From contig DASZRG010000043.1 of NCBI GenBank assembly GCA_035549295.1, positions 1,910 through 65,909 on the forward strand: a DNA stretch of 64,000 nt, in the 5' to 3' direction. Positions 1 through 64,000 of the stretch are shown piece after piece. The position numbers and the translations under genes were made by a program. Origin of the DNA: Patescibacteria group bacterium (GTDB lineage: Bacteria; Patescibacteriota; Microgenomatia; Levybacterales; GWA1-39-11). How positions within the stretch are numbered: the stretch's first letter is position 1; each line of letters opens with the position of its first letter. Under the pieces are notes generated by a model. That model saw nothing but the letters and a program-made list of their open reading frames with translations. It had not been told where the DNA came from and did no database searches.

Positions 1-340
1 CTCGAGCACCATCGGCGAGTGCCTTGACTCTACCGTGGTAGCGATATGACCCTTTATCAAAGACTATTTCTTTCACTTTTTTGTCGATTGCAGCTTTTGC
101 GATCAACTTACCAACCTCAGCAGCTCTTTGGGTTTTGTTGAGCTTTTTATCCTCAATTGCTGCCTCACTTGCTGAAGCTAAAGTCGAACCTTTTTTATCG
201 TCAATTACCTGAGCATAAATATATTTATTTGATCTGAATACAGAAAGCCTAGGCAATACGCCATTTGCCAAAATTTTTCGGCGAATACGATTTTGACGTC
301 GTGATTTTCTAATTTTTTTAACTTTTTCTTCTTTTTGCAT
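1..340 (-). CDS. rplR: 50S ribosomal protein L18 (N-terminal part; gene runs off the window start)
   Basis: The reverse-strand translation starts with ATG at 338-340 and reads [48 protein letters not shown], which is typical of L18. It lies immediately upstream of L6, in the canonical spc order. Confidence 0.8.
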
Positions 341-341
341 A

Positions 342-890
342 TTATTTACCTGCAACTGCTTTTGCAGCTTTTCCAACTTTTCTTCTCAATTTTTCACCCA
401 TGTATTTTATTCCTTTTCCTTTGTAAGGATCTGGTGGGCGAACTTTTCTTATATCCGATGCGACGTCTCCAACAAGCTGCTTGTTGGCACCCGCAACAGT
501 AATAACATTTTCTGCGACTGTTATTGTAACACCTGTGACAGGAGACACCTTAACAGGAAGCGAATAACCCACATTTAAAACTAGATCTGTACCATCGACT
601 CTTGCGCGATAACCGACTCCTGTTAACTCAAGCTTTTTCTCAAAACCTTGATTAACTCCTGTCATCATGTTGGCAACAAGTGCGCGAACAAGACCTGCAT
701 ACTTTTCAACTTCTTGTGTCGCAAGAGTCTTTTTAATCCTAACACTATTATCTTCAACAACAAGCTCAATACCATCAGGCATCTTTTCTTCAAGACTACC
801 CTTTGGCCCCGTCACAACTATTTTTCCGTTTTGAACGGTTACTGTTGATCCGGTTTGAATTTGTACTAATTTTTTTGCTATGTTTGACAT
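342..890 (-). CDS. rplF: 50S ribosomal protein L6
   Basis: The 182 aa ORF has the L6 duplicated-domain sequence ([14 protein letters not shown] ... [10 protein letters not shown]). Its position between L18 and S8 matches the spc operon. Confidence 0.95.
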
Positions 891-966
891 ACTTTATATA
901 TTAAATATTAGATATTGCATATTATATTTTTTGAAATTTTATAATCTACAGTATATTATCTATTTC

Positions 967-1392
967 TTAAAAAATTTGAGCTATGAGCTCTCCCCCAACA
1001 CCAGTCTTTGTCGCTTCACGACTTGTCATAATTCCCTTGCTCGTTGATACAATTCCCATACCATGTCTTGAGACAGCAGTTTTTAGCTTCGTACGACCAA
1101 CGTAGTGATGCACTGATGGTTTTGAAACAATTTTTACGTCGACTATTGCAGGCATCCTATTTGTGTATTTAAGATCAATTTCCAAAAATTTCTTCTCAGT
1201 TGTAACTTTTGATCCAGCTCTCTTAGCCTTATCAAATTTTTCAGTTTTTGTTTTTATTTTTCCAACAAAACCTTCTTTTTCAAGAATTGCAGCAATAGAT
1301 GCAACCACGTTTGAATGTGGATAAACCAATTGCTTTTTTCGGGCTTGATACCCGTTTTTAACTTGTATTAAGAAATCTCCGATTGTATACAT
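967..1392 (-). CDS. rpsH: 30S ribosomal protein S8
   Basis: The 141 aa ORF starts MYTIGDFLIQVKNGY and ends ...GGELIAQIF, matching S8. Operon position agrees. Confidence 0.95.
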   Translation of the reverse strand: MYTIGDFLIQVKNGYQARKKQLVYPHSNVVASIAAILEKEGFVGKIKTKTEKFDKAKRAGSKVTTEKKFLEIDLKYTNRMPAIVDVKIVSKPSVHHYVGRTKLKTAVSRHGMGIVSTSKGIMTSREATKTGVGGELIAQIF

Positions 1393-1463
1393 ATTTTTTG
1401 CTTTTGGCGTTTGGCTCTTGGCGATTAGTTTCTAATTGCCAACTCCCAACCCCTAACTCCCAA
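1393..1463. repeat. Intergenic hairpin repeat, type A (a TTGGCK-rich arm facing a CTAACCCCTAA-rich arm), at the S8/S14 junction
   Basis: The junction reads TTGGCGTTTGGCTCTTGGCGATTAG-TTTCTAA-TTGCCAACTCCCAACCCCTAACTCCCAA. The two arms can pair if G-U wobbles are allowed. Confidence 0.75.
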
Positions 1464-1649
1464 TTACCAGCTGGCTTTTTTAACCCCTGGCAATTCTCCG
1501 CGTAATGCTCGCTCACGAAAACATATTCGGCAAAGACCAAATAGTCTCATGTAACCACGTGATCTACCACATAATTTACATATATTTTTTTGCCTAGTAC
1601 TAAATTTAGGCTTTCTAGAATTTTTTACTATGTTTGATAATTTGGCCAT
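1464..1649 (-). CDS. rpsN: 30S ribosomal protein S14, zinc-binding type Z
   Basis: The 61 aa ORF carries the CKLCGR ... CRIC zinc-ribbon motifs of S14 type Z. Its start is adjacent to or overlaps the L5 stop. Confidence 0.9.
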
Positions 1650-2200
1650 TAGTTCTTTGCCTCCTTTTTAAAAGGCATGCCCATTGCGCCAAGCAAAGCG
1701 CGCCCTTTTACATCATCTCCTGCAGATGTAACTATTGTTACCTGAAGACTGCGAACCTTATCAACTTTACCCGGGTCTATCTCTGCAAATACAGTTGTTT
1801 CAGTAAACCCAAGAGTTAAATTTCCTCGACCATCAAAAGCCGATGCATCAATCCCTGTAAAGTCACGAACCGCAGGAAAAATGATTTTAACAAGTTTTTC
1901 CATAAAATCATACATGCGCTTACCTCGAAGAGTAACATACATGCCTATTTCGTCTCCTTCTCGAAGCTTAAAAGTAGCAACAGATACCCTTGCTTTTGCA
2001 ATTTTTGGTGCTTGACCCGTAATAAGAGATAAATCTTCTTTCATTCTCTCAATATTCTTTTTATCAGATAGGAAATCTTTCATGGATGTATTAACCATAA
2101 TTTTCTTAATCCTTGGTATTGCCATAGGATTTTTAATAGATAATTCATCCATTAACTTCTTGACTGTTTCTGATTCAAATTGTTTTTTATAATCACTCAT
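1649..2200 (-). CDS. rplE: 50S ribosomal protein L5
   Basis: The 183 aa ORF shows L5 family sequence and lies between L24 and S14 in operon order. Confidence 0.95.
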
Positions 2201-2290
2201 AATTTTAGATATTAGTAATTAGATATTAGTTACTAGGTAATTTCCTAGTTACTAGTATCTAGTAACTATTTCCTAGCCCTGTCTCTGTTT
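2201..2290. repeat. Intergenic hairpin repeat, type B (TAGATATTAG units facing CTAGTAACTAG units), at the L5/L24 junction
   Basis: TTAGATATTAGTAATTAGATATTAGTTACTAGGTAATTTCCTAGTTACTAGTATCTAGTAACTATTTCCTAG. Confidence 0.75.
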
Positions 2291-2390
2291 GTGTTTTGGA
2301 TTTTCGCAAATTATATACAATCGTCCTCTTCTTTTAACGATTTTACATTTGTTACATCTTTTTTTTACTGACGCTTGCACCTTCATATTT

Positions 2391-2699
2391 TTAATCAATT
2401 GGCTTCAAACATTTTCTACAAATGCGAACCTTTGCTCCTTTTTCAATCTTCAAACCAATTCTTGTTGCTTTGTGACATTTTGGACAAACAATCGCAACTT
2501 TTGACGATACCATAGGCTTGGTTATCGTTATAATCTCTGACTTTTCGTTCTGAGAACGGGCTTTAACATGTCTTTTATATTCATTGATTCCCGGTACCAA
2601 AACTGTATTTTTGTCAGGATTGACAACTTCAACCTTTCCGGTTTTACCGTTGTCTCGTCCCATTAAAACTTTTATTGTATCTCCCTTTTTTATTTTCAT
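2391..2699 (-). CDS. rplX: 50S ribosomal protein L24, with the C-terminal hairpin converted to a C4 zinc ribbon
   Basis: An N-terminal KOW-like segment ([23 protein letters not shown]) is followed by CPKCHK ... CRKC in the C-terminal region. The gene lies between L14 and L5. Confidence 0.9.
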
Positions 2700-2766
2700 A
2701 TATTTTAGCTTTTAGCTCTTGGCGGTTAGTAAAAACTAATTGCTAACCCCTAAGCGCCAACCCCTT
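2700..2766. repeat. Type A hairpin repeat at the L24/L14 junction
   Basis: AGCTCTTGGCGGTTAGTAAAAACTAATTGCTAACCCCTAAGCGCCAACCCC. Confidence 0.75.
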
Positions 2767-3141
2767 TTACACTACGTGATTTGCAAGTGATGCAATTTTC
2801 GCGTAACCCAAATCTTTTATCTCTCGAGCGATAGGTCCAAAAATTCTAGTCCCCATCGGATTTTTTGATTTTTCATTTTCTACTATAACTCCAGCATTTT
2901 CAGAAAATCTGATATATGTTCCATCGTCACGTCTGTACTCTTTTCTTGTTCTAACGAGAACAACTTTTACTTTGTCTCCTTTTTTAAATTGAGTGTTTGG
3001 AAGTGCTTTCTTAACAACACATCCGAGATATGATCCAAGTTCTCCTTTTCTTCTCTTTGAACCACCATAGATATGTATAACTTGAAGGATTTTAGCCCCC
3101 GTGTTATCCGCAACTGTTAACATTGTTCTGTGCTGTACCAT
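2767..3141 (-). CDS. rplN: 50S ribosomal protein L14
   Basis: The N-terminus MVQHRTMLTVADNTGAK aligns with the L14 N-terminus MIQEQTMLNVADNSGAR. Confidence 0.95.
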   Translation of the reverse strand: MVQHRTMLTVADNTGAKILQVIHIYGGSKRRKGELGSYLGCVVKKALPNTQFKKGDKVKVVLVRTRKEYRRDDGTYIRFSENAGVIVENEKSKNPMGTRIFGPIAREIKDLGYAKIASLANHVV

Positions 3142-3215
3142 ATGTTTGCTTTTGGCGCTTGGCTTTTGGTGTTTGGTTTGCGTTTTAAAATTAACTAAAC
3201 GCTAACCCCTAAACC
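3142..3215. repeat. Type A hairpin repeat at the L14/S17 junction
   Basis: GCTTTTGGCGCTTGGCTTTTGGTGTTTGGTTTGCG ... ACTAAACGCTAACCCCTAAACCCTAAACGC. Confidence 0.75.
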
Positions 3216-3470
3216 CTAAACGCTTTTTGCTCCTTCCTTAATAATTCCTATAACCTTAAAATTTTTATCGCGACTCATTGGTCTTGTTTGTTCAATTTTT
3301 ACGTTTTGACCAACCATAAGCGCCATTCCAGCAGTATCTGCTTTTAAGTTAGTTGTTCGTCTCAACATTTTTTTGTAAATAGGATGCTTTACAAATCTTT
3401 CGATCTCAACGACAACCGTATTTTGCATTTTTGTCGATTTTACTCTTCCGATAAATGTTTTTTTAGCCAT
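3216..3470 (-). CDS. rpsQ: 30S ribosomal protein S17
   Basis: The 84 aa ORF has an OB-fold S17 sequence (GRVKSTKMQNTVVVEIER) and sits in the S17 operon position. Confidence 0.9.
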   Translation of the reverse strand: MAKKTFIGRVKSTKMQNTVVVEIERFVKHPIYKKMLRRTTNLKADTAGMALMVGQNVKIEQTRPMSRDKNFKVIGIIKEGAKSV

Positions 3471-3528
3471 ATTTATTAGAAATTAGATACTAGAAATTAG
3501 ATACTAGGAATTTCCTAGTTTCTAGTCT
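3471..3528. repeat. Type B hairpin repeat at the S17/L29 junction
   Basis: TTAGAAATTAGATACTAGAAATTAGATACTAGGAATTTCCTAGTTTCTAGTCTCTAGTGACTAG. Confidence 0.75.
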
Positions 3529-3789
3529 CTAGTGACTAGTCTCTCCTTTCGCGCGTGATTTATTTTTTACTTTTTCTTCTTCAAAAACTTGCCCCATTTC
3601 TTTCAAAGACATGAAAGTCAAAACTCTTGCTATGTCTTTATTCTTGGCGCGTCGCGCATTCATGTTTTTTGCTTTTCCAAGTTTTTCCTCAATCGATAGC
3701 TTTGAAAGCTCTTCTCTCATGTCAAGAAGCGTGCGCTTCAACTCGTCTAACGTTTTCATTTTTAAATCTGCAATATCTGTTTTTTTCAT
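3529..3789 (-). CDS. rpmC: 50S ribosomal protein L29, with a lysine-rich C-terminal extension
   Basis: At 86 aa it is longer than the usual ~65 aa. It sits in the L29 position between L16 and S17 and has an L29-like helical N-terminus. Confidence 0.8.
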   Translation of the reverse strand: MKKTDIADLKMKTLDELKRTLLDMREELSKLSIEEKLGKAKNMNARRAKNKDIARVLTFMSLKEMGQVFEEEKVKNKSRAKGETSH

Positions 3790-3792
3790 AAT

Positions 3793-4209
3793 TTATAAAT
3801 GACCCCTTTTAATAAAGCTGCTTTTGACAGGAAGCTTGTAAGCTGCAAGTCTCAATGCTTCTTTTGCTATTTCCTCTGTAATTCCACCCATTTCAAAAAG
3901 AACACGTCCACTCTTAACTGGCGCAACATATTCATGTATGTCGCCTTTTCCGCCACCCATTCTAGTCTCCGGGGGTTTTCTAGTGATAGGTCTGTCTGGA
4001 AAAATTCTTATCCAGATTCTTCCCCCACGCTTCGTAAAATGAGTGATAGACTTTCGAGCAGCCTCTATTTGTCGGCTGGAAATATTTCCTGACGCGTCGG
4101 CTCGAAGCCCAAACTCACCAAACGAAACCTTGTTGCCGGCAAATGCTATTTGGCCAGCGACCTTTGGTTTAAATTGTTTTCTATATTTTGATCTTCTTGG
4201 CGTTAACAT
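3793..4209 (-). CDS. rplP: 50S ribosomal protein L16
   Basis: The 138 aa ORF shows the L16 signature [12 protein letters not shown] ... GGGKG. Confidence 0.95.
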
Positions 4210-4276
4210 AAATTTAGCTTTTAGCGTTTAGCGTTTAGGTGTTAGTTACTAATTGCTAACCCCTAACTGCCAACTG
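4210..4276. repeat. Type A hairpin repeat at the L16/S3 junction
   Basis: TTAGCGTTTAGCGTTTAGGTGTTAGTTACTAATTGCTAACCCCTAACTGCCAACTGC. Confidence 0.75.
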
Positions 4277-4915
4277 CTACTTATTTATCCAGACTTTTAC
4301 TCCTATATATCCACTTTTTGTTAGGGCTGGATTTGATGCATAATCAATATCCTCACGAATTGTTGAAAGCGACACTTTGCCTGCCTGCAGTCTCTCGCGT
4401 CTTCCAATCTCAGCTCCTCCAATTCTTCCCGACAAAACAACTCTCACTCCCTTTGCACCTGCGCTCATAACCTTGTCAATTGTCTGCTTCATGACGCGTC
4501 TTGCAGGCATACGTCGAATAAGTTGATCCGAAATATTTGTAGCAACCAGATATGCCGAAAGATTTGGATCTTTAATAGGCTCTACTTTTAATTCAATCTT
4601 CTTTGAATTTCTCTCTTGCTTTGTTACTCCAAGCATTTTTACAATCTCACGCTTGAGATCTTCAAGACCTGAACCGCCACGACCTATTACAATTCCAGGA
4701 CGGGTAACATAAATTGTAAGCTTTATGCTTGATAGAGATCGCTCAATAATAACGTCTCCTACACCAGCCGGCTTTAGCTTTGCAAATAAAGCTTCACGAA
4801 TTTTGATATCCGAAAGAACGGTCTTTGAATATTGTTTTTTTGAATAATATCCTACGCTCTTAAAACCCTGGTGTATACCAAGACGAAGTGCTACTGGATT
4901 TACTTTTTGTCCCAT
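4277..4915 (-). CDS. rpsC: 30S ribosomal protein S3
   Basis: The 212 aa ORF starts MGQKVNPVALRLGI and carries the KH domain typical of S3. Confidence 0.95.
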   Translation of the reverse strand: MGQKVNPVALRLGIHQGFKSVGYYSKKQYSKTVLSDIKIREALFAKLKPAGVGDVIIERSLSSIKLTIYVTRPGIVIGRGGSGLEDLKREIVKMLGVTKQERNSKKIELKVEPIKDPNLSAYLVATNISDQLIRRMPARRVMKQTIDKVMSAGAKGVRVVLSGRIGGAEIGRRERLQAGKVSLSTIREDIDYASNPALTKSGYIGVKVWINK

Positions 4916-4989
4916 GATTTTTGGCTTATGGCAATTGGCTTTTGGCGGTTAGTATAAAAAACTAACTGCTAACCCCTAAACGCTAAGTG
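4916..4989. repeat. Type A hairpin repeat at the S3/L22 junction
   Basis: TTTTGGCTTATGGCAATTGGCTTTTGGCGGTTAGTATAAAAAACTAACTGCTAACCCCTAAACGCTAAG. Confidence 0.75.
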
Positions 4990-5442
4990 CTATTCGCTTT
5001 TCTCCTTTCTTACTCTTTTTGCTGCGGCTTTAATACCTGCAGTCAAACCTTTTGGCTTTGCTTCTTCGGCTGTTTCAACGGGCGCAACCGCGCGCATTGT
5101 GTCGCGAGTCTTACCATCTGCCAATATAACTCGTATGTGACTTGTTCTTCTTTTGTAGGGTCTGGTTCTTCCGCGACCAGCAAAATGAAAACGCTTCATT
5201 CCCACTCCACCGTCAACGATTATGTCTTTTATGGTCAGTTCATCTTTTTTAGCCTGAAAATTGTTGGTTGCATTAGCAACGGCTGAATCAAGTGCTTTTT
5301 TAATAGGGCCTGCAGCTCGCTTATTCATAACAGAAAGAGATGATAAAGCAACCATGAGCTTCTTCTCCTTTACGCCATCAGCAACCAAACGAACTTTTCG
5401 TGGCGATATTTTTATATTTTTTGCAATTGCTATATATTCCAT
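4990..5442 (-). CDS. rplV: 50S ribosomal protein L22, with a C-terminal Ala/Lys-rich extension
   Basis: The 150 aa ORF has an L22 core (ISPRKVRLVADGV) followed by an extra roughly 35 aa tail. Confidence 0.9.
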   Translation of the reverse strand: MEYIAIAKNIKISPRKVRLVADGVKEKKLMVALSSLSVMNKRAAGPIKKALDSAVANATNNFQAKKDELTIKDIIVDGGVGMKRFHFAGRGRTRPYKRRTSHIRVILADGKTRDTMRAVAPVETAEEAKPKGLTAGIKAAAKRVRKEKSE

Positions 5443-5518
5443 AATTCTAGATATTAGTGACTAGATATTAGATATTAGGAATTTGTTCTACTAGTTCCTA
5501 GTATCTAGTTTCTAATTA
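5443..5518. repeat. Type B hairpin repeat at the L22/S19 junction
   Basis: TCTAGATATTAGTGACTAGATATTAGATATTAGGAATTTGTTCTACTAGTTCCTAGTATCTAGTTTCTAATTACT. Confidence 0.75.
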
Positions 5519-5803
5519 CTATGTTTTACTGACCTCCCTCGCAACAACTCTCCCGTGACCTCTAAATAGTCTTGTCGGCGCGAATTCACCAAGTCTATGA
5601 CCAACCATATTTTCAACTACTTTTACAGTAATGTGATTTTTTCCATTGTGTACCAAGAAAGTAAGACCAACAAATTCTGGCGGAATTTGGCTTGCACGTG
5701 CCCAAGTCTTGATAGGTGCAACTTGCCCACTCGCGCGCTGTGCCTGAACTTTCTTCATAAGCTTCTCATCAATGTATGGTCCTTTTCTAAGTGATCTACT
5801 CAT
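5519..5803 (-). CDS. rpsS: 30S ribosomal protein S19
   Basis: The 94 aa ORF starts [12 protein letters not shown] and contains [11 protein letters not shown], matching S19. Confidence 0.95.
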
Positions 5804-5887
5804 ATTTTAAAATTAAATTGTTTAATTGCTAAAAATTGTTAAATTGTTTTAAACAATATAGCTATTCAACAATTTAGCAAATATATT

Positions 5888-6628
5888 TTACTTTCTTCTC
5901 TTAACTATATTCTTGTTTGAATATTTCTTTGGTCTTCTTGTCTTACCAACTGCCTTGCGTCCTCGGTAGGTCTTTGGTGAAGTCATACCGATTCCAGAAC
6001 GTCCTTCTCCTCCACCGTGAGGGTGAGAAGATGGATTCATCGCAACTCCGCGAACTGCTGGCCTTATACCTCGGTGTCTTGATGCTCCTGCCTTACCAAG
6101 TACTCGATCTTTCCAATCTACATTTCCGAGTTGTCCGATTGTAGCAAAATTTTTAACTAAAATCTTCCTTATTTCGCCTGAAGGCATTCTAACATATGCA
6201 TATTCACCCTCGCGAGATACTATAAAAGCTTGATTTCCTGCTGAGCGAGCAAGCTGTCCACCCCGTCCCGGGTTCAATTCGATATTGTGAATTGGCTGTC
6301 CGACCGGAATATTTGCAATCGGCATAGCGTTTCCAGGACGAATATCAACATCTACACCTGATGCAACCTTATCCCCAACCTTAAGTCCTACTGGAGCTAA
6401 TATATATCTTTTGTCTCCGTTCTTATAGTTTACCAGAGCCAGGTCAGCTGAGCGATTTGGATCATACTCTATAGCTGCAACAACACCCTCGATTCCAACA
6501 TTATTGCGCTTAAAATCAACGCTTCTGTAAAATCTTTTGTGTCGTCCACCCTGATGGCGAACAGCAACACGACCTTGCGAATCGCGCCCTGACTGTTTTT
6601 TAAGAATTGTTAGTAATTTCTTTGACAT
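5888..6628 (-). CDS. rplB: 50S ribosomal protein L2, with a shortened N-terminus
   Basis: The 246 aa ORF contains the conserved L2 motifs EYDPNRSA, GQLARSAG and HPHGGGEG. Confidence 0.95.
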   Translation of the reverse strand: MSKKLLTILKKQSGRDSQGRVAVRHQGGRHKRFYRSVDFKRNNVGIEGVVAAIEYDPNRSADLALVNYKNGDKRYILAPVGLKVGDKVASGVDVDIRPGNAMPIANIPVGQPIHNIELNPGRGGQLARSAGNQAFIVSREGEYAYVRMPSGEIRKILVKNFATIGQLGNVDWKDRVLGKAGASRHRGIRPAVRGVAMNPSSHPHGGGEGRSGIGMTSPKTYRGRKAVGKTRRPKKYSNKNIVKRRK

Positions 6629-6631
6629 GGT

Positions 6632-6976
6632 TTATTTCTTCGTTTCTTTCTCTTTTTTCTTATCTTCTTTCTTTTCTTCCCCGGTACTCTCTTCAAAAAT
6701 TGCTATTTTTTGTCCATTTGCCAGCTTTACGCGTGCTTTTTTATAATCAGCAGGAAGAATTCTGCGACCTGTTCTTGTATTTCTTGTTTTTGTTCCTTTA
6801 ATATTTGCTGTGTAAACATTTCTAACATCAACGCTAAAAAGCATCTCAACGGCATTTTTGATATCAGTTTTAGTAGCTGCTTTATCCACTAAAAATGTAT
6901 ATTTACCCGCTTTTGCCTCAGTAAATGACTTTTCAGAAATAATTGGTTTTACTAAAAAGCTTGCAAAATTTTTCAT
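6632..6976 (-). CDS. rplW: 50S ribosomal protein L23
   Basis: The 114 aa ORF has L23-like sequence and sits between L4 and L2. It has a Glu/Lys-rich tail. Confidence 0.9.
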   Translation of the reverse strand: MKNFASFLVKPIISEKSFTEAKAGKYTFLVDKAATKTDIKNAVEMLFSVDVRNVYTANIKGTKTRNTRTGRRILPADYKKARVKLANGQKIAIFEESTGEEKKEDKKKEKETKK

Positions 6977-6977
6977 A

Positions 6978-7745
6978 TTATTTTCCTAAAAATACCTTCT
7001 CAAGCGTTGGGATTGAATCCTTGGTAATAACCAAGTAGCTACTATTCAAAACTTCATAAGTGTTGATGCTGTGAGTTGGTAATACGCTCGCGCCATCAAT
7101 ATTTCTAACTGATCTAACAACACTCTTTGCGTCTGCAACAAAAAGGAATTTGTTTGTTTTATTCTTCTTTGTTACAACTTCAAGTGTTTTAAGCAATTTA
7201 TTCATTTCGGATGTTTTTCCTGATGCGCCGGTTACATCAATTGCAATAATTCGACCAGCAGCTAACTTTTGTGAAAGAGCTGAAAAAATTGCTTTTTTCT
7301 TCATTTGTTTTGATAATTTAAGCTCAAAATTGCGAGGTTTTGGACCATGTGCAATTCCTCCTCCAACAAAAATAGGTGCTTTTATCGCTCCGTGACGTGC
7401 ACGACCTGTACCTTTTTGTCTATAAATTTTTCTAGTTGAACCGATAACTTCTCCGCGAGTCTTGGTAGACGCTGTACCTTGTCTTTGGTTAACCAAATAA
7501 ACACGAATCGCCTGAGTCATAAGATCTTCATTGATCTTTGCTCCAAATATCTCTGCTGGAAGACTAATTGTTCCGCTTTTTGCACCATCTATACTAAAAA
7601 CAGGGAGTGAGAGACTTGTGCTCTTTGCAGTAACTGTCTTTTCGGCTTTAGGTGCAGCAGCACGTGAAACAGCAACAACTTTTGCCTTTTGTGTTGTTGA
7701 ACTTTTGATATTTGATTTTTGATTTTTGATCTTACTTTCCGGCAT
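6978..7745 (-). CDS. rplD: 50S ribosomal protein L4. Start placed at the internal ATG 7743-7745; the tracked ORF extends to 7835 but would overlap rplC
   Basis: The L4 core is present (QRQGTASTKTRGEV ... GPKPRNF). An AAGGAGGAGG ribosome-binding site lies just upstream of the ATG at 7745, and the L3 stop is at 7732. Confidence 0.88.
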   Translation of the reverse strand: MPESKIKNQKSNIKSSTTQKAKVVAVSRAAAPKAEKTVTAKSTSLSLPVFSIDGAKSGTISLPAEIFGAKINEDLMTQAIRVYLVNQRQGTASTKTRGEVIGSTRKIYRQKGTGRARHGAIKAPIFVGGGIAHGPKPRNFELKLSKQMKKKAIFSALSQKLAAGRIIAIDVTGASGKTSEMNKLLKTLEVVTKKNKTNKFLFVADAKSVVRSVRNIDGASVLPTHSINTYEVLNSSYLVITKDSIPTLEKVFLGK

Positions 7746-8676
7746 TTTCCTCCTCCTTTGACTCGACGGAACCTTCAGTGGAGTCGGTCTTTGTCTCGCC
7801 AGAGCTTTCAGCGTCGGCGGACTTTTCAGCTTCATTTACCACTTCAGTTGCAGTTGCTGGTGTCGCATCAGTTGGCGCCTCGACAACATCTGCTGCAGGT
7901 GCTGTCTCAACGACTTCTGCCGTTTCTTCAGTCTTTACTTCTTCTTTTCCAAGATCTGCGACTTCTGCAATCTGGGATAAATCCTCCTGAACTGTCTCTA
8001 TCTTTTCTTCTTCTTTTTTCTCAGCCCAAAGAGGAGTGAAGTTTTTGTTCTTTCGACCAACCTTATTTAAAACAACTATGCTTCCACGAGTTCCTGGGAT
8101 CAAACCTTTAACCAAAATTAAATCATCTTTGATCTCAAGAACCTCAAGGTTTTTGACAGTTACTTGCTCATTACCCATGCGACCGGCCATTTTTTTACCT
8201 TTGTAAACACGGCCTGGAGTTGTACCTGATCCGCTTGATCCGCGAGCACGCTCACGATCTGACTGTCCATGAGTTCTTGGTCCACCAGCAAATCTGTATC
8301 TCTTAACAACACCTGCAAACCCTTTTCCTTTTGAAGTTCCAGTTACGTCTACGTAGTCGCCAGCCTCAAAAACCTCATCAATTACAACTGGCGATCCGGC
8401 TGTCGCGCCTGCGACATCATCTACCCTTATTTCGCGAAAAAAGCGGGGTGTTGTTGATAATCCCGCTTTTTTTATGTGGCCGCTCGTTGGTTTGTCAGGG
8501 CGCATATTTTCTCCGAATGAGAGTTGAATGGATGAATAACCCTCTTTTTCAGGAGTTTTGACCTGAGAAACGACGTTTCCACCCACGGCGATAATCGAAA
8601 GCGGAACGCGGGTTCCATCTTCCAAAAAGCCTTGCGTTTGAGCAATTTTTTGACCAATAAGACCTGTAATGTTCAT
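7732..8676 (-). CDS. rplC: 50S ribosomal protein L3, with a roughly 110 aa acidic Glu/Thr/Ala-rich C-terminal tail. An alternative start lies at 8721
   Basis: The N-terminus MNITGLIGQKIAQTQGF matches L3. The tail runs in frame to the stop at 7732. Confidence 0.9.
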   Translation of the reverse strand: MNITGLIGQKIAQTQGFLEDGTRVPLSIIAVGGNVVSQVKTPEKEGYSSIQLSFGENMRPDKPTSGHIKKAGLSTTPRFFREIRVDDVAGATAGSPVVIDEVFEAGDYVDVTGTSKGKGFAGVVKRYRFAGGPRTHGQSDRERARGSSGSGTTPGRVYKGKKMAGRMGNEQVTVKNLEVLEIKDDLILVKGLIPGTRGSIVVLNKVGRKNKNFTPLWAEKKEEEKIETVQEDLSQIAEVADLGKEEVKTEETAEVVETAPAADVVEAPTDATPATATEVVNEAEKSADAESSGETKTDSTEGSVESKEEENAGK

Positions 8677-8791
8677 GTTTTTTAAGGCAACAAAAAAGCG
8701 ACATCGAGTCGCTCCATTCACGTCCCAGGGATTGAACTCGTAGCATCATGTAACTAAAGAACCTATCAATAGTTTGGACATGTAAGATAGA

Positions 8792-8820
8792 ATTATATAC
8801 TGTTTCGGCCTTAATTGCAA
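8792..8820 (-). promoter_or_regulatory. Putative sigma70-type promoter for the rplC operon (TTGCAA, 17 nt spacer, TATAAT read on the minus strand)
   Basis: On the plus strand, the reverse complement of TATAAT lies at 8792-8797 and the reverse complement of TTGCAA at 8815-8820. It lies upstream of rplC in the gap opened by the CDF/NUDIX insertion. Confidence 0.4.
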
Positions 8821-8867
8821 CACGCACGAAATACGCTCCAAAAAATCATATCTGATATACTAAAATC

Positions 8868-9797
8868 GTGGAAAAACGAGAGGTAAAAAATACACCTCCA
8901 TCATCAAAAAAAGTAATTTTGGCATCTTTTTTGGTCGATCTTTCTGATGTTCTGCTGAGCCTTTTCGCTGCGACCACCTCCGGAAGCATCATCATGTTTA
9001 TCGAGCTAATTGAGGCTATTGCTGACCTTTCAGCATCCGGACTACTTGTAATTGGTGCCAACCGAGCAAAACTACCCGCAAATAAAGCCTTCCCATTTGG
9101 TCACGGCCGTGAAGTCTACTTCTGGAGCTTCATTTCGGCGATTTTGATAATAGGGATCGCATCAACATTTTCGATATATTTTGGCTGGCAAAGACTCACA
9201 AACCCGCATGAAATTAAAAATATTCAGTTAACTTTTCTTATACTTCTTATAACAACCTGCACCAATGGGTATGCGTTCTACATAAGCCTAAAGCGTCTTC
9301 GTGGCAAAATACACTCAAGAAGCATTTTAAATTCATTCCTGAGATCGTCACTGGTCGAAATTAAAACCACTTTTGTACTCGATCTAATGGGAACTGTTGC
9401 ATCAATTCTGGGATTTTTCGCATTACTAATATATGTTGCAACAGGCGACTTACGATTTGATGGAATTGGAGGAATTACGGTTGGATTCACACTTGCTACG
9501 CTCGGAATACTTCTGATTCTTGGAATACGAGACCTCTTAGTTGGTAAAAGCGCATCAAATGAGACTTTGGAACTTCTCAAGAAAATTGCCCTCACAATAC
9601 CTGAAGTAAATGATGTTTTGGAAGTAAAAACAATGCACATTGGGTCAGAAAGGCTTCTTGTAAACATGAATGTTACGATGAAAAATAACCTCACGACACA
9701 AGAAGTCGCAAAAACTATAGATGAAATCGAAAGAAGAATAAGAATAGAGATGCCAGCCGTAAAACATATTCAGGTCGAACTTGACCTTCCAGAATAG
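8868..9797 (+). CDS. Cation diffusion facilitator (CDF) family metal efflux transporter; GTG start
   Basis: The 309 aa ORF has six predicted TM helices (HGREVYFWSFISAILIIGIA) plus a C-terminal cytoplasmic CDF domain. It is encoded opposite to the flanking ribosomal genes. Confidence 0.8.
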   Translation: MEKREVKNTPPSSKKVILASFLVDLSDVLLSLFAATTSGSIIMFIELIEAIADLSASGLLVIGANRAKLPANKAFPFGHGREVYFWSFISAILIIGIASTFSIYFGWQRLTNPHEIKNIQLTFLILLITTCTNGYAFYISLKRLRGKIHSRSILNSFLRSSLVEIKTTFVLDLMGTVASILGFFALLIYVATGDLRFDGIGGITVGFTLATLGILLILGIRDLLVGKSASNETLELLKKIALTIPEVNDVLEVKTMHIGSERLLVNMNVTMKNNLTTQEVAKTIDEIERRIRIEMPAVKHIQVELDLPE

Positions 9798-9808
9798 TAA
9801 TTTATAAT
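9781..9808 (+). promoter_or_regulatory. Putative promoter TTGACC (9781-9786), 16 nt spacer, TATAAT (9803-9808), placed 8 nt before the NUDIX ATG, consistent with a leaderless mRNA
   Basis: The hexamers are read directly. There is no Shine-Dalgarno sequence between the -10 element and the ATG at 9817. Confidence 0.45.
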
Positions 9809-9816
9809 CACAATAT

Positions 9817-10239
9817 ATGAATCAGCGAGTCGTCATGGGCGGATTTATTGTCCGAGATAAAAAATTTTTGATTGTAAAACGATCCAAAAATGATAGTTTT
9901 CTTCCAGGATTTTGGGAAATACCAGGCGGCAAACTCGAGCATGGAGAATCTCCAGAATCTGGTTTGTATCGGGAGCTCCTGGAAGAAACAGGATTGAAAG
10001 TAAAGCCTATTAGCGCACTTTCTTCGTGGACTTATGGAAATGTAGACAAAACACAGTTCATTCAAATAGACTATTTATGCGAAATAGAGCAAGATGCACA
10101 AGTTATTTTAAGCGAAGAACACGAAGAATATAGATGGGTTGATTTTGAAGAGGCTAAAAAAATGGATATAACAAGTCCTATGAAAACTGAAATTTTGAAA
10201 TTTGAACAAAATCCGCTAGTGAGAACTTACTTCTCCTAG
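9817..10239 (+). CDS. NUDIX hydrolase (MutT-like)
   Basis: The Nudix box GGKLEHGESPESGLYRELLEETGL (G-x5-E-x7-REUxEExGU) is present in a 140 aa ORF. Confidence 0.85.
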   Translation: MNQRVVMGGFIVRDKKFLIVKRSKNDSFLPGFWEIPGGKLEHGESPESGLYRELLEETGLKVKPISALSSWTYGNVDKTQFIQIDYLCEIEQDAQVILSEEHEEYRWVDFEEAKKMDITSPMKTEILKFEQNPLVRTYFS

Positions 10240-10242
10240 AAG

Positions 10243-10554
10243 CTACATTTTAATTTCAACATCAACTCCGGCTGGAAGATCAAGGTGAATAAGAGACTCA
10301 ATTGTCTTTTCAGTTGGCGAAATAATATCTATGAGTCTTTTGTGAGTCTTGAGTTGGAAGTGTTCACGAGCATCTTTGTCGATAAAAGGTGACTTATCAA
10401 CTGTAAAAACGCTTCTTTTTGATGGTAGCGGTATAGGACCTGCAATTTTTGCTCCAGTTCTGATAGCCGTATCAAGGATTTGTTGACACGTTGAATCTAT
10501 GATCCTTGAATCATATGATTTTAGTCTAACTCTGATTCTTCCTTTTTGTGCCAT
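10243..10554 (-). CDS. rpsJ: 30S ribosomal protein S10
   Basis: The 103 aa ORF starts [15 protein letters not shown] and carries the S10 fold sequence. Its stop codon lies 3 nt from the convergent NUDIX stop. Confidence 0.95.
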
Positions 10555-10570
10555 GACTTCCTTTTTAAAA

Positions 10571-10605
10571 TAAAAAAACCTACCGCTTTCAGCGCAGTAG
10601 GTTTA
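10571..10605 (-). terminator. Intrinsic terminator after tuf
   Basis: On the minus strand, a CCTACTGCGC / GCGGTAGG stem-loop is followed by a 7-U run. It sits between the tuf stop (10678) and the rpsJ start. Confidence 0.55.
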
Positions 10606-10677
10606 CACATGCTTTTCTAACCAAAATTGTAAAATGTGCTACCAGAGATCCCGGATCAAGTCCGTGATGACCAAATG

Positions 10678-11859
10678 TTATTTGGTCACTTTAGTAATAA
10701 CTCCGGCTCCTACTGTTCGGCCACCTTCACGAATAGCAAATCTCATTCCTTCTTCAAGTGCGATAGGTACAATAAGCTTTGCACTCATCTTGGTGTTGTC
10801 TCCTGGCATAACCATCTCAACACCCTCACCAAGGAATATTTCACCAGTTACATCAGTCGTTCTGATATAAAACTGTGGTCGGTATCCTTTGAAGAATGGA
10901 GTGTGACGTCCACCTTCTTCTTTGGTAAGAACATAAACTTCAGCTTCAAATTCTGTGTGAGGAGTAATAGATCCTGGTTTTGCTATAACCATTCCACGCT
11001 CAACATCAGCTTTTTCGATACCTCGAAGAAGAAGTCCAGCATTATCTCCTGCTTGAGCATCTTCCAATGTCTTTCGGAAAGCCTCAATTCCTGTGATAAC
11101 TGTTGATTTAGTAGGTTTGATACCAACTATTTCGATTGTGTCGTTAACTTTTGTAATACCGCGTTCTACGCGTCCAGTAACAACTGTTCCGCGACCCTTG
11201 ATTGAGAAAACGTCCTCAACAGGCATAAGGAATGGCTTGTCTGTATCACGAACTGGAGTTGGAATGTACTCATCAACCTTGTCCATGAGCTCCATGATTT
11301 GAGCTTCAGCCTCAGCATCACCTTGAGTTGCTTTAAGAGCTGAACCCTTGATGATTGGTACCTCTGCACCAGGATATTGATATTTTGAAAGAAGTTCACG
11401 AACTTCCATTTCAACGAGATCAATAAGTTCAGGATCTGAAACCATATCAATTTTGTTAAGGAAAACAATAATTGAAGGCACTCCAACCTGGCGAGCAAGA
11501 ACGATGTGTTCACGAGTTTGAGGCATTGGTCCGTCAGCTGCTGAAACAACGAGGATTGCTCCATCCATCTGAGCAGCACCTGTGATCATGTTCTTAACAT
11601 AATCAGCGTGTCCAGGAGCGTCAATGTGAGCGTAGTGTCTTTTGTCTGTTTCGTATTCTTGGTGGGAAATGTTAATCGTAACTCCACGAGCTTTTTCCTC
11701 AGGTGCGTTATCGATATCTTCATATTTTCTTGCTTCTGCGTAACCTTTTTTAGCAAGAACCATTGTGATAGCGGATGTCAAAGTTGTCTTACCATGGTCG
11801 ACGTGACCAATGGTTCCAATGTTGACGTGCGGTTTGTTGCGGTTAAATACTCCAGCCAT
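10678..11859 (-). CDS. tuf: Elongation factor Tu
   Basis: The 393 aa ORF contains [10 protein letters not shown], the DAPGHADY switch region and the NKID motif, and matches EF-Tu along its full length. Confidence 0.97.
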
Positions 11860-12156
11860 TTTTGTAAAAAATAAACCCTTCGTTTAACTCAGGGTGAAAT
11901 ACATGATACAAAACTTTTTAAAAATCGTCAAGAGGTAAATTGCATGCAAATACTCTACAAATATAAATCGTGCGAATATCTACAAATAATAACGGTTTGG
12001 TAATAAGTCTGCGCTACACGAATAAACCCGAATGTAAACGAATGAAATCCGAATAATTTAGTCATCAAGACTAAAGGAGTTAATGATTAGTCTGATGTCT
12101 TAATGATTGATCACTAATTCTTTTAATCCTAATCACTAAAAGGGATTGCTTAATAC

Positions 12157-14625
12157 TTACTTACTGATGGCGCCGAGTTCGACAATTGTTAATCCGTCTC
12201 GTTTTATTTTTTGCAAAACGGGATAATTTTTAACTTCTTTATTTGATGATGAAACTTTTAATATCATTCTAAAAGTATTCTGTGGTGCTGGATCAACCAA
12301 AATTGGAAGCTTATTGCTCATCTCATCTTGCGAAACAAGCGATATTGACAGGAATTTTTCTTTTGGCAAATTGCTGATTACACCTTGCGTGTCAGATATG
12401 AGTGCGTTTGTTTCAGAATTATTTAGGCCAAGAGGTTTTGAAAATTTATCTATGATTTCATCCCTCCAATTGCCAGCATCAATAGTAAACTCTCCTTCAC
12501 TATTCAAATGGATTTTCTTCGGATCAAATTCATAATATATATTTGAATAATTAATATCATTACTAAACTTCAGATTACTATTGCTGCTAACAGTAAAATT
12601 CCATAGTGGATTATTTGAGCTGTAAGACGGCGATGTATATGTAGTTTGGAAATCAGTCGTTAGACTTAGTTGCATTGGTTTTTGAGAGTAGACAAAAATG
12701 TGAGGAGATACTCCTGTAATATAACAATTTCCTACTGAGCCTTGAGATAAGAACAGATTCTGAATAGTATCAACCGTTGATGACGGAAATAGATCGGGTT
12801 TCTTTACCCAATCCGAATACTGATAGTGCTCCATCGCGTCATTTAGAATTGATTTTGTATCGCTAAGTACTTGTGACACGTATTTTGTTTCGAACGAAGC
12901 ACCCCCATCAAGACCTCCATATTGTTTCATGCAACTACTCGTCATAGGTGCTGGCATCGCATAAGTTGAACAGTTTTTATTCATCGTATCAAATAGCTGG
13001 TCAAGATCTGTACCATAGGTTAAGCTGGGATTCGCGCGAGCAACATTAATTGCATATTGCTGTGCAACAACTTTAAAAAATGCATCTCGAACCGCATCGA
13101 TGTTTATATCACTTGGATTATCAGAATAAACATAATAAGAATGTGTAGTTCCTGACGGTGCAACTACTAGTTGTCCATATCCTTCTACATCAAACTCAAT
13201 AAGATTATTTATGTCTCCACCATTCTCATCTATACATGCGTCAGCAGGCGGAGTACTAGAATACTGAGGGGCTGGTGAATTTGTTTGTTGGGCAATGCTT
13301 GGTTGAGACGTTGGGGTTACTTGGGTAATAGAGGGACTAAATGATCGCATCTGAATCGTTTGCTGACCGAGAACTTGCTCACCACTTGCAGTATTTGATG
13401 CTAAATCATTTTCATTTGAAACCATACTTAGATCTGATCTCAAGGCAGGAACTACCTGGGCAAATTTAACATTATAGCCTGAATCCAACTCGACACTACC
13501 TCTTACGAGGTAATATGGAACGTATGTATCCTGTGCCACATCAGTAGGTTTATCAAGATAGATAAGACCCACATCATAAATCACGGCATTGTTATATGTA
13601 GCTTTTGCTTGATCATCTGGATAAACTTTGCTCAGGTCAGTTGCTCCCGATCCGTCAGGGACCGTAAAGCTATAAAGTGCTTTATGGCTCTTTAACGAAG
13701 CTAGAGCTTCATCGGTTGAAATAATCTCATCGGCAGACGCACTACTTTTTATTTGCTCAGAGTTTAATATCCAACGAATATTTGAATCGATTGACAACAG
13801 TGACCCATCTGAAGTTACTGCAATTGTTATAGTGTTAAATGAATTTGGTCGAGCAAGCCCATCAAGACCGGAACTTTCAGATATTATATTTTTGTCTTGC
13901 GGTGAATCAGCATTTTCAACAACGCCCGGCAGAATTTGCGAGATAGGTTTGTTAACAGGCAGATTCAATGCCCCTCCCAAGTTTACAACAGGCAAGCCAA
14001 GGCTTGTTCTATGACACTCTACAAAAGTAACAGATGAGGGATAGCCTGTTTTTTTATAGGTATGCTGACAAGAAAGGAATGAATCTGCTAACCCTATACT
14101 CTTTATTACACTCTGTGCCATGTCAATCGGAGTCGAAGAGGAAATATTATCTGAGTTAATTGTGCTTATTTTAAAGTCTCCATACGAACGATAGTTAAAT
14201 TCTCCCGACGATTTGTTAAATTGCATTATTCCACGCTTCTCGGGATCTACTAAATTGTCAAACACCACGTTTGGGTCACCCGCTGTTTCTTTAAGCTGGT
14301 CAAGACCGAATTTATTTCCAAAGGCAAACGCTTCGGCGGTCGTAAAATTGGATTTGAGAATATATTTTGAAACAGATACAGGAGCAACTGAACTACTAGG
14401 CTGTTTTTCAGTGTAATAATTAAAATACACTTTTTGGCTCGGTGTTTCTGCCGTTTTTGAGGTTTTATTTCCCTTAGCTGGTTCGTTTTGTGCGACTTTT
14501 GGTTTGTTTAGTAGTAAAAATATTGCTAGCACCAAAGTAATGAATATAGCAATTCCGCAAGCTATAAAAATCCAGTTCTTTTTGAAGTTAAAATTTTGAA
14601 ATAAATTCCTGATCTTTTGGATCAT
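12157..14625 (-). CDS. Large hypothetical extracytoplasmic protein (822 aa) with an N-terminal membrane anchor
   Basis: An N-terminal TM helix (NWIFIACGIAIFITLVLAIFLLL) is followed by Ser/Thr/Asn-rich, low-complexity domains. I do not recognise any family. Confidence 0.6.
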   Translation of the reverse strand: MIQKIRNLFQNFNFKKNWIFIACGIAIFITLVLAIFLLLNKPKVAQNEPAKGNKTSKTAETPSQKVYFNYYTEKQPSSSVAPVSVSKYILKSNFTTAEAFAFGNKFGLDQLKETAGDPNVVFDNLVDPEKRGIMQFNKSSGEFNYRSYGDFKISTINSDNISSSTPIDMAQSVIKSIGLADSFLSCQHTYKKTGYPSSVTFVECHRTSLGLPVVNLGGALNLPVNKPISQILPGVVENADSPQDKNIISESSGLDGLARPNSFNTITIAVTSDGSLLSIDSNIRWILNSEQIKSSASADEIISTDEALASLKSHKALYSFTVPDGSGATDLSKVYPDDQAKATYNNAVIYDVGLIYLDKPTDVAQDTYVPYYLVRGSVELDSGYNVKFAQVVPALRSDLSMVSNENDLASNTASGEQVLGQQTIQMRSFSPSITQVTPTSQPSIAQQTNSPAPQYSSTPPADACIDENGGDINNLIEFDVEGYGQLVVAPSGTTHSYYVYSDNPSDINIDAVRDAFFKVVAQQYAINVARANPSLTYGTDLDQLFDTMNKNCSTYAMPAPMTSSCMKQYGGLDGGASFETKYVSQVLSDTKSILNDAMEHYQYSDWVKKPDLFPSSTVDTIQNLFLSQGSVGNCYITGVSPHIFVYSQKPMQLSLTTDFQTTYTSPSYSSNNPLWNFTVSSNSNLKFSNDINYSNIYYEFDPKKIHLNSEGEFTIDAGNWRDEIIDKFSKPLGLNNSETNALISDTQGVISNLPKEKFLSISLVSQDEMSNKLPILVDPAPQNTFRMILKVSSSNKEVKNYPVLQKIKRDGLTIVELGAISK

Positions 14626-14667
14626 ATTTCAGGTTACACATAAGCTGAACTTTATTCAAGCAAGAGG

Positions 14668-15333
14668 CTACTTTTGTTTAACTAAGAAGTATTCTTCGCG
14701 AGGCAAACCTTCTCTGAGCTTTAAAATTCTTTCGTAATCATGTTTTTGAGACTTGTGGGCTGCCATCGCTGCAAGCTTTGTGTCCCAAACACTTGAAACA
14801 TCGACAACCTCATCTATATCTTCCATCTTGTATCCATCTGGCCTGTAGACAAAATATGGCTGACCTTTTTGTCGATCCGTCATTTGTCTAGTATTTGCCG
14901 TATACATGATCTTTTTAATAAAAGGTGACCTTTCAAAGACGAATGACGAAACCATGGACATAACTATGTGATCTATATGACCTGATCCGCCATTGGGATT
15001 GGAAGTGAGTATCAATTCGGGTTTTATTTTCTCAAGATGCTTCTCAATTGAATCGGCTATTTTATGATAGATCGAATTGGAAAGCGTGCCGTCAACAAAA
15101 CCTAGGAAAAAAACTTTTTTGATTCCCAAAATTTTTGCGGATTTTCTAAGTTCGTCGGCACGAACTTCGGATAATGGTTTACCATTTCTTAAACTATCCT
15201 TCCCTATTTCTCCCTTAGTAGCACAAAGCAAATATAGATCGTATTTTTGGGCAAGAAGCGCTATCGTCCCGGCCGGCCCGAAAGCCTCGTCATCCGGGTG
15301 GGCGAAAATACATACTGCGGTGCGGTTTTTCAC
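14668..15333 (-). CDS. PIG-L / LmbE family N-acetylglucosaminyl deacetylase
   Basis: The N-terminal AVCIFAHPDDEAFGPAGT motif (HPDDE) is characteristic of PIG-L. It lies upstream of, and co-directional with, the 822 aa gene. Confidence 0.75.
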   Translation of the reverse strand: MKNRTAVCIFAHPDDEAFGPAGTIALLAQKYDLYLLCATKGEIGKDSLRNGKPLSEVRADELRKSAKILGIKKVFFLGFVDGTLSNSIYHKIADSIEKHLEKIKPELILTSNPNGGSGHIDHIVMSMVSSFVFERSPFIKKIMYTANTRQMTDRQKGQPYFVYRPDGYKMEDIDEVVDVSSVWDTKLAAMAAHKSQKHDYERILKLREGLPREEYFLVKQK

Positions 15334-15374
15334 AACTGTATTTTATCACTAATGTATCCGAATGGTTAGTCCGA

Positions 15375-15809
15375 ATGAACCGAATGCACTATACTTTAAT
15401 TATGCCCAATATCGTTTATCCGGAACTTTCATATAAGTTAATGGGTATTCTATTTCAAATACATACAGAATTAGGTAATAGATATCAAGAAAAATATTAT
15501 CAACGAGCAATTGAATTATCTCTTAAGAAAAATGGAATTATATATAAAAAGGAACTACCAGTAGATTTAATCTTTGAGGGAGAGAAAATTGGTAAATATT
15601 ATCTCGATTTTTTGGTTGAGAATAAAATTATTTTAGAAGTAAAAGCAGTCGAGAGAATCTTACCTAAAGATTTTACTCAATTACTTGCATATTTAAAGGC
15701 AAACAACCTAGAGCTAGGAATTCTAGTAAACTTCAGGACTAATAAATTATTTTCTCGAAGAATTTTAAACTCGGATTTTCAAAGAGACAATTCGGGTCAT
15801 TTGGAGTAA
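15375..15809 (+). CDS. GxxExxY family protein
   Basis: The sequence YLDFLVENKIILEVKAVERILPKDFTQLLAYLKANNLELGILVNF matches the GxxExxY (TIGR04256-like) family. The start may instead be the second ATG at 15384. Confidence 0.65.
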   Translation: MNRMHYTLIMPNIVYPELSYKLMGILFQIHTELGNRYQEKYYQRAIELSLKKNGIIYKKELPVDLIFEGEKIGKYYLDFLVENKIILEVKAVERILPKDFTQLLAYLKANNLELGILVNFRTNKLFSRRILNSDFQRDNSGHLE

Positions 15810-15834
15810 AAATTCGGATTTATTCGTGATACCG

Positions 15835-16374
15835 CTACGCGGTGCCTAGTTGTTCCAGTTTTTCTACCATATGGTCATCACTAATATTTGATACATCAAC
15901 ATTTTGCTGATGCATAAGGATGAGGCCTTGGATGATTTTTCTAGCTTTCGCAGCATCTGCTTTTCTTAGATATGGCACAGAGACTGTATTATCGGCAAAT
16001 GACTGGTCAACAATCTTGAGCGTTGAAAAAAACGGACCCTCATCAAGAAAAACATCAAGAATATTTTTTACATATATGCAGTGGACATTAAAAGATGAAA
16101 AGAACTCTTTTGTAATGACATTTACCTTGAGAGGGTCTATCGTTATCTTATCGGGAAAAAGTGCAAAAGGAAAAACAGATTTTGTTTTGAAAAGAACATG
16201 ATTGGATTTGGAAATGATGAGATTAAATTTTCTCGTATTCTCTGCGACTTTTTTGACATATTCTTTGGCCGCATCTTTGAGTCCCTCTTTGTTGGCTTCA
16301 TCTATAAATTTCTGGCGAGCGGGATCGCTTCTGATCTGACCGTTTTTTGGGTATGATGAAAGTTGATTATCCAT
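15835..16374 (-). CDS. Hypothetical protein (179 aa)
   Basis: A clean ORF with no recognisable motifs. It is convergent with the GxxExxY gene. Confidence 0.5.
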   Translation of the reverse strand: MDNQLSSYPKNGQIRSDPARQKFIDEANKEGLKDAAKEYVKKVAENTRKFNLIISKSNHVLFKTKSVFPFALFPDKITIDPLKVNVITKEFFSSFNVHCIYVKNILDVFLDEGPFFSTLKIVDQSFADNTVSVPYLRKADAAKARKIIQGLILMHQQNVDVSNISDDHMVEKLEQLGTA

Positions 16375-16610
16375 AGCTATCTAAGTTACACAAGAGGGTT
16401 TAAGTTCACACAAAGATTGGCGAAGAAAAGGGTAAGAACTTATCGAGAATATCTAGATCAATACTACAAATAAGCAAATGAATTAAGAAACTCTAAAATG
16501 AATTAATATATAAATATTATTTCGAATTTATATATTTAACAATTTATAATTCATTTGAACTTTATCATTTGCATATTTGCTTATTAAAGCATGGCTCACC
16601 CTCATCCTAA

Positions 16611-16653
16611 CCTTCTCCCCTCAAGGGAGAAGGAAATCAAGGTTTTTTGATTT
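16611..16653 (+). promoter_or_regulatory. Two consecutive hairpins in the msrB upstream region (CCTTCTCCC-CTCAA-GGGAGAAGG, then AAATCAA-GGTTTT-TTGATTT)
   Basis: Perfect inverted repeats are read directly. They overlap the -35 region of the extended -10 promoter at 16663-16671. Confidence 0.35.
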
Positions 16654-16662
16654 GCGATCTCC

Positions 16663-16671
16663 TGATATAAT
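16663..16671 (+). promoter_or_regulatory. Extended -10 element TGATATAAT, 6 nt upstream of the msrB ATG (leaderless configuration)
   Basis: TGnTATAAT lies at 16663-16671 and the ATG at 16678, with no intervening ribosome-binding site. Confidence 0.45.
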
Positions 16672-16677
16672 GTCTAT

Positions 16678-17070
16678 ATGAAATATAATGACCTTACGGA
16701 TGAAGAGAAACACGTTATTGAGGATCGGGGCACTGAGCGCGCGTTTACGGGTGAATATGACGACTTCTATGTTCCGGGGACTTTTATATGTCGTAAATGC
16801 AATCTCCCTCTATTCTCATCAAAAGCAAAATTTGATGCTGGATGTGGATGGCCGGCGTTTGATGATAATTTTCCAAATGCAATTCGTCGCATGGCTGACC
16901 CTGATGGTGAGCGCACTGAAATAGAATGCGCGAATTGCGGAGCACATCTTGGACATGTTTTTGAAGGTGAGCAGATGACTGAGAAAGATACTAGGCACTG
17001 TGTAAATTCACTTTCTATTCGCTTTGTTAAAGAAGGCGATAAAATACCTCCCACAATAACTGAAGAATAG
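16678..17070 (+). CDS. msrB: Peptide-methionine (R)-S-oxide reductase MsrB, cytoplasmic form
   Basis: The ORF carries two CxxC pairs (CRKC, CANC), the motif GCGWPAF and the catalytic RHCVNS. Confidence 0.9.
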   Translation: MKYNDLTDEEKHVIEDRGTERAFTGEYDDFYVPGTFICRKCNLPLFSSKAKFDAGCGWPAFDDNFPNAIRRMADPDGERTEIECANCGAHLGHVFEGEQMTEKDTRHCVNSLSIRFVKEGDKIPPTITEE

Positions 17071-17098
17071 TTGATATAATTTTTCTCCCAGGTCTTTT

Positions 17099-17662
17099 TT
17101 GTTTATGAAGAAGAAAATGTCGTATGGCAAGTTGTTTTCTATATTTCTCGCTGCCGGCTGGGCCTTTGGAGGCGGCTTGGGAGTAATTTTTGAGATGGAA
17201 AAACAACTCGTACACAAGCACCATTTCCTAAGTAAAAAAGAATTTATGTCTCTTTTTGCAATAGGACGCGTCGTTCCAAGTGGAACAGTCACGGCCATTG
17301 CGATCGCCGTCGGCTACAAATACAAAGGGCTTCTCGGAACTTTAGTTGCGCTTCTCGGGGTCATGATTCCAGGTTTTACAATAACTTTGATACTCGCCGC
17401 GCTCTATACTGTTTTTAAACAAAATAATTATTTTGAAATAATAAATGCCAGCATTATGCCAGCGGCAGTAGGCCTCATATTCCTCGCAGCAGTAAATATG
17501 GGAAAAGACGTTTTTCATTCACCGCTTCTTATTGCGTTCGCTCTAGCAGCATTTCTCGCGACCATGCTTGGCATGAGCGTTACACTTGTCATTGGACTCG
17601 GAGCACTACTTGGAATTGTTCTTTTCTCACAAATAAAGGAGGGTCATGATCTCCCTTATTAA
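17099..17662 (+). CDS. chrA: Chromate transporter ChrA family, N-terminal-half homolog (short-chain CHR)
   Basis: A 187 aa polytopic membrane protein with ChrA-like sequence. It is paired with a second half-size paralog immediately downstream. Confidence 0.75.
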   Translation: MFMKKKMSYGKLFSIFLAAGWAFGGGLGVIFEMEKQLVHKHHFLSKKEFMSLFAIGRVVPSGTVTAIAIAVGYKYKGLLGTLVALLGVMIPGFTITLILAALYTVFKQNNYFEIINASIMPAAVGLIFLAAVNMGKDVFHSPLLIAFALAAFLATMLGMSVTLVIGLGALLGIVLFSQIKEGHDLPY

Positions 17663-18179
17663 TCTCCTTTGGATATTTGTAGTCGATACAGTCATAACTT
17701 TTGGAAATGGCCCAGTCATACTACCGCTTCTCAATCAATCCCTAGTTCAACAGCTTCATGTTATCTCAAGCGATCAACTTCTTTATGCATATGCAATAGG
17801 AAGAGTAACACCCGGGCAGGTAAATCTTTATATTGCAGCTGTTGGATATTTTCTTTTTGGACCAGTGGGTGCAGTTTTATCCTCTATCTCAATAATTCTT
17901 CCTGGATTTTTGATGATTCCAATGGTCGCATGGTATGAAAAATTTCACAAAGTATCGATCATCAACAATCTAATAAAAGGAATAACAGTTGTATCAATCG
18001 GACTGATATTTACAGCAACAGTTGCCATCGGTCAGGATGTTTTGAAAGGAGTTAACACCTGGATCGTTTTCCTATCAGTTATTGTTTTTAACAGAGTATT
18101 TAAAATAAACGGCTTCCTGAGCTTCATCGCCGGAAGCGTACTGGGAATAGCAATCTATTTCTTCCCCCTCCACCACTAA
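17646..18179 (+). CDS. chrA: Chromate transporter ChrA family, C-terminal-half homolog (short-chain CHR)
   Basis: A 177 aa polytopic membrane protein. It overlaps the upstream partner by 17 nt, as is typical of short-chain CHR pairs. Confidence 0.75.
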   Translation: MISLINLLWIFVVDTVITFGNGPVILPLLNQSLVQQLHVISSDQLLYAYAIGRVTPGQVNLYIAAVGYFLFGPVGAVLSSISIILPGFLMIPMVAWYEKFHKVSIINNLIKGITVVSIGLIFTATVAIGQDVLKGVNTWIVFLSVIVFNRVFKINGFLSFIAGSVLGIAIYFFPLHH

Positions 18180-18236
18180 ATTACCCAAGCTTGACAACTA
18201 CCACTAAGAATTGCAATCCGATATAATTCATTTCAA

Positions 18237-18794
18237 ATGGATTCATCACCTGACTTAAAAGAAGGAAGAGGCTTAACCAGTTCTATTGATTTCTCCAGGG
18301 CACCGACTGAAATTCACGGCTATAGCTTCGGCGAACCTATTGATAGAAGTAATTATACAAGCTTTCTTATTGACGATTTCAAAAGATCAAGAGGAAAAGC
18401 TGCAGCACAAGTATATTCGTGGGAATGGATGAAAAACCACACTGGTGTAGATATTCCACGTTTATTAACACAATTTGTGCAAAGTGGTGGATTAAGCGTA
18501 TTGACCCCCGAAGAATCTTCAAGAGTTTTACAAGAATTTAGTAGAGAAGGTAGACACAAAAGAACAATAAATCAAATATCATATGAGGAAGATAAATCTT
18601 TTTCATCTCATCTATCCAAACAAATAATGGATGTTGTAAAAATACATAATAATCAAGGGAAAGCAATTATATTAAACGGACAAGATCATCAGGTCGGAGT
18701 AATTGATGAGAGCGTAATAGGAATGAGCAGAGATGACTTTCTGAAATGGCAGGCCACGGATGCTCAAAAAGATGAGAGCCTCTTAAGAGGATGA
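18237..18794 (+). CDS. Hypothetical protein (185 aa)
   Basis: Clean ORF with no recognised motifs. Confidence 0.5.
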   Translation: MDSSPDLKEGRGLTSSIDFSRAPTEIHGYSFGEPIDRSNYTSFLIDDFKRSRGKAAAQVYSWEWMKNHTGVDIPRLLTQFVQSGGLSVLTPEESSRVLQEFSREGRHKRTINQISYEEDKSFSSHLSKQIMDVVKIHNNQGKAIILNGQDHQVGVIDESVIGMSRDDFLKWQATDAQKDESLLRG

Positions 18795-18805
18795 CCCCAT
18801 AATCT

Positions 18806-18850
18806 TAATTGATGTAGACTTAATTTTTGTCGGGGACAAATTTGAGGGCT
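18806..18850. repeat. Direct repeat copy 1: duplicated msrB 3' end (last 9 codons, ALKFVPDKN-stop, plus about 15 nt of 3' UTR)
   Basis: The 31 nt core at 18820-18850 matches 19849-19879 with one mismatch, and similarity extends back to 18806 and 19834. Confidence 0.8.
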
Positions 18851-18856
18851 GATTTT

Positions 18857-19753
18857 TTATTGTTCATTTGCAACTCTTTCAAGATCTTGACCATTAATCT
18901 TGCCCATTTTAATACTATCTGTTACAAGTCTATTTGAAGGATTTGCTGTTTCTAGGATCACTTCTTCAGTTACGCGCACACCGAATTGACCTAATTTATC
19001 GGTTAGGTTTCTGTGAGTATCTCCTATTGTAATTAGAACCTTTAGCTGTCCCAAACTTAATTTTTGAAGTAAATCTGGATCTTTTTCGACTAAGGACGCT
19101 ATTTGTTGACCAAATTGACCTACCATAAACCATTCCCTTAAAGACTCAAATGCAACTGTATTTATAATTTTAGCCTTTTCCACTTCTGAGCCTTGTCCAG
19201 TAATTCCATAAATAACATCTCCTTGCTCTATCATCCCGCTTCTTAACTCATCTCCCTCTTCATTATCTACATCAAAAAAGCTTACTCTTGTCTGTGTGCC
19301 AGAAATTGCATCTGCAATTCTGCGATTAAAGGGGTACTGAACAAAATCTTGAACATCCCTATTATCCTGTGCCGATTCACCCGTATCTGCAAGAAAATCT
19401 AAACCTTCTTGTAAATTTTTAGTCCAGCCAAGTCCTTCAAGTAAATAGATATCTGCATCGCTAACTTGCTGCTCATAGCTTTGGTCGCCTAATTCCTCAG
19501 GCGTAGCATGTCTTCCGTATCTAATATGAGTATGGATACCTTGACCAAATTCACTTAAGAACTGGTAACCCTGGCCTAATTCTTCATCTTCTTGCAATCT
19601 ACTAGGAGGCACCAAAGGCGAAATTCTCTCTTTCTTTTGTGGTTCTTGAATAACATAATCTCCGTTTTCCTTAAAAAAGGAATTATTATGCCATGCCACT
19701 TGCGCATCAAGTCTACTATGTATACCTTGCTCAGCTGTATCGTCAATACTCAT
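18857..19753 (-). CDS. Hypothetical acidic protein (298 aa), flanked by the msrB 3'-end direct repeats
   Basis: Clean ORF. A TGTTATATT -10-like element lies 5 nt upstream of its ATG. Confidence 0.5.
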   Translation of the reverse strand: MSIDDTAEQGIHSRLDAQVAWHNNSFFKENGDYVIQEPQKKERISPLVPPSRLQEDEELGQGYQFLSEFGQGIHTHIRYGRHATPEELGDQSYEQQVSDADIYLLEGLGWTKNLQEGLDFLADTGESAQDNRDVQDFVQYPFNRRIADAISGTQTRVSFFDVDNEEGDELRSGMIEQGDVIYGITGQGSEVEKAKIINTVAFESLREWFMVGQFGQQIASLVEKDPDLLQKLSLGQLKVLITIGDTHRNLTDKLGQFGVRVTEEVILETANPSNRLVTDSIKMGKINGQDLERVANEQ

Positions 19754-19833
19754 GTTCTCAATATAACATAGGTTTTATATAAAGATTTAAAAATTCTAGA
19801 ATTTAGCTTAAAATTGTAACACTAAAGGAATTT

Positions 19834-19879
19834 GAATTGATTTATATATTAATTTTTGTCGGGGACGAATTTGAGGGCG
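19834..19879. repeat. Direct repeat copy 2: the functional 3' end of msrB2
   Basis: See copy 1. This copy encodes the actual C-terminus of the 19849..20397 gene. Confidence 0.8.
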
Positions 19880-20397
19880 ATGGAATTCATGCAATAGCGC
19901 TTGCCTGTGGGCTGTGGGCCATCGTCAAAGACGTGGCCCAAGTGGCCGCCGCATTTATCAAGAACTTCTATTCTTGGCTCGCCAGGAATACTATCATCTT
20001 CGCGAAGGACTAATGCATCAAGCTTAATAGGTGCCCAAAATGATGGCCAGCCAGTACCGGAGTCATATTTTTGCTCAGAGCGGAAAACAGGCTCGTTACA
20101 ACCAACGCTGTAATATGTTCCTTTTCGAGTCTCGTGATCTAGCGCTCCAGTAAAGGGCACTTCTGTCCCGGCCTGCCTGAGTATATTGAACTGCTCAGGA
20201 GTCAAGATTTTTTTCCACTCGGCGTCAGACTTGAACTCTGATTTGTCGAAGGATCCGGAGATGATCTTGGCGGTGCTCGCTGAGTTAGAGGTATTAGGAA
20301 TGTTAGTATTGTTAGAAACGAACCTTAGATAAACTAAAACACCGATAAGTACGAAAGCGACTGCGATAAAGGGTAGCTTGTTTTTCATGATGAGCAT
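19849..20397 (-). CDS. msrB: Exported or membrane-anchored MsrB (peptide-methionine (R)-S-oxide reductase)
   Basis: An N-terminal TM or signal segment ([17 protein letters not shown]) is followed by an MsrB domain ([24 protein letters not shown]). Confidence 0.85.
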
Positions 20398-20615
20398 TTA
20401 CCTCCTGGTGCGCAAACGCCCCGGGGCATACTTGATGGCGATGCATGCGAACAATTTTCAACATTATCACACAAAAGCTTGGGTTTGCTGTGAATGAGGG
20501 CTTGTCTGTTGTTTATCTTCTGACTTAGAAAGAATAAAACCAAAGCAGAAAATATGATTAGAAGAAATAAAAATAAGTTGTTGTTTGATTTATTTTTTTC
20601 CTGCTTTTTCGTCAT
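20385..20615 (-). CDS. Possible small membrane protein (76 aa) with a Cys-rich C-terminal tail
   Basis: The ORF lies between the CcdA-Trx gene and msrB2, with one TM segment and a CDNVENC ... CAPGGKC tail. It overlaps the msrB2 start by 13 nt and has no homology support. Confidence 0.25.
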
Positions 20616-20649
20616 GTATAGAGTATACCAATAAACAAATGTTAAAGGG

Positions 20650-20700
20650 TTAACGAATAAATTGTCTGATTCTGGACTTCCTCATTGCTTCGCAATGAGT
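20650..20700 (-). terminator. Long imperfect hairpin downstream of the CcdA-Trx gene (core CTCATTGC-TTC-GCAATGAG, with flanking ATTCTGGAC / GCCAGAAT)
   Basis: The inverted repeat is read directly. It has only a weak U tract, so it is a candidate terminator or stability element. Confidence 0.35.
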
Positions 20701-20800
20701 CGCCAGAATGACAATTCGACTAGAGCACATCGATACCCCAATCTCGACCCGACTCTCAAGAATTCGGCAAAACGGAGTGAATATTACGAATACAGAAGAA

Positions 20801-22582
20801 TCAGCCAAATGTAAAAGCAAACACTTGAATTCCTGGGGAGAATTCGAGATGCAGTAAGTGTTGGCCAGGTTTACCATGAAGATTGATCAAATCGTAAAGG
20901 CGATCTTGATCTATTGTCACAGTACCGTTTTTAACATCCGCGCCTGAACTCGAATCATCGACTACCTTACCATCCATCAGCACCTTAACGGATCCATTTC
21001 CGCTCGCCGGCTTGTGCATGACAAGATATACATGTTCTGCGGAAAACTTGTATTCCAAAACTGCATTATTACCGGTAGTTGAGTCTTCATCAGCAACTTG
21101 CCAGTTTCCACCAAAATTAAATGAATTAACCGGAATATCAGGTGCAAGATTTAAGTTTTTTTGATTGCCATTATTTATTGATCCATTTGGATAATAGTAT
21201 TCCATTCTTGAGGTACCAACATAAGTCTCAGGTGAAATCTCCTCAGTCGGGGTCTGGTCGGGCATATTAGATAGAGAGCCAGATATTTTTGCTCCCGATT
21301 CTTTTAGAAGCTCACGTATCGCTTCTTCTGACTGGTCATATTCTCCTTCACCAAAATGAGTTCTTCTGACTACTCCATTTTTGTCTATTAGATATTCCGC
21401 TGGCCAATATTGATTTGAGAAAGCATTCCAAGTCGCATAATCGTTGTCCTGAGCAACTGGATAGTGAATATTGTATTGCTTTATTGCATTTGCGACGTTT
21501 GTCGTATCATGCTCAAATGCAAATTCTGGGGTATGAACACCTATTACAACAAATCCATCATCTTTATATTTGTCATACCACGAAGTGACAAATGGCAGTG
21601 TGCGAATACAATTTATACAGGTGTATGTCCAGAAATCTATAAGAACAACTTTTCCTCGAAGATCTTTGAGTGACAGTACCTGCCTGCCGGCAGGCAGGTT
21701 CAGCCAATGATTTATACCAGTTATTTCTGGTGCCGGATAATTTTCATTGAGCAGACCATTAGTGCTTGGAGAAGTTGGCATCGGACTAAAAGGTTGTCCC
21801 ACAATATTTTTGTTTTGACTATTCCCTTTTATACTGTTCAGCTGAGATGTAACCGCAGAGTTGCTTTCGATACTAGTTATGAAGTTTGAATATGAAGGAA
21901 TAGCATTTAGAAGGTTTGCTTCAAGAACTTTGTCATAATTTGAAAATATGAGGAGTGCTGTCGCAATAATTATTACTCCAAAAATTTTCTGGAGATTTCC
22001 TGTATATTTATTAAGTGATCTACTCTTTTGCACAAATCTTTGTCCGGCGTATGAGAAAAGAAACAGTGGAATTCCAACACCTACAAGATAAACAAAAGTT
22101 ACAAGAATAATACTTGCCCCAACTGTGCGAGTCGCAGAAAGCGTTGCAATAGTTGCAAGAATTGGACCTGCACATGGAGCCCAAACAACACCTAGCGCAA
22201 GACCCGAAATAAAACCAGGTAAAAAGCCTCCCGCGAAGCGGGATCCGGCTCCGCCGGATAATTTTCCTGCAAACCCAGACACAAATCCCTCGACAATTCT
22301 AGTCAAGCTTGGAATAACCATTGTTGCACCCAAAAATAGAAGTATTAGAACAGCAACAATTCTTAAAATATTTGGATCAAAACCAAATAATTTAACAAGA
22401 TACGAAATTGATAAAGTTATAAAACCGAAAGAAAGAAGTATTCCAAGTGTTAAACCGAACGGTCTTCTGTGATCACCTCCGGCTGCCGCAGATGAGAGAA
22501 CAATAGGAAGGAGAGGCCATATACATGGGGCAGCAATCGTTACCAGACCAGATAGAAATGCAAAAAACAAAAGAATAACCAT
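20801..22582 (-). CDS. Fusion of a CcdA/DsbD-type thiol-disulfide transporter with a TlpA/ResA-like thioredoxin domain
   Basis: The N-terminal polytopic region has a conserved Cys (AAPCIWPLLP, WAPCAGP), as in CcdA. A thioredoxin fold (LIDFWTYTCINCIRTLP) follows, then an Asn/Ser-rich C-terminal domain. Confidence 0.8.
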   Translation of the reverse strand: MVILLFFAFLSGLVTIAAPCIWPLLPIVLSSAAAGGDHRRPFGLTLGILLSFGFITLSISYLVKLFGFDPNILRIVAVLILLFLGATMVIPSLTRIVEGFVSGFAGKLSGGAGSRFAGGFLPGFISGLALGVVWAPCAGPILATIATLSATRTVGASIILVTFVYLVGVGIPLFLFSYAGQRFVQKSRSLNKYTGNLQKIFGVIIIATALLIFSNYDKVLEANLLNAIPSYSNFITSIESNSAVTSQLNSIKGNSQNKNIVGQPFSPMPTSPSTNGLLNENYPAPEITGINHWLNLPAGRQVLSLKDLRGKVVLIDFWTYTCINCIRTLPFVTSWYDKYKDDGFVVIGVHTPEFAFEHDTTNVANAIKQYNIHYPVAQDNDYATWNAFSNQYWPAEYLIDKNGVVRRTHFGEGEYDQSEEAIRELLKESGAKISGSLSNMPDQTPTEEISPETYVGTSRMEYYYPNGSINNGNQKNLNLAPDIPVNSFNFGGNWQVADEDSTTGNNAVLEYKFSAEHVYLVMHKPASGNGSVKVLMDGKVVDDSSSGADVKNGTVTIDQDRLYDLINLHGKPGQHLLHLEFSPGIQVFAFTFG

Positions 22583-22647
22583 AACTACGTAATACCCTCT
22601 GATAATCCCGCGTCATAACGATCGGCGGTCGGGATCATCGCAAAATA

Positions 22648-23148
22648 TTATTTTGCAACGTGCCATATACCACCAATTCCGTCACCATATGCATCGCCAG
22701 AATCTTTGTCTTTTTCGTAGTAATACAATGGCTTTCCATCCCATGCATATTGGGTAGATCCATCGTCACGCTTGATAGTTGATAGATGTACTGGCATAGG
22801 AGATGGAGCGGCTCCAGTCATAAGATATGGCGGCCAAATTGTCGCGCATTGACCGGTACAATTACTCTTTGTGGCAGTATCTTTATCATATGTATAAAGA
22901 GTCATGTTTTTTGAGTCTGCTGCGATCTCGCCGAGCTTAGCATCCTTCTTCATCATTACAGCACTTTCCTGTGGAACTGCAGTGGGAGTCGGCTGCGCTG
23001 TCATTTTTGCATCTTCAACCATTTTCTGAGCTTCCATCTTGTAGGCTTCCATCTTGTCGGTTGCTCTCTGCCTTTCAACCAAAAAACCGACAAGACCACC
23101 TATCAAAAATGCAACAACGACCAATATCCAAGTTGTTGTTTTATTCAT
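22648..23148 (-). CDS. Secreted or membrane-anchored protein with a COG4315-like repeat (LYTYDKD ... C..C..WPP; secreted repeat of unknown function)
   Basis: An N-terminal TM helix is present. The paired motifs LYTYDKDTATKSNCTGQCATIWPP and LYYYEKDKD match that repeat family. Confidence 0.55.
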   Translation of the reverse strand: MNKTTTWILVVVAFLIGGLVGFLVERQRATDKMEAYKMEAQKMVEDAKMTAQPTPTAVPQESAVMMKKDAKLGEIAADSKNMTLYTYDKDTATKSNCTGQCATIWPPYLMTGAAPSPMPVHLSTIKRDDGSTQYAWDGKPLYYYEKDKDSGDAYGDGIGGIWHVAK

Positions 23149-23297
23149 ACTAATTCACCTCCCATCTGAGAGAATTATTTTTTAAAAATATCACGGGCAG
23201 GAAGAATGACCTTAGTAAAGCAAAATAGGCACGATATGTCAACTTGCAAATCAGTGTTTAAAACGTTATAAACAAGAATAATACAAATCAGATATAC

Positions 23298-23681
23298 ATG
23301 ATAAAAGGCATTGATTCAATACTTATAGGAAGCAGTAACGCAGCAAAACTTGCTGAATTTTATCGCGAAGTAGTTGGGCTCAAACAAACAATGGAATTTG
23401 AAATGGGCGAAAATGGTGAAAGCGGATTTTCATTTCAAGTAGGCGACCAATCTCTTGCGATCCTTGATCATTCTGAAGTTGTCGGTAAAAACAAAGCTCC
23501 TGGAAGACTTATCATCAACTTTGAAGTAAGCGATATTGAAAAAGAAGTTGCACGACTTGAAAGGCAGGATGTAAAGAAACAACAGGATATATATCATGTA
23601 GAAGGATATGGACTTATTGCGACATTTATAGATCCCGATGGCAACTATTTTCAAGTTGTTCAAATAAAAGCCGCGAATTAG
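23298..23681 (+). CDS. VOC / glyoxalase-family protein
   Basis: A 127 aa beta-alpha-beta-beta-beta module with glyoxalase-like sequence (IDSILIGSSNAAKLAEFYREVVGL). Confidence 0.65.
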   Translation: MIKGIDSILIGSSNAAKLAEFYREVVGLKQTMEFEMGENGESGFSFQVGDQSLAILDHSEVVGKNKAPGRLIINFEVSDIEKEVARLERQDVKKQQDIYHVEGYGLIATFIDPDGNYFQVVQIKAAN

Positions 23682-23745
23682 TTGAAAATTAATTCAAAAT
23701 CTTCAATACTGTGCTTGCAAAATATGATTTAGATGTTATTATATT

Positions 23746-24381
23746 TTGTGTCCTATGGAAGAAGATCAACCTAGTGAAATTTTTCAGGCCCCCCCAGAAT
23801 ACCAAAGCAGACTCTCGCGTCAAAATTCCGGCGGATCTGGCAAACGCTATCTTATAATCATAATCTTTATTGTTGTCCTTGTTGTAATAATTTTAGGAGT
23901 ATTTAAATTCTTACGAGGAGGAAAAAATACAGACGCAGATATTATGCCAACGCCAACCTCTGAAATTGCTCCTTCAGATACTCCTTCACCAACTCCTATT
24001 AACGGCAGTCCAACACCAACTGGTGCAGTTTCGACCACCCCAAGCCCTTCCACTACTCCGGGCGCATCATCAAGTATCGACAAAGCTACAGGTCTTGATA
24101 GAAGCAAACTAGCAATACATGTCCTAAATGGAAGCGGCGTGTCTGGTGCGTCAAAAAAAGCTAGCGATTTCCTGGAAGGACTTGGCTATAACGTTGTCGA
24201 ATCAGGAAATGCGGAGAATTTTGACTACGACAACTCGGAAATACAAATAAAGGCAAGCGATAGTAAATATCTTGCTCTTTTGAAAAAAGATGCTTCCTCA
24301 AAATATACGATTGGAAGCACTTCAGCAACCCTGAAAGAATCCGGACGAGACGACGCCGTATTCATCGTTGGAAAAGAGTAA
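23746..24381 (+). CDS. Membrane-anchored LytR_C (LytR/CpsA/Psr C-terminal) domain protein
   Basis: A TM helix is followed by a Pro/Thr/Ser-rich linker and a LytR_C-like domain (LAIHVLNGSGVSGASKKASDFLEGLGYNVVESGNAENFDY). Confidence 0.65.
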   Translation: MCPMEEDQPSEIFQAPPEYQSRLSRQNSGGSGKRYLIIIIFIVVLVVIILGVFKFLRGGKNTDADIMPTPTSEIAPSDTPSPTPINGSPTPTGAVSTTPSPSTTPGASSSIDKATGLDRSKLAIHVLNGSGVSGASKKASDFLEGLGYNVVESGNAENFDYDNSEIQIKASDSKYLALLKKDASSKYTIGSTSATLKESGRDDAVFIVGKE

Positions 24382-24387
24382 TTGCAA

Positions 24388-24498
24388 GGGTATCACGGGT
24401 ACCATGGGTATCACGAGTATCACAAGCTATTCATTTTTCAGCAATAACTGTCCACTATAGCACGTGATACTCTTGATACTTGTGATACACTTGATACC
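24388..24498. repeat. Inverted pair of four-unit 9-mer arrays (GTATCACGG-like units) separated by a 33 nt spacer
   Basis: Left arm GGGTATCACGGGTACCATGGGTATCACGAGTATCACAAGC. Right arm GCACGTGATACTCTTGATACTTGTGATACACTTGATACC, which is the reverse complement at about 75% identity. It starts 7 nt after the LytR_C gene stop. Confidence 0.85.
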
Positions 24499-24510
24499 TC
24501 TCATATAACC

Positions 24511-25116
24511 ATGTACACTCTTGCCCTTGATCACTTCGAAAAGAATGACCCCATATTATTTGAGGTTTCAAAAAACACAGAACCTTTTGAACTTGAAATA
24601 CATCCATACCCTTTTATCAGACTTCTCAGATCTATAGTTGGACAACAGCTTTCTGTAAAAGCGGCGAGTACTATTTTTGGCCGATTTGAAAATCTTTTTG
24701 AAAACAAAAATATTACACCCACCGGTTTATTAAAAATCACAGATGACAATTTAAGATCGGCGGGAATTTCTTATCAAAAAATTTCTTACCTTAAAGACTT
24801 TGCAAATAAAATAGTTGACGGCGAAGTGGTCCTTGAAAAATTTGCATTACTTGAAAATGAGGAAGTTATCGTAGAACTCACCAAAATAAAAGGCGTAGGC
24901 CGATGGACGGCGGAAATGTATTTGATGTCAACACTTGCGAGACCCGATATTTTTTCATATGGGGATTTGGGACTGCAAAATGCGATAAAAAAACATTATG
25001 GCATGAAGAATAAACCAACGATAAAACAAATGGAAAAACTTTCAAAAAAATGGTCGCCATTTAGAACTTACGCAGCAAGAATTTTGTGGAAAAGTCTTGA
25101 AAATAATCCAATATAA
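24511..25116 (+). CDS. alkA: HhH-GPD family DNA glycosylase (AlkA-like DNA-3-methyladenine glycosylase II)
   Basis: The helix-hairpin-helix GPD motif IKGVGRWTAEMYLM ... SYGDLGL is present. Confidence 0.75.
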   Translation: MYTLALDHFEKNDPILFEVSKNTEPFELEIHPYPFIRLLRSIVGQQLSVKAASTIFGRFENLFENKNITPTGLLKITDDNLRSAGISYQKISYLKDFANKIVDGEVVLEKFALLENEEVIVELTKIKGVGRWTAEMYLMSTLARPDIFSYGDLGLQNAIKKHYGMKNKPTIKQMEKLSKKWSPFRTYAARILWKSLENNPI

Positions 25117-25120
25117 TGTC

Positions 25121-25678
25121 TTAACTGATTTTTGCAACAATACCCTTAAATTGCATATAAATAACCTGAGCGAGAACTGAAAAGATTAAAACCATTGCCA
25201 TAAGCTCCCAAGAACGAAGCTCGAAAAATCCGTAATAAGCAACCTTTTTTGTATTTGTTACAATTTCCCAGGAATTGATTCTTAATATTCGCCCAAGCAC
25301 CATACCAAATCCGACTAAAAAATTTACAAAATATATAACCTTCATACTATTTTTTTTCTTAAATTTTTCCGCAATCATTCTTTCAAAAGGGTTTAGAGCT
25401 AAAACGAATGTAATAATTCCAAGCACGACGAGCACAAGATACATAAATAAATCCAACAATATATATACCCCACTTATTTTTTGCATATCTTCGAAAAAGT
25501 GATAAATATCGGTCAGCAAATATACTGTATTGGGCAAAAAACCCAACCAAACAACTCCTAAAATAACTCGTGTGATAAGTGACTGAGACTTATACATCAC
25601 TACGGCGATTACGACGGGGAGAAGTGCTAGGAGGATGTTAAAAGACATCCACTGCAAATTAAAAGCTAAAACATCCAT
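25121..25678 (-). CDS. Hypothetical polytopic membrane protein (185 aa)
   Basis: About six hydrophobic helices; no recognised motif. Confidence 0.5.
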   Translation of the reverse strand: MDVLAFNLQWMSFNILLALLPVVIAVVMYKSQSLITRVILGVVWLGFLPNTVYLLTDIYHFFEDMQKISGVYILLDLFMYLVLVVLGIITFVLALNPFERMIAEKFKKKNSMKVIYFVNFLVGFGMVLGRILRINSWEIVTNTKKVAYYGFFELRSWELMAMVLIFSVLAQVIYMQFKGIVAKIS

Positions 25679-25757
25679 TCAGAGTATCCTGCGAGATCTG
25701 CCAGTTTCGAGGTACATTATATTAGCAGGATTATGTGGATCAGTCAAATTAGCCAAT

Positions 25758-26408
25758 TCAGATCTGGCCGTTTTTTAGTCTTTTTGAAAAATCTTCAAGA
25801 AGCTGCTCGAACGAATTAACAGGAATAACGTTTGCCGGAAGTTCAAGTCCCGCCCAATGCCTAAACACAGCGTTGTTAGTGAAATTTTTCATAACATATG
25901 CCAATACATTAGACGGCAAATTCATACTTACTGCCAAATCATCATCCACCTCAACTACTGAGTAGCCTTCGTCAACTTTAGTTTTAACAGTATTTACCTT
26001 ATATGGCAATGAATGCTTACGACCATCATGGGGATTTAAGTTAAAGTCGTCAATCACACTTCTGTAGCCCCACTTATAAAACCATTGTCTTGTTGTCTCA
26101 TGGTGCCGTGGTTCCCTTCCAGATAGAATATCAACACTTACCGCGCGACCTTCCTGGGCTACAATATTTCTAAAACTCCTAACCATCTCTGCTCCTCCGG
26201 GTTTTGGCATTCTATGTTCATATTTTGAATCGCCATCACCCTGAACTGTCGTTGCACTTAGAGTGTCATGTGCGGTTAATATTGGAACTATTAAATTTGA
26301 TCTTCGGATGAGTTTCCAGGCAGTTGGACCTGGCAACGGAGCATTAACGTGCACTCCATCGGCGTCGTTTTGAAATGAAATAGGACTTGGTAATTCACCG
26401 CTTGGCAT
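25758..26408 (-). CDS. Hypothetical protein (216 aa)
   Basis: Clean ORF; no recognised motif. Confidence 0.45.
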   Translation of the reverse strand: MPSGELPSPISFQNDADGVHVNAPLPGPTAWKLIRRSNLIVPILTAHDTLSATTVQGDGDSKYEHRMPKPGGAEMVRSFRNIVAQEGRAVSVDILSGREPRHHETTRQWFYKWGYRSVIDDFNLNPHDGRKHSLPYKVNTVKTKVDEGYSVVEVDDDLAVSMNLPSNVLAYVMKNFTNNAVFRHWAGLELPANVIPVNSFEQLLEDFSKRLKNGQI

Positions 26409-26445
26409 TTCCGGATGGTAACAGAGTCGACTTTAAAAGTCAAAG

Positions 26446-27399
26446 CTAGCTTACAATTTCCACCTCAACTTCCGGCGTAAAGTTGAATGTCTCGACGAAT
26501 TTTTCCTGAATTGCCTTAATTATTGAAAGTACGTCTGTTGCTTTTGCGCCGCCTAGATTGACAATAAAATTTCCATGCTTTGACGAGACCATCGCATTAC
26601 CTACTCTATATTCTGAAAAATTGAGTCTTTTTATCAAATAACCCATAGCAACTTTTCCATACCAATCGCGCTTTATTTTATCTTCTAGATCAGGAAACAC
26701 TTCAATTATTGACTGAGTGTGTTCGGGGTCTGAGATATTTTTGAAAACACTTCCGCAATTTGGATATTCCAGGGGATGGCGAACTCTTCTATACTCCATG
26801 TTGTTAACATAAGTCTGTCTTGCTTTGAGAACCGTTGCATCATCTACTTTTGTAAGTCTGAATTGCGCCGAAATAACTCCAAGTTTTTTCATTTTTACTA
26901 ATGAATTGCGATAAGAAAATTTAAGTTCAAATCTTTTTAAAACTTTGAATTTTGGTTTACCATTTATCACCTCAAATATCTCTACCTCTTTTACGCTATC
27001 CTTTATTTCTCCTCCAAATGCGCCGACATTGCCGCGAATTGCAGCACCTACATCCCCAGGAAGGCCACCTGCCCATTCAAGACCAACGAGGTTATTATTT
27101 AGTGCAAACTTTACAAGATCATCAAGCACAACACCCGCATCTGCCTCTATGATATGTGGTTTTAAGAGTCTTATTTTGCCGGGAACAAAACGAATAACAG
27201 CTCCATCAAAATATTCATCTGTGAAAATGAGATTTGAACCAGTCCCAAGAAAAAATGTTTTGGTAATCTTTTCTCGTTTTAACAACTCAAATACCTTTTT
27301 GATATCATCCTTATTTTCGACATCATATAGATATTTAACTAGTCCACCAATTCGATAGTAAAGGATATCCGATATTTTAAAGTCTGAATAAAGTTTCAT
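26446..27399 (-). CDS. murB: UDP-N-acetylenolpyruvoylglucosamine reductase
   Basis: An FAD-binding domain is followed by the MurB C-terminal domain (GLEWAGGLPGDVGAAIRGNVGAFGGEI). Confidence 0.85.
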   Translation of the reverse strand: MKLYSDFKISDILYYRIGGLVKYLYDVENKDDIKKVFELLKREKITKTFFLGTGSNLIFTDEYFDGAVIRFVPGKIRLLKPHIIEADAGVVLDDLVKFALNNNLVGLEWAGGLPGDVGAAIRGNVGAFGGEIKDSVKEVEIFEVINGKPKFKVLKRFELKFSYRNSLVKMKKLGVISAQFRLTKVDDATVLKARQTYVNNMEYRRVRHPLEYPNCGSVFKNISDPEHTQSIIEVFPDLEDKIKRDWYGKVAMGYLIKRLNFSEYRVGNAMVSSKHGNFIVNLGGAKATDVLSIIKAIQEKFVETFNFTPEVEVEIVS

Positions 27400-27489
27400 A
27401 TCTAGGAAATTCTAGTGCTATTCCTAATCAAGCACCAAATTCAAAATAACAAGATCCAAATAATTTTTCAAATATAAATTTTCAAACTA

Positions 27490-27849
27490 TTAAGATTTAT
27501 TTGCTATTGCTGCAAAGATTTTAACAAATTCACTCGCCTCCTGCATTAGAGGTTCCAATTCACGTCTGAAGTCTAAATTTGCGTCTATGAGCAGGTCAAA
27601 CCAATAAACAGTTTCCTTCGACTCTTTTCTACAGATTCTTATCCTAAAAAAGAAATCCTTTTTTGTTTCTGTTTCATTTGCTTCTCGATAATTTGCACCG
27701 ATTGAGGTCGCTGATCTTACAAGTTGATCTATTAGTTTAAAATTAACGGTATTCTTGGGTAAAGAGCTTAAAACTTTAATCGTTTTCTTGCTGAACTCTA
27801 AAGTTCTATCTTCTAAGTCATACTTTTTAATGTTTGATGCTTGAGACAT
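27490..27849 (-). CDS. Four-helix-bundle protein (23S rRNA intervening-sequence protein / bAvd-like family)
   Basis: The sequence LIDQLVRSATSIGANYREANETETKKDFFFRIRICRKESKETVYWFDL matches the TIGR02436-type four-helix-bundle family. Confidence 0.75.
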   Translation of the reverse strand: MSQASNIKKYDLEDRTLEFSKKTIKVLSSLPKNTVNFKLIDQLVRSATSIGANYREANETETKKDFFFRIRICRKESKETVYWFDLLIDANLDFRRELEPLMQEASEFVKIFAAIANKS

Positions 27850-27881
27850 TATTTGGAACTTGGAATTTGGAATTTGATGCT

Positions 27882-29675
27882 TTAGTCTCTTGTTGCGTCG
27901 GCAACATGTTCTTCTTCCAGGCGGAAGATACCTTCATCAAGTCTTTTTTGATCAAGGAAATGGGAGATAAATCCAATTGAGCGGGATGCGACAAAAATTG
28001 CGTTAAAGAATTCAATATCTACAAGCTGCTTTAATTCATCAACTGAATAGCCTTCCTTTTCTGATAATAAATCAAGAAGTACCGCAGCTATTGATCCATC
28101 TATATTGAGAATGAGATTTCCCTTTTTCGCAACTGTTACTTTTTCTATTTCTTTTGCAAATTTTGTGTACTTGGCATCAAGTCCTTCTGTGAAAGACAGA
28201 ACTTCAGCAACACGCGGATCTGGAATATCAACTCTATATTTTCTGTGACCTATTCCTGAAATATATTTTTTATTTGCCGCAAATTCTTCAACAAACTTTG
28301 ATGCATCAACATCTCGTTCAACACCCATCACAAAATTTGCTGCTGCTTCATTTATGGCCCCTCCAAATCGTGGACCTATTGTTAAAATTCCTGTAGCTAG
28401 TGACGACACAAGATCGCGTCCTGCGCGTGCTGTAATAATGGTATTAACTGCACCTGATACATATGGACCATGGTCAACAAGAAGTTTGAGAACAAAATTC
28501 ATAAAATCTTCGAGTTCTTGTGACTTGATTTTTTTTCCAAGAAACATTGAGGCAACAACGTACCCAAACGAGTGATTTTTTGAAAAACTCAAAAGTTCTT
28601 CACCCACTATTTTGACACTTCCACCATCATCCCTTGAAATACTTGTTGATATAAGTCCATGTTTTCGACTGTCCATATCATCTATTATAGCCTGTTTCTC
28701 ATCATTTTCTTCCGATAACTCCTGAGGTATCTCGCTCATCATTTGCACAAATTCAGAAAAGCTTTCTGCGACATGAACTCCGGCGTCCCTCAGAGCATCT
28801 CGTTTGGCGCGAGCTGTCTCGCGCGCGTTTGCCGCCATTGCTTTCGCATGACCAAATTGCGGAGCTGTTGGGAAAATTTCAGCAACGGTTCCCGCAATAT
28901 AACAATAAACAGGTTTTGTAAGTTTTCCGCTTTGTATAAGTTCACAAACTCCATATTCATCCGTTCCACCTAGCTCTCCAAAATAAACTATATACTCAGT
29001 TGCCGCATCATTTTCAGCCGCAAGGAATGCTTCTTTTGGTGGAGTTGCAGGAAATCTTTCACCTCCGAAATGGAGCGCAAATGAAATATTTTTCTTGTGT
29101 TGTGCAAGAATGTTTATAAGCTCATTCGTTGTCCCACCTGATGCTGAAAAAACCGCAATGTTACCTCGCTTAAATAAGCGTGCATCAACCAGTTGTCTAT
29201 GCGTAACTCCTCCGATAGCACCAAGTTTTACAATATTCGGAATAATAAGTCCCACCGATGCTGGACCGATGATAAATATATTTTTCGCATCGGCAAGAGT
29301 CTTAAGATCTATCGCATGTTTTTCTGGAACACCTTCTGCAAAAACAGTACCGCCAATAATCGACGGTAATTTTTCAATCGCGTCAGCCGATGAAACAAAA
29401 GCGCGTCTACCCGATGAAACATTTATAAAATATGTGATAGCCTCACGAAGATCACTTGGGATTTTTGCAACTTCAGAATAGACGGGAATTAAAATTTCTT
29501 TTTTTCCAAAAAAGTATCTCTCAAATCGACGGCCCGCAGCAACAATTCCAATAATCGATGGTTTAGTATTTCCCGATGTAAATTCAAAATCTAGAATTGA
29601 TTGAATTATCGACGGATAAGATCCGATGAATAATATTTTTTTGTCTGAACTGATTATTTTGTCTATGCTGATCAT
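27882..29675 (-). CDS. aclA: ATP-citrate lyase subunit A-like protein (succinyl-CoA-synthetase-alpha-like CoA-binding domain plus citrate-synthase-like citryl-CoA lyase domain)
   Basis: Alignable blocks to ATP-citrate lyase include KEILIPVY, IIGPASVGLI, the phospho-His loop QFGHAKAMAA, HGPYVSGAVNTIITARAGRDLVSSLATGILTIGPRFGGA, GIGHRKYRVDIPDPR, KKGNLILNIDG and FISHFLDQKRL. Confidence 0.85.
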   Translation of the reverse strand: MISIDKIISSDKKILFIGSYPSIIQSILDFEFTSGNTKPSIIGIVAAGRRFERYFFGKKEILIPVYSEVAKIPSDLREAITYFINVSSGRRAFVSSADAIEKLPSIIGGTVFAEGVPEKHAIDLKTLADAKNIFIIGPASVGLIIPNIVKLGAIGGVTHRQLVDARLFKRGNIAVFSASGGTTNELINILAQHKKNISFALHFGGERFPATPPKEAFLAAENDAATEYIVYFGELGGTDEYGVCELIQSGKLTKPVYCYIAGTVAEIFPTAPQFGHAKAMAANARETARAKRDALRDAGVHVAESFSEFVQMMSEIPQELSEENDEKQAIIDDMDSRKHGLISTSISRDDGGSVKIVGEELLSFSKNHSFGYVVASMFLGKKIKSQELEDFMNFVLKLLVDHGPYVSGAVNTIITARAGRDLVSSLATGILTIGPRFGGAINEAAANFVMGVERDVDASKFVEEFAANKKYISGIGHRKYRVDIPDPRVAEVLSFTEGLDAKYTKFAKEIEKVTVAKKGNLILNIDGSIAAVLLDLLSEKEGYSVDELKQLVDIEFFNAIFVASRSIGFISHFLDQKRLDEGIFRLEEEHVADATRD

Positions 29676-29747
29676 TTTTTTTCCTTGTCATTCTTAAGGA
29701 GCAACGCGACTGAAGAATCTTTGTTAAAGATCCTTCGAGCTTCGCTC

Positions 29748-30935
29748 TCAGGATGACAAACTTATAATTGCTTCACCTACAATATCTGACACCACAAATT
29801 CCGGGCCATGAACTGCACCTAGTAGCTTATTTTCATCTAAGAATTTTCTCATAATCTCAAGGCCTTCTTTCTGATGTGGACCACCGCGTCTTACAAAAAC
29901 TTTAACTCCTTGCTCTTGAAGATCTGGTACGACATCCGATATAGCACGAATAACTCCCAAAAAAGTCGTTCTAATATCTGTAAAGTTTGCAACTCCTCCA
30001 CCGATAATTAACACCTTTTTCTTCGCCTGAGATTTTAAAAGTAGAGAAAGTAAATTTTTTGCATAGAGAAATGTCTCCTCTTCAGTCGGATTTCCAGAAT
30101 ACTCTCCATAGTTTGCAAGTTCTCCACCATATCCAAGACTCTGGACTTCATCTGCCAGCATTACACTCACTCCTCCACCTGAGAGCAACATAAAAATAGA
30201 ACCATTAGGATTGAGAACAGTTAGCGTAAGCGACGATGAACTTTTCTCGGCAACTTTTGCAATATTTTTCTCTTCCTCAGTTTTATCAAGCTTTGCGGAT
30301 CGGATATCGTGACTACTCCAGTTATCGACAAAAAATTCAGCAGCCGAATCTACTTCACTTGCTATATCAAGCATGAACGGTGTCTTAAAAGAAATAACAA
30401 GAGGATTTATCTCAAGGAATGAAAAATAATTTATTTCAAAAACTTCAATTATTTTGGTAAGAAAGTCAGGACTTAATTCTATTTTTGACGCGACTTCTTC
30501 TATATCTTTTGGATCTGTAATCAGATGTTTTTTTACTTCATGCTCATACGCTTCAACATCAACTCCACCCTTACTTGAGTAATAAAGGACAGTCCCCTCC
30601 CCCGCTCTCTCAAGTGCAAGATAGTGTTCTTCTGAATCTTCATGAGCTATCATTTCCTCAATCAAAAAATGAGAATATCCTTTTTTACTCAGTTCTGAAA
30701 CTGCATCTATTATGTCGTTTGCTTTTTCAAGATCAAGTTTTATAAGTCCTTGTTTAAATCTCTTTTTAATTCCTTGATCAACTTTAACAACGTATTTTTT
30801 ATCGGTCTTTACTGAATCTTCGATCTTTGAAATTGGATCATGATCTATCGTGAAAGGGAAACCAGAATATGGTGTTTTGAGATGATTGTTGACGATAGTT
30901 TTTGCGCGAAATTCGGATAACTTTACTCGTGGCAT
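29748..30935 (-). CDS. aclB: ATP-citrate lyase subunit B-like protein (ATP-grasp, succinyl-CoA-synthetase-beta-like)
   Basis: Blocks matching the ACLY N-terminal half include YLEINPLV, LTVLNPNGSIFMLLSGGGVSVM, ELANYGEYSGNPTEEETFLYAKNLLSLL, KVLIIGGGVANFTDI and VFVRRGGPHQKEGLEIM. Confidence 0.85.
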   Translation of the reverse strand: MPRVKLSEFRAKTIVNNHLKTPYSGFPFTIDHDPISKIEDSVKTDKKYVVKVDQGIKKRFKQGLIKLDLEKANDIIDAVSELSKKGYSHFLIEEMIAHEDSEEHYLALERAGEGTVLYYSSKGGVDVEAYEHEVKKHLITDPKDIEEVASKIELSPDFLTKIIEVFEINYFSFLEINPLVISFKTPFMLDIASEVDSAAEFFVDNWSSHDIRSAKLDKTEEEKNIAKVAEKSSSSLTLTVLNPNGSIFMLLSGGGVSVMLADEVQSLGYGGELANYGEYSGNPTEEETFLYAKNLLSLLLKSQAKKKVLIIGGGVANFTDIRTTFLGVIRAISDVVPDLQEQGVKVFVRRGGPHQKEGLEIMRKFLDENKLLGAVHGPEFVVSDIVGEAIISLSS

Positions 30936-30992
30936 ACTAGTATCAAGTATAAGGTATTAGGTATAAAGTATAAAGAGGCAGCGGCAATAAGA

Positions 30993-31766
30993 TTAAACTT
31001 CAATTCTCATCATATCTTCGCCAACAATGACTTCGCAATTGGCAATATTTTTGATGGTTGCGATCATCTCCTCTTCGCGACCCACGCATTGAGGACCAAT
31101 ATGAGTTAAAACTACTTTCTTAAATCCGCCAATTTTTGCCAAGTTACCAATATCCTCGGGACATAAATGATTACCTATCAATGACTTTTTATCCGGGAAG
31201 GAACATTCAAGTATTGCTATATCGGCATTGCGACCTAGCTCACATATTGTTTCGTCATAACCCATATCTCCTGAATAGACAATGGATTTATCTGAAAAAT
31301 CCAATCGATATGCAAGACTATCTGCGGTGTGTTTTATGCGTGAAGTTGTTACTTTAAAATCAGATGAAGCAATAACAGTACCATCATTAATACTTTGAAT
31401 ACTAAATACATCTTCTAATTTGAAATCTTCTTTATACAATTTCCAAACATTCAACATAATGTCTTGCACACTTGGTGGAACGTTAACTAAAACTTTTTCA
31501 AGTTTTCTATTACGAGTCTCCACGCATCGTCCCTGCATAAATTGGATAAGATCCACATTGTGGTCTATGTGATGATGAGTAATAAAGATATGAGTTGGTT
31601 TAACAAATATATCCATCCCACTCGAGAGCATTTTATGTAACACGCCACCGCCCATATCAAATAATAAATACGAGTCTCCAATTTCAATTCCCCAACCGGA
31701 ATACGATCTAAGCGGTTTATTAGGGGACGGCGCACAGAATCCGGTGCCGTAGAGAGTTAATTGCAT
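30993..31766 (-). CDS. MBL-fold metallo-hydrolase
   Basis: An HxHxDH motif (ITHHHIDHNVD) with downstream His/Asp ligands in a 257 aa ORF. Confidence 0.75.
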   Translation of the reverse strand: MQLTLYGTGFCAPSPNKPLRSYSGWGIEIGDSYLLFDMGGGVLHKMLSSGMDIFVKPTHIFITHHHIDHNVDLIQFMQGRCVETRNRKLEKVLVNVPPSVQDIMLNVWKLYKEDFKLEDVFSIQSINDGTVIASSDFKVTTSRIKHTADSLAYRLDFSDKSIVYSGDMGYDETICELGRNADIAILECSFPDKKSLIGNHLCPEDIGNLAKIGGFKKVVLTHIGPQCVGREEEMIATIKNIANCEVIVGEDMMRIEV

Positions 31767-31912
31767 GAGGATATTATATCAGTAAGGAGAGTTGGGGGAG
31801 TAAGGTAAGTTAGGGGTTAGTAATGACGTTGGGATACGGAAGAGATTCTGAAACAAGTTCAGAATGACGACGTTGGATGGTCAATTGTCAGTTGTTAATT
31901 GTCAATTGTAAA

Positions 31913-34060
31913 TTACTGGGCTGTAATGCGGCCTGTGAATGTGGATTTTGCGAGCATTGCTTGGACAATGTTCTGTGGAACTTCTTCATAGTGTGATGGC
32001 TCCATGTAGTAAGTTGCGCGACCCTGTGACATAGACCTGAGAGTTGTTGCATAACCTGAAAGCTCTGATAGTGGAACCATTGCAAGAATAATTCTTGCAT
32101 TTCCACGCTCTTCAGATCCTGAAATCTGTGCACGCTTTGAAGAAAGATCTCCAATAACATCTCCCATAAACTCCTCAGGTGTTGTGACTTCAACTTTCAT
32201 GATTGGCTCAAGAAGTTTCATGTCACCTTTTTTAGCTGCTGCTTGAAGTGCCATAGATGCAGCAATCTTAAATGCGATATCTGACGAATCGACATCATGA
32301 TATGAACCATCGTAAACAGTAACTTTCAAATCAACAATTGGATACCCTAATAGAATTCCTTTCTCGAGAGTTTCAGCAACTCCCTTACTGACTGATGTTA
32401 CAAATTCCGCTGGAATCGCACCACCCTTAATTGCATTTACAAACTCATATCCTTCACCGCGTGGATTTGGCTGAATTCTCAACCAACAATGTCCATATTG
32501 TCCTCGTCCTCCTGTTTGCTTAATATACTTACCCTCCCCTGTTGCTTCAATTCCAAATGTCTCTTTGTATGCAACTTGAGGAGCACCAACATTTGCAAGC
32601 ACATTAAATTCTCGCTTCATACGGTCTACCATGATCTCAAGTTGAAGCTCTCCGACTCCAGAAATAATAGTCTGGTTGGTCTCGTGGTTGGTCTTAACTG
32701 TAAATGTTGGATCTTCTTCCATGAGACGCTTTAGAGCAAGCCCCATTTTTTCTTGGTCTGATTTGGTCTTTGGCTCAATGGCAAGTGAAATAACAGGTTC
32801 TGGGAAGGTAATCTTTTCAAGAACAATTGGTTTTGTTTCATCACAAATTGTATCTCCGGTTATTGTGTCTTTAAGCCCTACTACAGCAACTATTTCTCCA
32901 GCATAAGCTTCCGCTATCTCTTCTCTCTGATTGGAGTGCATCAGAAGAAGTCGACCTACACGCTCTTTTACATCGCGAGTTGAATTGTAAGCGTAAGAAC
33001 CGGATACCAACTTACCAGAATATATACGAACGAAAGTAATTTTTCCGACGTGCGGATCAATTTGGACCTTAAATGCAAATCCTGTAAATGCCTCTTCAGG
33101 AACTAATTTTCTTGTTTCATCAGTATTTGTCTTTGGATTGATACCCTTAACTTCACCAAGATCAGCAGGAGATGGAAGGTAGTCAACAACTGCATCAAGA
33201 AGTGGCTGAACTCCTTTGTTGCGAAGCGATGTACCTGCATAGATTGGAACTAATTTATATCCGACAACTGCTTTGCGAAGTCCTTGTTTCAACTCTTCAT
33301 TTGAGATCTCTTCACTGTTGAGGTATTTTTCAAGAAGTGTGTCGTCATTTTCTGCAATCTTTTCGATCATCTTGTGACGATATTCCTCAACTTGTGCCTT
33401 CATATCAGCAGGAATTTCATCTGAAATATCGTACTTTGCTCCAAGCTCTTCCCCGCCCCAAGTAAGTGCTTTCATATTGAGAAGATCAACAACTCCTTTA
33501 AAATCGTTCTCAGCACCAATCGGAAGAACCATAATGCATGGGTTTGCACCGAGTCTATCCTCAATTGATTTAACGGTCTTTAGAAAGTCAGCACCGAGCT
33601 TGTCCATTTTGTTAACAAAACAAATTCTTGGAACATGATATTTATCAGCCTGACGCCATACAGTCTCTGACTGTGACTGTACACCTTCTTCTGCATCAAG
33701 AACAGTTACGGCTCCATCTAAAACACGAAGTGAACGCTCAACCTCTGCTGTAAAGTCGACGTGCCCGGGAGTATCAATAAGATTTATTCTGTATGGGATA
33801 TCTTGCCCTTCTGAACGTCCAAGTGGTGTATGTGTCCAAAAAGTGGTAGTTGCCGCAGAAACGATAGTAATACCTCGCTCTCGCTCTTGGTCCATCCAGT
33901 CCATTACTGTATTTCCATCGTCGATATCTCCAATTTTGTATGACTTTCCAGTATAGTAAAGAATACGTTCTGAGGTGGTTGTTTTACCTGCATCAATATG
34001 CGCAATAATTCCAATGTTGCGAATTTTATCGAGTGGTACTTGTCGTGATGTGTCTGCCAT
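31913..34060 (-). CDS. fusA: Elongation factor G
   Basis: The 715 aa ORF has the N-terminus [22 protein letters not shown] and matches EF-G along its full length. Confidence 0.97.
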
Positions 34061-34204
34061 AAATAAAAATAAACTCGAGCTACTTGCCTCGAGGTTTATA
34101 TTCTATCAAAAATTTCCTCCCCCTGCAATAATGCGCAGTGGCTGAGTTGGATCATCACTGATTGTAAACTGATTCACGCTGATTTAATTTCACAAAATGA
34201 TTTT

Positions 34205-34213
34205 TGCTATAAT
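34205..34213 (+). promoter_or_regulatory. Extended -10 element TGCTATAAT, 6 nt upstream of the pepP ATG (leaderless configuration)
   Basis: TGnTATAAT lies at 34205-34213 and the ATG at 34220. Confidence 0.45.
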
Positions 34214-34219
34214 CGTCCA

Positions 34220-35302
34220 ATGAGTGGAAACAGAATTAAAATTCTTCAGGAGAATTTGGTGGATTATAAGATTGATGCGCTCCTTGTTTCATCGGCTATT
34301 AATATTCAATATCTAACAGGTTACTCGAACTTCTCAAAAGATGAGAGGGAGGCGTATCTTTTTGTTACGGGAACATCCGCAACTCTTTTTACTGACTCAA
34401 GATACATTGAGGCGGTCGAAAAAATCATTCCTAAAAATGTTAATGCCACAACCAAAAGACCAATTTCTGATGAAATAAACAAAATCGTAAAAGAAGAAAA
34501 CGTTGAAAAAATTGGTTTTGAAAATAACTTTACATATGATGAGCATTCGCGATTTAAAAAGAAAATATCTGCAAAACTTGTTTTGGTCGACAGCCTAATT
34601 GAAGAACTTCGAAGCGTAAAGGATGATTCAGAAATTGAATCAATTAAAAAAGCTGCAGCACTAACCGACAAAACGTTTACATTTATTAAAAATCAAATAA
34701 AGATCGGTTCTACAGAAAAACAAATTGCGTGGGAAATGGAGAAATATATTCGAGAAAATGGTGGCATCTTGGCTTTCGATACTATAGTAGCTTTCGGTGC
34801 AAATTCTTCGGTGCCGCATCACTTAACATCAGATAAAAGACTTAAGACTGAAGATGAATTTGTTTTACTTGATTTCGGATCGAGAGTCGACGGATACTGC
34901 TCTGACATGACGCGGACTATTCTCACAGAAAGCGCATCGGATCGCGCAAGAAAAATTTATGAAGCAGTTTTAGAAGCTCAAGAGTCATCCGCTCAATTGA
35001 TTAATCAATTAATCAAAGCGTCAAAACCTGTTGATGGAGCAGTTATTGCTCGACGCGCAAATGAAGTATTAAAACAACATGGGTTTGCCGACGTTCCACA
35101 TGGGCTCGGCCATGGGATAGGACTTGAAGTACATGAGCTACCTCATCTTCATCCAAAATTGACAGACGAAATACTTGTTGAGGAGAATTATTTCTCAATA
35201 GAACCAGGAATATATATACCAGGATTTGGTGGAGTTAGAATTGAGGATGATTATTTGATGACAAAGAATGGGCTTGAGCAAGTAACAAAATCACCGAAGT
35301 AA
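34220..35302 (+). CDS. pepP: Xaa-Pro aminopeptidase / M24 family metallopeptidase
   Basis: The pita-bread fold carries metal ligands in the motifs HGLGHGIGLEVHE and DGYCSDMTRT. Confidence 0.85.
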   Translation: MSGNRIKILQENLVDYKIDALLVSSAINIQYLTGYSNFSKDEREAYLFVTGTSATLFTDSRYIEAVEKIIPKNVNATTKRPISDEINKIVKEENVEKIGFENNFTYDEHSRFKKKISAKLVLVDSLIEELRSVKDDSEIESIKKAAALTDKTFTFIKNQIKIGSTEKQIAWEMEKYIRENGGILAFDTIVAFGANSSVPHHLTSDKRLKTEDEFVLLDFGSRVDGYCSDMTRTILTESASDRARKIYEAVLEAQESSAQLINQLIKASKPVDGAVIARRANEVLKQHGFADVPHGLGHGIGLEVHELPHLHPKLTDEILVEENYFSIEPGIYIPGFGGVRIEDDYLMTKNGLEQVTKSPK

Positions 35303-35429
35303 TCGAGATACTAGATATTAGAAACAAGTAACTACTTAAGGATTAAGTTAAAAAAAGTTTAAAGTTATTATTCAAATATATTGATCCAAATCACATACAA
35401 CTCGCATAATTCATGATTAAATTCGCATT

Positions 35430-36596
35430 ATGAGAAAGTTTTTTGCAATATTTATCGCACTATTTTTACTTCTTTCTATCTTTCCTGTACCGACATTTGC
35501 TGCTGAACCTCAAAAAATTGTTGTTCTTGCAAGAGGGAAAACGGTTGACAGTGATTACTTTGGCGCAGGAAACGAAGTTAGAATTTCAGGAACTGTAAAT
35601 GGAGATGCATATGTTGCAGGAGGAACTGTAGTAGTCGATGGTACGATTAACGGAGATTTACTTGTAGCCGGTGGCAATATAACTGTCACAGGAACAGTAA
35701 GAAATAATATTAGAAGCGCTGGTGGAAATATAAGCATATCAGGCGCAACCGTCGGAGGAAATATCACAGCTTTAGGAGGTCAAATTAACATCGATAGTGC
35801 AAACCGACTTCAAGGCAGCATTGTTGCAGGAGGAGGAAATATCCAGATTTTTGCCACCGTCCCACGAGGAGTTACACTTGGAGGAGGAAATGTCGTGTTA
35901 GGAAGCGTTGTTGGAAAAGATGTTTTTGCTGGTGTTGGTAATTTAACAATAACTCAGAATGCGCAAATTAACGGAAATTTAACTTATTTATCTGATCAGA
36001 ACGCTAATATCGCGGAGGGTGCATCAATTTCAGGTCATGTCAAACACGAAATACCTCAGAGAAATCAAGTAAGAGCGAGCCAAATAGGTCGAACTACCGC
36101 ACATGCCGCGGCAGGATTTCTGGGAATACTCAAGATATTTGATTTAGTAATAATTATAATTTGGGGATTATTCTTCATAACGTTCTTCCCTGTATATACA
36201 ACCAATGTTTCAAATTATATTAGAACCAATTTTTGGACCAGCTTAATTACTGGACTAGCAGTCCTAGTACTTACTCCTATTATCGGAATATTATTGTTTG
36301 TATCTATACTTGGGATTCCTTTTGCGCTACTGTTGTTTGTTCTATATATGATACTAATTTGGATTTCAAAAATATTTGTCATCAACACTTTTGGACAATT
36401 TATTCTAGCTCGAACAAATAATAAAACAGGCGCTATTACTACTTTTATAGTCGGAGTTGTCGCCTACTTAATACTAACTCTCATTCCAATAATTTCATTT
36501 CTAACTCATTTGATTATTACACTGGTAGGAGTTGGCGCAGTTGCTGCTCAAAAACAAAAATATTACTCCGATCTCCGAGCAAAGAAGTTGATATAA
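35430..36596 (+). CDS. Secreted bactofilin-like (polymer-forming, beta-helical repeat) protein with a C-terminal polytopic membrane domain
   Basis: A signal peptide (AIFIALFLLLSIFPVPTFAA) is followed by about eight degenerate G-x-V/I-x-G-D/N repeats (GTVNGDAYVAGGTVVVDGTINGDLLVAGGNITVTG...) and then four or five TM helices. Confidence 0.55.
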   Translation: MRKFFAIFIALFLLLSIFPVPTFAAEPQKIVVLARGKTVDSDYFGAGNEVRISGTVNGDAYVAGGTVVVDGTINGDLLVAGGNITVTGTVRNNIRSAGGNISISGATVGGNITALGGQINIDSANRLQGSIVAGGGNIQIFATVPRGVTLGGGNVVLGSVVGKDVFAGVGNLTITQNAQINGNLTYLSDQNANIAEGASISGHVKHEIPQRNQVRASQIGRTTAHAAAGFLGILKIFDLVIIIIWGLFFITFFPVYTTNVSNYIRTNFWTSLITGLAVLVLTPIIGILLFVSILGIPFALLLFVLYMILIWISKIFVINTFGQFILARTNNKTGAITTFIVGVVAYLILTLIPIISFLTHLIITLVGVGAVAAQKQKYYSDLRAKKLI

Positions 36597-36663
36597 GATA
36601 AAAAGTCACATTAAATCAAAGAAGGTTGATAATAGAAAATATTTGTTTTATTCTTGAGGATGA

Positions 36664-38154
36664 TTGGAATTTATCAAATTGGAACAATTACTAAGCTCTA
36701 AATTTTACAAAAAACATAGCTACGAAATCATGGTCGTAGCAATAATTCTGCTCGCCATTTTTCTTCGCTTCTACAACTATTCAGGCCGCTTACTACTTGC
36801 TGGAGATCAAGCACGCGACGCAATAATTGCCCAAGAAATAGTAAACGAACACAAGATTCCTGCTGTTGGTCCATTTTCATCAGTCGGTAACTTCACAACC
36901 GGAAACATTTGGTACATATGGCTTGGATTTTCAGCGGCTCTTATTCCTACTTTCGAAGGACCTTGGATAATTCTTACCCTGTCCTATATCACGATAGTAA
37001 TTTTGATGATAATTATTGCAAGAAACATAGGCGATAAGTCCTTTTCACTGATAGTCGGACTTTTGGCGGCAGTTTCACCAGCCGAAGTTGCCCAAAGTAC
37101 CAATCTTACTAACCCATCTCTTGTAGCAGTATTTTCGGTTTTAACGCTACTGTTTGCACTGCTTTATTTAAAAAAGGGTACAAATTTATTTTTGTTTTTG
37201 GTTGCCTTCTTTATAGGAGAAGCGATAAGTACGCATTTTCAAGCAGTCTATCTTCTTGTATTAATTCCAATAGTTCTTGTTGTTAAAAGACCAAAGTTAT
37301 CTGGATTTGTTTATTTAGCAATTGGACTTATTATTCCATTCATTGCCTATTTTTATTTTGACTTCAATCACAACTTCTACAATATTCGTGGAATCATTGA
37401 CTATGTAAGATTCGGCCAATATAGAATATACATTGCAAATCGATGGCTTACATACGCAGCCGTTTTTTGGCCCGACATGTGGGGAAAAATAATCGGTGGG
37501 AACAAACTATTCGGCTATTTGTTTATGGCCCTTGTAACGCTCTCCACAATCTATTCACTTCTTAAAAAACAAATTAACAAACAATTGCTATCCGTCGTTG
37601 CAACTTTTGCAATCGTTTTTGTTGCGCTTCGATTTTATCGCGGAGAAAGATTTGATGGATATTTTGTATTTTTACATCCATACGTATTGTTATTGTCTGC
37701 ATTCGTAATCTATTTTATTTACAAGTTAAACAAATATTTAGGACTGCTTATTTTATTTCTTGTATTAATCTTTAGCATAAATGCAAGTTTACCTGCTCTT
37801 TTCGATAAACAAACAGAAGTAAATAAAGGCGAGTATTGGAGCAACGTTTTTATAAAAGATTTTCCTGATAAAAAATTTGAGTTTTATCAATTCACAAATA
37901 GCAATGAATCGCTAAGTCTTCCAATAGTTATTAATCTTTATAAAAAAGGCAAAATTCAAGATGGTGGATATCGAATTGGTTTTGGAGGTCCAAAACCTGC
38001 GGACAGAAAAAATTATGTTTATCTAAAAGACAATAAGTTAGGATTTGACCTATGGAGTCTAAATAGTAGTAGTTCTGCGCAGCTCATAAAATCCGGCTGG
38101 CACAAAGCAAATCCTTCCTCAATATATAAGGTGTCGGCGGAGTGGTATAAATAA
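36664..38154 (+). CDS. Polytopic membrane glycosyltransferase-like protein (GT39 / ArnT / PMT-like fold)
   Basis: The 496 aa ORF has more than 10 TM helices. An extracytoplasmic-loop motif AGDQARDAIIAQEIV resembles the DE/DD loop of GT-C mannosyltransferases. Confidence 0.5.
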   Translation: MEFIKLEQLLSSKFYKKHSYEIMVVAIILLAIFLRFYNYSGRLLLAGDQARDAIIAQEIVNEHKIPAVGPFSSVGNFTTGNIWYIWLGFSAALIPTFEGPWIILTLSYITIVILMIIIARNIGDKSFSLIVGLLAAVSPAEVAQSTNLTNPSLVAVFSVLTLLFALLYLKKGTNLFLFLVAFFIGEAISTHFQAVYLLVLIPIVLVVKRPKLSGFVYLAIGLIIPFIAYFYFDFNHNFYNIRGIIDYVRFGQYRIYIANRWLTYAAVFWPDMWGKIIGGNKLFGYLFMALVTLSTIYSLLKKQINKQLLSVVATFAIVFVALRFYRGERFDGYFVFLHPYVLLLSAFVIYFIYKLNKYLGLLILFLVLIFSINASLPALFDKQTEVNKGEYWSNVFIKDFPDKKFEFYQFTNSNESLSLPIVINLYKKGKIQDGGYRIGFGGPKPADRKNYVYLKDNKLGFDLWSLNSSSSAQLIKSGWHKANPSSIYKVSAEWYK

Positions 38155-38266
38155 GAGTATCACGAGTAATTACAATCGTTTAAAGTTATTGGGTAACGAA
38201 ACCCGTATCGGTGAAGTTTTACGTTTAACATACCCCATTGACGAAACGGGCATCGTAACCGATTAA
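38155..38266 (+). repeat. Roughly 110 nt dispersed element, copy A. It starts with GAGTATCACGAG and directly abuts the stop codon of the GT39-like gene
   Basis: About 85% identical to the reverse complement of 53462-53573, including an identical 18-mer CAATCGTTTAAAGTTATT and an identical 22-mer ACGAAACGGGCATCGTAACCGA. Confidence 0.85.
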
Positions 38267-38276
38267 CTTAGATAGT

Positions 38277-38924
38277 CTACTGGGTGGTGATGTCTATTCC
38301 GAGGATTTTTGTTCCTACGACCACTTGATCAACTACATCAAGACCGTTTGTAACTTTTCCAAATATTGTATATGCGTGCGGCAGTGGGGTATCTTTTTTC
38401 AAAATAAAGAATTGACTTCCATTTGTGTTAGGACCTCGATTGGCCATAGCAAGAACCCCTCTTATATATCCCGCTTGGTATGAGGGTGTGTTAGGATTTA
38501 GCTCATCTTCAAATGTTGGTCCATAGATTGATGTACCGCCAGATCCATTACCGCTTGGATCACCACCCTGAATAACCCAATCCTCTACTCGATGGAAAGT
38601 AAGATTATTATAGTATCCTCGTTTTGCCAGAGTTGCAAAGTTAGTTACAGTCTTTGCAGCTTCTGATGCGTAAAGATCAACCGTGATGTCTCCTTTATCG
38701 GTTCTAATAGTTGCGGATTTTGCATTTGTTACTTCATCTGTTGAGTTTGTAACCTGCTGACTTTCTCCGCCAGGTGTTGGTGTATTTATGGATACTGTTG
38801 GAGATGCCGTAGGTGTCAAAAAATTTGGTGTCTGAGACTGTTGATTGGTACTTTGATTTGTCATAAAGTAAATTCCTAAAAACGCAACAAGAACTATTAA
38901 ACCGAAAACCACTGCCGTTTTCAT
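38277..38924 (-). CDS. ppiB: Cyclophilin-type peptidyl-prolyl cis-trans isomerase with an N-terminal membrane anchor
   Basis: Cyclophilin motifs include FHRVEDWVIQGGDPSGNGSGG and MANRGPNTNGSQFFI. A TM helix is present at the N-terminus. Confidence 0.85.
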   Translation of the reverse strand: MKTAVVFGLIVLVAFLGIYFMTNQSTNQQSQTPNFLTPTASPTVSINTPTPGGESQQVTNSTDEVTNAKSATIRTDKGDITVDLYASEAAKTVTNFATLAKRGYYNNLTFHRVEDWVIQGGDPSGNGSGGTSIYGPTFEDELNPNTPSYQAGYIRGVLAMANRGPNTNGSQFFILKKDTPLPHAYTIFGKVTNGLDVVDQVVVGTKILGIDITTQ

Positions 38925-39003
38925 GTGACATTTATTCTAATCATTTCTGATCATTTTTTCAAGCACAAATACGCCTGAGCTGGTTGGAAGATTGGAGAGA
39001 CTA

Positions 39004-39483
39004 TTACCAGCGGAAGTGAGAGAAGGCTTTGTTAGCCTCTGCCATGCGGTGTGCAACATCGCGCTTTTTAATAGCTTCACCTTCATTTTTTGTCGCTGCG
39101 ATAAGTTCTGCGGCAAGTTTTTCAGAAAAAGTCTTGAATTCTGCTGTTGGTCTTTTTTTGGCTGCTTCTAGAATCCAGCGAATAGCAAGAGCTGTTTTTC
39201 GTGCACCTCGGACTTCTGTTGGAACTTGATAAGCAGCACCACCGATGCGTCGTGCTTTAACTTCTACTTTTGGTCCAACCGCCTCGAGAGCACCCTCAAA
39301 TATCTCAACAGGATTACCTTCTTTTTTGAGAATTTCAAAAGCATCCATCATGACTTTCTGAGCAATGGTCTTTTTACCATCAACCATAAGTCTGTTGGTG
39401 AACATAGACACTAAAATATTTCCGTAGACCGGATCACCTTTTATTTCGTGTCTTTTTATTTTTTTACTTACTCCACGTGCCAT
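39004..39483 (-). CDS. rpsG: 30S ribosomal protein S7
   Basis: The 159 aa ORF matches S7 sequence. Confidence 0.95.
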   Translation of the reverse strand: MARGVSKKIKRHEIKGDPVYGNILVSMFTNRLMVDGKKTIAQKVMMDAFEILKKEGNPVEIFEGALEAVGPKVEVKARRIGGAAYQVPTEVRGARKTALAIRWILEAAKKRPTAEFKTFSEKLAAELIAATKNEGEAIKKRDVAHRMAEANKAFSHFRW

Positions 39484-39520
39484 AAATTTAGATATTAGAT
39501 ACTAGTAACTAGATATTAGG
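39484..39520. repeat. Type B repeat at the rpsG/rpsL junction
   Basis: AAATTTAGATATTAGATACTAGTAACTAGATATTAGG. Confidence 0.7.
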
Positions 39521-39943
39521 TTATGCGGCGGCGGCGGCTGGTCGCTTTGAACCATATCTACTTCTTGATGTTCTTCGTGTCTCAACCCCTGCAAGATCGA
39601 ATTTACCACGAACCAAGTGATATTTAACTCCTGGTAAATCTTTTACACGACCACCACGAACCAAAACGATACCGTGTTCTGCTAAATTGTGACCAATACC
39701 CTGTATGTATGCTGTTACCTCTTCTCGGTTGGACAACTTAACACGGGCAACTTTACGAAGTGCTGAATTAGGTTTTTTAGGAGTCATTGTACGGACGAGC
39801 GTTACAACTCCACGCTTTTGAGGCGAAGGAACCTCAGAATAAGTACGAAGTTTGGCATTAAAAATAGTACGCAAACCTGTTGCTTTTATTTTCTTTGATT
39901 TTTTCGAACGACCTTTTCTTATTAACTGATTAAGTGTAGGCAT
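39521..39943 (-). CDS. rpsL: 30S ribosomal protein S12
   Basis: Starts [12 protein letters not shown] and contains the PNSALRKV region. It has a short Ala-rich C-terminal tail. Confidence 0.95.
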
Positions 39944-40108
39944 TGTCGTATTGTACTATAAATCGTGCTCAAATACCAGTATTTAAACAAATTGACCAAG
40001 AACCAAATTCCAAATTCCAAACCAAATTTAAAAGTTAAATTTTAAATTGTTTAAACATTGATGATTTGTTAATAGGTGCTTGGTGAATTGATTATTAGGA
40101 AGTGAGAA

Positions 40109-43100
40109 TTAGGCAGCTGAGGCAGCCTCAACTACAGGCTCTGCTTCTTCTTTTTGTGCTCCGACGTTTGCTTCCATGAATTCACCACGAACTGGGATAA
40201 GACGACCAACGATGACATTTTCTTTAAGCCCAATAAGATGGTCTATTCTACCTTCAAGTGCTGCATCTGTTAGAACCTGAGTTGTCTCCTGGAAGGAGGA
40301 TGCTGACAACCATGAATCTGTAACGAGTGATGCTTTTGTTATACCAAGTACAATCTCTCGTGCAGATGCTGGCTCTCCACCTTCTGAGATAATATTTGCA
40401 TTTTCTTCCTCAAATCTGAGCTTTGAAACGAGGTCGCCAGGCATAAGAGCTGTGTCGCCTGGTGTCTCAATCATAACTTTATCAGACATTTTTCGAATGA
40501 TAGTCTCAAAATGCTTGTAGTGAATAGCAATACCCTGTGACTCGTAAACGTTCTGAATCTCATCAATAAGATATTGTTGTGACGCACGAAGACCTGAAAT
40601 CTTTAAGATATCGCGTGGATCAAGGTAACCCTCACAAAGCTGTGTTCCTGCAACAACATTTTCACCTTCCTCAACGAGAATTGTTGAAGTAAGAGGTACA
40701 AAATATTCACGCTCATCAACTGGCTTTGATTTGGTATTTCTAACTCTTATGATATACCCATCTTCAACCTTGGTAACTTCAACTTTTCCTGCGATTTCAG
40801 CAACAGGTGCAAGAACCTTTGGACGTCTTACCTCGAAAAGCTCCTCAACACGTGGTAGACCCTGGGTAACGTCAGACATAACGACTCCTCCAAAATGACG
40901 AACACGCATGGTAAGCTGGGTTCCAGGCTCTCCAATCGACTGAGCTGCTATAACTCCAACTGGTGTACCTTGATCTGCTCGCTTGTAAGCTGAGAGGTCC
41001 CATCCGTAACACGCTGCACAAAGACCGTATTTAAGTCTACAGAAAAGTGGTGAGCGAACAATAATCTCAGCAATTGAGTCATCTGCTAGAATTTGTGCAA
41101 GCATTTCGTAGTTAACCTCATCTCCTTTTTTAACGAGAGTCTTTTTGTCGCGCTTTGAAACAACGTCTTTTAGAACTACACGACCCAAAATCATGCTTGT
41201 CATGTATGTTTCGTTGTCGCGCTTTTCCATCTCGACTGGAATACCCTCGTCAACTCCACAATCCTCTTCGCGGATAATAACATCGTGGGCAACGTCAACA
41301 AGTCTTCTAGTCAAATATCCTGCGTCTGCTGTCTTAAGAGCTGAATCGGTCAATCCTTTTCTTGAACCACGAGCTGAGTTAACGTATTCGAAAATTGAAA
41401 GACCTTCTCTAAAGTTTGACTTAATTGGAAGTTCAACGATTCGTCCCATTGGATCGAAAATAAGACCACGCATTGCAGCAAGCTGCTTAATCTGATCTTT
41501 TCCAGCACGAGCTCCTCCTGACTCAGCAATAATGCGAACAATATCGTTTTTGTCAAACAGATCCCATGTAAGATTTGCCATCTTTTCAGTTGCTTCAAGC
41601 CATACGTCATTTGAAAGACGTCGCTGCTCAGAATGAGTTATAAGACCGTTTTGGTATTCCTGCTCAATCTCAGAGATCTTCGCTTCTGCTTCATCAATAA
41701 GCTTGTCTTTGTTATCAAGTCTCTTCAAATCAAAGGTTGAAACTGAAATACCAGATAAGGTTGCTGCATAAAATCCAATACCTTTTATATTGTCGATCAA
41801 GTGTGCAACCTCTTCCTCTGAACAAATTACCATTGCTCGTGTAATAAGTTCTTTAATAGTTGATGCTTTAACTTCGCGATTAACAAATTTGAGTGACTCA
41901 GGAAGTCTTTCGTTGAAGAGAATTCTTCCAATCGAAGTCTCAATGAGTGCTCCGCTCAGTCGAACCATAATAGGTTCACGAACCTGAATTTTCTTAAGTG
42001 AGAATGCGAGATGCGCCTCTTCTTCGCTTGAGAATGTAGGAATAGTTTCGCGTCTTGTTCTCTCATCGATTGATGTGAGGTAGAAAACACCAAGAGCCAT
42101 TTCTTTGTTTGGAAGAGTAATAGGTGCACCATCTGCTGGCTTGAGCAAGTTGTGCTGCGGCATCATAAGACTGATTGCCTCCTCTTGTGCTTTCTGTGAA
42201 AGAGGAATGTGAATTGCCATCTGATCTCCATCAAAGTCAGCATTGTATCCAGCGCAGACACAAGGATGGATCTTTATAGCCGATCCTTCAACGAGAACTG
42301 GGTAAAATGCCTGAATACCTAGCTTGTGAAGAGTTGGAGCACGATTCAGGAGAACTGGGTGGTTACGTGTAATTTCTTCCAAGATATCAAATATCTCAGG
42401 TGAGCGGCGCTCAATAAATCTCTTTGCAGCTTTGACATTGGGGGTCGTGAGACCTCGTGCTATAACTTCACGAATAACAAACGGTTTGAAAAGCTCAAGT
42501 GCCATTTCTTTTGGAAGACCACACTGGTTAAGAGTGAGCTCTGGACCAACGATGATAACTGATCTACCTGAATAATCGACTCTTTTTCCAAGAAGATTCT
42601 TTCTAAATCGACCTTGTTTACCTCGCAAAATATCTGAAAGTGATTTGAATTGCTTTTGAGTTTGTGAAGTTCTTATTGAGGTATCAATAAGGTAATCAAC
42701 TGATTCTTGAAGCATTCTTTTTTCGTTTCTCAAAATAATCTCAGGTGCACCAAGTGAAATAAGGTGCTTCAAGCGGTTATTTCGGTTAATAACACGGCGG
42801 TAAAGATCGTTTAAGTCAGATGTCGCAAATCGTCCACCGTTAAGCTGAACCATAGGACGAAGATCTGGTGGAAGAACTGGAAGGACTTCGAGAACTAATG
42901 ACTCTGGTGAGAATCCTGCCTTGTTAACTGACTCGATCAAGTGTTGACGCTTGAGAAGCTTGAGCTGTTTTTGACCTGATGACTTTTGCACTTCTTCACG
43001 AAGATCACCGATAAGTTTTGTGAAATCAACTGACTGAATAGCATGCAGTATTGCAGCAGCACCTGTCTCAACTTCGAAGAAGATTGGGACATCATATTCA

Positions 43101-43939
43101 ATAAGTCTTACGTACTCTTCCTCAGAGATAACATCCCAAAGCTTAAGACCTTTAATAATGTCGCCAACTCTTGAGAAAATTTCCTCAGTTCTTGAAATTT
43201 CTGTCTCAAGTCTTTTGTCGAGTGCAATCTTTTTCTGGCGATATACAACATCAGTCTCCTCAAGGATAAGTTCTTTCTGCTCATCTGGAAGTTTTCCCTT
43301 TACGCCTTTTACCTTTTCTTTTTCTTCCTCACCAAGTGCCTTTAGTTCCTCTTCAACTTGTGCTTTAAGATTCTTAACCCTTTCTTCTTTTATGTCATTT
43401 ATTGTCTTTTGAGCATCTTTTCTCTTATCCTCATCAATCTTTGTAACAAGATATGAAGCAAAGTAAACAACTGACTCTAGATCTTTTTGTGCTATATCAA
43501 GAAGCGTTGAGAGCTTTGAAGGGCTTCCCTTTGAAAACCAGATGTGAACTACTGGACATGCAAGTGATATGTGACCCATGCGCTCACGTCTTACTCTTGA
43601 ATAAGTGACCTCGACTCCACATCTATCACAAACTATACCCTTGTATCGAATTCTTTTGTATTTTCCACAGTAACATTCGAAATCGCGCGTAGGACCAAAA
43701 ATACGCTCATCAAAAAGTCCGTCTTTTTCAGGTCGGTATGTTCTATAGTTTATGGTCTCAGGCTTTGTGATCTCACCGTATGAGTAAGTTTTTATATCCT
43801 GTGACTCTGCAACCAATACCTTAAGACCTTTAAAGTCTGAAATATTAATTGCGTCAAATTTTTTATCTTTTCGTGTTTTTGGCTCCATAAATATTAATTG
43901 AGGTCGTTTATTATACGCCTGTTTCCTCCTTTGCTGCAA
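40109..43939 (-). CDS. rpoC: DNA-directed RNA polymerase subunit beta-prime. An alternative start lies at 43888
   Basis: The 1276 aa ORF contains the zinc-binding CYCGKYKRIRYKGIVCDRCGVEV and the catalytic NADFDGDQM. The annotated start overlaps the rpoB stop by 29 nt. Confidence 0.97.
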   Translation of the reverse strand: MQQRRKQAYNKRPQLIFMEPKTRKDKKFDAINISDFKGLKVLVAESQDIKTYSYGEITKPETINYRTYRPEKDGLFDERIFGPTRDFECYCGKYKRIRYKGIVCDRCGVEVTYSRVRRERMGHISLACPVVHIWFSKGSPSKLSTLLDIAQKDLESVVYFASYLVTKIDEDKRKDAQKTINDIKEERVKNLKAQVEEELKALGEEEKEKVKGVKGKLPDEQKELILEETDVVYRQKKIALDKRLETEISRTEEIFSRVGDIIKGLKLWDVISEEEYVRLIEYDVPIFFEVETGAAAILHAIQSVDFTKLIGDLREEVQKSSGQKQLKLLKRQHLIESVNKAGFSPESLVLEVLPVLPPDLRPMVQLNGGRFATSDLNDLYRRVINRNNRLKHLISLGAPEIILRNEKRMLQESVDYLIDTSIRTSQTQKQFKSLSDILRGKQGRFRKNLLGKRVDYSGRSVIIVGPELTLNQCGLPKEMALELFKPFVIREVIARGLTTPNVKAAKRFIERRSPEIFDILEEITRNHPVLLNRAPTLHKLGIQAFYPVLVEGSAIKIHPCVCAGYNADFDGDQMAIHIPLSQKAQEEAISLMMPQHNLLKPADGAPITLPNKEMALGVFYLTSIDERTRRETIPTFSSEEEAHLAFSLKKIQVREPIMVRLSGALIETSIGRILFNERLPESLKFVNREVKASTIKELITRAMVICSEEEVAHLIDNIKGIGFYAATLSGISVSTFDLKRLDNKDKLIDEAEAKISEIEQEYQNGLITHSEQRRLSNDVWLEATEKMANLTWDLFDKNDIVRIIAESGGARAGKDQIKQLAAMRGLIFDPMGRIVELPIKSNFREGLSIFEYVNSARGSRKGLTDSALKTADAGYLTRRLVDVAHDVIIREEDCGVDEGIPVEMEKRDNETYMTSMILGRVVLKDVVSKRDKKTLVKKGDEVNYEMLAQILADDSIAEIIVRSPLFCRLKYGLCAACYGWDLSAYKRADQGTPVGVIAAQSIGEPGTQLTMRVRHFGGVVMSDVTQGLPRVEELFEVRRPKVLAPVAEIAGKVEVTKVEDGYIIRVRNTKSKPVDEREYFVPLTSTILVEEGENVVAGTQLCEGYLDPRDILKISGLRASQQYLIDEIQNVYESQGIAIHYKHFETIIRKMSDKVMIETPGDTALMPGDLVSKLRFEEENANIISEGGEPASAREIVLGITKASLVTDSWLSASSFQETTQVLTDAALEGRIDHLIGLKENVIVGRLIPVRGEFMEANVGAQKEEAEPVVEAASAA

Positions 43940-46900
43940 TCAGATCTTCCTCAGTTGGCTCAGCTGTCTCATCAAGTGATGCTGCAACTTCCTCTTCTCC
44001 TCCAAATGCTTCCTCAACTTCTTTTTCCGTGGCGACATCAACACCCTCAAGGCTCTCTTTTAACTCTTCTGCTTCTTGCTTCAATTCTTCTTGCTTCTCA
44101 GATGTGTCTTCTGCATCGTCTGCAACTATTGCCTGCATAGGAACAATATTAAGCGATAACGACTGTAGCTCACGAATAAGAACTTTAAATGACTCAGGAA
44201 CGCGAGGCGTTGGAATATCAACACTCTTAATTATAGCCTCAAAAGCCTTTGCGCGACCTGAAACGTCATCTGACTTGATGGTCAACATCTCCTGAAGAGT
44301 GTATGCTGCACGATGCGACTCAAGTGCCCAAACCTCCATCTCTCCAAGACGCTGTCCTCCCATTTGCGCTTTTCCTCCAAGCGGCTGTTGAGTAACAAGT
44401 GAGTATGGTCCAGTTGATCTTGCGTGTGCTTTATCCTCAACCATGTGGATAAGCTTCATGATGTAACCAATACCAACAACGACATCATTCTCATATGGAT
44501 CACCAGTTCGAGCATCATATAGCTTCATTTTTCCATTGTCAGGCATTCCAGCATCTTTCATAAGACCCATGTATCGATCCTCGTCCATCTTTTCAAAAAC
44601 AGGAAGAGCAAGCTTGAGACCAAGTCTTTTTGCAGCGAGTCCAAGGTGAGCCTCAAGAAGCTGACCTAAATTCATACGTCCGAGTACTGAAATTGGGGAA
44701 ATAATGATATCGACTGGAGTACCATCTTCAAGATAAGGCATGTCTGAATCTGGAACTATCTTTGAAATAACTCCTTTATTTCCGTGACGTCCAGCGAGTT
44801 TATCTCCAACAACAACGTGACGAATCTGTGCAACTTCAACTTGCATCTTTTTGATCGTTCCAGGTTCAAGCTCATCACCACGTTCTCGGTCAAGAACCTG
44901 TACGCTTGTGACTATTCCGTGCTCACCATGAGGCATGCGAAGCGATGTGTCGCGAACTTCACGTGCTTTTTCACCAAAGATTGCACGAAGAAGTCTTTCT
45001 TCTGCGGTAAGCTCTGTCTCGCCCTTTGGAGCGATTTTACCGACTAAAATGTCGCCTGGTTTTACTTCAGAACCAACAACAACTACACCCTCGTCATCAA
45101 GATTTGCCAAGTCTTCCTCTGCGACATTTGGGATATCGCGTGTTGTCTCCTCAGGTCCAAGCTTAGTATCAACAACAGTTGCCTCATATTTTTCGATGTG
45201 AACTGAAGTCAGCGAATCGTCACGGACCAAACGGTCTGAAATAACGATAGCATCCTCATATCCAAGCCCATCAAATGATGCGTATGCGATGACCAAATTT
45301 TTACCAAGCGCGAGTTCTCCAAGCTCTGATGCAGGACCATCAATAAGGATATCGCCTTTTTTGATTTTTTGACCAGCAGTTACGACAGGTGCCTGATTGA
45401 AGAAAGTATTTTGAGCTGTTCTTTTGAATTTCTCAATCTTGAATGTTTGGGTCTCACCGCGACCATTCCCTTTTATAGTAACTTTGTTGGCATCGACAAA
45501 TATAACTTCCCCGTCATATGGAGCTGTTATAACGCGTGCCATAGCAGAACTTACAGAGCCTTCCATACCTGTTCCAATGATTGGACTTTCACTTTTAATA
45601 AGTGGAACAGCCTGACACTGCATGTGGGTACCCATAAGAGCACGGTTTGCTTCATCGTGATCGACAAAAGGAATAAGAGCCGCTGATGTTCCAACGACCT
45701 GGCGTGGAATAATATCTATGTATTCAACTTTTTCGCGTTCGACTTCAAGATATTCACCCTTGTAGCGAACTGGAAGAAGCTCGTCTGTGATATATCCATC
45801 TTTATCGATTCTGATATCTGCATGAGTGATGTAGTGCTCAAGTTCTGTGGCTGCATCCATATATACAACTTCATCAGTTACTCGAAGTTTGGACTTCTCG
45901 TGGACAACCTTTTTGTATGGAGCCTCCAAAAATCCATACTCATTGACTTTTGTGTAAAGAGCAAGATAGGTAACAAGTCCAATGTTTGGACCCTCAGGAG
46001 AGCGAACTGGACAAATTCTTGAATACTGAGATGAGTTAATATCACGAATCGAGAAGGAAGCACGCTCACGTGAAATACCACCGGTTCCCATAACAGTTAG
46101 ACGTCTGACGTTATCTATTTCTGAGAGTGGATTTGTCTGGTCAAGAATTGCTGAAAGCTGTGATGTTCTGAAGAATTCGTTAATTGCAGCTATTATTGGA
46201 TGAGCGTTTATAAAGTGTGATGGAGCATATTGTTCTTCAACTGATGCAAGACTCATTTTTTCTTTAATGATTCTTTCAAGTCTTAGTGCACCAACACGAA
46301 AAGCTGTTGTCTGAACGAGTTCTCCGATTGAGCGAATACGTCTGTTTGAAAGATGATCTATATCGTCGATATTTCCTTTACCGTTTTGGAGATTTATAAG
46401 GTATGACATGATACCAATTACGTCGTCGATTGTGAGTGTGAACCCGTCTGGAGCGTTGAATGTTGGGATTGCAGATAGCTTCTGGTTAACCTTATAACGA
46501 CCGACGCGAGATAGATCGTAGCGTCTTCTATCAAAGAATGAATCACGGAAATTTTGGCGGATAGTGTCGATAACCACAGGCTCTCCAGGATTCATTTTCT
46601 TGAAGATCTCAATAAGAGCATCAGTACCACCCTTTGTTTCATCTTTTTCGATAGTGTTCTTTATAAATATCTCGGCTGCTTCAACCCCTTTGAATTTCTC
46701 ATAAATCTCTTCATTTGTCTCTATTCCGAGCGCTTTAAGAAAAACAGATGCGAGGAATTTCTTGCGGCGATCAACTCTGACAACAACCATATCTGTTCTT
46801 GTAGTTGAAAATTCAAGCCATGAACCATGAACAGGCCTCATTTCAGCCGTGTAGAGAGTCTTACCAGTAATTGGATCTTCAACTGCTGTGAAGAAAACAC

Positions 46901-47315
46901 CAGGCGAGCGAACAATCTGTGAGACGATAACTCTTTCTATACCATTAACAATAAATGTACCGCGGTCGGTCATTTTTGGTACTTCACCCAGAAAAACATT
47001 TTGCTTTGTGCTTTTTCCAGTCTTTTTGTTAACAAGAGTTGCTTCAACTGTAAGAGGAGTAAAGTATGTAAGACCTTTGTTGAGTGCTATTTCTTCAGTA
47101 ATTTTAGGATCTCCGAGCTTGTAGTCGCCAAGTGCGAGTTCCCAATTTTTACCAGTGAAGTCTTCGATAGGAGATATTTCGTCAATTACTTCTTTGATAC
47201 CTTCTTCGATAAACCACTTATAGGACTCTTTCTGGATAGAAAGGAGATCTAACTCTGGTAGTGCTTTTTCAATTTTTCCCCAGTACTGCCTTGGGCTGCC
47301 AACTTTTTTTGTCAT
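43911..47315 (-). CDS. rpoB: DNA-directed RNA polymerase subunit beta, with a roughly 90 aa acidic C-terminal tail
   Basis: The 1134 aa ORF carries conserved beta-subunit blocks. The terminal 90 aa are Glu/Ala/Thr-rich and low in complexity. Confidence 0.97.
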   Translation of the reverse strand: MTKKVGSPRQYWGKIEKALPELDLLSIQKESYKWFIEEGIKEVIDEISPIEDFTGKNWELALGDYKLGDPKITEEIALNKGLTYFTPLTVEATLVNKKTGKSTKQNVFLGEVPKMTDRGTFIVNGIERVIVSQIVRSPGVFFTAVEDPITGKTLYTAEMRPVHGSWLEFSTTRTDMVVVRVDRRKKFLASVFLKALGIETNEEIYEKFKGVEAAEIFIKNTIEKDETKGGTDALIEIFKKMNPGEPVVIDTIRQNFRDSFFDRRRYDLSRVGRYKVNQKLSAIPTFNAPDGFTLTIDDVIGIMSYLINLQNGKGNIDDIDHLSNRRIRSIGELVQTTAFRVGALRLERIIKEKMSLASVEEQYAPSHFINAHPIIAAINEFFRTSQLSAILDQTNPLSEIDNVRRLTVMGTGGISRERASFSIRDINSSQYSRICPVRSPEGPNIGLVTYLALYTKVNEYGFLEAPYKKVVHEKSKLRVTDEVVYMDAATELEHYITHADIRIDKDGYITDELLPVRYKGEYLEVEREKVEYIDIIPRQVVGTSAALIPFVDHDEANRALMGTHMQCQAVPLIKSESPIIGTGMEGSVSSAMARVITAPYDGEVIFVDANKVTIKGNGRGETQTFKIEKFKRTAQNTFFNQAPVVTAGQKIKKGDILIDGPASELGELALGKNLVIAYASFDGLGYEDAIVISDRLVRDDSLTSVHIEKYEATVVDTKLGPEETTRDIPNVAEEDLANLDDEGVVVVGSEVKPGDILVGKIAPKGETELTAEERLLRAIFGEKAREVRDTSLRMPHGEHGIVTSVQVLDRERGDELEPGTIKKMQVEVAQIRHVVVGDKLAGRHGNKGVISKIVPDSDMPYLEDGTPVDIIISPISVLGRMNLGQLLEAHLGLAAKRLGLKLALPVFEKMDEDRYMGLMKDAGMPDNGKMKLYDARTGDPYENDVVVGIGYIMKLIHMVEDKAHARSTGPYSLVTQQPLGGKAQMGGQRLGEMEVWALESHRAAYTLQEMLTIKSDDVSGRAKAFEAIIKSVDIPTPRVPESFKVLIRELQSLSLNIVPMQAIVADDAEDTSEKQEELKQEAEELKESLEGVDVATEKEVEEAFGGEEEVAASLDETAEPTEEDLIAAKEETGV

Positions 47316-47624
47316 TAGAAATAACTTCTAGGAAGGGCTGCCTTTAGAACAAAAAAAACGGAAGGTACAGTGTACCCCCTCATTCAAAAGGCTCGATAAT
47401 TTATATACTATGGCTCGTGCTTTGTCAAGCACCAGTTTTGAGTAAAGTATCGTGTATGGTTGCGAGTTAACGGGTTTGCGGGTTAATGAGTTAATTTCCA
47501 GTTATTATTTACTATTTTTTGCTTAATACTCTTCCCGCAACTATTACTTTGGGACTAGATCAGACCTGTTACCGCTTGGCTTAAACTAACAGCTAAAAGC
47601 TAACTGCTAAACGCTTGCTTAGAC

Positions 47625-48578
47625 CTAGAGGTACTTTTGGATATTGGCGGCGTGGCCTTCTGAGGTCTTTGCCGGGTGAATGTGGCCTTCCTTATCAGAT
47701 ATATAGTACATATAGTCTGTTGTTGCCGGATTTAGAGCTGCTTGAATTGCCTGAACACCAGGGTTATCAATCGGTCCTGGGGGAAGTCCTACATGCTGAT
47801 AAGTATTGTAAAGCGAGTTAACTTTTAGATCATCAAATGTCAATTCCTGCTTCCACCACTTACCAGTATCGCTCTGATAACCAAGAGCATAAGCAACTGA
47901 TGGGTCAACCTGAAGCGCCATCCCATCATCAAGTCTATTGTGAATAACTGATGAAACGATTGGAAAATCAGCTGCAAACTTTGCTTCTTTTTGAATAATG
48001 GAGGCGATAATAACCGCATTCATAAAACCTGTGTTGCTTTCCGAAATACCTGATTCTTGCATTCTCTTATCAAAATTGTTCTTCATCATCACAATAACCT
48101 GATCAACGCTTGCGTCTCGAGGAATAAGATAAGTATCTGGAAAAAGATAGCCTTCCTGAGCATCAAGCTTGGGTCTCCATGAGTCATCATATGAAGGAAG
48201 GTTCTTTTTGAAAACGTCTGCAATTTCCTCAGCTCGAAGTCCTTCTGGAATTGTTACCCAGCGGTCAAGTGTCCCATGATTTAGAGTCTCAATGATCGCT
48301 GCAAGACTCATAGATGGCGAAAGCCTATAATCCCCCGCTTGAATCTGCTTGTCTTGGTCATTGAGCTTTACATATATAAAAAATGCAACGGCGTCTTTTA
48401 TGAGGCCGTCTTTTTTGAGGTTATTTCCAACTTCGCGAATTGCTTCACCGCGATTTATCACGAAAATTTTCTGACTCTTATCATGCGGATTTACCGGTGC
48501 GTTGCCAGATATCCAGTACATAATCCCGGCTAAAACAACAATACCTACAATAATTAGAGCTATTAAAGGCTTCTTCAT
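47625..48578 (-). CDS. mltG: Endolytic murein transglycosylase MltG (YceG family)
   Basis: A single N-terminal TM helix is followed by YceG-like domain sequence in a 317 aa ORF. Confidence 0.8.
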   Translation of the reverse strand: MKKPLIALIIVGIVVLAGIMYWISGNAPVNPHDKSQKIFVINRGEAIREVGNNLKKDGLIKDAVAFFIYVKLNDQDKQIQAGDYRLSPSMSLAAIIETLNHGTLDRWVTIPEGLRAEEIADVFKKNLPSYDDSWRPKLDAQEGYLFPDTYLIPRDASVDQVIVMMKNNFDKRMQESGISESNTGFMNAVIIASIIQKEAKFAADFPIVSSVIHNRLDDGMALQVDPSVAYALGYQSDTGKWWKQELTFDDLKVNSLYNTYQHVGLPPGPIDNPGVQAIQAALNPATTDYMYYISDKEGHIHPAKTSEGHAANIQKYL

Positions 48579-48696
48579 AACATGCTATTTTACCATATTG
48601 TTATCAGTCAGAAAATCGAACGGCTAAACAATATACATTTGACCTTTGACATGTGACTAAAAAGGTCAATTGTCAATTGTTAAATGTCACATGTTA

Positions 48697-49980
48697 TTAC
48701 TCGATTTCAAAAATCGGAAATAGTGAAAGTGAGTCGATTGACTCACTTATCAAATTCTCGTGACTAGTATAAAGAGTCATCAAATCATCACCGTGTTTTA
48801 CCTCATCGCCCAAGATGTGGTTAAGATATATACCTGATTTTTTATCAGCAGGCGCACCAAGAATCTTTGCAATAACTGTCAAGTTAATATTTTGAAGCTT
48901 TTTGATTTTACCTGACTTTGACGCTTTAACTATATGCGTATGTGCTGCTGGGTGCATTTTACTTGATGAAATATCCTCATCTCCGCCTTGAGCTTTTACG
49001 ATTTGTCTAAATTTTTCAAAAGCTTTTCCGGATGTTAATAAGTCTGTGGCCCAATTTTCAGTATTTTGATAATTCTTCTTTACCATATCTTTCAAATGAA
49101 CCGGTGAATCCTCAAGACATAGATCTAAAAGCTTTGCCGACGCATCTATTGCAAGTTTTTCAAGATGCATTGGCCTGTCTTCGATCTGCTCAAGAACTTT
49201 TACTGAGTCACGTGCTTCAAGAAGTGGACCCACACCAAAACCCGCTGGCGCATCCATTTTATGAATAAATGTCCTAACTTTCACCCCAAATCGCTTTCCA
49301 AGATATTTGAATTTGCGACCCAAAACCTCCGCATCTTCTTCTTTATGTAATTTAACGGTTGGTCCATATGGAAGATCTATTACAACGTGCGTTGAACCAA
49401 ATGCAATTTTTTTTGCCATAACAGAAACGACGATCTTATCATATGATTCAAAAAGAAGAGGCTCTTCTATCTTTATTATGTCATCATCAGCAGGAGCAAT
49501 TCTAAATCCCCCACCCCACACAATGCATCCCCCAGTCTCATCGACTATTTTATATATCTGATCTTTTGTAAATGTAACGTCTGAGATCGACTCCATGCAA
49601 TCTGCAGTTCCCGCAGGAGTTGTAATTGCACGGGATGAACTCTTTGGAATTTTAAACCCAGCCGCTGCAATTATCGGAACGAGTATCAAGGTTACACGAG
49701 TACCGGGTACTCCACCTATTGAATGCTTGTCGGCGACTATACCCTTGAACTCGAGTTTTTCGCCTGTCTCAACCATTGCCCGGGTCAAATAATAGAGTTC
49801 TTCATCAGAAAAACCTTCTGAATATCCAGATGCAACAAAATAAGTTGTCAAAACGTCTCCAAGTTTTTTCTTTGCAATTTCATCCATAATTGCAAAAATT
49901 TCTTTGTAGTTAAGAGTTTTACCAACTAATTTTTTTCTTATCCCTTCAAGCGCTAATTTCTTTTCGTCCTTGTCATCCAT
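48697..49980 (-). CDS. Pyrimidine-nucleoside / AMP phosphorylase family protein (glycosyl transferase family 3 fold), resembling archaeal-type AMP phosphorylase
   Basis: DKHSIGGVPGTRVT and SSSRAITTPAGTAD resemble the AMP-phosphorylase phosphate-binding loops rather than the GRGLGHTGGTLD loop of DeoA. At 427 aa it lacks the archaeal N-terminal domain. Confidence 0.75.
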   Translation of the reverse strand: MDDKDEKKLALEGIRKKLVGKTLNYKEIFAIMDEIAKKKLGDVLTTYFVASGYSEGFSDEELYYLTRAMVETGEKLEFKGIVADKHSIGGVPGTRVTLILVPIIAAAGFKIPKSSSRAITTPAGTADCMESISDVTFTKDQIYKIVDETGGCIVWGGGFRIAPADDDIIKIEEPLLFESYDKIVVSVMAKKIAFGSTHVVIDLPYGPTVKLHKEEDAEVLGRKFKYLGKRFGVKVRTFIHKMDAPAGFGVGPLLEARDSVKVLEQIEDRPMHLEKLAIDASAKLLDLCLEDSPVHLKDMVKKNYQNTENWATDLLTSGKAFEKFRQIVKAQGGDEDISSSKMHPAAHTHIVKASKSGKIKKLQNINLTVIAKILGAPADKKSGIYLNHILGDEVKHGDDLMTLYTSHENLISESIDSLSLFPIFEIE

Positions 49981-50377
49981 GTTTTATAAAATAACAAAAT
50001 TACAAATTCCAATTTCCAAATAAATTCTAAATTTTCAAATTACAAAATCTATAAACAATTGTGCTTTTAGCTTTCTGAATTTGCGAAAGTAACACTTTTT
50101 TGATTTTTTAAATTTGATATTTGTTTGGAATTTGGTGCTTGGTGATTGGTACTTAAACTTATATGTCCTTTCCCATTGCCATTTTGAATATTGCTGAAAT
50201 AAATGATTTGACAAAACGAAGTGTGTAATAAAAAACCATGTTAAATATCTTAACGATTGTGGGCTCAATTTTTTCGAAATAATATTTTATGCGGGAGAGA
50301 AATGCAGAACGATTGTAATCTTTAATATCTTGATCGGTCATCAGACTCGAATTTTGATCGTCTTGCATAGATTAAGT

Positions 50378-51115
50378 TTACGTTGATGCGTTAAGTGTTT
50401 CAAGTGAAGCGTGTATTATAAGTCTTTTCCAAATTGTTCCAGGTGGTGTACATGTAACCAAAGTTATATATGAATGATCAAAACTTTGAGATAGTATGTT
50501 GGTATCATCTGGTGAAGTAATTACTATTGAAAATATTTTGTATTTAAACTGTGTACCTTGAACAGTAATGTTTATTTCATCCCCAACTTTTATAGTGTGA
50601 AGTGTAGCGAAGATAGTTTTATAATTTTTTTGGTCAAACCAAGCAGGAATAGTCGAATGTCCAAATATCACGGCTGTTCCATTCTGACCCGGAATGGCAG
50701 TACCGAGGTACTGAACAAGATGATGATCGAGATCATAGTCACGTGTTGAAACTGTAGCGTTATCTATCCCTAGTTTTGGAATAGATAGGAGATATGAATC
50801 CACCTTTGAGTGTTTAACTGTATTTGATGGAAGACTCGGGTACCAATTTCTTGCATCATTATAATCAGACGTTAAAGACGATATTCCCTGACTAATAAGT
50901 CCTCCAAAGTCCATCCCTCCATTTAAAACCATGTACTTGGGTATCGGAACTTCAAGATTGGTTTGAATATAGTCACCCAGAAAAACCTGATAAGCGATAA
51001 CTGGAAATAAAAAGTAAAGAAATATTCCAAGTCCAATAGTTATTAATATTACTCCGGCGATTTTTTTGTAGATTTTTTTGTCTACTCGTTCATTTTTTTC
51101 GTAGTATTCGGGCAT
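50378..51115 (-). CDS. Sortase family transpeptidase
   Basis: An N-terminal TM helix is followed by a catalytic His (AVIFGHSTIP), the catalytic Cys in the TLVTC motif, and a downstream Arg. Confidence 0.8.
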   Translation of the reverse strand: MPEYYEKNERVDKKIYKKIAGVILITIGLGIFLYFLFPVIAYQVFLGDYIQTNLEVPIPKYMVLNGGMDFGGLISQGISSLTSDYNDARNWYPSLPSNTVKHSKVDSYLLSIPKLGIDNATVSTRDYDLDHHLVQYLGTAIPGQNGTAVIFGHSTIPAWFDQKNYKTIFATLHTIKVGDEINITVQGTQFKYKIFSIVITSPDDTNILSQSFDHSYITLVTCTPPGTIWKRLIIHASLETLNAST

Positions 51116-53388
51116 TAGTTTCTAATTTCAACACTTATATTCTTTGGGTTGGCAGAAAGCATCGCGGGAAGACCAGGAATTTTGTTTTTGAATGAGATGA
51201 CAACATCTGTCACACCCGTCATATCTCGCAATTTTTTATCTGCATCATTGACGCTTTTGCCACGAACATCGCTAATTAATTTTGCCGTATCGATTTGAGG
51301 CGAGAAAACAGCATTTATTTTGAGAGTTGCCGAAGCAGAATCTCCATTCGATCCTGGCTTAACGTCTGTAATATCTATTTTTGAATTCTGGGTTTGAAAT
51401 ACATAGGACCCAGGAACGTCATTTTTAGAAAGTTTTTGGACATAGTCATCAAGATCAGACTTGCTATATGTTCCAACGTTATAGTCAATTGTTGCTGTCA
51501 AACCAACGGTTCCGGCTTCATCTCCAGATTTTTTAGTATACGACTTGTCCTTTACTTCTGATGAAAGAGCTTGGGGAAACGTTACCTCACTTGAGTCAGA
51601 ACTTTGGGCTTTTGAAACCGCATCACCTTCGAGTTTTTGCGTCACAAGAGTTAATAAGTCTTTTAGATCTGTGTCCGAAACAACTGTTGTTGTTTTACTC
51701 GTTCCACCAGTTATTGCATCTGAATTTTTCGCTATAACATCAGATGATGAGACACCTTTTACTGTAAAATTCGAAGCAGATGGTAAATTGTACTCTTTAC
51801 CAAATTTGGAAGCTTGAACTTTTACCGATGCTGATGAAAGGGTCGTTGAAAACGATGAAGTTGAGGCTATATTAACGTCATCTTGCAACTGGAACTCCAA
51901 GCCATTGGGCCCGACAATAGTTGAACCATCAAGAAAAGTTTTACTGTCTTCTGTTTTGTTGTAAATAGTAACTGACCCAGTTGCCTTATCTCCTGTCTCT
52001 TTTTTACCTGTCGCATTTTTACTCTCATCTCCCTTCACTTCTTCTGTTGAAACAGACATTTTGATCTCGTTATCTCCCGTCGGATCTTTTGAAAATGAAA
52101 TCGGGACCGACTTATCAACTGCCTTTTTATCAGCAAATATTATAATTTGCGATTGGAGAAGAACGTTATAATAAAAATACAAAAATCCTGCGATTAAAAT
52201 TATTGCTCCGACAGCAAAAAATATCCCTTTTGATTTGATGAAGTTACCGCCCGAGACCGATGGAACCGTAGGAATACTTGGAATTTTAAGACCCTTTAGT
52301 TTAGACAGAACAGCCGAAACATCAATCGGTACGGGAAGAAGTGCCTTCTTCTCATCAGCAGCTTCCTCGTCTGGCTCATAATCCTCGTCTGTTTCTTTGA
52401 AGTATTTAACGTTTGGTTCTTCTTCAAAACCTGCAAAATCGCCCACTTTTGCAACGTCTGATTTTTCAGTGTTTTTAAGTGACTCTTCAAAAGCGTCTTC
52501 TTTTTCATCCATCTCAGGTGCCGCCTCAATCGCAATATCTTTTTCTTTCAGAAATCCAAACTCCTCAGAAGTTGCCGTATCAAGGATAACTTCCTCATCG
52601 TCGACTAAAGCTCCGCTGTTCGTTCTCACGTCAGACAAAACCTCAAGCTCCATTTGCGTTGCAACTCCATTTATAGTTGCCTCGTTCTCAACGCCTTTCT
52701 CGAGAACAACAACCTGAGGAACATGAAGAAATGGAATTGATTGTGGCCATTTATGAGAAATAAATTCCTGCTGCATTTGTGCAGCATTGTCATAATCAAG
52801 AAGAACGAGTTTTGCGGGAAGTACGTCAACACTATCCATCTTTTTGAATAGCTCTTCCGCCGTTTCAATTACACCCTCACTTACAGAACTTGATTGCGCT
52901 TCCAAAATTTTGCCTGCGCGAACCAGGTAGGCAAATACGTGATTTTTTGTAACTTCAATGAACATTGCAGATACTGGAGCTCCTTCTTTTTTCTCAATGA
53001 AATGAACAATCGCCTCAATAGATGTGAGATATCCTATCGGAGTTAGACCAAGAGACTTACAAACAGTTTTGAGACGATCAAGATAATCAGGTTTTATTTT
53101 ATTCTCAACAATCCAATCATATGGAAGAGAAAAAATTGTTTTATCAACTGTTGCGCCTTCCGGAAGACTTGATTCCAGGAAGCTAATTGAGCGATCGGCC
53201 GCTTTGAGAAGTTCTTCGGAGGATATTTCATCAATGTCTGTTTCGAGGTGATCTTCGTGGCTTGCAAGAATAAAAAGCTTATCACCATGCTCTTCAAAAA
53301 GAATTGCCCCAACCTTATTCGGCTTAATTAAAAGTGATAGAAAATAATTTTTTTCTACTTTTTTGTTCTTTAAAAAAGGCAGCTGCAT
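51115..53388 (-). CDS. Hypothetical bitopic membrane protein (757 aa), translationally coupled to the sortase gene
   Basis: A cytoplasmic N-terminal domain of about 370 aa is followed by a TM helix (GIFFAVGAIILIAGFLYFYY) and a roughly 360 aa Ser/Thr-rich extracytoplasmic domain. Its stop overlaps the sortase ATG by 1 nt (TAATG). Confidence 0.55.
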   Translation of the reverse strand: MQLPFLKNKKVEKNYFLSLLIKPNKVGAILFEEHGDKLFILASHEDHLETDIDEISSEELLKAADRSISFLESSLPEGATVDKTIFSLPYDWIVENKIKPDYLDRLKTVCKSLGLTPIGYLTSIEAIVHFIEKKEGAPVSAMFIEVTKNHVFAYLVRAGKILEAQSSSVSEGVIETAEELFKKMDSVDVLPAKLVLLDYDNAAQMQQEFISHKWPQSIPFLHVPQVVVLEKGVENEATINGVATQMELEVLSDVRTNSGALVDDEEVILDTATSEEFGFLKEKDIAIEAAPEMDEKEDAFEESLKNTEKSDVAKVGDFAGFEEEPNVKYFKETDEDYEPDEEAADEKKALLPVPIDVSAVLSKLKGLKIPSIPTVPSVSGGNFIKSKGIFFAVGAIILIAGFLYFYYNVLLQSQIIIFADKKAVDKSVPISFSKDPTGDNEIKMSVSTEEVKGDESKNATGKKETGDKATGSVTIYNKTEDSKTFLDGSTIVGPNGLEFQLQDDVNIASTSSFSTTLSSASVKVQASKFGKEYNLPSASNFTVKGVSSSDVIAKNSDAITGGTSKTTTVVSDTDLKDLLTLVTQKLEGDAVSKAQSSDSSEVTFPQALSSEVKDKSYTKKSGDEAGTVGLTATIDYNVGTYSKSDLDDYVQKLSKNDVPGSYVFQTQNSKIDITDVKPGSNGDSASATLKINAVFSPQIDTAKLISDVRGKSVNDADKKLRDMTGVTDVVISFKNKIPGLPAMLSANPKNISVEIRN

Positions 53389-53461
53389 ATTTGATTACTA
53401 TCAGACTACGAGTAACTAGATACTAGAGAATAGTAACTAGAAGTCTCCAGTTATTAGTTAG

Positions 53462-53573
53462 TCGGTTACGATGCCCGTTTCGTTTTTGGGTTACGTTAAA
53501 CGTAAAGACTTAACCGATACGGGTATCGTTACCAAATAACTTTAAACGATTGGAATCGCCCTTGATACCCTTA
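53462..53573 (-). repeat. Roughly 110 nt dispersed element, copy B. It is inverted relative to copy A and directly abuts the alaS stop codon
   Basis: The reverse complement aligns with 38155-38266 at about 85% identity. On the alaS strand it begins GGGTATCAAGGG immediately after the TAG stop. Confidence 0.85.
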
Positions 53574-55502
53574 CTAGGCAACCGTTGCGTAAATGCGACG
53601 GTTACTCTTCCCTAGGCTTTCCTCTTTTAATATTTTAAACTCTTTTAGTATGCCTGTAAAATCAACATGAGGCCCCCCGCAAAACTCGATCGAATAGACA
53701 GCGTCCTTTTGACCTCTCTTATGTGTTTTTGAATAAGGATTTGAACCTCCAATAAAATAAACTTTTACATCTTTTGCATATTTATCCTCGAATAGGCCAA
53801 TTGCACCGATTTTTTTTGCCTCTTCGATAGGCAAAATTTCAAAATGTACAGGTAAATTTTCGTTAATTTTTTCATTTACAATTGTCTCGATTTTTTTTAT
53901 CTCTTCATCAGTTAATTTACGATCAAAATTGAAATCAAATCTGACTCTCTCTGATGTGATATTTGAACCCGTCTGATGAACCTCGTCTCCCAGAATATCG
54001 CGTATTGCCTGATGCATGAGATGAGTCGCAGTATGTCCCATAATCGTCTTTTCACTGTGATCTGCAAGACCACCCTTGAACTTCCCGGCTGATGCAGTCC
54101 TTGAATTTTTAGAATGCTCTTCCATTTTTGTCGCAAACGCTTGTAGATCAAAAGTGTATCCAAGACTTTTTATTTGTGTCGGAGATAAACCATGAGTGGT
54201 ATATAAAATAAACGCATCATCAGCTGATATCTCAGTTACGCCCAGCAATTCATCGCCAATTTTTTTATACTTTTTAGCTATAAAACGTTTCGCTTCTCTT
54301 AAAGTGTTTCTGTATTTTTGATCTTCTTCAAGGATGGTATTTTTTATATGCTCATATCTCTCTAAAAGCTTTTCGTCTGTTACCTTATACTGATCGACAA
54401 TTCTATCTAATACCTCAACTATTGATTCACCCCCAAGAGCATAAAAATTATCAAATCCACGACGAAGAAACCGTCTCAAGACATATCCTTGTTCTTTATT
54501 TGAAGGGATAACACCATCTGCTGTAATAAATACTGAAGCAAGCATATGATCAAGGACGATTCTCATCTCTCGCGAATTTGCTTCATACTTTTTTGCAGTA
54601 ACATTTTCAATTGTTGAAATAATTGGAGAGAATAAAGACGTTCTGAAGACATCCTGCTGGTTTTCAATTGCCATCAAAAGGCGCTCAAGTCCTCCGCCAA
54701 AATCAACGTTTGGTTTGGAAAGTGGCGCAAGTCGGCCATCTTCTTGCTTTTTATAAGCCATAAAAACACTATTCCCAATTTCAATAAATCTTCCACAGTC
54801 GCAATTTGGATGACAGTTTTCATCTGCAAATTTACTTTGTTCATGAATTCTCAAATTTTCCCCGAAATCGTAAAATACTTCAGTGCTTGGTCCACCCGGT
54901 TCACCTGCTGGCATCTTGTCAGGAGTTCCAGATCTAGACCACCAATTTTTCTCAGCTCCGTAATATGAAATATGAGACCTGGAATCAATACCTGATGATT
55001 CAAACAAACCTTCCCAAATTGATTCTGCCTCATGATCCAGCTCTAAGTCTTCAAAGCCTTTAAATACTGTTACGTAAAGTTTTTTTGGATCAATGTTTAA
55101 CTCGCGGGTTAAGAATTCAAAAAACCATGGAATTTGGTCTGTTTTGAAATAATCACCGAGTGACCAGTTACCAAGCATTCTAAAAAATGTTGTGTGGCGA
55201 TTGTCTCCTACTTCATCTATATCTTGCGCACGAAAACAGTTCTGAACATTAACAAGCCTTGATCCTTGAGGGTGAGTTTCGCCCAGGAGATATGGAACGA
55301 GTGGCTGCATACCTGAGGAGGTAAACAATGTAGTTGGATCATTGAGTGGAACAAGAGACGAATTTTGAATCATAATATGTCCACGTTGTTCAAAAAACTG
55401 TATATATTTGTTGATTATTTCTTTGGCCGTCATAGCCTCATCATTATAACATGTGCCATCGGAGTAATGGGCATTTGGTAGAAAGTAGTAAGTATTAAGC
55501 AA
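53574..55502 (-). CDS. alaS: Alanine--tRNA ligase, short form lacking the C-terminal C-Ala domain
   Basis: The class II catalytic core (LFTSSGMQP, FRAQDIDEVGDNRHTTFFRMLGNWSLGDYFK) is present, as are the editing-domain HxxxH and CGGPH zinc motifs. At 642 aa it is shorter than the usual roughly 870 aa. Confidence 0.9.
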   Translation of the reverse strand: MLNTYYFLPNAHYSDGTCYNDEAMTAKEIINKYIQFFEQRGHIMIQNSSLVPLNDPTTLFTSSGMQPLVPYLLGETHPQGSRLVNVQNCFRAQDIDEVGDNRHTTFFRMLGNWSLGDYFKTDQIPWFFEFLTRELNIDPKKLYVTVFKGFEDLELDHEAESIWEGLFESSGIDSRSHISYYGAEKNWWSRSGTPDKMPAGEPGGPSTEVFYDFGENLRIHEQSKFADENCHPNCDCGRFIEIGNSVFMAYKKQEDGRLAPLSKPNVDFGGGLERLLMAIENQQDVFRTSLFSPIISTIENVTAKKYEANSREMRIVLDHMLASVFITADGVIPSNKEQGYVLRRFLRRGFDNFYALGGESIVEVLDRIVDQYKVTDEKLLERYEHIKNTILEEDQKYRNTLREAKRFIAKKYKKIGDELLGVTEISADDAFILYTTHGLSPTQIKSLGYTFDLQAFATKMEEHSKNSRTASAGKFKGGLADHSEKTIMGHTATHLMHQAIRDILGDEVHQTGSNITSERVRFDFNFDRKLTDEEIKKIETIVNEKINENLPVHFEILPIEEAKKIGAIGLFEDKYAKDVKVYFIGGSNPYSKTHKRGQKDAVYSIEFCGGPHVDFTGILKEFKILKEESLGKSNRRIYATVA

Positions 55503-55670
55503 TTGTTTTTTAGTGATTAAGACTAAAGTAGTTAGTGATTAAGAAAATTAACTAATCACTTTAATCTTTTAATCCTAATCACTAGCATCTAATCTGATTG
55601 ACAATTGAGCGTAATATTTATATAATTATAGGCTATATCTTCCTCTGCCCATGGGAAAAATAAAATCGCC

Positions 55671-57173
55671 ATGGCCAGAAAAAAACCTAACTTATTTAAT
55701 TCGGTTAAATCAAATCTTTTCAGAACAATCAGTTTGATATTTCAACGTGTACGTTCAGCTAAACTAAAGGATAGATATAAATCTTTAGTTAGCCAGGCAA
55801 ATAAAACAATTGAGAAAAAACCATTTACAGTATTTTTTACACTACTTGGCGTTATTCTTCTTTTAATTATCGTCGGAAGCATAATAAGAAAGCCAAAAGC
55901 TGCTGAGAAAATCACACCCCCTATAAAAACAGTTGAAGTCTATAGAATAGGTACTGCTCCAAGAATCCATGTTCAAGCACAGGTTGAAAAATCGCAAGTC
56001 GCAAAAATAGAAGCTCTATCAGGCGGAGTCGTATCTCAAATTAATGTAGTTGAGGGTCAAACTGTTGAACAAGGCACACCATTGGTCTCCTTAGCATCAA
56101 ATTATAGTGGTGGAAATATGGCAAGTCTTCAAAGACAATTGGCCCAAAACCAATATCAGAATGTTCAAGATACGTATGATGCTCAAAAAGATATCATACA
56201 AAAACAACGACAAGCAGCAGATGAAAACAGGACTAATGAAGACAAAATGCGAGATATTGCAAACGTTTCTGTAACTGATACGCAAGTTTTGGTAAATCTT
56301 GATAACGATATACTATCAACCCTAAATACCAATCTACAGAATTTAGAAAACACTAATACGGGTGGGGTTAATGACCAGATGATACTCTCAACAAAAGAAC
56401 AAATAAGTCAATTCCAAGCAGCTATTGCCCAAGCTGATGCAACACTTCATCAGACAGGATATCAAGCTGATCAAGCAAATCCGCCGTATCAACTTGCGAC
56501 AATTACACACGACGAGACAATCGAGCAACTCAATATTCAAGAAAAAACTCTCGACCTATCACTTGAGGCAAGTAAAATAAATCTTTCTATAGCCCAGGTT
56601 GCTGAGGCAGCTATGTATCCCGTTGCACCGTTTGCTGGAGTGGTTGAGCGAATTTATGTAACAGCTGGACAAAATGTAACTTCAGGCACACCTCTTGTAC
56701 TGATACACGGAGCTGGAGACTTTAAGATAGTTGCGAAATTGCCTGCAAAAACTGCAAAAACAGTTTCAAAACTTGAAACCAGTCAAATTCACATAACCGA
56801 CAAGAAAACGATTAGTGAAAATCCTTCATATATTTCAAATGAAGCAACCGATGGATCTTTGTATGCGGTAATTTTTACAATGGATGCTGCTTACCAAAAC
56901 GATCTATCAGATCAAGGGTTTGTAGATGTTGATATACCTGTTGGATATGCAAATACATCTGAAATTTCACCGTTTATACCTCTTGATTCGGTTTATCAAA
57001 CTCAGAATAATTCTTATGTTTTCGTGAATGATCACGGACATGCAAAAAGCAAAAATGTTACTCTTGGGACAGTTTTTGGACAGTACGTAGAAGTTGAACA
57101 CGGATTGTCGCGCGGCGATGAAATAGTTGTATCAAGAAACGTACTAAATGGTGACCCCCTCAAAACTGAATAA
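55671..57173 (+). CDS. RND efflux membrane-fusion (periplasmic adaptor) subunit
   Basis: An N-terminal TM helix is followed by a biotinyl/lipoyl-like hairpin (VSQINVVEGQTVEQGTPLVSL), a coiled-coil region and a beta-barrel domain. Confidence 0.75.
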   Translation: MARKKPNLFNSVKSNLFRTISLIFQRVRSAKLKDRYKSLVSQANKTIEKKPFTVFFTLLGVILLLIIVGSIIRKPKAAEKITPPIKTVEVYRIGTAPRIHVQAQVEKSQVAKIEALSGGVVSQINVVEGQTVEQGTPLVSLASNYSGGNMASLQRQLAQNQYQNVQDTYDAQKDIIQKQRQAADENRTNEDKMRDIANVSVTDTQVLVNLDNDILSTLNTNLQNLENTNTGGVNDQMILSTKEQISQFQAAIAQADATLHQTGYQADQANPPYQLATITHDETIEQLNIQEKTLDLSLEASKINLSIAQVAEAAMYPVAPFAGVVERIYVTAGQNVTSGTPLVLIHGAGDFKIVAKLPAKTAKTVSKLETSQIHITDKKTISENPSYISNEATDGSLYAVIFTMDAAYQNDLSDQGFVDVDIPVGYANTSEISPFIPLDSVYQTQNNSYVFVNDHGHAKSKNVTLGTVFGQYVEVEHGLSRGDEIVVSRNVLNGDPLKTE

Positions 57174-60100
57174 TGGCAATCAAATCTTATCTGTCAAATT
57201 TAAAATTTGACCCAAAACTTCGAGATTCTTTTAAAGCCAAATATCTAAACAATATACGGCTTGTTATTTTGTTTGTGTTGTTTCTATTTGTAGTTGGAAC
57301 ATCAAGTTTTTTGAGACTTCCAAAAAGACTCAATCCAGAAATTAAAATTCCTATTGTCTCAGTAACTACTGTTCTTCCTGGAGCTGGTCCAAATGATATT
57401 GAATCATTGGTAACGATACCGATAGAAGATGGTCTAAACGGACTGCCCAACAAAACTGATATTGACTCCACTTCGAGTGAATCGGTCTCAAATATTACTA
57501 TCCAATTTACATCTGGAACAGACTCAGAAAAAGCAAAGCAGGATGTTAAATCAGCTCTTGATAGTGTTACGACGCTGCCTACAGATGCGACAGCACCCAC
57601 TATCCAAACCTTTGATATTGAAAATCAACCCGTATGGATATTTGCAATAAAAACAAATGCTGATCCTGCAACCTTATCCCGTTTTGCAACTTCGCTTCAA
57701 GACAAACTTAAATCAAACTCAAATATAGATCACGTTGATATCTCAGGAATCGATAAACAAGAATTTCAAATATTGTTAAAACAAGATACCCTCTCCAACT
57801 ACAATGCCAATCCCATGCAAATTGCTTCTGCTGTTAAAGCGGCTTTGAAGTCATATCCTGCGGGGGATGTCGATACGGAAAATTCTTCTTTTCCAATCGG
57901 AATTGATGCACCAATAACATCTGCGGCTGATATAAGAAACTTAAATATCAATCTCTCGGGAGAAATTTTAAAACTTGGAGATATTGCGACAGTCTCAGAA
58001 AAAACTGCACCTAATGCTCAACAAGCGTACTATGCGGATTCCAATTTTTCAGCGCAAAAAGTTGTGACGTTTTCTGTTTTTAAAACCAAAAGCGCTGATA
58101 TAACAGACGCAGCTGCGGATGCAAAAAAAATAACAAACCAAACAATCTCTTCTTACCAAAATGTTTTTCAGGTGGTAAATGTTCAAGATACTGCAACCGA
58201 AGTTAACAAGCAATTTAACGACCTAATATCCAATTTTATCAGTACAATTATCTTGGTATTTATAACTTTTCTTGTTTTCTTGGGAGTTAGACAAGCCTTA
58301 ATTGTTTCGATAACCATTCCGCTAACATTTTTATCTGCATTTACAGTTATGTATTATGCGGGACTATCAATAAACTTTTTGTCGCTATTTTCACTACTTT
58401 TATCGCTTGGGCTACTCGTTGATGACTCAATCGTTATTATTACTGGAATAACCTCCTATTACAAAACCAAAAAGTTCACACCTCAGGAAGCGGGACTTCT
58501 TGTATGGCGAGACTTTATTGTTCCGATTTGGAGCACGACAATTACAACCGTATGGGCATTTATTCCACTACTTCTTGCAACAGGAATAATTGGTGAATTT
58601 ATCAAAACAATTCCTATTGTTGTAGCCGCTACTCTATACTCTTCAACAACAATTGCCGTTCTTATAACTCTTCCTCTTATGATGGTTACACTTCACTTGA
58701 AAATGCCTAAAAGAGTAAAACTTCTCCTTGTGGCACTTGGAGTTATTTTTCTAATAATGCTTATTTCTCCATTTACATCAGGAAATGCTTTTGGTGGGCT
58801 AATACTTATTCTGTATCTCGCATTTATTTTTGTGACATTTAAGATCAGATATCGAATAGCGGAGAAGATTGCTGAAAGAATTCAACCATCGAATAGAAAA
58901 AGAGTGTCTCAATTCTTTAACCAGTTCCTAAATCGCGGAATAATCGATCTTGAAATAATCGGAGAACGATATAAAGGAATCATCTCAAGAATACTGGAAA
59001 ATAAAAACTCGAGAAGAAAAGTTATTGCTGCCATCATAATCTTCACAGTCTTTGCATATCTTCTAGTTCCAACAGGTTTTGTTGTGAATGAGTTTTTTCC
59101 GAAAGAAAATGCAAACATATTATATGTAACAGAGGAACTTCCGGCTGGAACAAAAATAGAAACTACCAATAGAGAAGCACTGGACTTGGCTAACTTACTC
59201 AGAAAAACGAATGGCGTAAATCATGTTACATCCCAAGTTGGATCAGCAATTGACGAGACGGGAAATAGTTTCGTTTCGGGAAACAACATACTACAGGTAA
59301 CACTCGACCTACCGGATCCTGATAAACAAAAGATCACATCAATTGACATGGCAACCGCGTTACGCGAAAAATTTAAGTCTTACACCAAAGGCAAAATTGC
59401 GGTTGTTGAAGAAAGCGGTGGACCACCTGCTGGCGCTGATGTACAAATACAAATTCTAGGAGATGACTTGCAAAAACTTGATGGCTATGCTGACCAGATA
59501 TCTGCATTTCTTAACAAACAGTCAGGCGTTGTTAACGTAAATAAATCGATAAAACCTGGAGTTAGCAAGATAACTTTCGTTCCAGATTTTGCAAAAATAT
59601 CCCAAAACGGTCTGACAATTGATACCGTAGGTTTTACATTAAGAACATATATCAGTGGAAATAAAATTGACACCGTTAAATTTAACAATTCGACTGATTC
59701 AGAAGATATTGTCCTAAGACAAAATGGAGTAAATGCAAGTCCTGAAGAACTAGGCGCAATAAACATTACAAACCAGCAGGGAGCAGTTATCCCGCTTTCT
59801 GATCTGGGACAGTTCGCCCTAAAAACCAATCCTACCCAAATCACAAGACATAATAACAAGAGGACAATAACAATTTCAGCTGGTGTTTCGGCTGGATATT
59901 CTGTAACGACGATAAATAAAAAACTTGAAGATTTTGCGAATACGAAACTAGGTCTTCCGGATGACTACACATGGCAAACAGGCGGAGTAAATGATGAGAA
60001 TAATAAGTCGGTTCAGTCAATTCTACAAGCCATGCTTTTGGCAGGGATATTAATCTTCGGAACAATGGTCATACAGTTTACATCGTATAGACAAGCTCTC

Positions 60101-60499
60101 CTTGTAATGCTTATTATTCCAATTGCTGTTTCCGGTGTATTTGTAATTTTTGCACTTACTGGAACTCCGCTTTCATTCCCAGCTCTCATTGGAATTCTTT
60201 CACTTTTTGGAATTGTCGTAACTCATGCGATGGTCCTAGTCGATAGAATTAATCTAAATAGAAAATCAGGACTTCCTTTCTCAACTTCTATCGCCGATGC
60301 TGCAGCAGCCAGACTTGAACCAATATTCTTGGGATCATTTACTACTATCGTCGGACTCGTACCAATAACAATTTCAAACCCTCTCTGGCGCGGACTCGGT
60401 GGAGCAATTGTCGCGGGTCTCTCATTCTCAATATTTATAATGCTTTTCTTCGTACCGACAGTATACTATATGTGGTTCAAGCCGAGTTCGGAGAAGTAG
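57173..60499 (+). CDS. RND superfamily efflux transporter permease
   Basis: The 1108 aa ORF has a 12-TM architecture with two large extracytoplasmic loops. Its start overlaps the adaptor stop by 1 nt. Confidence 0.8.
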   Translation: MAIKSYLSNLKFDPKLRDSFKAKYLNNIRLVILFVLFLFVVGTSSFLRLPKRLNPEIKIPIVSVTTVLPGAGPNDIESLVTIPIEDGLNGLPNKTDIDSTSSESVSNITIQFTSGTDSEKAKQDVKSALDSVTTLPTDATAPTIQTFDIENQPVWIFAIKTNADPATLSRFATSLQDKLKSNSNIDHVDISGIDKQEFQILLKQDTLSNYNANPMQIASAVKAALKSYPAGDVDTENSSFPIGIDAPITSAADIRNLNINLSGEILKLGDIATVSEKTAPNAQQAYYADSNFSAQKVVTFSVFKTKSADITDAAADAKKITNQTISSYQNVFQVVNVQDTATEVNKQFNDLISNFISTIILVFITFLVFLGVRQALIVSITIPLTFLSAFTVMYYAGLSINFLSLFSLLLSLGLLVDDSIVIITGITSYYKTKKFTPQEAGLLVWRDFIVPIWSTTITTVWAFIPLLLATGIIGEFIKTIPIVVAATLYSSTTIAVLITLPLMMVTLHLKMPKRVKLLLVALGVIFLIMLISPFTSGNAFGGLILILYLAFIFVTFKIRYRIAEKIAERIQPSNRKRVSQFFNQFLNRGIIDLEIIGERYKGIISRILENKNSRRKVIAAIIIFTVFAYLLVPTGFVVNEFFPKENANILYVTEELPAGTKIETTNREALDLANLLRKTNGVNHVTSQVGSAIDETGNSFVSGNNILQVTLDLPDPDKQKITSIDMATALREKFKSYTKGKIAVVEESGGPPAGADVQIQILGDDLQKLDGYADQISAFLNKQSGVVNVNKSIKPGVSKITFVPDFAKISQNGLTIDTVGFTLRTYISGNKIDTVKFNNSTDSEDIVLRQNGVNASPEELGAINITNQQGAVIPLSDLGQFALKTNPTQITRHNNKRTITISAGVSAGYSVTTINKKLEDFANTKLGLPDDYTWQTGGVNDENNKSVQSILQAMLLAGILIFGTMVIQFTSYRQALLVMLIIPIAVSGVFVIFALTGTPLSFPALIGILSLFGIVVTHAMVLVDRINLNRKSGLPFSTSIADAAAARLEPIFLGSFTTIVGLVPITISNPLWRGLGGAIVAGLSFSIFIMLFFVPTVYYMWFKPSSEK

Positions 60500-60537
60500 A
60501 GTATCAAGGGTATCAGGAGTATCAAGAGTATCACGAG
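60499..60537 (+). repeat. Tandem array of four 9-mers (GTATCAAGG GTATCAGGA GTATCAAGA GTATCACGA) starting at the RND gene stop codon
   Basis: Read directly. It has the same unit as the 24388-24498 arrays and as the 5' end of the 110 nt element. Confidence 0.85.
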
Positions 60538-60556
60538 CTGATTTCCAATTTACATT

Positions 60557-60603
60557 TGACAATTGACCATTGACCCCGATTGAATCGGGGCTGACAATTG
60601 ACC
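60557..60603. repeat. GC hairpin CCCCGATTGAATCGGGG flanked by direct repeats TGACAATTGACC
   Basis: Read directly. The GTCAATTGAC palindrome motif recurs at 31879-31912, 48664-48690 and 55598-55608. This instance lies between the convergent RND gene and the 60725..61468 gene. Confidence 0.7.
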
Positions 60604-60724
60604 GATAAAACTCGTTAACTCGTAGCTTTGCTTAATACTTACTACAGAATACTTTATACAGGAGATAACCTGGGGACTACGCTATGAATTCTCGGAGTGG
60701 GCAATCTGTTGTTTACACGAAGCT

Positions 60725-61468
60725 TTAATAAGCATAAGAGGGATTCGTGTGTACTTTCTTAAGATTTATATTCATATCATATTCAATTGCATATTTGATG
60801 TTTTCAGCAGGTATATCGGGTATTGTAATTTCCTCCTCATCTACTTGTTTAAATGCCTTACTCCCAACATCAACAATACTATAAGGATCGATAATATAAA
60901 CAAATCGACTGATAGTATTATTGGGTATATTAATCTCCTCTGGATAACGTACTGCTATATCTAAAAATGGAGTATTATAAATTACGTCCGTATCCGCGTT
61001 GTCTGGATCCTGCATTGCCTTAAATCCTGTTGTAAACATTCCCCCGTCTCCCTCTGGACGTCTCAAATCACCGCGGAATAAAAAGTCCATATCAATAGAT
61101 TCTTTTATTATCTCTTCCAGTCCCCTACTTAATTCTTCTGGTTCAGCAATACTATCAACCCTAGAAGAGAAAACACCACCATCTCCACTACTTCTCATTT
61201 CGTCGATGATACCTTTTATTCTTCTATCTATAAGTCTTTGTTTTTTAATCTTTTCTTCTTCTTTTGCTTTTCTAAAATTATCCTGAAATCTTGCGGCTGG
61301 AAACTTACTGATAAATGCACCCATATCAACGACTATATAGTCATCTTCGCCTCTTCTTTCGAACCCATTAACTGTTCCTATCATTCCTTTCTTATTTGCA
61401 ACCCTATCTCCAGGAGAAAAAACTGGTGTTCCATCATTTATCTCTATAGATGAAGTATCTTCCGCCAT
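60725..61468 (-). CDS. Hypothetical acidic protein (247 aa)
   Basis: Clean ORF; no recognised motif. Confidence 0.45.
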   Translation of the reverse strand: MAEDTSSIEINDGTPVFSPGDRVANKKGMIGTVNGFERRGEDDYIVVDMGAFISKFPAARFQDNFRKAKEEEKIKKQRLIDRRIKGIIDEMRSSGDGGVFSSRVDSIAEPEELSRGLEEIIKESIDMDFLFRGDLRRPEGDGGMFTTGFKAMQDPDNADTDVIYNTPFLDIAVRYPEEINIPNNTISRFVYIIDPYSIVDVGSKAFKQVDEEEITIPDIPAENIKYAIEYDMNINLKKVHTNPSYAY

Positions 61469-61472
61469 ATGC

Positions 61473-62147
61473 TTACATTACAATAAATTCTCTTAGAGGG
61501 CAATCTGCGTGTTTACATGAAGCTTTACAATAAGTTCTACCATACCAAATAAGTCCCAAGCCAAATTCTCGCCAGTCTTTTTGTGGAACAATTTCCATAA
61601 GATCTTTTTCAATTTTTACAGGATCTGAATTTTTTGAAAGACCAAATAGATTTGATAAACGCTTAACGTGAGTATCAACTACTACACCTTCTGATTTACC
61701 AAAGGCTTCTTGCAAAATTACGTTTGCAGTTTTGCGACCGATAAAAGGAAGCTCTAATAATTCCTCCATCGTCTCAGGCATTTTTCCTTTGTATTTTTCC
61801 GCAACAATATCTGCTGCATTTTTGATAGCTTTTGATTTTCCTTTATGAAAATTTATACTCTTAATATCAGTGTCAAATTCTTCAAGCGATGCTGTTCGAT
61901 AGTCTTCAAGCTTTTTATATTTCTTAAACAACGACTCAGTAACTTTATTCACACCAACGTCTGTCTGTTGAGCCGAAAGTGCTACAGCAACATATAACTC
62001 CCACGGATTACTATGATTAAGTGGTGTTTTGGCGTGAGGAAAAAGTTTTTTTAATTGAGCACTTATCTTTTCAGCCTTTTGTTTCTTGTCCATATCGCAA
62101 TTGTCATTCTGAACTTGTTTCAGAATCTCGTCTAGGTCCTGAATCAA
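61473..62147 (-). CDS. nth: Endonuclease III (HhH-GPD DNA glycosylase/lyase with a 4Fe-4S cluster)
   Basis: The helix-hairpin-helix motif LPFIGRKTANVIL is followed by the C-terminal cluster ligands C-x6-C-x2-C-x5-C (CKASCKHADCPLREFIV). Confidence 0.9.
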   Translation of the reverse strand: MIQDLDEILKQVQNDNCDMDKKQKAEKISAQLKKLFPHAKTPLNHSNPWELYVAVALSAQQTDVGVNKVTESLFKKYKKLEDYRTASLEEFDTDIKSINFHKGKSKAIKNAADIVAEKYKGKMPETMEELLELPFIGRKTANVILQEAFGKSEGVVVDTHVKRLSNLFGLSKNSDPVKIEKDLMEIVPQKDWREFGLGLIWYGRTYCKASCKHADCPLREFIVM

Positions 62148-62165
62148 GTTCAGGACGGCGTGGTT

Positions 62166-63161
62166 TTACTCTCCAATAATCTCTCCAAACACTTTTGCAA
62201 GTCGCTTCGGGTCGTGTCGAATCATGCTTCTTTTAACTATATCTCCCTGCTGTGCCTCTATCTCTTTTCTAAACAAAATTGGAGCTCTTATAACTTTCAT
62301 GGCAGGCGGCAAATCTTTATATGAATCAAGATCATCAACTACAGGAATTGAGAATTCGTCTTTATACTTTTCAATAGTACTCGCGGGGAATTTAGTATCA
62401 TTGTTTATGAGAACAATATTTATTCTATCAATAGGCATGTATTGCTTCAGATCCTCGAGATATTGTGACGCAGTATAGTTGTACGCCTCTCCATATTTTG
62501 TCATGAGATTCATAACAAATACAATTTTGCCACCCGATGCATTGAGAGCATCAACCACTCCATTAATAACAAGATTTGCCACAGTATTGGTATAGAAATC
62601 ACCGGGACCAAGAATAATTGTGTCAGCTTCAAGAATTGCTTCACGTGCCTTCTCAGTCACAGTAGCGTCAGGTCTTGTAAAAAGCTTTGTGATTTTGAGC
62701 TTTCCATCATGTTCTGGCTCATCAATAAGATGCTCCCCTACTACTTCTGAGCCGTCTTCGTAATGCGCTACAAGTCTCACATCTTCATGAGATATCGGAA
62801 GAATACGACCCTTAACCTTTAAAATTTCTGACGTCTGCTCAATCGCTTTCTCTTGTGACCCAACAATATCCGTAACGGCTGCTAGAAAAAGATTACCAAA
62901 CGTCATTCCAGAAATTCCCTGACCTTTGTTATAACGATACATGAAAAGCTCACGAAGAAGAGATGGCTTTGAAGAAAGAGCTGCCAAAGCAAGCCTAACA
63001 CCCGACGTGGGAAGAAGACCAAATTCGTCGCGGAGAACCTTGTTGGAGCCTCCATCATCAACCATCGTTAAAAGGGCTGTTAGATCATAACCCTTATTAT
63101 GAAGCGACGAAAGGACAGTATAGGTACCCGTTCCACCACCTATAACTACGACTTTTTTCAT
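62166..63161 (-). CDS. YvcK / CofD-like (UPF0052, gluconeogenesis-factor family) protein. The tracked ORF extends to 63224
   Basis: The N-terminus MKKVVVIGGGTGTYTVLSSL is followed by the DDGGS motif typical of the YvcK/CofD family. The upstream in-frame ATG at 63224 would add 21 non-conserved residues. Confidence 0.8.
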   Translation of the reverse strand: MKKVVVIGGGTGTYTVLSSLHNKGYDLTALLTMVDDGGSNKVLRDEFGLLPTSGVRLALAALSSKPSLLRELFMYRYNKGQGISGMTFGNLFLAAVTDIVGSQEKAIEQTSEILKVKGRILPISHEDVRLVAHYEDGSEVVGEHLIDEPEHDGKLKITKLFTRPDATVTEKAREAILEADTIILGPGDFYTNTVANLVINGVVDALNASGGKIVFVMNLMTKYGEAYNYTASQYLEDLKQYMPIDRINIVLINNDTKFPASTIEKYKDEFSIPVVDDLDSYKDLPPAMKVIRAPILFRKEIEAQQGDIVKRSMIRHDPKRLAKVFGEIIGE

Positions 63162-63365
63162 GCGTGATCGTATTATAGCATCATGAATGCTCTCATGCGA
63201 GCCTATAGAATTGCAATTGAACACGCTTCCCCAATTTACCCGAATACAATCGAATAAACCCGAATGCCCGGTTTGAATAATATTCTTTAGATAAACACAA
63301 GCGTTCGTTAATCATAGTACTATTCGAGAGTCATTCGGGGCATTCGGGAAAATTAGGGCACAGAG

Positions 63366-63746
63366 TTACTTCTTCTTAATCCCTCTAAATAGGCGTTTTT
63401 TAGAGCTGGAACTTTTTGTGGCAGTCACTTCTTTAACTGGCTCATCAGGCTCTGCTTCGTCAATTTTCTCATCAATAACATCTTCCTCAACAATTTCAGA
63501 TTTTATATCCTCAGCTGCCTGAATTTCATCTTCTTCGTCAAGAATCGTGACAGGAGGCTTGACTTTTTGAGTATGTTTTTTCTCCTCAATAAAGTCCTCG
63601 ACCATTTCAAGGCCAAGACCGGTAATTTCTTTGAGAATCCTTCTACCCTTTTTTGTAACAAGCAAAGAGGCAAAAATGGCGCCTAATATAAAGCCCCACA
63701 GAAATGCGTTGGTTCCGTTTTTAGCATGCTTATTCGTCTCCATCAC
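63366..63746 (-). CDS. Small membrane protein (126 aa, YtxH/DUF948-like N-terminus) with an acidic tail
   Basis: A single TM helix (AFLWGFILGAIFASLLV) is followed by a Glu/Asp-rich region. Confidence 0.4.
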   Translation of the reverse strand: MMETNKHAKNGTNAFLWGFILGAIFASLLVTKKGRRILKEITGLGLEMVEDFIEEKKHTQKVKPPVTILDEEDEIQAAEDIKSEIVEEDVIDEKIDEAEPDEPVKEVTATKSSSSKKRLFRGIKKK

Positions 63747-63999
63747 TTTCCTTTACACGCTTTAAAATTTTTGAGATCGTGGAAAGGGATTTTGAAGAAA
63801 AAAGAAGGCCTGACAGAAACGACATAGGCTCAGATACTGATTCTGTGATATTCTCAGTGTTTTCAAGAATTTTTGTCGCGTGAAAAAGAGTTTGCTTCAA
63901 CTCCCGAAGTATGAAGAAGACTTGCACACCAAGTACAAGAAGAAGTAGAGTCAGTAAAACAATCACGACAAGCAAAACTGCCTGGACAGGGTCGATCAT
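63730..63999 (-). CDS. Small membrane protein (89 aa)
   Basis: A single TM helix (AVLLVVIVLLTLLLLVLGVQVFFIL). It overlaps the downstream gene by 17 nt. Confidence 0.35.
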   Translation of the reverse strand: MIDPVQAVLLVVIVLLTLLLLVLGVQVFFILRELKQTLFHATKILENTENITESVSEPMSFLSGLLFSSKSLSTISKILKRVKESDGDE

Positions 64000-64000
64000 G

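What the first reader, a model, noticed from the sequence alone, without database searches (positions are those of the whole stretch)
48697..49980. A nucleoside/AMP phosphorylase-family enzyme with archaeal AMP-phosphorylase-like loops
The 427 aa protein belongs to the thymidine-phosphorylase fold. Its phosphate and ribose loops read DKHSIGGVPG and SSSRAITTPAGTAD rather than the DeoA-type SGRGLGHTGGTLD. Archaeal-type AMP phosphorylase initiates the AMP-to-3-phosphoglycerate salvage pathway together with ribose-1,5-bisphosphate isomerase and form II/III RuBisCO. That pathway is reported in candidate-phyla-radiation bacteria. If the rest of the genome encodes those partners, this gene marks that pathway.
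Basis: inference. Interest (0 to 1): 0.5.

Follow-up and report, generated by a model that had tools for sequence, protein, structure and literature searches.

The report
Truncated AMP-phosphorylase-type gene paired with mltG
This gene from an uncultivated ultra-small (CPR) bacterium encodes an archaeal-type nucleotide phosphorylase of a kind already reported in this group, but it lacks the archaeal N-terminal domain, has no RuBisCO-pathway partner genes nearby, and in its whole clade sits next to the cell-wall gene mltG.

Summary
A 427-aa ORF at 48697-49980 (-) carries both quoted loops. By sequence, predicted structure, bootstrapped tree and signature residues it belongs to the archaeal-type AMP (nucleotide) phosphorylase family, not to bacterial DeoA or Pdp.

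The host is a Levybacteria-like Patescibacteria MAG (GCA_964570355.1). CPR homologs of this enzyme, including forms with about 80 N-terminal residues deleted, are already in the literature. This protein lacks the 84-residue N-terminal domain of the characterised enzyme and fails NCBI's AMP-phosphorylase equivalog cutoff (417 vs 535 bits). I found no RuBisCO, ribose-1,5-bisphosphate isomerase, PhnN or PRPP-synthetase-like gene in the 64-kb window, and no RuBisCO or isomerase in about 7 kb beyond it. The rest of the genome could not be searched. RuBisCO occurs in only about 3-7% of Patescibacteria genomes, so the gene alone does not mark the pathway.

One finding appears unreported. In 33 of 33 short-form species loci, mltG/yceG lies within 2.1 kb downstream and RuBisCO or the isomerase is never nearby. 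In 47 long-form loci mltG is never nearby, and RuBisCO or the isomerase is present in 9. The active site is fully conserved in the short forms, so the same chemistry is likely.

Verdict: a new member of a known kind, of modest interest.

The parts
48697..49980 (-). Short-form (no N-terminal domain) AMP/NMP-phosphorylase-type gene, 427 aa
   Evidence: ORF. Pfam three-domain NP-II architecture. NCBIfam NF003338 439 bits, TIGR03327 417 bits. Best PDB match is T. kodakarensis AMPpase, by sequence and by predicted structure.
49762..49941 (-). Alpha-helical domain (PF02885, residues 14-73). The protein starts at the linker that follows the N-domain in long forms.
   Evidence: The alignment to 4GA5 starts at chain residue 90. 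Coordinates checked.
49183..49740 (-). Alpha/beta catalytic domain (PF00591, residues 81-266)
49702..49731 (-). Phosphate-binding loop DKHSIGGVPG (residues 84-93)
   Evidence: K85, H86 and S87 align with E. coli TP K84, H85 and S86.
49600..49641 (-). AMPpase-type loop SSSRAITTPAGTAD (residues 114-127), replacing the DeoA/PyNP loop SGRGLGHTGGTxD
   Evidence: T. kodakarensis has TSSRAITSAAGTAD. Conserved in 104 long and 46 short forms.
49351..49476 (-). Signature substitutions Ile169, Glu172 and Lys210, at the positions of E. coli TP Tyr168, Arg171 and Phe210
   Evidence: same residues as T. kodakarensis Ile247, Glu250 and Lys288; Lys in 103 of 104 long forms. Conserved in 44-45 of 46 short forms. 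Codons checked.
48730..48906 (-). C-terminal PYNP_C domain (residues 359-417)
47625..48578 (-). mltG/yceG (endolytic murein transglycosylase), 118 bp downstream on the same strand; the conserved partner gene of the short-form clade
   Evidence: Pfam YceG E = 3.8e-80. NCBIfam TIGR00247 213 bits against a cutoff of 103. 37.6% identity to the annotated Thermomicrobium MltG. Linkage found in 33 of 33 short-form loci.
47361..47379 (-). Terminator-like hairpin plus T-run after mltG and before rpoB; none lies between the phosphorylase and mltG
   Evidence: a consensus match only; the number found is not above the shuffled expectation.
50159..50368 (-). Conserved small ORF (69 aa) between the sortase gene and the phosphorylase; it is not the missing N-domain
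   Evidence: 45% identity, E = 9e-22, to a called 76-aa gene at the same position in L005. No Pfam hit. No hit to the N-domain HMM.
50378..51115 (-). Sortase gene, the upstream neighbour in the Levybacteria-type context
   Evidence: Pfam Sortase. Context AlaRS / 757-aa protein / sortase is present in 24 of 33 short-form loci.

Best explanation
The ORF encodes a short-form member of the archaeal-type AMP (nucleoside-5'-monophosphate) phosphorylase family. It was inherited vertically in the Microgenomates/Levybacteria-like branch of the CPR.

Shown: it has the complete three-domain NP-II core and an AMPpase-type active site. It has cleanly lost the 84-residue double-psi beta-barrel N-terminal domain. 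It forms a conserved gene pair with mltG.

Inferred: like the T. kodakarensis enzyme, it uses phosphate to split NMPs into the free base and ribose-1,5-bisphosphate. It probably works as a simple dimer, as PyNP and TP do, not as the giant archaeal multimer. This would let an organism that lives on scavenged nucleotides release bases and reuse the ribose.

The fate of the ribose-1,5-bisphosphate in this genome is unknown. Isomerase plus RuBisCO is possible but unlikely on base rates. Conversion to PRPP is an alternative, shown by gene fusions elsewhere in the family. The pairing with mltG is most simply co-expression in a compact housekeeping operon.
For: - Family: NCBIfam scores 417 (AMP_phos), 237 (PyNP) and 142 (TP). 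PDB best match is T. kodakarensis AMPpase at 3e-80, against 4e-41 for PyNP. The AF2 model (pLDDT 86.5) matches 4GA5/4GA4 best.
- Tree: NJ bootstrap is 99% for the AMPpase-type clade, 96% for the CPR clade and 96% for the short-form clade.
- Active site: 35 of 35 family-wide residues and 15 of 18 AMPpase-specific residues are kept. TP Arg171/Tyr168/Phe210 are Glu/Ile/Lys, as in T. kodakarensis. These residues are conserved in 43-46 of 46 short forms, and only one linker position shows a clade-specific fixed difference.
- N-domain absent: profile matches start at position 84-88. An in-frame stop lies 2 codons upstream. The N-domain HMM finds nothing in the window (best E 1.1) or in any short-form locus, but hits 105 family members as a control.
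- Product: PhnN (PRPP-forming ribose-1,5-bisphosphokinase) fusions, and RuBisCO/e2b2 adjacency in long-form relatives, tie the family to ribose-1,5-bisphosphate.
- Vertical inheritance and synteny; Jaffe 2019.
- The archaeal enzyme accepts all NMPs and dNMPs: PMC8376864.
Against: - No enzyme of the short-form clade has been assayed.
- It fails NCBI's AMP_phos equivalog cutoff (417 vs 535). The missing domain accounts for only about 59 bits of that shortfall, so the core is also diverged.
- From my memory of the Nishitani 2013 abstract (paper not held), the N-domain is needed for activity of the T. kodakarensis enzyme. The held literature says only that it contributes to multimer formation.
- No sink for ribose-1,5-bisphosphate was found in the window or near any short-form gene.
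Confidence: 0.65

Rival explanations
1. [quoted passage not shown]
For: All RuBisCO-bearing CPR genomes studied carry both AMP-pathway homologs (Wrighton 2016). About 91% of Gottesmanbacteria genomes in the form III-c RuBisCO set carry all three AMP-pathway genes, and their deoA homologs mostly have the ~80-aa N-terminal deletion (Jaffe 2019). Some Microgenomates carry form III-like RuBisCO. Long-form relatives sit directly beside RuBisCO and e2b2.
Against: No RuBisCO or IF-2B gene is in the 64-kb window or about 7 kb beyond it. None is within +-10 kb in 33 short-form species, against 9 of 47 long-form loci (p = 0.009). rbcL is present in only 6.6% of complete Patescibacteriota genomes. In Levybacteria, RuBisCO is known only from a doubtful, possibly mobile fragment. 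deoA and e2b2 are inherited vertically, independently of RuBisCO.
Confidence: 0.12
2. It is an ordinary thymidine or pyrimidine-nucleoside phosphorylase, as NCBI names it, splitting nucleosides to base plus (deoxy)ribose-1-phosphate.
For: NCBI's name follows from NF003338 'thymidine phosphorylase', which it passes narrowly (439 vs 434). Like DeoA and Pdp it lacks the extra N-domain. The fold is the same.
Against: It fails every PyNP and TP model cutoff: 237 vs 409, 211 vs 269, 181 vs 559, 142 vs 571. The pyrimidine-binding Arg171 is Glu, Tyr168 is Ile and Phe210 is Lys, and the SGRGLGHTGGT loop is replaced. It is separated from E. coli DeoA and B. subtilis PyNP with 99% bootstrap. The T. kodakarensis enzyme was itself misannotated as a thymidine phosphorylase (PMC8376864).
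Confidence: 0.08
3. The short-form clade has been recruited to a task linked to the cell envelope. It would work alongside MurJ and MltG, for example removing UMP released by MraY or CMP from other envelope syntheses, or acting as a nucleotide-sensing partner of MltG, rather than feeding RuBisCO.
For: mltG is directly downstream in 30 of 33 short-form species loci and within 2.1 kb in 33 of 33, against 0 of 47 long-form loci. The pair survives changes in both flanks. In context B the gene is flanked by murJ and mltG with overlapping stop and start codons, next to mraZ-rsmH-PBP. YceG is the only family besides the phosphorylase present in all 34 loci. Loss of the N-domain coincides exactly with this linkage. 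The archaeal enzyme prefers CMP and accepts UMP. No held paper reports the linkage.
Against: All short forms belong to one clade, so the linkage may be a single ancestral event kept by inertia in compact genomes. In E. coli, mltG overlaps tmk by 11 bp with no known functional tie. There is no gene fusion: my first reading of three fusions was an artefact. The active site is unchanged, so no new chemistry is indicated. MltG's catalytic domain is outside the membrane, while the phosphorylase has no signal peptide or TM segment by eye.
Confidence: 0.12
4. It is a decaying or catalytically crippled relic, because the N-domain needed by the archaeal enzyme is gone.
For: The N-domain is absent. By my recollection of Nishitani 2013, deleting it abolishes activity of the T. 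kodakarensis enzyme (not verified here).
Against: The ORF is intact in at least 46 species at 38-74% identity, with catalytic residues conserved in 43-46 of 46. PyNP and TP are active without any such domain. The structure model is confident.
Confidence: 0.03

Closest known systems
Thermococcus kodakarensis AMP phosphorylase (TK0353; PDB 4GA4, 4GA5, 4GA6)
   Same: About 41% identity over the whole core. Same three core domains. Best sequence and structure match. Same signature residues (Ile/Glu/Lys at TP 168/171/210; S-S-R-A-I-T loop).
   Different: Lacks the 84-residue double-psi beta-barrel N-terminal domain that contributes to the >40-mer assembly. Scores 417 against the 535-bit equivalog cutoff. 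Comes from a mesophilic bacterium. No RuBisCO or e2b2 nearby.
CPR 'deoA' homologs of the AMP pathway (Wrighton 2016; Jaffe 2019), including the Gottesmanbacteria form with about 80 N-terminal residues deleted
   Same: Same family and same CPR clade (96% bootstrap). Same N-terminal deletion as described for Gottesmanbacteria. Vertical inheritance.
   Different: This one is from a Levybacteria-like lineage, where RuBisCO is essentially unreported. The mltG pairing of the short-form clade is not mentioned in those papers.
Long-form CPR and DPANN homologs encoded beside RuBisCO and e2b2 (e.g. Kerfeldbacteria L050, Falkowbacteria L044, Nanoarchaeota L058)
   Same: 41-48% identity, same active site. 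The CPR long forms are the sister clade.
   Different: They keep the N-domain. L050, L052 and L058 pass the AMP_phos cutoff at 550-615 bits. They sit in e2b2-RuBisCO-deoA clusters and are never near mltG.
Bacterial thymidine phosphorylase DeoA and pyrimidine-nucleoside phosphorylase Pdp
   Same: Same NP-II fold and the same domain count (no extra N-domain). Phosphate-binding Lys-His-Ser, Ser, Arg and Thr, and Ser186/Lys190, are conserved.
   Different: Only 27-32% identity. The base- and sugar-pocket residues and the glycine-rich loop differ. All model cutoffs are failed. Not in a deo operon.
E. coli pabC-mltG-tmk-holB operon
   Same: mltG is translationally coupled (11-bp overlap) to a pyrimidine-nucleotide enzyme, as mltG is coupled here to a nucleotide phosphorylase.
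   Different: The partner is a different enzyme (thymidylate kinase), the gene order is reversed, and there is no evidence that either coupling is functional.

Membership tests
Archaeal-type AMP phosphorylase (TIGR03327; T. kodakarensis AMPpase) | NP-II core: alpha domain + alpha/beta domain + PYNP_C | tested here: met
   Pfam PF02885, PF00591 and PF07831 all above cutoff. AF2 model TM 0.81-0.83 to 4GA5/4GA4.
Archaeal-type AMP phosphorylase (TIGR03327; T. kodakarensis AMPpase) | Groups with the characterised AMPpase rather than with PyNP or TP | tested here: met
   Bit scores. NJ trees (99% bootstrap).
Archaeal-type AMP phosphorylase (TIGR03327; T. kodakarensis AMPpase) | AMPpase-type active-site signature (S-S-R-A-I-T-x-x-A-G-T loop; Ile/Glu/Lys at TP positions 168/171/210) | tested here: met
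   15 of 18 specific and 35 of 35 universal positions. Residue table. Which of these contact the 5'-phosphate is my inference, since the structure paper is not held.
Archaeal-type AMP phosphorylase (TIGR03327; T. kodakarensis AMPpase) | N-terminal double-psi beta-barrel domain of about 84 residues | tested here: not met
   Profile and PDB matches start at position 84-90. Stop codon 2 codons upstream. N-domain HMM: no hit in the six-frame window or in any short-form locus.
Archaeal-type AMP phosphorylase (TIGR03327; T. kodakarensis AMPpase) | Score at or above NCBI's curated equivalog cutoff (535 bits) | tested here: not met
   417.4 bits. Calibration: RuBisCO-adjacent long forms score 550-615, and removing the N-domain costs 59 bits.
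Archaeal-type AMP phosphorylase (TIGR03327; T. kodakarensis AMPpase) | Phosphorolysis of NMPs to base + ribose-1,5-bisphosphate | not testable with these tools
   Needs an enzyme assay. There is only indirect family-level support from PhnN fusions and RuBisCO/e2b2 clusters.
AMP -> 3-phosphoglycerate (pentose bisphosphate) pathway | Ribose-1,5-bisphosphate isomerase (e2b2, IF-2B family) in the same genome | tested here: inconclusive
   Absent from the window (six-frame HMM best E 3.2) and from about 7 kb beyond it.
AMP -> 3-phosphoglycerate (pentose bisphosphate) pathway | Form II/III or III RuBisCO large subunit in the same genome | tested here: inconclusive
   Absent from the window (six-frame HMM best E 0.45; Pfam) and from the flank. 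The prior is low: 6.6% of complete Patescibacteriota genomes.
Thymidine / pyrimidine-nucleoside phosphorylase (DeoA, Pdp) | Curated model cutoffs (TIGR02644, TIGR02643, NF004490, NF004747) | tested here: not met
   237 vs 409, 142 vs 571, 211 vs 269, 181 vs 559.
Thymidine / pyrimidine-nucleoside phosphorylase (DeoA, Pdp) | Pyrimidine-binding Arg171, sugar-pocket Tyr168 and Phe210, SGRGLGHTGGT loop | tested here: not met
   Glu172, Ile169, Lys210 and SSSRAITTPAGT.
NF003338 / PRK04350 subfamily (named 'thymidine phosphorylase') | Score at or above 434 bits | tested here: met
   439 bits. This is a broad subfamily model that the bona fide AMPpase-type proteins also pass. It explains NCBI's product name.
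CPR short-form deoA (Jaffe 2019) | Conserved deletion of about 80 N-terminal residues, with placement among CPR deoA homologs | tested here: met
   (short clade 96%, CPR clade 96%).

The most novel reading that the evidence does not exclude
The short-form enzymes are a functionally re-wired subfamily. When the Microgenomates ancestor lost the multimerising N-domain, the gene became locked into a murJ-phosphorylase-mltG unit. It now serves nucleotide turnover tied to cell-envelope synthesis (for example clearing UMP or CMP by-products), or feeds ribose-1,5-bisphosphate to PRPP for base swapping, independently of RuBisCO. That would mean the many CPR 'AMP-pathway' annotations based on this gene are wrong for a whole superphylum-level lineage.
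Probability: 0.15. Interest if true: 0.55.

Novelty: new member of a known kind. Interest (0 to 1): 0.3.

Why it matters
CPR metabolic reconstructions routinely take a 'deoA/AMP phosphorylase' hit as evidence for the RuBisCO-dependent nucleotide-salvage pathway. This analysis shows the gene is a poor marker on its own. The short form found here is never encoded near RuBisCO or the isomerase, fails the curated equivalog threshold, and lacks a domain of the only characterised enzyme. The family also has at least one other product sink, the PhnN fusions that form PRPP.

The invariant pairing with mltG gives a concrete, testable lead on what this widespread but unassayed enzyme does in ultra-small bacteria that cannot make nucleotides. 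The gene itself, however, is an ordinary, already-reported kind of CPR gene.

Tried and rejected
1. Split N-domain. I checked whether the 400-bp gap upstream hides the missing domain. The 69-aa ORF there is a real conserved small gene, but it has no similarity to the N-domain or to any Pfam family.
2. deoA-YceG fusions. I first read L018, L019 and L032 as fusions from the output. Inspection showed only overlapping stop-to-stop segments in another frame, so this was rejected.
3. Long family members (630-1017 aa) as RuBisCO or e2b2 fusions. They are intein-containing proteins, or PhnN/Prs fusions.
4. Reaching the rest of the genome. One flank look-up failed on a wrong start codon. Look-ups returned short Logan contigs from run SRR12170510. 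About 8 kb at the right end of the 81-kb contig, and all other contigs, remain unseen.
5. Primary papers on the archaeal enzyme (Nishitani 2013, Aono 2012) are not held, and the Jaffe 2019 supplements are not held. The residues that bind the 5'-phosphate, and the claim that the N-domain is essential for activity, therefore rest on my memory or inference.
6. I decided against spending the remaining whole-database protein searches on e2b2 or RuBisCO. With only 120 rows shown and no filter by genome, they could not decide presence in this assembly.
7. Promoter-like sites are not above the shuffled expectation, so I base no claim on them.
8. My by-eye count of the upstream stop (8 codons) was corrected to 2 codons.
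Full report
**Observation.** The ORF is exactly as described: 48697-49980 on the minus strand, ATG start, 427 aa. DKHSIGGVPG is at residues 84-93 and SSSRAITTPAGTAD at residues 114-127. Pfam finds the three domains of the nucleoside-phosphorylase-II fold. An in-frame TAA lies two codons upstream of the ATG, so the protein cannot be longer.

**Which family.** Every line of evidence places it with the archaeal-type AMP phosphorylase and away from bacterial DeoA and Pdp.
- NCBIfam scores are 417 bits for AMP_phos, 237 for pyrimidine-nucleoside phosphorylase and 142 for thymidine phosphorylase.
- The best solved structure by sequence is the T. kodakarensis AMP phosphorylase (4GA4/4GA5, E = 3e-80), against 4e-41 for PyNP and 5e-20 for E. 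coli TP.
- An AlphaFold model (pLDDT 86.5, pTM 0.88) matches 4GA5/4GA4 best, ahead of PyNP and TP.
- In NJ trees with E. coli DeoA (taken from the K-12 record) and B. subtilis PyNP as outgroups, the AMPpase-type family has 99% bootstrap support.
- Of 18 alignment positions that are conserved in AMPpase-type proteins and differ from both PyNP and TP, the query has the AMPpase residue at 15 and a conservative S/T/A swap at the other 3. It keeps all 35 family-wide conserved positions.
- At the substrate-contact positions of E. coli TP, pyrimidine-binding Arg171 is Glu172, Tyr168 is Ile169 and Phe210 is Lys210, exactly as in T. kodakarensis (Glu250, Ile247, Lys288). The phosphate and catalytic residues are retained.
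- That Lys210 and the hydroxyl-rich loop bind the extra 5'-phosphate is my inference.

**What is different.** Profile and structure matches begin at about position 84-90 of the archaeal enzyme. The protein therefore lacks the 84-residue N-terminal domain. That domain has a double-psi beta-barrel fold (PMC11820871) and contributes to the >40-mer assembly of the T. kodakarensis enzyme (PMC8376864). An HMM of this domain, built from 104 long-form homologs, recovers 105 family sequences. It finds nothing in the six-frame window (best E = 1.1) or anywhere in 39 short-form loci.

The protein fails the curated AMP_phos equivalog cutoff (417 vs 535). It only just passes the broad NF003338 model that gives NCBI's name 'thymidine phosphorylase' (439 vs 434). 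As a calibration, RuBisCO-adjacent long forms score 550-615, and removing the N-domain from one of them costs 59 bits. So about half of the query's shortfall comes from the missing domain and half from core divergence.

**Organism and prior knowledge.** The window is positions 1910-65909 of an 81-kb contig of GCA_964570355.1, a Patescibacteria MAG. The closest homologs (65-74% identity) are about 424 aa and come from Levybacteria. CPR homologs of AMP phosphorylase and their proposed role with e2b2 and RuBisCO were described by Wrighton et al. 2016. Jaffe et al. [quoted passage not shown] The gene is therefore a new member of a known kind.

**Are the partners there?**
- No ORF in the window hits RuBisCO or IF-2B in Pfam.
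- HMMs built from Pfam-verified CPR and DPANN RuBisCO and e2b2 seeds find nothing in the six-frame window (best E 0.45 and 3.2).
- There is no PhnN-like or PRPP-synthetase-like hit either.
- About 7 kb beyond the right edge holds RNase J, FtsK and regulators. The 1.9 kb on the left continues the ribosomal protein operon.
- The remaining contigs could not be reached.
- On base rates, rbcL occurs in 42 of 632 complete Patescibacteriota genomes, and there are 372 rbcL hits among 11,567 high-quality GTDB genomes (preprint).
- I put the chance of a complete RuBisCO pathway here at roughly 10-15%.

**Unexpected context.** I fetched 80 species-level loci with +-10 kb of flank and scored each for four features.

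| Form | Loci | mltG/yceG | RuBisCO or IF-2B in locus |
|---|---|---|---|
| Short (no N-domain; Levybacteria, Roizmanbacteria, other Microgenomates; 45-68% identity) | 33 | directly downstream, same strand, in 30; 1.7-2.1 kb downstream in the other 3 | 0 |
| Long (Parcubacteria-type CPR, DPANN, methanogens, Asgard) | 47 | 0 | 9 (RuBisCO directly upstream in 7, IF-2B in 7) |

Fisher's exact test gives p = 3e-23 for mltG and p = 0.009 for RuBisCO/IF-2B. These values are not corrected for phylogeny.

- The short forms are one clade (96% bootstrap), sister to the long-form CPR clade. This fits a single loss of the domain.
- The pair survives rearrangement of both flanks. Upstream is either AlaRS / 757-aa protein / sortase (24 loci, as in the window) or murJ next to a divergent mraZ-rsmH cluster (8 loci, plus P0123 and P0170); in the remaining locus, L039, the contig ends before the upstream gene. 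rpoB follows mltG in only some loci.
- In the murJ context the stop and start codons overlap.
- Unbiased clustering of all ORFs in 34 short-form loci finds only two families present in every locus: the phosphorylase and YceG.
- In the window there is no terminator-like site between the two genes, and there is one right after mltG (consensus match only).
- No held paper mentions MltG/YceG together with this enzyme.
- A caution: in E. coli, mltG overlaps tmk by 11 bp with no known functional tie.

**How it most likely works.** Across 46 short forms, the catalytic and signature residues are conserved in 43-46 sequences, as in the long forms. Only one linker position shows a clade-specific fixed difference. 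So the chemistry is most likely unchanged: NMP + phosphate gives base + ribose-1,5-bisphosphate, as measured for the T. kodakarensis enzyme on all NMPs and dNMPs. Like PyNP and TP, which never had the extra domain, it probably acts as a dimer.

Family-level links support ribose-1,5-bisphosphate as the product. These are the e2b2-RuBisCO-phosphorylase clusters and three fusions to PhnN, the PRPP-forming ribose-1,5-bisphosphokinase, which pass its equivalog cutoff. There is also one fusion to, and four adjacencies with, a PRPP-synthetase-like gene. So at least two sinks exist in the family, and which one this organism uses is unknown. The steps from 'AMPpase-type active site' to 'NMP phosphorylase activity' and 'dimer' are inference.

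**Verdict.** The pathway inference is unproven and unlikely on priors and context. The gene is a new member of a known, published kind. The strict pairing of the short form with mltG, and its complete separation from RuBisCO clusters, is a modestly interesting and apparently unreported comparative-genomic pattern. It deserves a phylogeny-aware test and an enzyme assay.

Noticed in passing
window 27882-30935 (-): Two adjacent genes look like a two-subunit ATP-citrate lyase. One has Citrate_bind plus the ATP-citrate-synthase ATP-grasp domain (395 aa). The other has CoA-ligase plus a citrate-synthase C-terminal domain (597 aa). Neither passes any NCBIfam cutoff. This is unusual for a CPR genome that should lack a TCA cycle.
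   Followed up: partly
window 50159-50368 (-); L005 9737-9967: A 69-aa ORF between the sortase gene and the phosphorylase, not called in the source record, is conserved (45% identity, E = 9e-22) with a called 76-aa gene at the same position in a relative. It has no family hit, and its C-terminal half is hydrophobic.
   Followed up: partly
proteins P0142, P0149, P0156, P0176, P0190, P0246: Several AMP-phosphorylase-type homologs of 640-1017 aa are interrupted by LAGLIDADG inteins inserted in the catalytic alpha/beta domain.
   Followed up: partly
proteins P0266, P0248, P0256, P0195; loci L046, L048, L087, L089: Long-form homologs are fused to PhnN (PRPP-forming ribose-1,5-bisphosphokinase, above the equivalog cutoff), or fused or adjacent to a PRPP-synthetase-like gene. 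This suggests an NMP -> ribose-1,5-bisphosphate -> PRPP base-swapping route that does not need RuBisCO.
   Followed up: partly
window 51115-55502 (-) and loci L011-L038: The cluster AlaRS / ~750-aa protein / sortase is conserved upstream of the phosphorylase in 24 Levybacteria-like species. The ~750-aa protein has only a weak Baseplate_J-like hit. It may be a sortase substrate or surface structure.
   Followed up: no
loci L011-L019 and others: Many ENA 'MAG TPA_asm' records that are clearly Microgenomates or DPANN by gene content are titled 'uncultured Gammaproteobacteria bacterium', 'Rickettsiales' or 'Methanosarcinales'. The organism names in these records are unreliable.
   Followed up: no
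window 18857-19753, 25758-26408, 60725-61468, 12157-14625 (all -) and 35430-36596 (+): Five sizeable ORFs (216-822 aa) have no Pfam hit. The three tested in NCBIfam (18857-19753, 25758-26408, 60725-61468) have no hit there either.
   Followed up: no
window 16678-17070 (+) and 19849-20397 (-): By eye, two genes look like MsrB-type methionine sulfoxide reductases, one with an N-terminal membrane anchor. They lie near a DsbD-thioredoxin fusion (20801-22582), a possible extracytoplasmic redox-repair cluster. The MsrB assignment was not checked with a tool.
   Followed up: no

What the first reader, a model, noticed from the sequence alone, without database searches (positions are those of the whole stretch)
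50378..53388. Sortase translationally coupled (TAATG overlap) to a 757 aa bitopic protein with a large cytoplasmic N-domain and a Ser/Thr-rich ectodomain
The upstream protein is not a classical LPXTG substrate, as it has no C-terminal sorting signal. Instead it has about 370 cytoplasmic residues, one TM helix, and about 360 extracellular residues rich in S/T/K. A 1 nt overlap between stop and start implies co-expression at fixed stoichiometry. It could be a scaffold or partner for the sortase, or a novel surface-assembly factor. Two small overlapping ORFs (50159-50368 and 50035-50268) and an inverted TTGGAATTTGG-type repeat pair (about 49995-50150) follow the sortase gene.
Basis: partly seen in the sequence, partly recalled or inferred. 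Interest (0 to 1): 0.55.

Follow-up and report, generated by a model that had tools for sequence, protein, structure and literature searches.

The report
Sortase operon with actin-like/baseplate-like membrane protein
In a lineage of ultra-small uncultured bacteria (Levybacteria), the cell-wall-anchoring enzyme sortase always follows, usually with overlapping codons, a membrane-spanning protein that has an actin-like domain inside the cell and a phage-baseplate-like module outside, plus a tiny third protein; no known sortase system looks like this, but a working link between the proteins is still unproven.

Summary
On the minus strand, a 757-aa gene (51115-53388) ends in TAATG, which starts a 245-aa sortase (50378-51115). 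A 69-aa ORF (50159-50368) follows and is also a conserved gene. The 77-aa TTG ORF is spurious.

The 757-aa protein is not a fusion artefact. It belongs to a large family of full-length proteins (700-820 aa). It has four parts:
- a cytoplasmic FtsA/PilM-like actin fold (aa 5-250) that lacks the ATP-binding motifs;
- an acidic disordered linker with an invariant FGF motif;
- one TM helix (385-410);
- a 347-aa ectodomain that is a complete baseplate-J/gp47-like module.

Its "NLPSGT" motif is a baseplate-J signature, not a sorting signal.

The sortase keeps its His153/Cys222/Arg231 triad but fits no curated sortase class. It sits directly downstream in 79 of 80 related species genomes, mostly with overlapping stop and start codons.

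Three caveats apply. All 80 genomes appear to be Levybacteria-type CPR genomes, where the flanking alaS, AMP phosphorylase and mltG are equally syntenic. No specific co-evolution signal was found, and no LPXTG-type substrate was found nearby. I could not run an outgroup test.

Best reading (about 0.4): a co-expressed membrane complex in which the bitopic protein scaffolds the sortase. This is an uncharacterised, moderately interesting module in a core genome region.

The parts
51115..53388 (-). Gene for the 757-aa bitopic protein (NCBI name: 'baseplate J/gp47 family protein'); stop codon at 51115-51117
   Evidence: The ORF is. An identical protein, P0001, is in NCBI. Full-length homologues (700-820 aa) number 129 and 651 hits in two searches. 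A profile search finds 11,474 50%-identity clusters at E<=1e-3, and the best 150 are full length apart from a few of 518-609 aa at the end of the list. The AF2 model has mean pLDDT 85.
52624..53388 (-). Cytoplasmic N-domain (aa 1-255): minimal actin-like (ASKHA) fold of FtsA/PilM type, apparently without a nucleotide-binding site
52237..52623 (-). Acidic, disordered cytoplasmic linker (aa 256-384) carrying the invariant FGF motif (aa 277-279, nt 52552-52560)
   Evidence: pLDDT is below 50 for aa 255-356. Length and sequence vary, but G278 and F279 are invariant and F277 is conserved in at least 90% of 108 sequences. Asp plus Glu make up 26%.
52159..52236 (-). Single transmembrane helix (aa 385-410)
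   Evidence: The best 19-residue Kyte-Doolittle window scores 2.24 with hydrophobic moment 0.04. The AF2 model has a helix at 385-410. Lys residues lie on the N-terminal flank.
51118..52158 (-). Extracellular domain (aa 411-757): a complete baseplate-J/gp47/TRI-2-like module, with the barrel at aa ~454-565 (nt 51694-52029)
50378..51115 (-). Sortase gene (245 aa): N-terminal TM anchor (aa ~19-45), conserved juxtamembrane extension, catalytic domain aa 110-238 with His153, Cys222 and Arg231
   Evidence: Pfam Sortase E 1.1e-22. TIGR01076 scores 64.9 against a cut-off of 39.35, and no class model passes. The best PDB match is C. perfringens SrtD 4d70, E 1.4e-16. FGHST and TCTPPGT.WKRL are conserved in at least 90% of 77 orthologues. 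TM KD19 is 2.64.
50159..50368 (-). Third gene: 69-aa protein with an invariant Pro followed by a basic amphipathic/hydrophobic helix
   Evidence: A 40-100-aa ORF with the core (I/V)WPxIYRIINxxxYFxxxLIKxxVxxAIxQIKG lies directly after the sortase in most of 73 loci (alignment A3). A profile search finds 37 stand-alone proteins of 50-90 aa; the few that carry a source name are Levybacteria or Patescibacteria group, and none is a fusion. KD19 is 1.0-1.9 and the hydrophobic moment is 0.46-0.59 over that window, with a maximum over 18 residues of 0.55-0.72.
50035..50268 (-). 77-aa TTG ORF overlapping the third gene and the spacer: judged not a gene
   Evidence: phmmer finds no hit in the ORFs of 80 related loci even at E<=10. 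No Pfam hit. It overlaps the conserved 69-aa gene in another frame.
49981..50158 (.). AT-rich spacer before the AMP phosphorylase gene, with an imperfect inverted repeat (50002-50012 / 50125-50135) and GGAATTT heptamers
   Evidence: Inverted-repeat arms are 74-91% complementary. RNA fold z is -1.76. No terminator-like site and no Rfam match. The sequence is not conserved in relatives.
53389..53573 (.). 185-nt spacer between alaS and the 757-aa gene, with the direct repeat AGTAACTAGA x2 (53411-53420, 53432-53441); likely holds the operon's promoter
   Evidence: One search gives the sequence. One search gives the repeat, spaced 21 nt apart. In relatives this spacer has a median of 14 nt and almost never overlaps. 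No promoter was demonstrated.

Best explanation
This is a three-gene envelope operon in the core genome of Levybacteria-type CPR bacteria. Its three products are:
1. A bitopic scaffold protein. Inside the cell it has an FtsA/PilM-like actin fold that has lost its ATP-binding motifs, followed by an acidic flexible linker with an FGF short linear motif. One TM helix follows. Outside, it displays a complete baseplate-J/gp47-type module that has been recruited to the cell surface.
2. A membrane-anchored sortase with an intact His-Cys-Arg triad.
3. A 40-100-aa protein with a proline-kinked basic helix.

Proposed mechanism. The three proteins are translated from one mRNA, with stop/start overlap between genes 1 and 2, and assemble in the membrane. 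The scaffold holds the lineage's general-purpose sortase at a defined site. Its cytoplasmic pseudo-ATPase domain and FGF motif would bind an intracellular landmark such as the divisome or a pilus platform, much as GspL and PilM-PilN connect cytoplasmic and extracytoplasmic parts of pilus and secretion machines. Its ectodomain would present wall or substrate next to the sortase active site. The small protein would act on the sortase membrane anchor, in the way SafA does in Actinobacteria.

Shown: the gene anatomy, the folds, motif loss or retention, and the conserved order and overlap.

Inferred: co-translation, the physical complex, the localisation role, and the role of the small protein.
For: - Conserved order. 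The sortase lies immediately downstream on the same strand in 79 of 80 species-level genomes.
- Overlap. The codon aligned to sortase M1 overlaps the upstream stop in most loci (-5 in 22 loci and -8 in 21, of 72). The alaS-to-gene-1 spacer has a median of +14 nt and is almost never negative. In the window the overlap is TAATG.
- Third gene. It is conserved directly after the sortase.
- Membrane location. Proteins 1 and 2 both have strong TM helices.
- Domain identities. N-domain = FtsA/PilM-like fold. Ectodomain = baseplate-J homologue. The sortase triad is conserved.
- Precedent. Small sortase-associated factors encoded immediately downstream of srtA are known (SafA, PMC9282373).
- Lineage context. 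Sortase is near-ubiquitous in Microgenomates (PMC6744442).
- Genomic setting. The locus sits among ribosomal, rpoBC, tuf/fusA, alaS and mltG genes, so it is core and not mobile.
Against: - All 80 loci appear to be from one lineage, in which alaS, AMP phosphorylase and mltG are as constantly adjacent as the sortase. Conserved adjacency may therefore be frozen synteny.
- Mirror-tree correlation of sortase with the ectodomain (r 0.72) is no higher than that of AMP phosphorylase with the ectodomain (0.77).
- No gene fusions among the three were seen.
- No sortase substrate or sorting motif was found in the 64-kb window or in 80 loci of up to 16 kb, so the sortase's job is unknown.
- The small protein's helix is amphipathic rather than clearly transmembrane, and it lacks SafA's FPW and PGP motifs (PMC9282373).
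- No physical interaction was computed or measured.
Confidence: 0.4

Rival explanations
1. Neighbours only. The 757-aa protein works in another envelope process, for example as a GspL/PilM-PilN-like platform of a pilus or secretion machine, or as a divisome/elongasome adaptor. The sortase is an independent housekeeping enzyme. The two are adjacent and overlapping simply because this compact core-genome region has not been rearranged within Levybacteria.
For: - The whole block alaS - gene 1 - sortase - (small) - AMP phosphorylase - mltG is syntenic in 68-74 of 80 loci.
- Spacers are short everywhere.
- There is no sortase-specific co-evolution signal.
- The architecture (cytoplasmic actin-like domain, TM, outer domain) is that of GspL and PilM-PilN scaffolds, which need no sortase. 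The fold hits to PilM are; the GspL architecture is from established knowledge.
Against: - Stop/start overlap is the rule for gene 1 and the sortase but not for alaS and gene 1.
- The small third gene travels with the pair.
- No pilus, secretion or division genes lie next to the locus in the window.
- No Pfam GspL, PilM or FtsA model matches.
Confidence: 0.35
2. The ectodomain is itself a sortase client of a non-classical kind. For example, a conserved surface lysine in the invariant TGKKETGDKAKG loop could act as the nucleophile that receives sortase-bound substrates, as pilin lysines do. That would build a membrane-rooted surface structure on a baseplate-like platform.
For: - There is a Lys-rich, nearly invariant extracellular motif: T460, G461, K463, E464, G466, A469, G471.
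- The sortase scores best, though below threshold, against class C (pilus-polymerising) and class D models.
Against: - No pilin-motif or LPXTG-bearing partner gene is in the locus.
- The conserved ectodomain residues (G, N, P, F, GG) are the generic baseplate-J signature shared with diffocin TRI-2, so they are probably structural.
- Nothing links the lysines to catalysis.
Confidence: 0.08
3. A prophage or tailocin remnant: a phage baseplate gene, as the database name 'baseplate J/gp47 family protein' suggests.
For: Pfam Baseplate_J and structural matches to phage and tailocin wedge proteins.
Against: - There are no other phage or tail genes in 64 kb; the neighbours are ribosomal, rpoBC, alaS and mltG genes.
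- No PHROG family matches, and there is no relative in IMG/VR.
- The domain lies outside the membrane, behind a TM helix, and is fused to an actin-like domain.
- At least 296 species genomes hold a relative, and in the 80 loci fetched it sits at the same chromosomal position.
Confidence: 0.01

Closest known systems
SrtA-SafA pair of Actinobacteria (housekeeping sortase plus small sortase-associated membrane protein; PMC9282373)
   Same: A very small protein (52 aa in A. oris; 40-100 aa here) is encoded immediately downstream of a membrane-anchored sortase, and the linkage is conserved across a whole lineage.
   Different: - SafA has a clear TM helix followed by an exoplasmic FPW motif, plus an N-terminal PGP motif.
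- Here the conserved (W)P precedes the helix, the helix is basic and amphipathic, and neither FPW nor PGP is present.
- No sequence similarity was shown.
- No large bitopic partner is described at Actinobacterial srtA loci.
GspL and PilM-PilN (type II secretion and type IV pilus inner-membrane scaffolds)
   Different: - No sequence-level membership in the Pfam T2SSL, PilM_2 or FtsA families.
- The N-domain is a minimal ~250-aa version.
- The outer domain is a 347-aa baseplate-J module, not a small ferredoxin-like domain.
- No ATPase, platform or pilin genes are nearby; the neighbour is a sortase.
Baseplate J / gp47 / TRI-2 wedge proteins of contractile tails and tailocins (Pfam PF04865)
   Same: The ectodomain is a sequence-detectable and full-length structural homologue. 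It shares the barrel signature GK.YNLP...F...F.GGT.
   Different: - It is displayed outside the cytoplasmic membrane as part of a cellular bitopic protein.
- There is no partner gpI/TRI-1-type gene and no other tail gene.
- It is a chromosomal core gene of a bacterial lineage.
FtsA (membrane-tethered actin homologue of the divisome)
   Different: - FtsA binds ATP, has the 1C subdomain and uses an amphipathic helix.
- This domain lacks the phosphate and adenosine motifs, is ~170 aa shorter, and is anchored by a true TM helix that continues into a large ectodomain.

Membership tests
Sortase superfamily (PF04203 / TIGR01076) | Score above the curated family cut-offs | tested here: met
   PF04203 scores 80.5 bits against 26.6. 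TIGR01076 scores 64.9 against 39.35.
Sortase superfamily (PF04203 / TIGR01076) | Catalytic His, the TLXTC cysteine and the downstream Arg | tested here: met
   His153 (IFGHST), Cys222 (ITLVTCTPPG) and Arg231 (WKRL) are conserved in at least 90% of 77 orthologues. They align with C. perfringens SrtD.
Sortase classes A-F (NCBIfam class models) | Score above a class-specific cut-off | tested here: not met
   Class C scores 65.8 against 160, D 54.4 against 165, E 51.3 against 160, and F 30.7 against 166. The sortase is unclassified.
Classical sortase substrate (cell-wall sorting signal) | C-terminal LPXTG-like motif followed by a hydrophobic segment and a basic tail | tested here: not met
   The 757-aa protein ends in a hydrophilic beta-strand. 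The only LP-containing conserved motifs are NLPSGT, which is a baseplate-J signature, and the structured IPFLPxxLP. No ORF in the window or the 80 loci carries such a signal.
Baseplate_J (PF04865) | Sequence match to the family model | tested here: met
   The window protein scores 23.0 bits against 21.1. 25 of 26 family members match, best E 1.4e-8. The profile hits TRI-2 at E 9e-7.
Baseplate_J (PF04865) | Genomic context of a contractile tail or tailocin (sheath, tube, spike, gpI-like partner) | tested here: not met
   None was found among the window ORFs of 150 aa or more that were scanned against Pfam. No PHROG hit. Nothing in IMG/VR.
ASKHA / actin-like ATPases (FtsA, PilM, MreB) | Two-lobed RNase-H-like fold | tested here: met
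ASKHA / actin-like ATPases (FtsA, PilM, MreB) | Phosphate-1 (DxG), phosphate-2 (DxGGGT) and adenosine (GG) nucleotide-binding motifs | tested here: not met
   By position in the strands of the model, the family consensus reads YFLSLLL, AIFxExxKK and IILLDxx, with no Asp or Gly. The canonical motifs come from established knowledge. No structural superposition at residue level was available.
ASKHA / actin-like ATPases (FtsA, PilM, MreB) | Match to the Pfam FtsA, PilM_2, T2SSL (GspL) or MreB models | tested here: not met
   No such hit at E<=1 in the window protein. One weak MreB-like_C hit (E 0.027) in 26 members.
SafA (sortase-associated factor A) | [quoted passage not shown] | tested here: met
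   The gene starts 10 nt after the sortase stop in the window and is conserved at that place in relatives.
SafA (sortase-associated factor A) | Clear TM helix followed by an exoplasmic FPW motif, with an N-terminal PGP motif | tested here: not met
   KD19 is 1.0-1.9 with hydrophobic moment 0.46-0.59. The only invariant residue is a Pro that precedes the helix, and there is no FPW or PGP. The SafA features are taken from PMC9282373.
SafA (sortase-associated factor A) | Binds the sortase TM segment and blocks its cleavage by signal peptidase | not testable with these tools
   This needs two-hybrid tests or immunoblotting. The sortase does have a VIA|YQ sequence after its TM helix that could be a signal-peptidase site (read; inference only).

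The most novel reading that the evidence does not exclude
Levybacteria-type CPR bacteria have turned a phage baseplate wedge protein into an extracellular platform. This platform is wired through the membrane to a degenerate FtsA/PilM-like domain. Together with a tiny helix protein, it forms a dedicated machine that positions or gates the cell's sortase. That would be a new class of sortase accessory system, and the first case of a baseplate-J module working on the outside of a cell envelope.
Probability: 0.2. Interest if true: 0.75.

Novelty: new variant of a known kind. Interest (0 to 1): 0.5.

Why it matters
Sortases are the main route by which monoderm bacteria fix proteins and pili to their wall. 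Apart from SafA, almost no accessory factors are known. CPR bacteria live attached to other cells, and their surface biology is largely unexplored.

A core, lineage-wide operon that couples a sortase to a trans-membrane protein with an actin-like inside and a baseplate-like outside gives a concrete, testable entry point into two questions. One is how these ultra-small cells organise their envelope. The other is how a phage structural module was recruited for a cellular role.

The result also corrects a misleading annotation. 'Baseplate J/gp47 family protein' suggests a prophage gene, which this is not.

Tried and rejected
1. Outgroup test of the pairing: not achieved.
   - Two homologue searches and the representative search list only the best 120-150 hits. 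All have the same architecture, and the few that carry a trustworthy name are Levybacteria or Patescibacteria group.
   - The genome scan keeps only the best 80 of 296 loci.
   - IMG/VR holds no relative.
   - The AFDB library was unavailable.
2. Mirror-tree co-evolution over 54 loci plus the window (55 sequences): sortase versus ectodomain gave r 0.72, which is not above the other neighbours. Uninformative or negative.
3. Search for sortase substrates by C-terminal motif plus hydrophobic segment plus basic tail, in the window and in 80 loci: none. The 388-aa protein ending ...NNKTG plus a hydrophobic stretch turned out to be a polytopic membrane protein.
4. 'NLPSGT' as a variant sorting motif: rejected, because it aligns with YNLPTN of diffocin TRI-2.
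5. Rosetta-stone fusions of the small protein with the sortase or gene 1: none.
6. Regulatory RNA or terminator in the spacers: no Rfam hit, no terminator-like site beyond chance, weak fold z-score.
7. Phage origin: no PHROG hit.
9. Complex prediction was not attempted.
Full report
**1. What is in the sequence**

Three co-oriented ORFs lie on the minus strand:
- 51115-53388, 757 aa
- 50378-51115, 245 aa
- 50159-50368, 69 aa

The first two meet at ...AACTAATGCCC, so the stop TAA and the start ATG share one base. Both start codons are backed by orthologue alignments conserved from residue 1.

A 185-nt spacer separates the first gene from alaS upstream. A 178-nt AT-rich spacer separates the third gene from an AMP/thymidine-phosphorylase-type gene downstream.

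The rest of the window is core genome: the ribosomal protein operon, tuf, fusA, rpoB/rpoC, murB, mltG and alaS. No phage, pilus or secretion genes lie near the locus.

**2. The 757-aa protein**

It is not a fusion artefact. An identical protein is in NCBI as 'baseplate J/gp47 family protein [Patescibacteria group bacterium]'. 129 homologues, nearly all covering 100% of the query at 30-57% identity, were found, and 651 more from a divergent member. A profile search of 1.84 billion cluster representatives gave 11,474 matches at E<=1e-3 and 3,255 at E<=1e-30. The best 150 are 700-820 aa, apart from a few of 518-609 aa at the end of the list.

The AlphaFold2 model built on 108 sequences has mean pLDDT 85, with both globular parts above 90. 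The anatomy, is:
- aa 5-250: a compact alpha/beta domain.
- aa 255-384: an acidic (26% D+E), disordered, length-variable linker. Its only fixed feature is the FGF motif at 277-279.
- aa 385-410: one strongly hydrophobic helix with lysines on its N-terminal side, giving N-in/C-out.
- aa 411-757: a beta-rich ectodomain with 14% Ser, 9.5% Thr and 11% Lys.

**3. The N-domain is an actin-like (ASKHA) fold**

At sequence level no Pfam family matches it in any of 26 members. By position in the model's strands, the three nucleotide-binding signatures known from the ASKHA literature are replaced:
- phosphate-1 DxG by LSLLI
- phosphate-2 DxGGGT by FIEVTKNH
- adenosine GG by LLDY

I therefore read it as a pseudo-ATPase, that is, a protein-binding module. 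This is an inference from motifs, not a residue-level superposition.

**4. The ectodomain is a true baseplate-J homologue**

- Pfam Baseplate_J passes its cut-off and matches 25 of 26 members.
- The family profile finds diffocin TRI-2 (CD1371) in the PDB at E 9e-7. The alignment includes GK(E/K)YNLP...F and F.GGT.
- Foldseek aligns about 340-360 columns with entire 346-404-aa wedge proteins of diffocin, phi812 and XM1 and with phage baseplate-J proteins.

The conserved NLPSGT is therefore a baseplate-J signature, not a variant LPXTG. The invariant ectodomain residues are mostly Gly, Asn, Pro and Phe, which points to a structural or binding module rather than an enzyme.

**5. The sortase**

- Pfam Sortase E 1e-22; TIGR01076 passes; no class model (A-F) passes.
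- The best solved relative is C. perfringens SrtD.
- His153, Cys222 and Arg231 sit in motifs conserved in at least 90% of 77 orthologues.
- It has a strong N-terminal TM anchor.

According to Meheust et al. [quoted passage not shown] That fits a general-purpose enzyme.

**6. The third gene**

Nearly every related locus has a 40-100-aa ORF directly after the sortase. It has an invariant Pro and the core (I/V)WPxIYRIINxxxYFxxxLIKxxVxxAIxQIKG.

A profile search finds 37 stand-alone proteins of 50-90 aa. The few that carry a source name are Levybacteria or Patescibacteria group, the window's own copy is among them (annotated by NCBI), and none is a fusion. Its helix is basic and amphipathic rather than clearly transmembrane.

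The overlapping 77-aa TTG ORF has no homologue and is discarded.

**7. Conservation of the arrangement**

A scan of one genome per GTDB species found 296 genomes with a relative. The best 80 loci were fetched. Where the records carry a trustworthy name, it is Levybacteria, Levyibacteriota, Microgenomates or Patescibacteria group; many others are obviously mislabelled.

The sortase is immediately downstream on the same strand in 79 of 80 loci, and the 80th is cut by the contig end. Measured from the codons aligned to residue 1, the sortase start overlaps the upstream stop in most loci (-5 in 22 and -8 in 21, of 72). The alaS-to-gene-1 spacer has a median of +14 nt and is negative in only 3 of 69.

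This supports co-translation of genes 1 and 2 as a selected feature. However, alaS, AMP phosphorylase and mltG are equally constant neighbours (74, 73 and 68 of 80 loci, with the misses mostly at contig ends). Within this lineage, adjacency alone therefore cannot prove a functional link.

A mirror-tree test did not single out the sortase: r 0.72 with the ectodomain, against 0.77 for AMP phosphorylase. I could not reach outgroup lineages with the tools available (see Tried and rejected). That is the main gap.

**8. Substrates**

No ORF with a C-terminal sorting signal exists in the 64-kb window or in the 80 loci. The 757-aa protein has none either. The sortase's clients are unknown.

**9. Spacers**

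It gives an unremarkable fold (z -1.76). It matches no terminator pattern and no Rfam family. It is not conserved in relatives, which carry their own short repeats there.

**10. Interpretation**

The best-supported reading is a three-protein membrane module. In it, the bitopic protein acts as a trans-membrane scaffold for the lineage's sortase. Its design resembles GspL and PilM-PilN, with an actin-like non-catalytic domain inside tied to an outer domain. The small protein would act on the sortase anchor, analogous in position to SafA (PMC9282373). Confidence is about 0.4.

The principal rival, at about 0.35, is that the proteins are merely neighbours in a frozen core region and that the 757-aa protein serves another envelope process. 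A non-classical acceptor role for the ectodomain is possible but unsupported (about 0.08). A prophage remnant is excluded for practical purposes.

**11. Novelty**

Searches of the held literature returned no description of this family or pairing. The queries combined sortase with Patescibacteria, CPR, Microgenomates or baseplate J, and baseplate J with Patescibacteria or CPR.

The sortase itself is an ordinary, if unclassified, member of a known family. The partner's architecture (FtsA/PilM-like pseudo-ATPase, TM helix, extracellular baseplate-J module) has no characterised counterpart. I rate the locus as a new variant of a known kind (a sortase locus with new accessory proteins) and of moderate interest (0.5). 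The interest would rise considerably if a physical or functional coupling were shown.

Noticed in passing
window 27882-30935 (-): Two adjacent genes carry the domain sets of the two ATP-citrate-lyase subunits: Citrate_bind + ATP-grasp N-domain, and Citrate_synt + CoA-ligase. This is unexpected in a CPR genome with reduced metabolism.
   Followed up: no
window 55671-60499 (+): A HlyD-type adaptor and an AcrB-type RND transporter overlap by 1 nt in a presumed single-membrane organism. Only 4 of 80 related loci have this pair next to alaS.
   Followed up: partly
window 27855-27875, 40005-40018, 49997-50017: Tandem GGAATTT heptamers occur at three intergenic sites. There are 5 matches against 2.1 expected, and 7 of 100 shuffles reach 5. 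Relatives have different short repeats in the equivalent spacer. This may be a lineage-specific intergenic signal.
   Followed up: partly
window 53411-53420 and 53432-53441: An exact 10-nt direct repeat, AGTAACTAGA (TCTAGTTACT on the coding strand), is spaced 21 nt apart and lies 23-53 nt upstream of the 757-aa gene start. It is a candidate operator or promoter element.
   Followed up: no
window 12157-14625 (-): An 822-aa protein with an N-terminal membrane anchor and a large Ser/Thr/Pro-containing outer part has no Pfam match.
   Followed up: no
window 35430-38154 (+): A 388-aa protein has a signal peptide, a Gly/Asn-rich repeat region and several C-terminal TM helices, with no Pfam match. 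It is followed by a PMT_2-type (protein O-mannosyl-transferase-like) membrane glycosyltransferase. This may bear on glycosylation of Ser/Thr-rich surface proteins such as the ectodomain studied here.
   Followed up: no
L030:907-4995: alaS and the homologue of the 757-aa protein read as one 4089-nt ORF. This is either a real fusion or a sequencing or assembly error.
   Followed up: no
L005, L007, L009-L015, L058, L064, L068 and others (record titles): Many species-representative MAGs that carry this Levybacteria-type locus are titled 'uncultured Gammaproteobacteria bacterium', 'Candidatus Sulfotelmatobacter', 'Lysobacterales' or 'Saccharimonadales'. The public records are taxonomically mislabelled.
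   Followed up: no
window 50981-51061 (sortase aa 19-45 and following): The sortase TM helix is followed by ...FPVIA|YQ, a sequence that fits the small-residue -3/-1 rule of signal-peptidase sites (read). This is reminiscent of the cleavable anchor of Actinomyces SrtA that SafA protects (PMC9282373).
   Followed up: no
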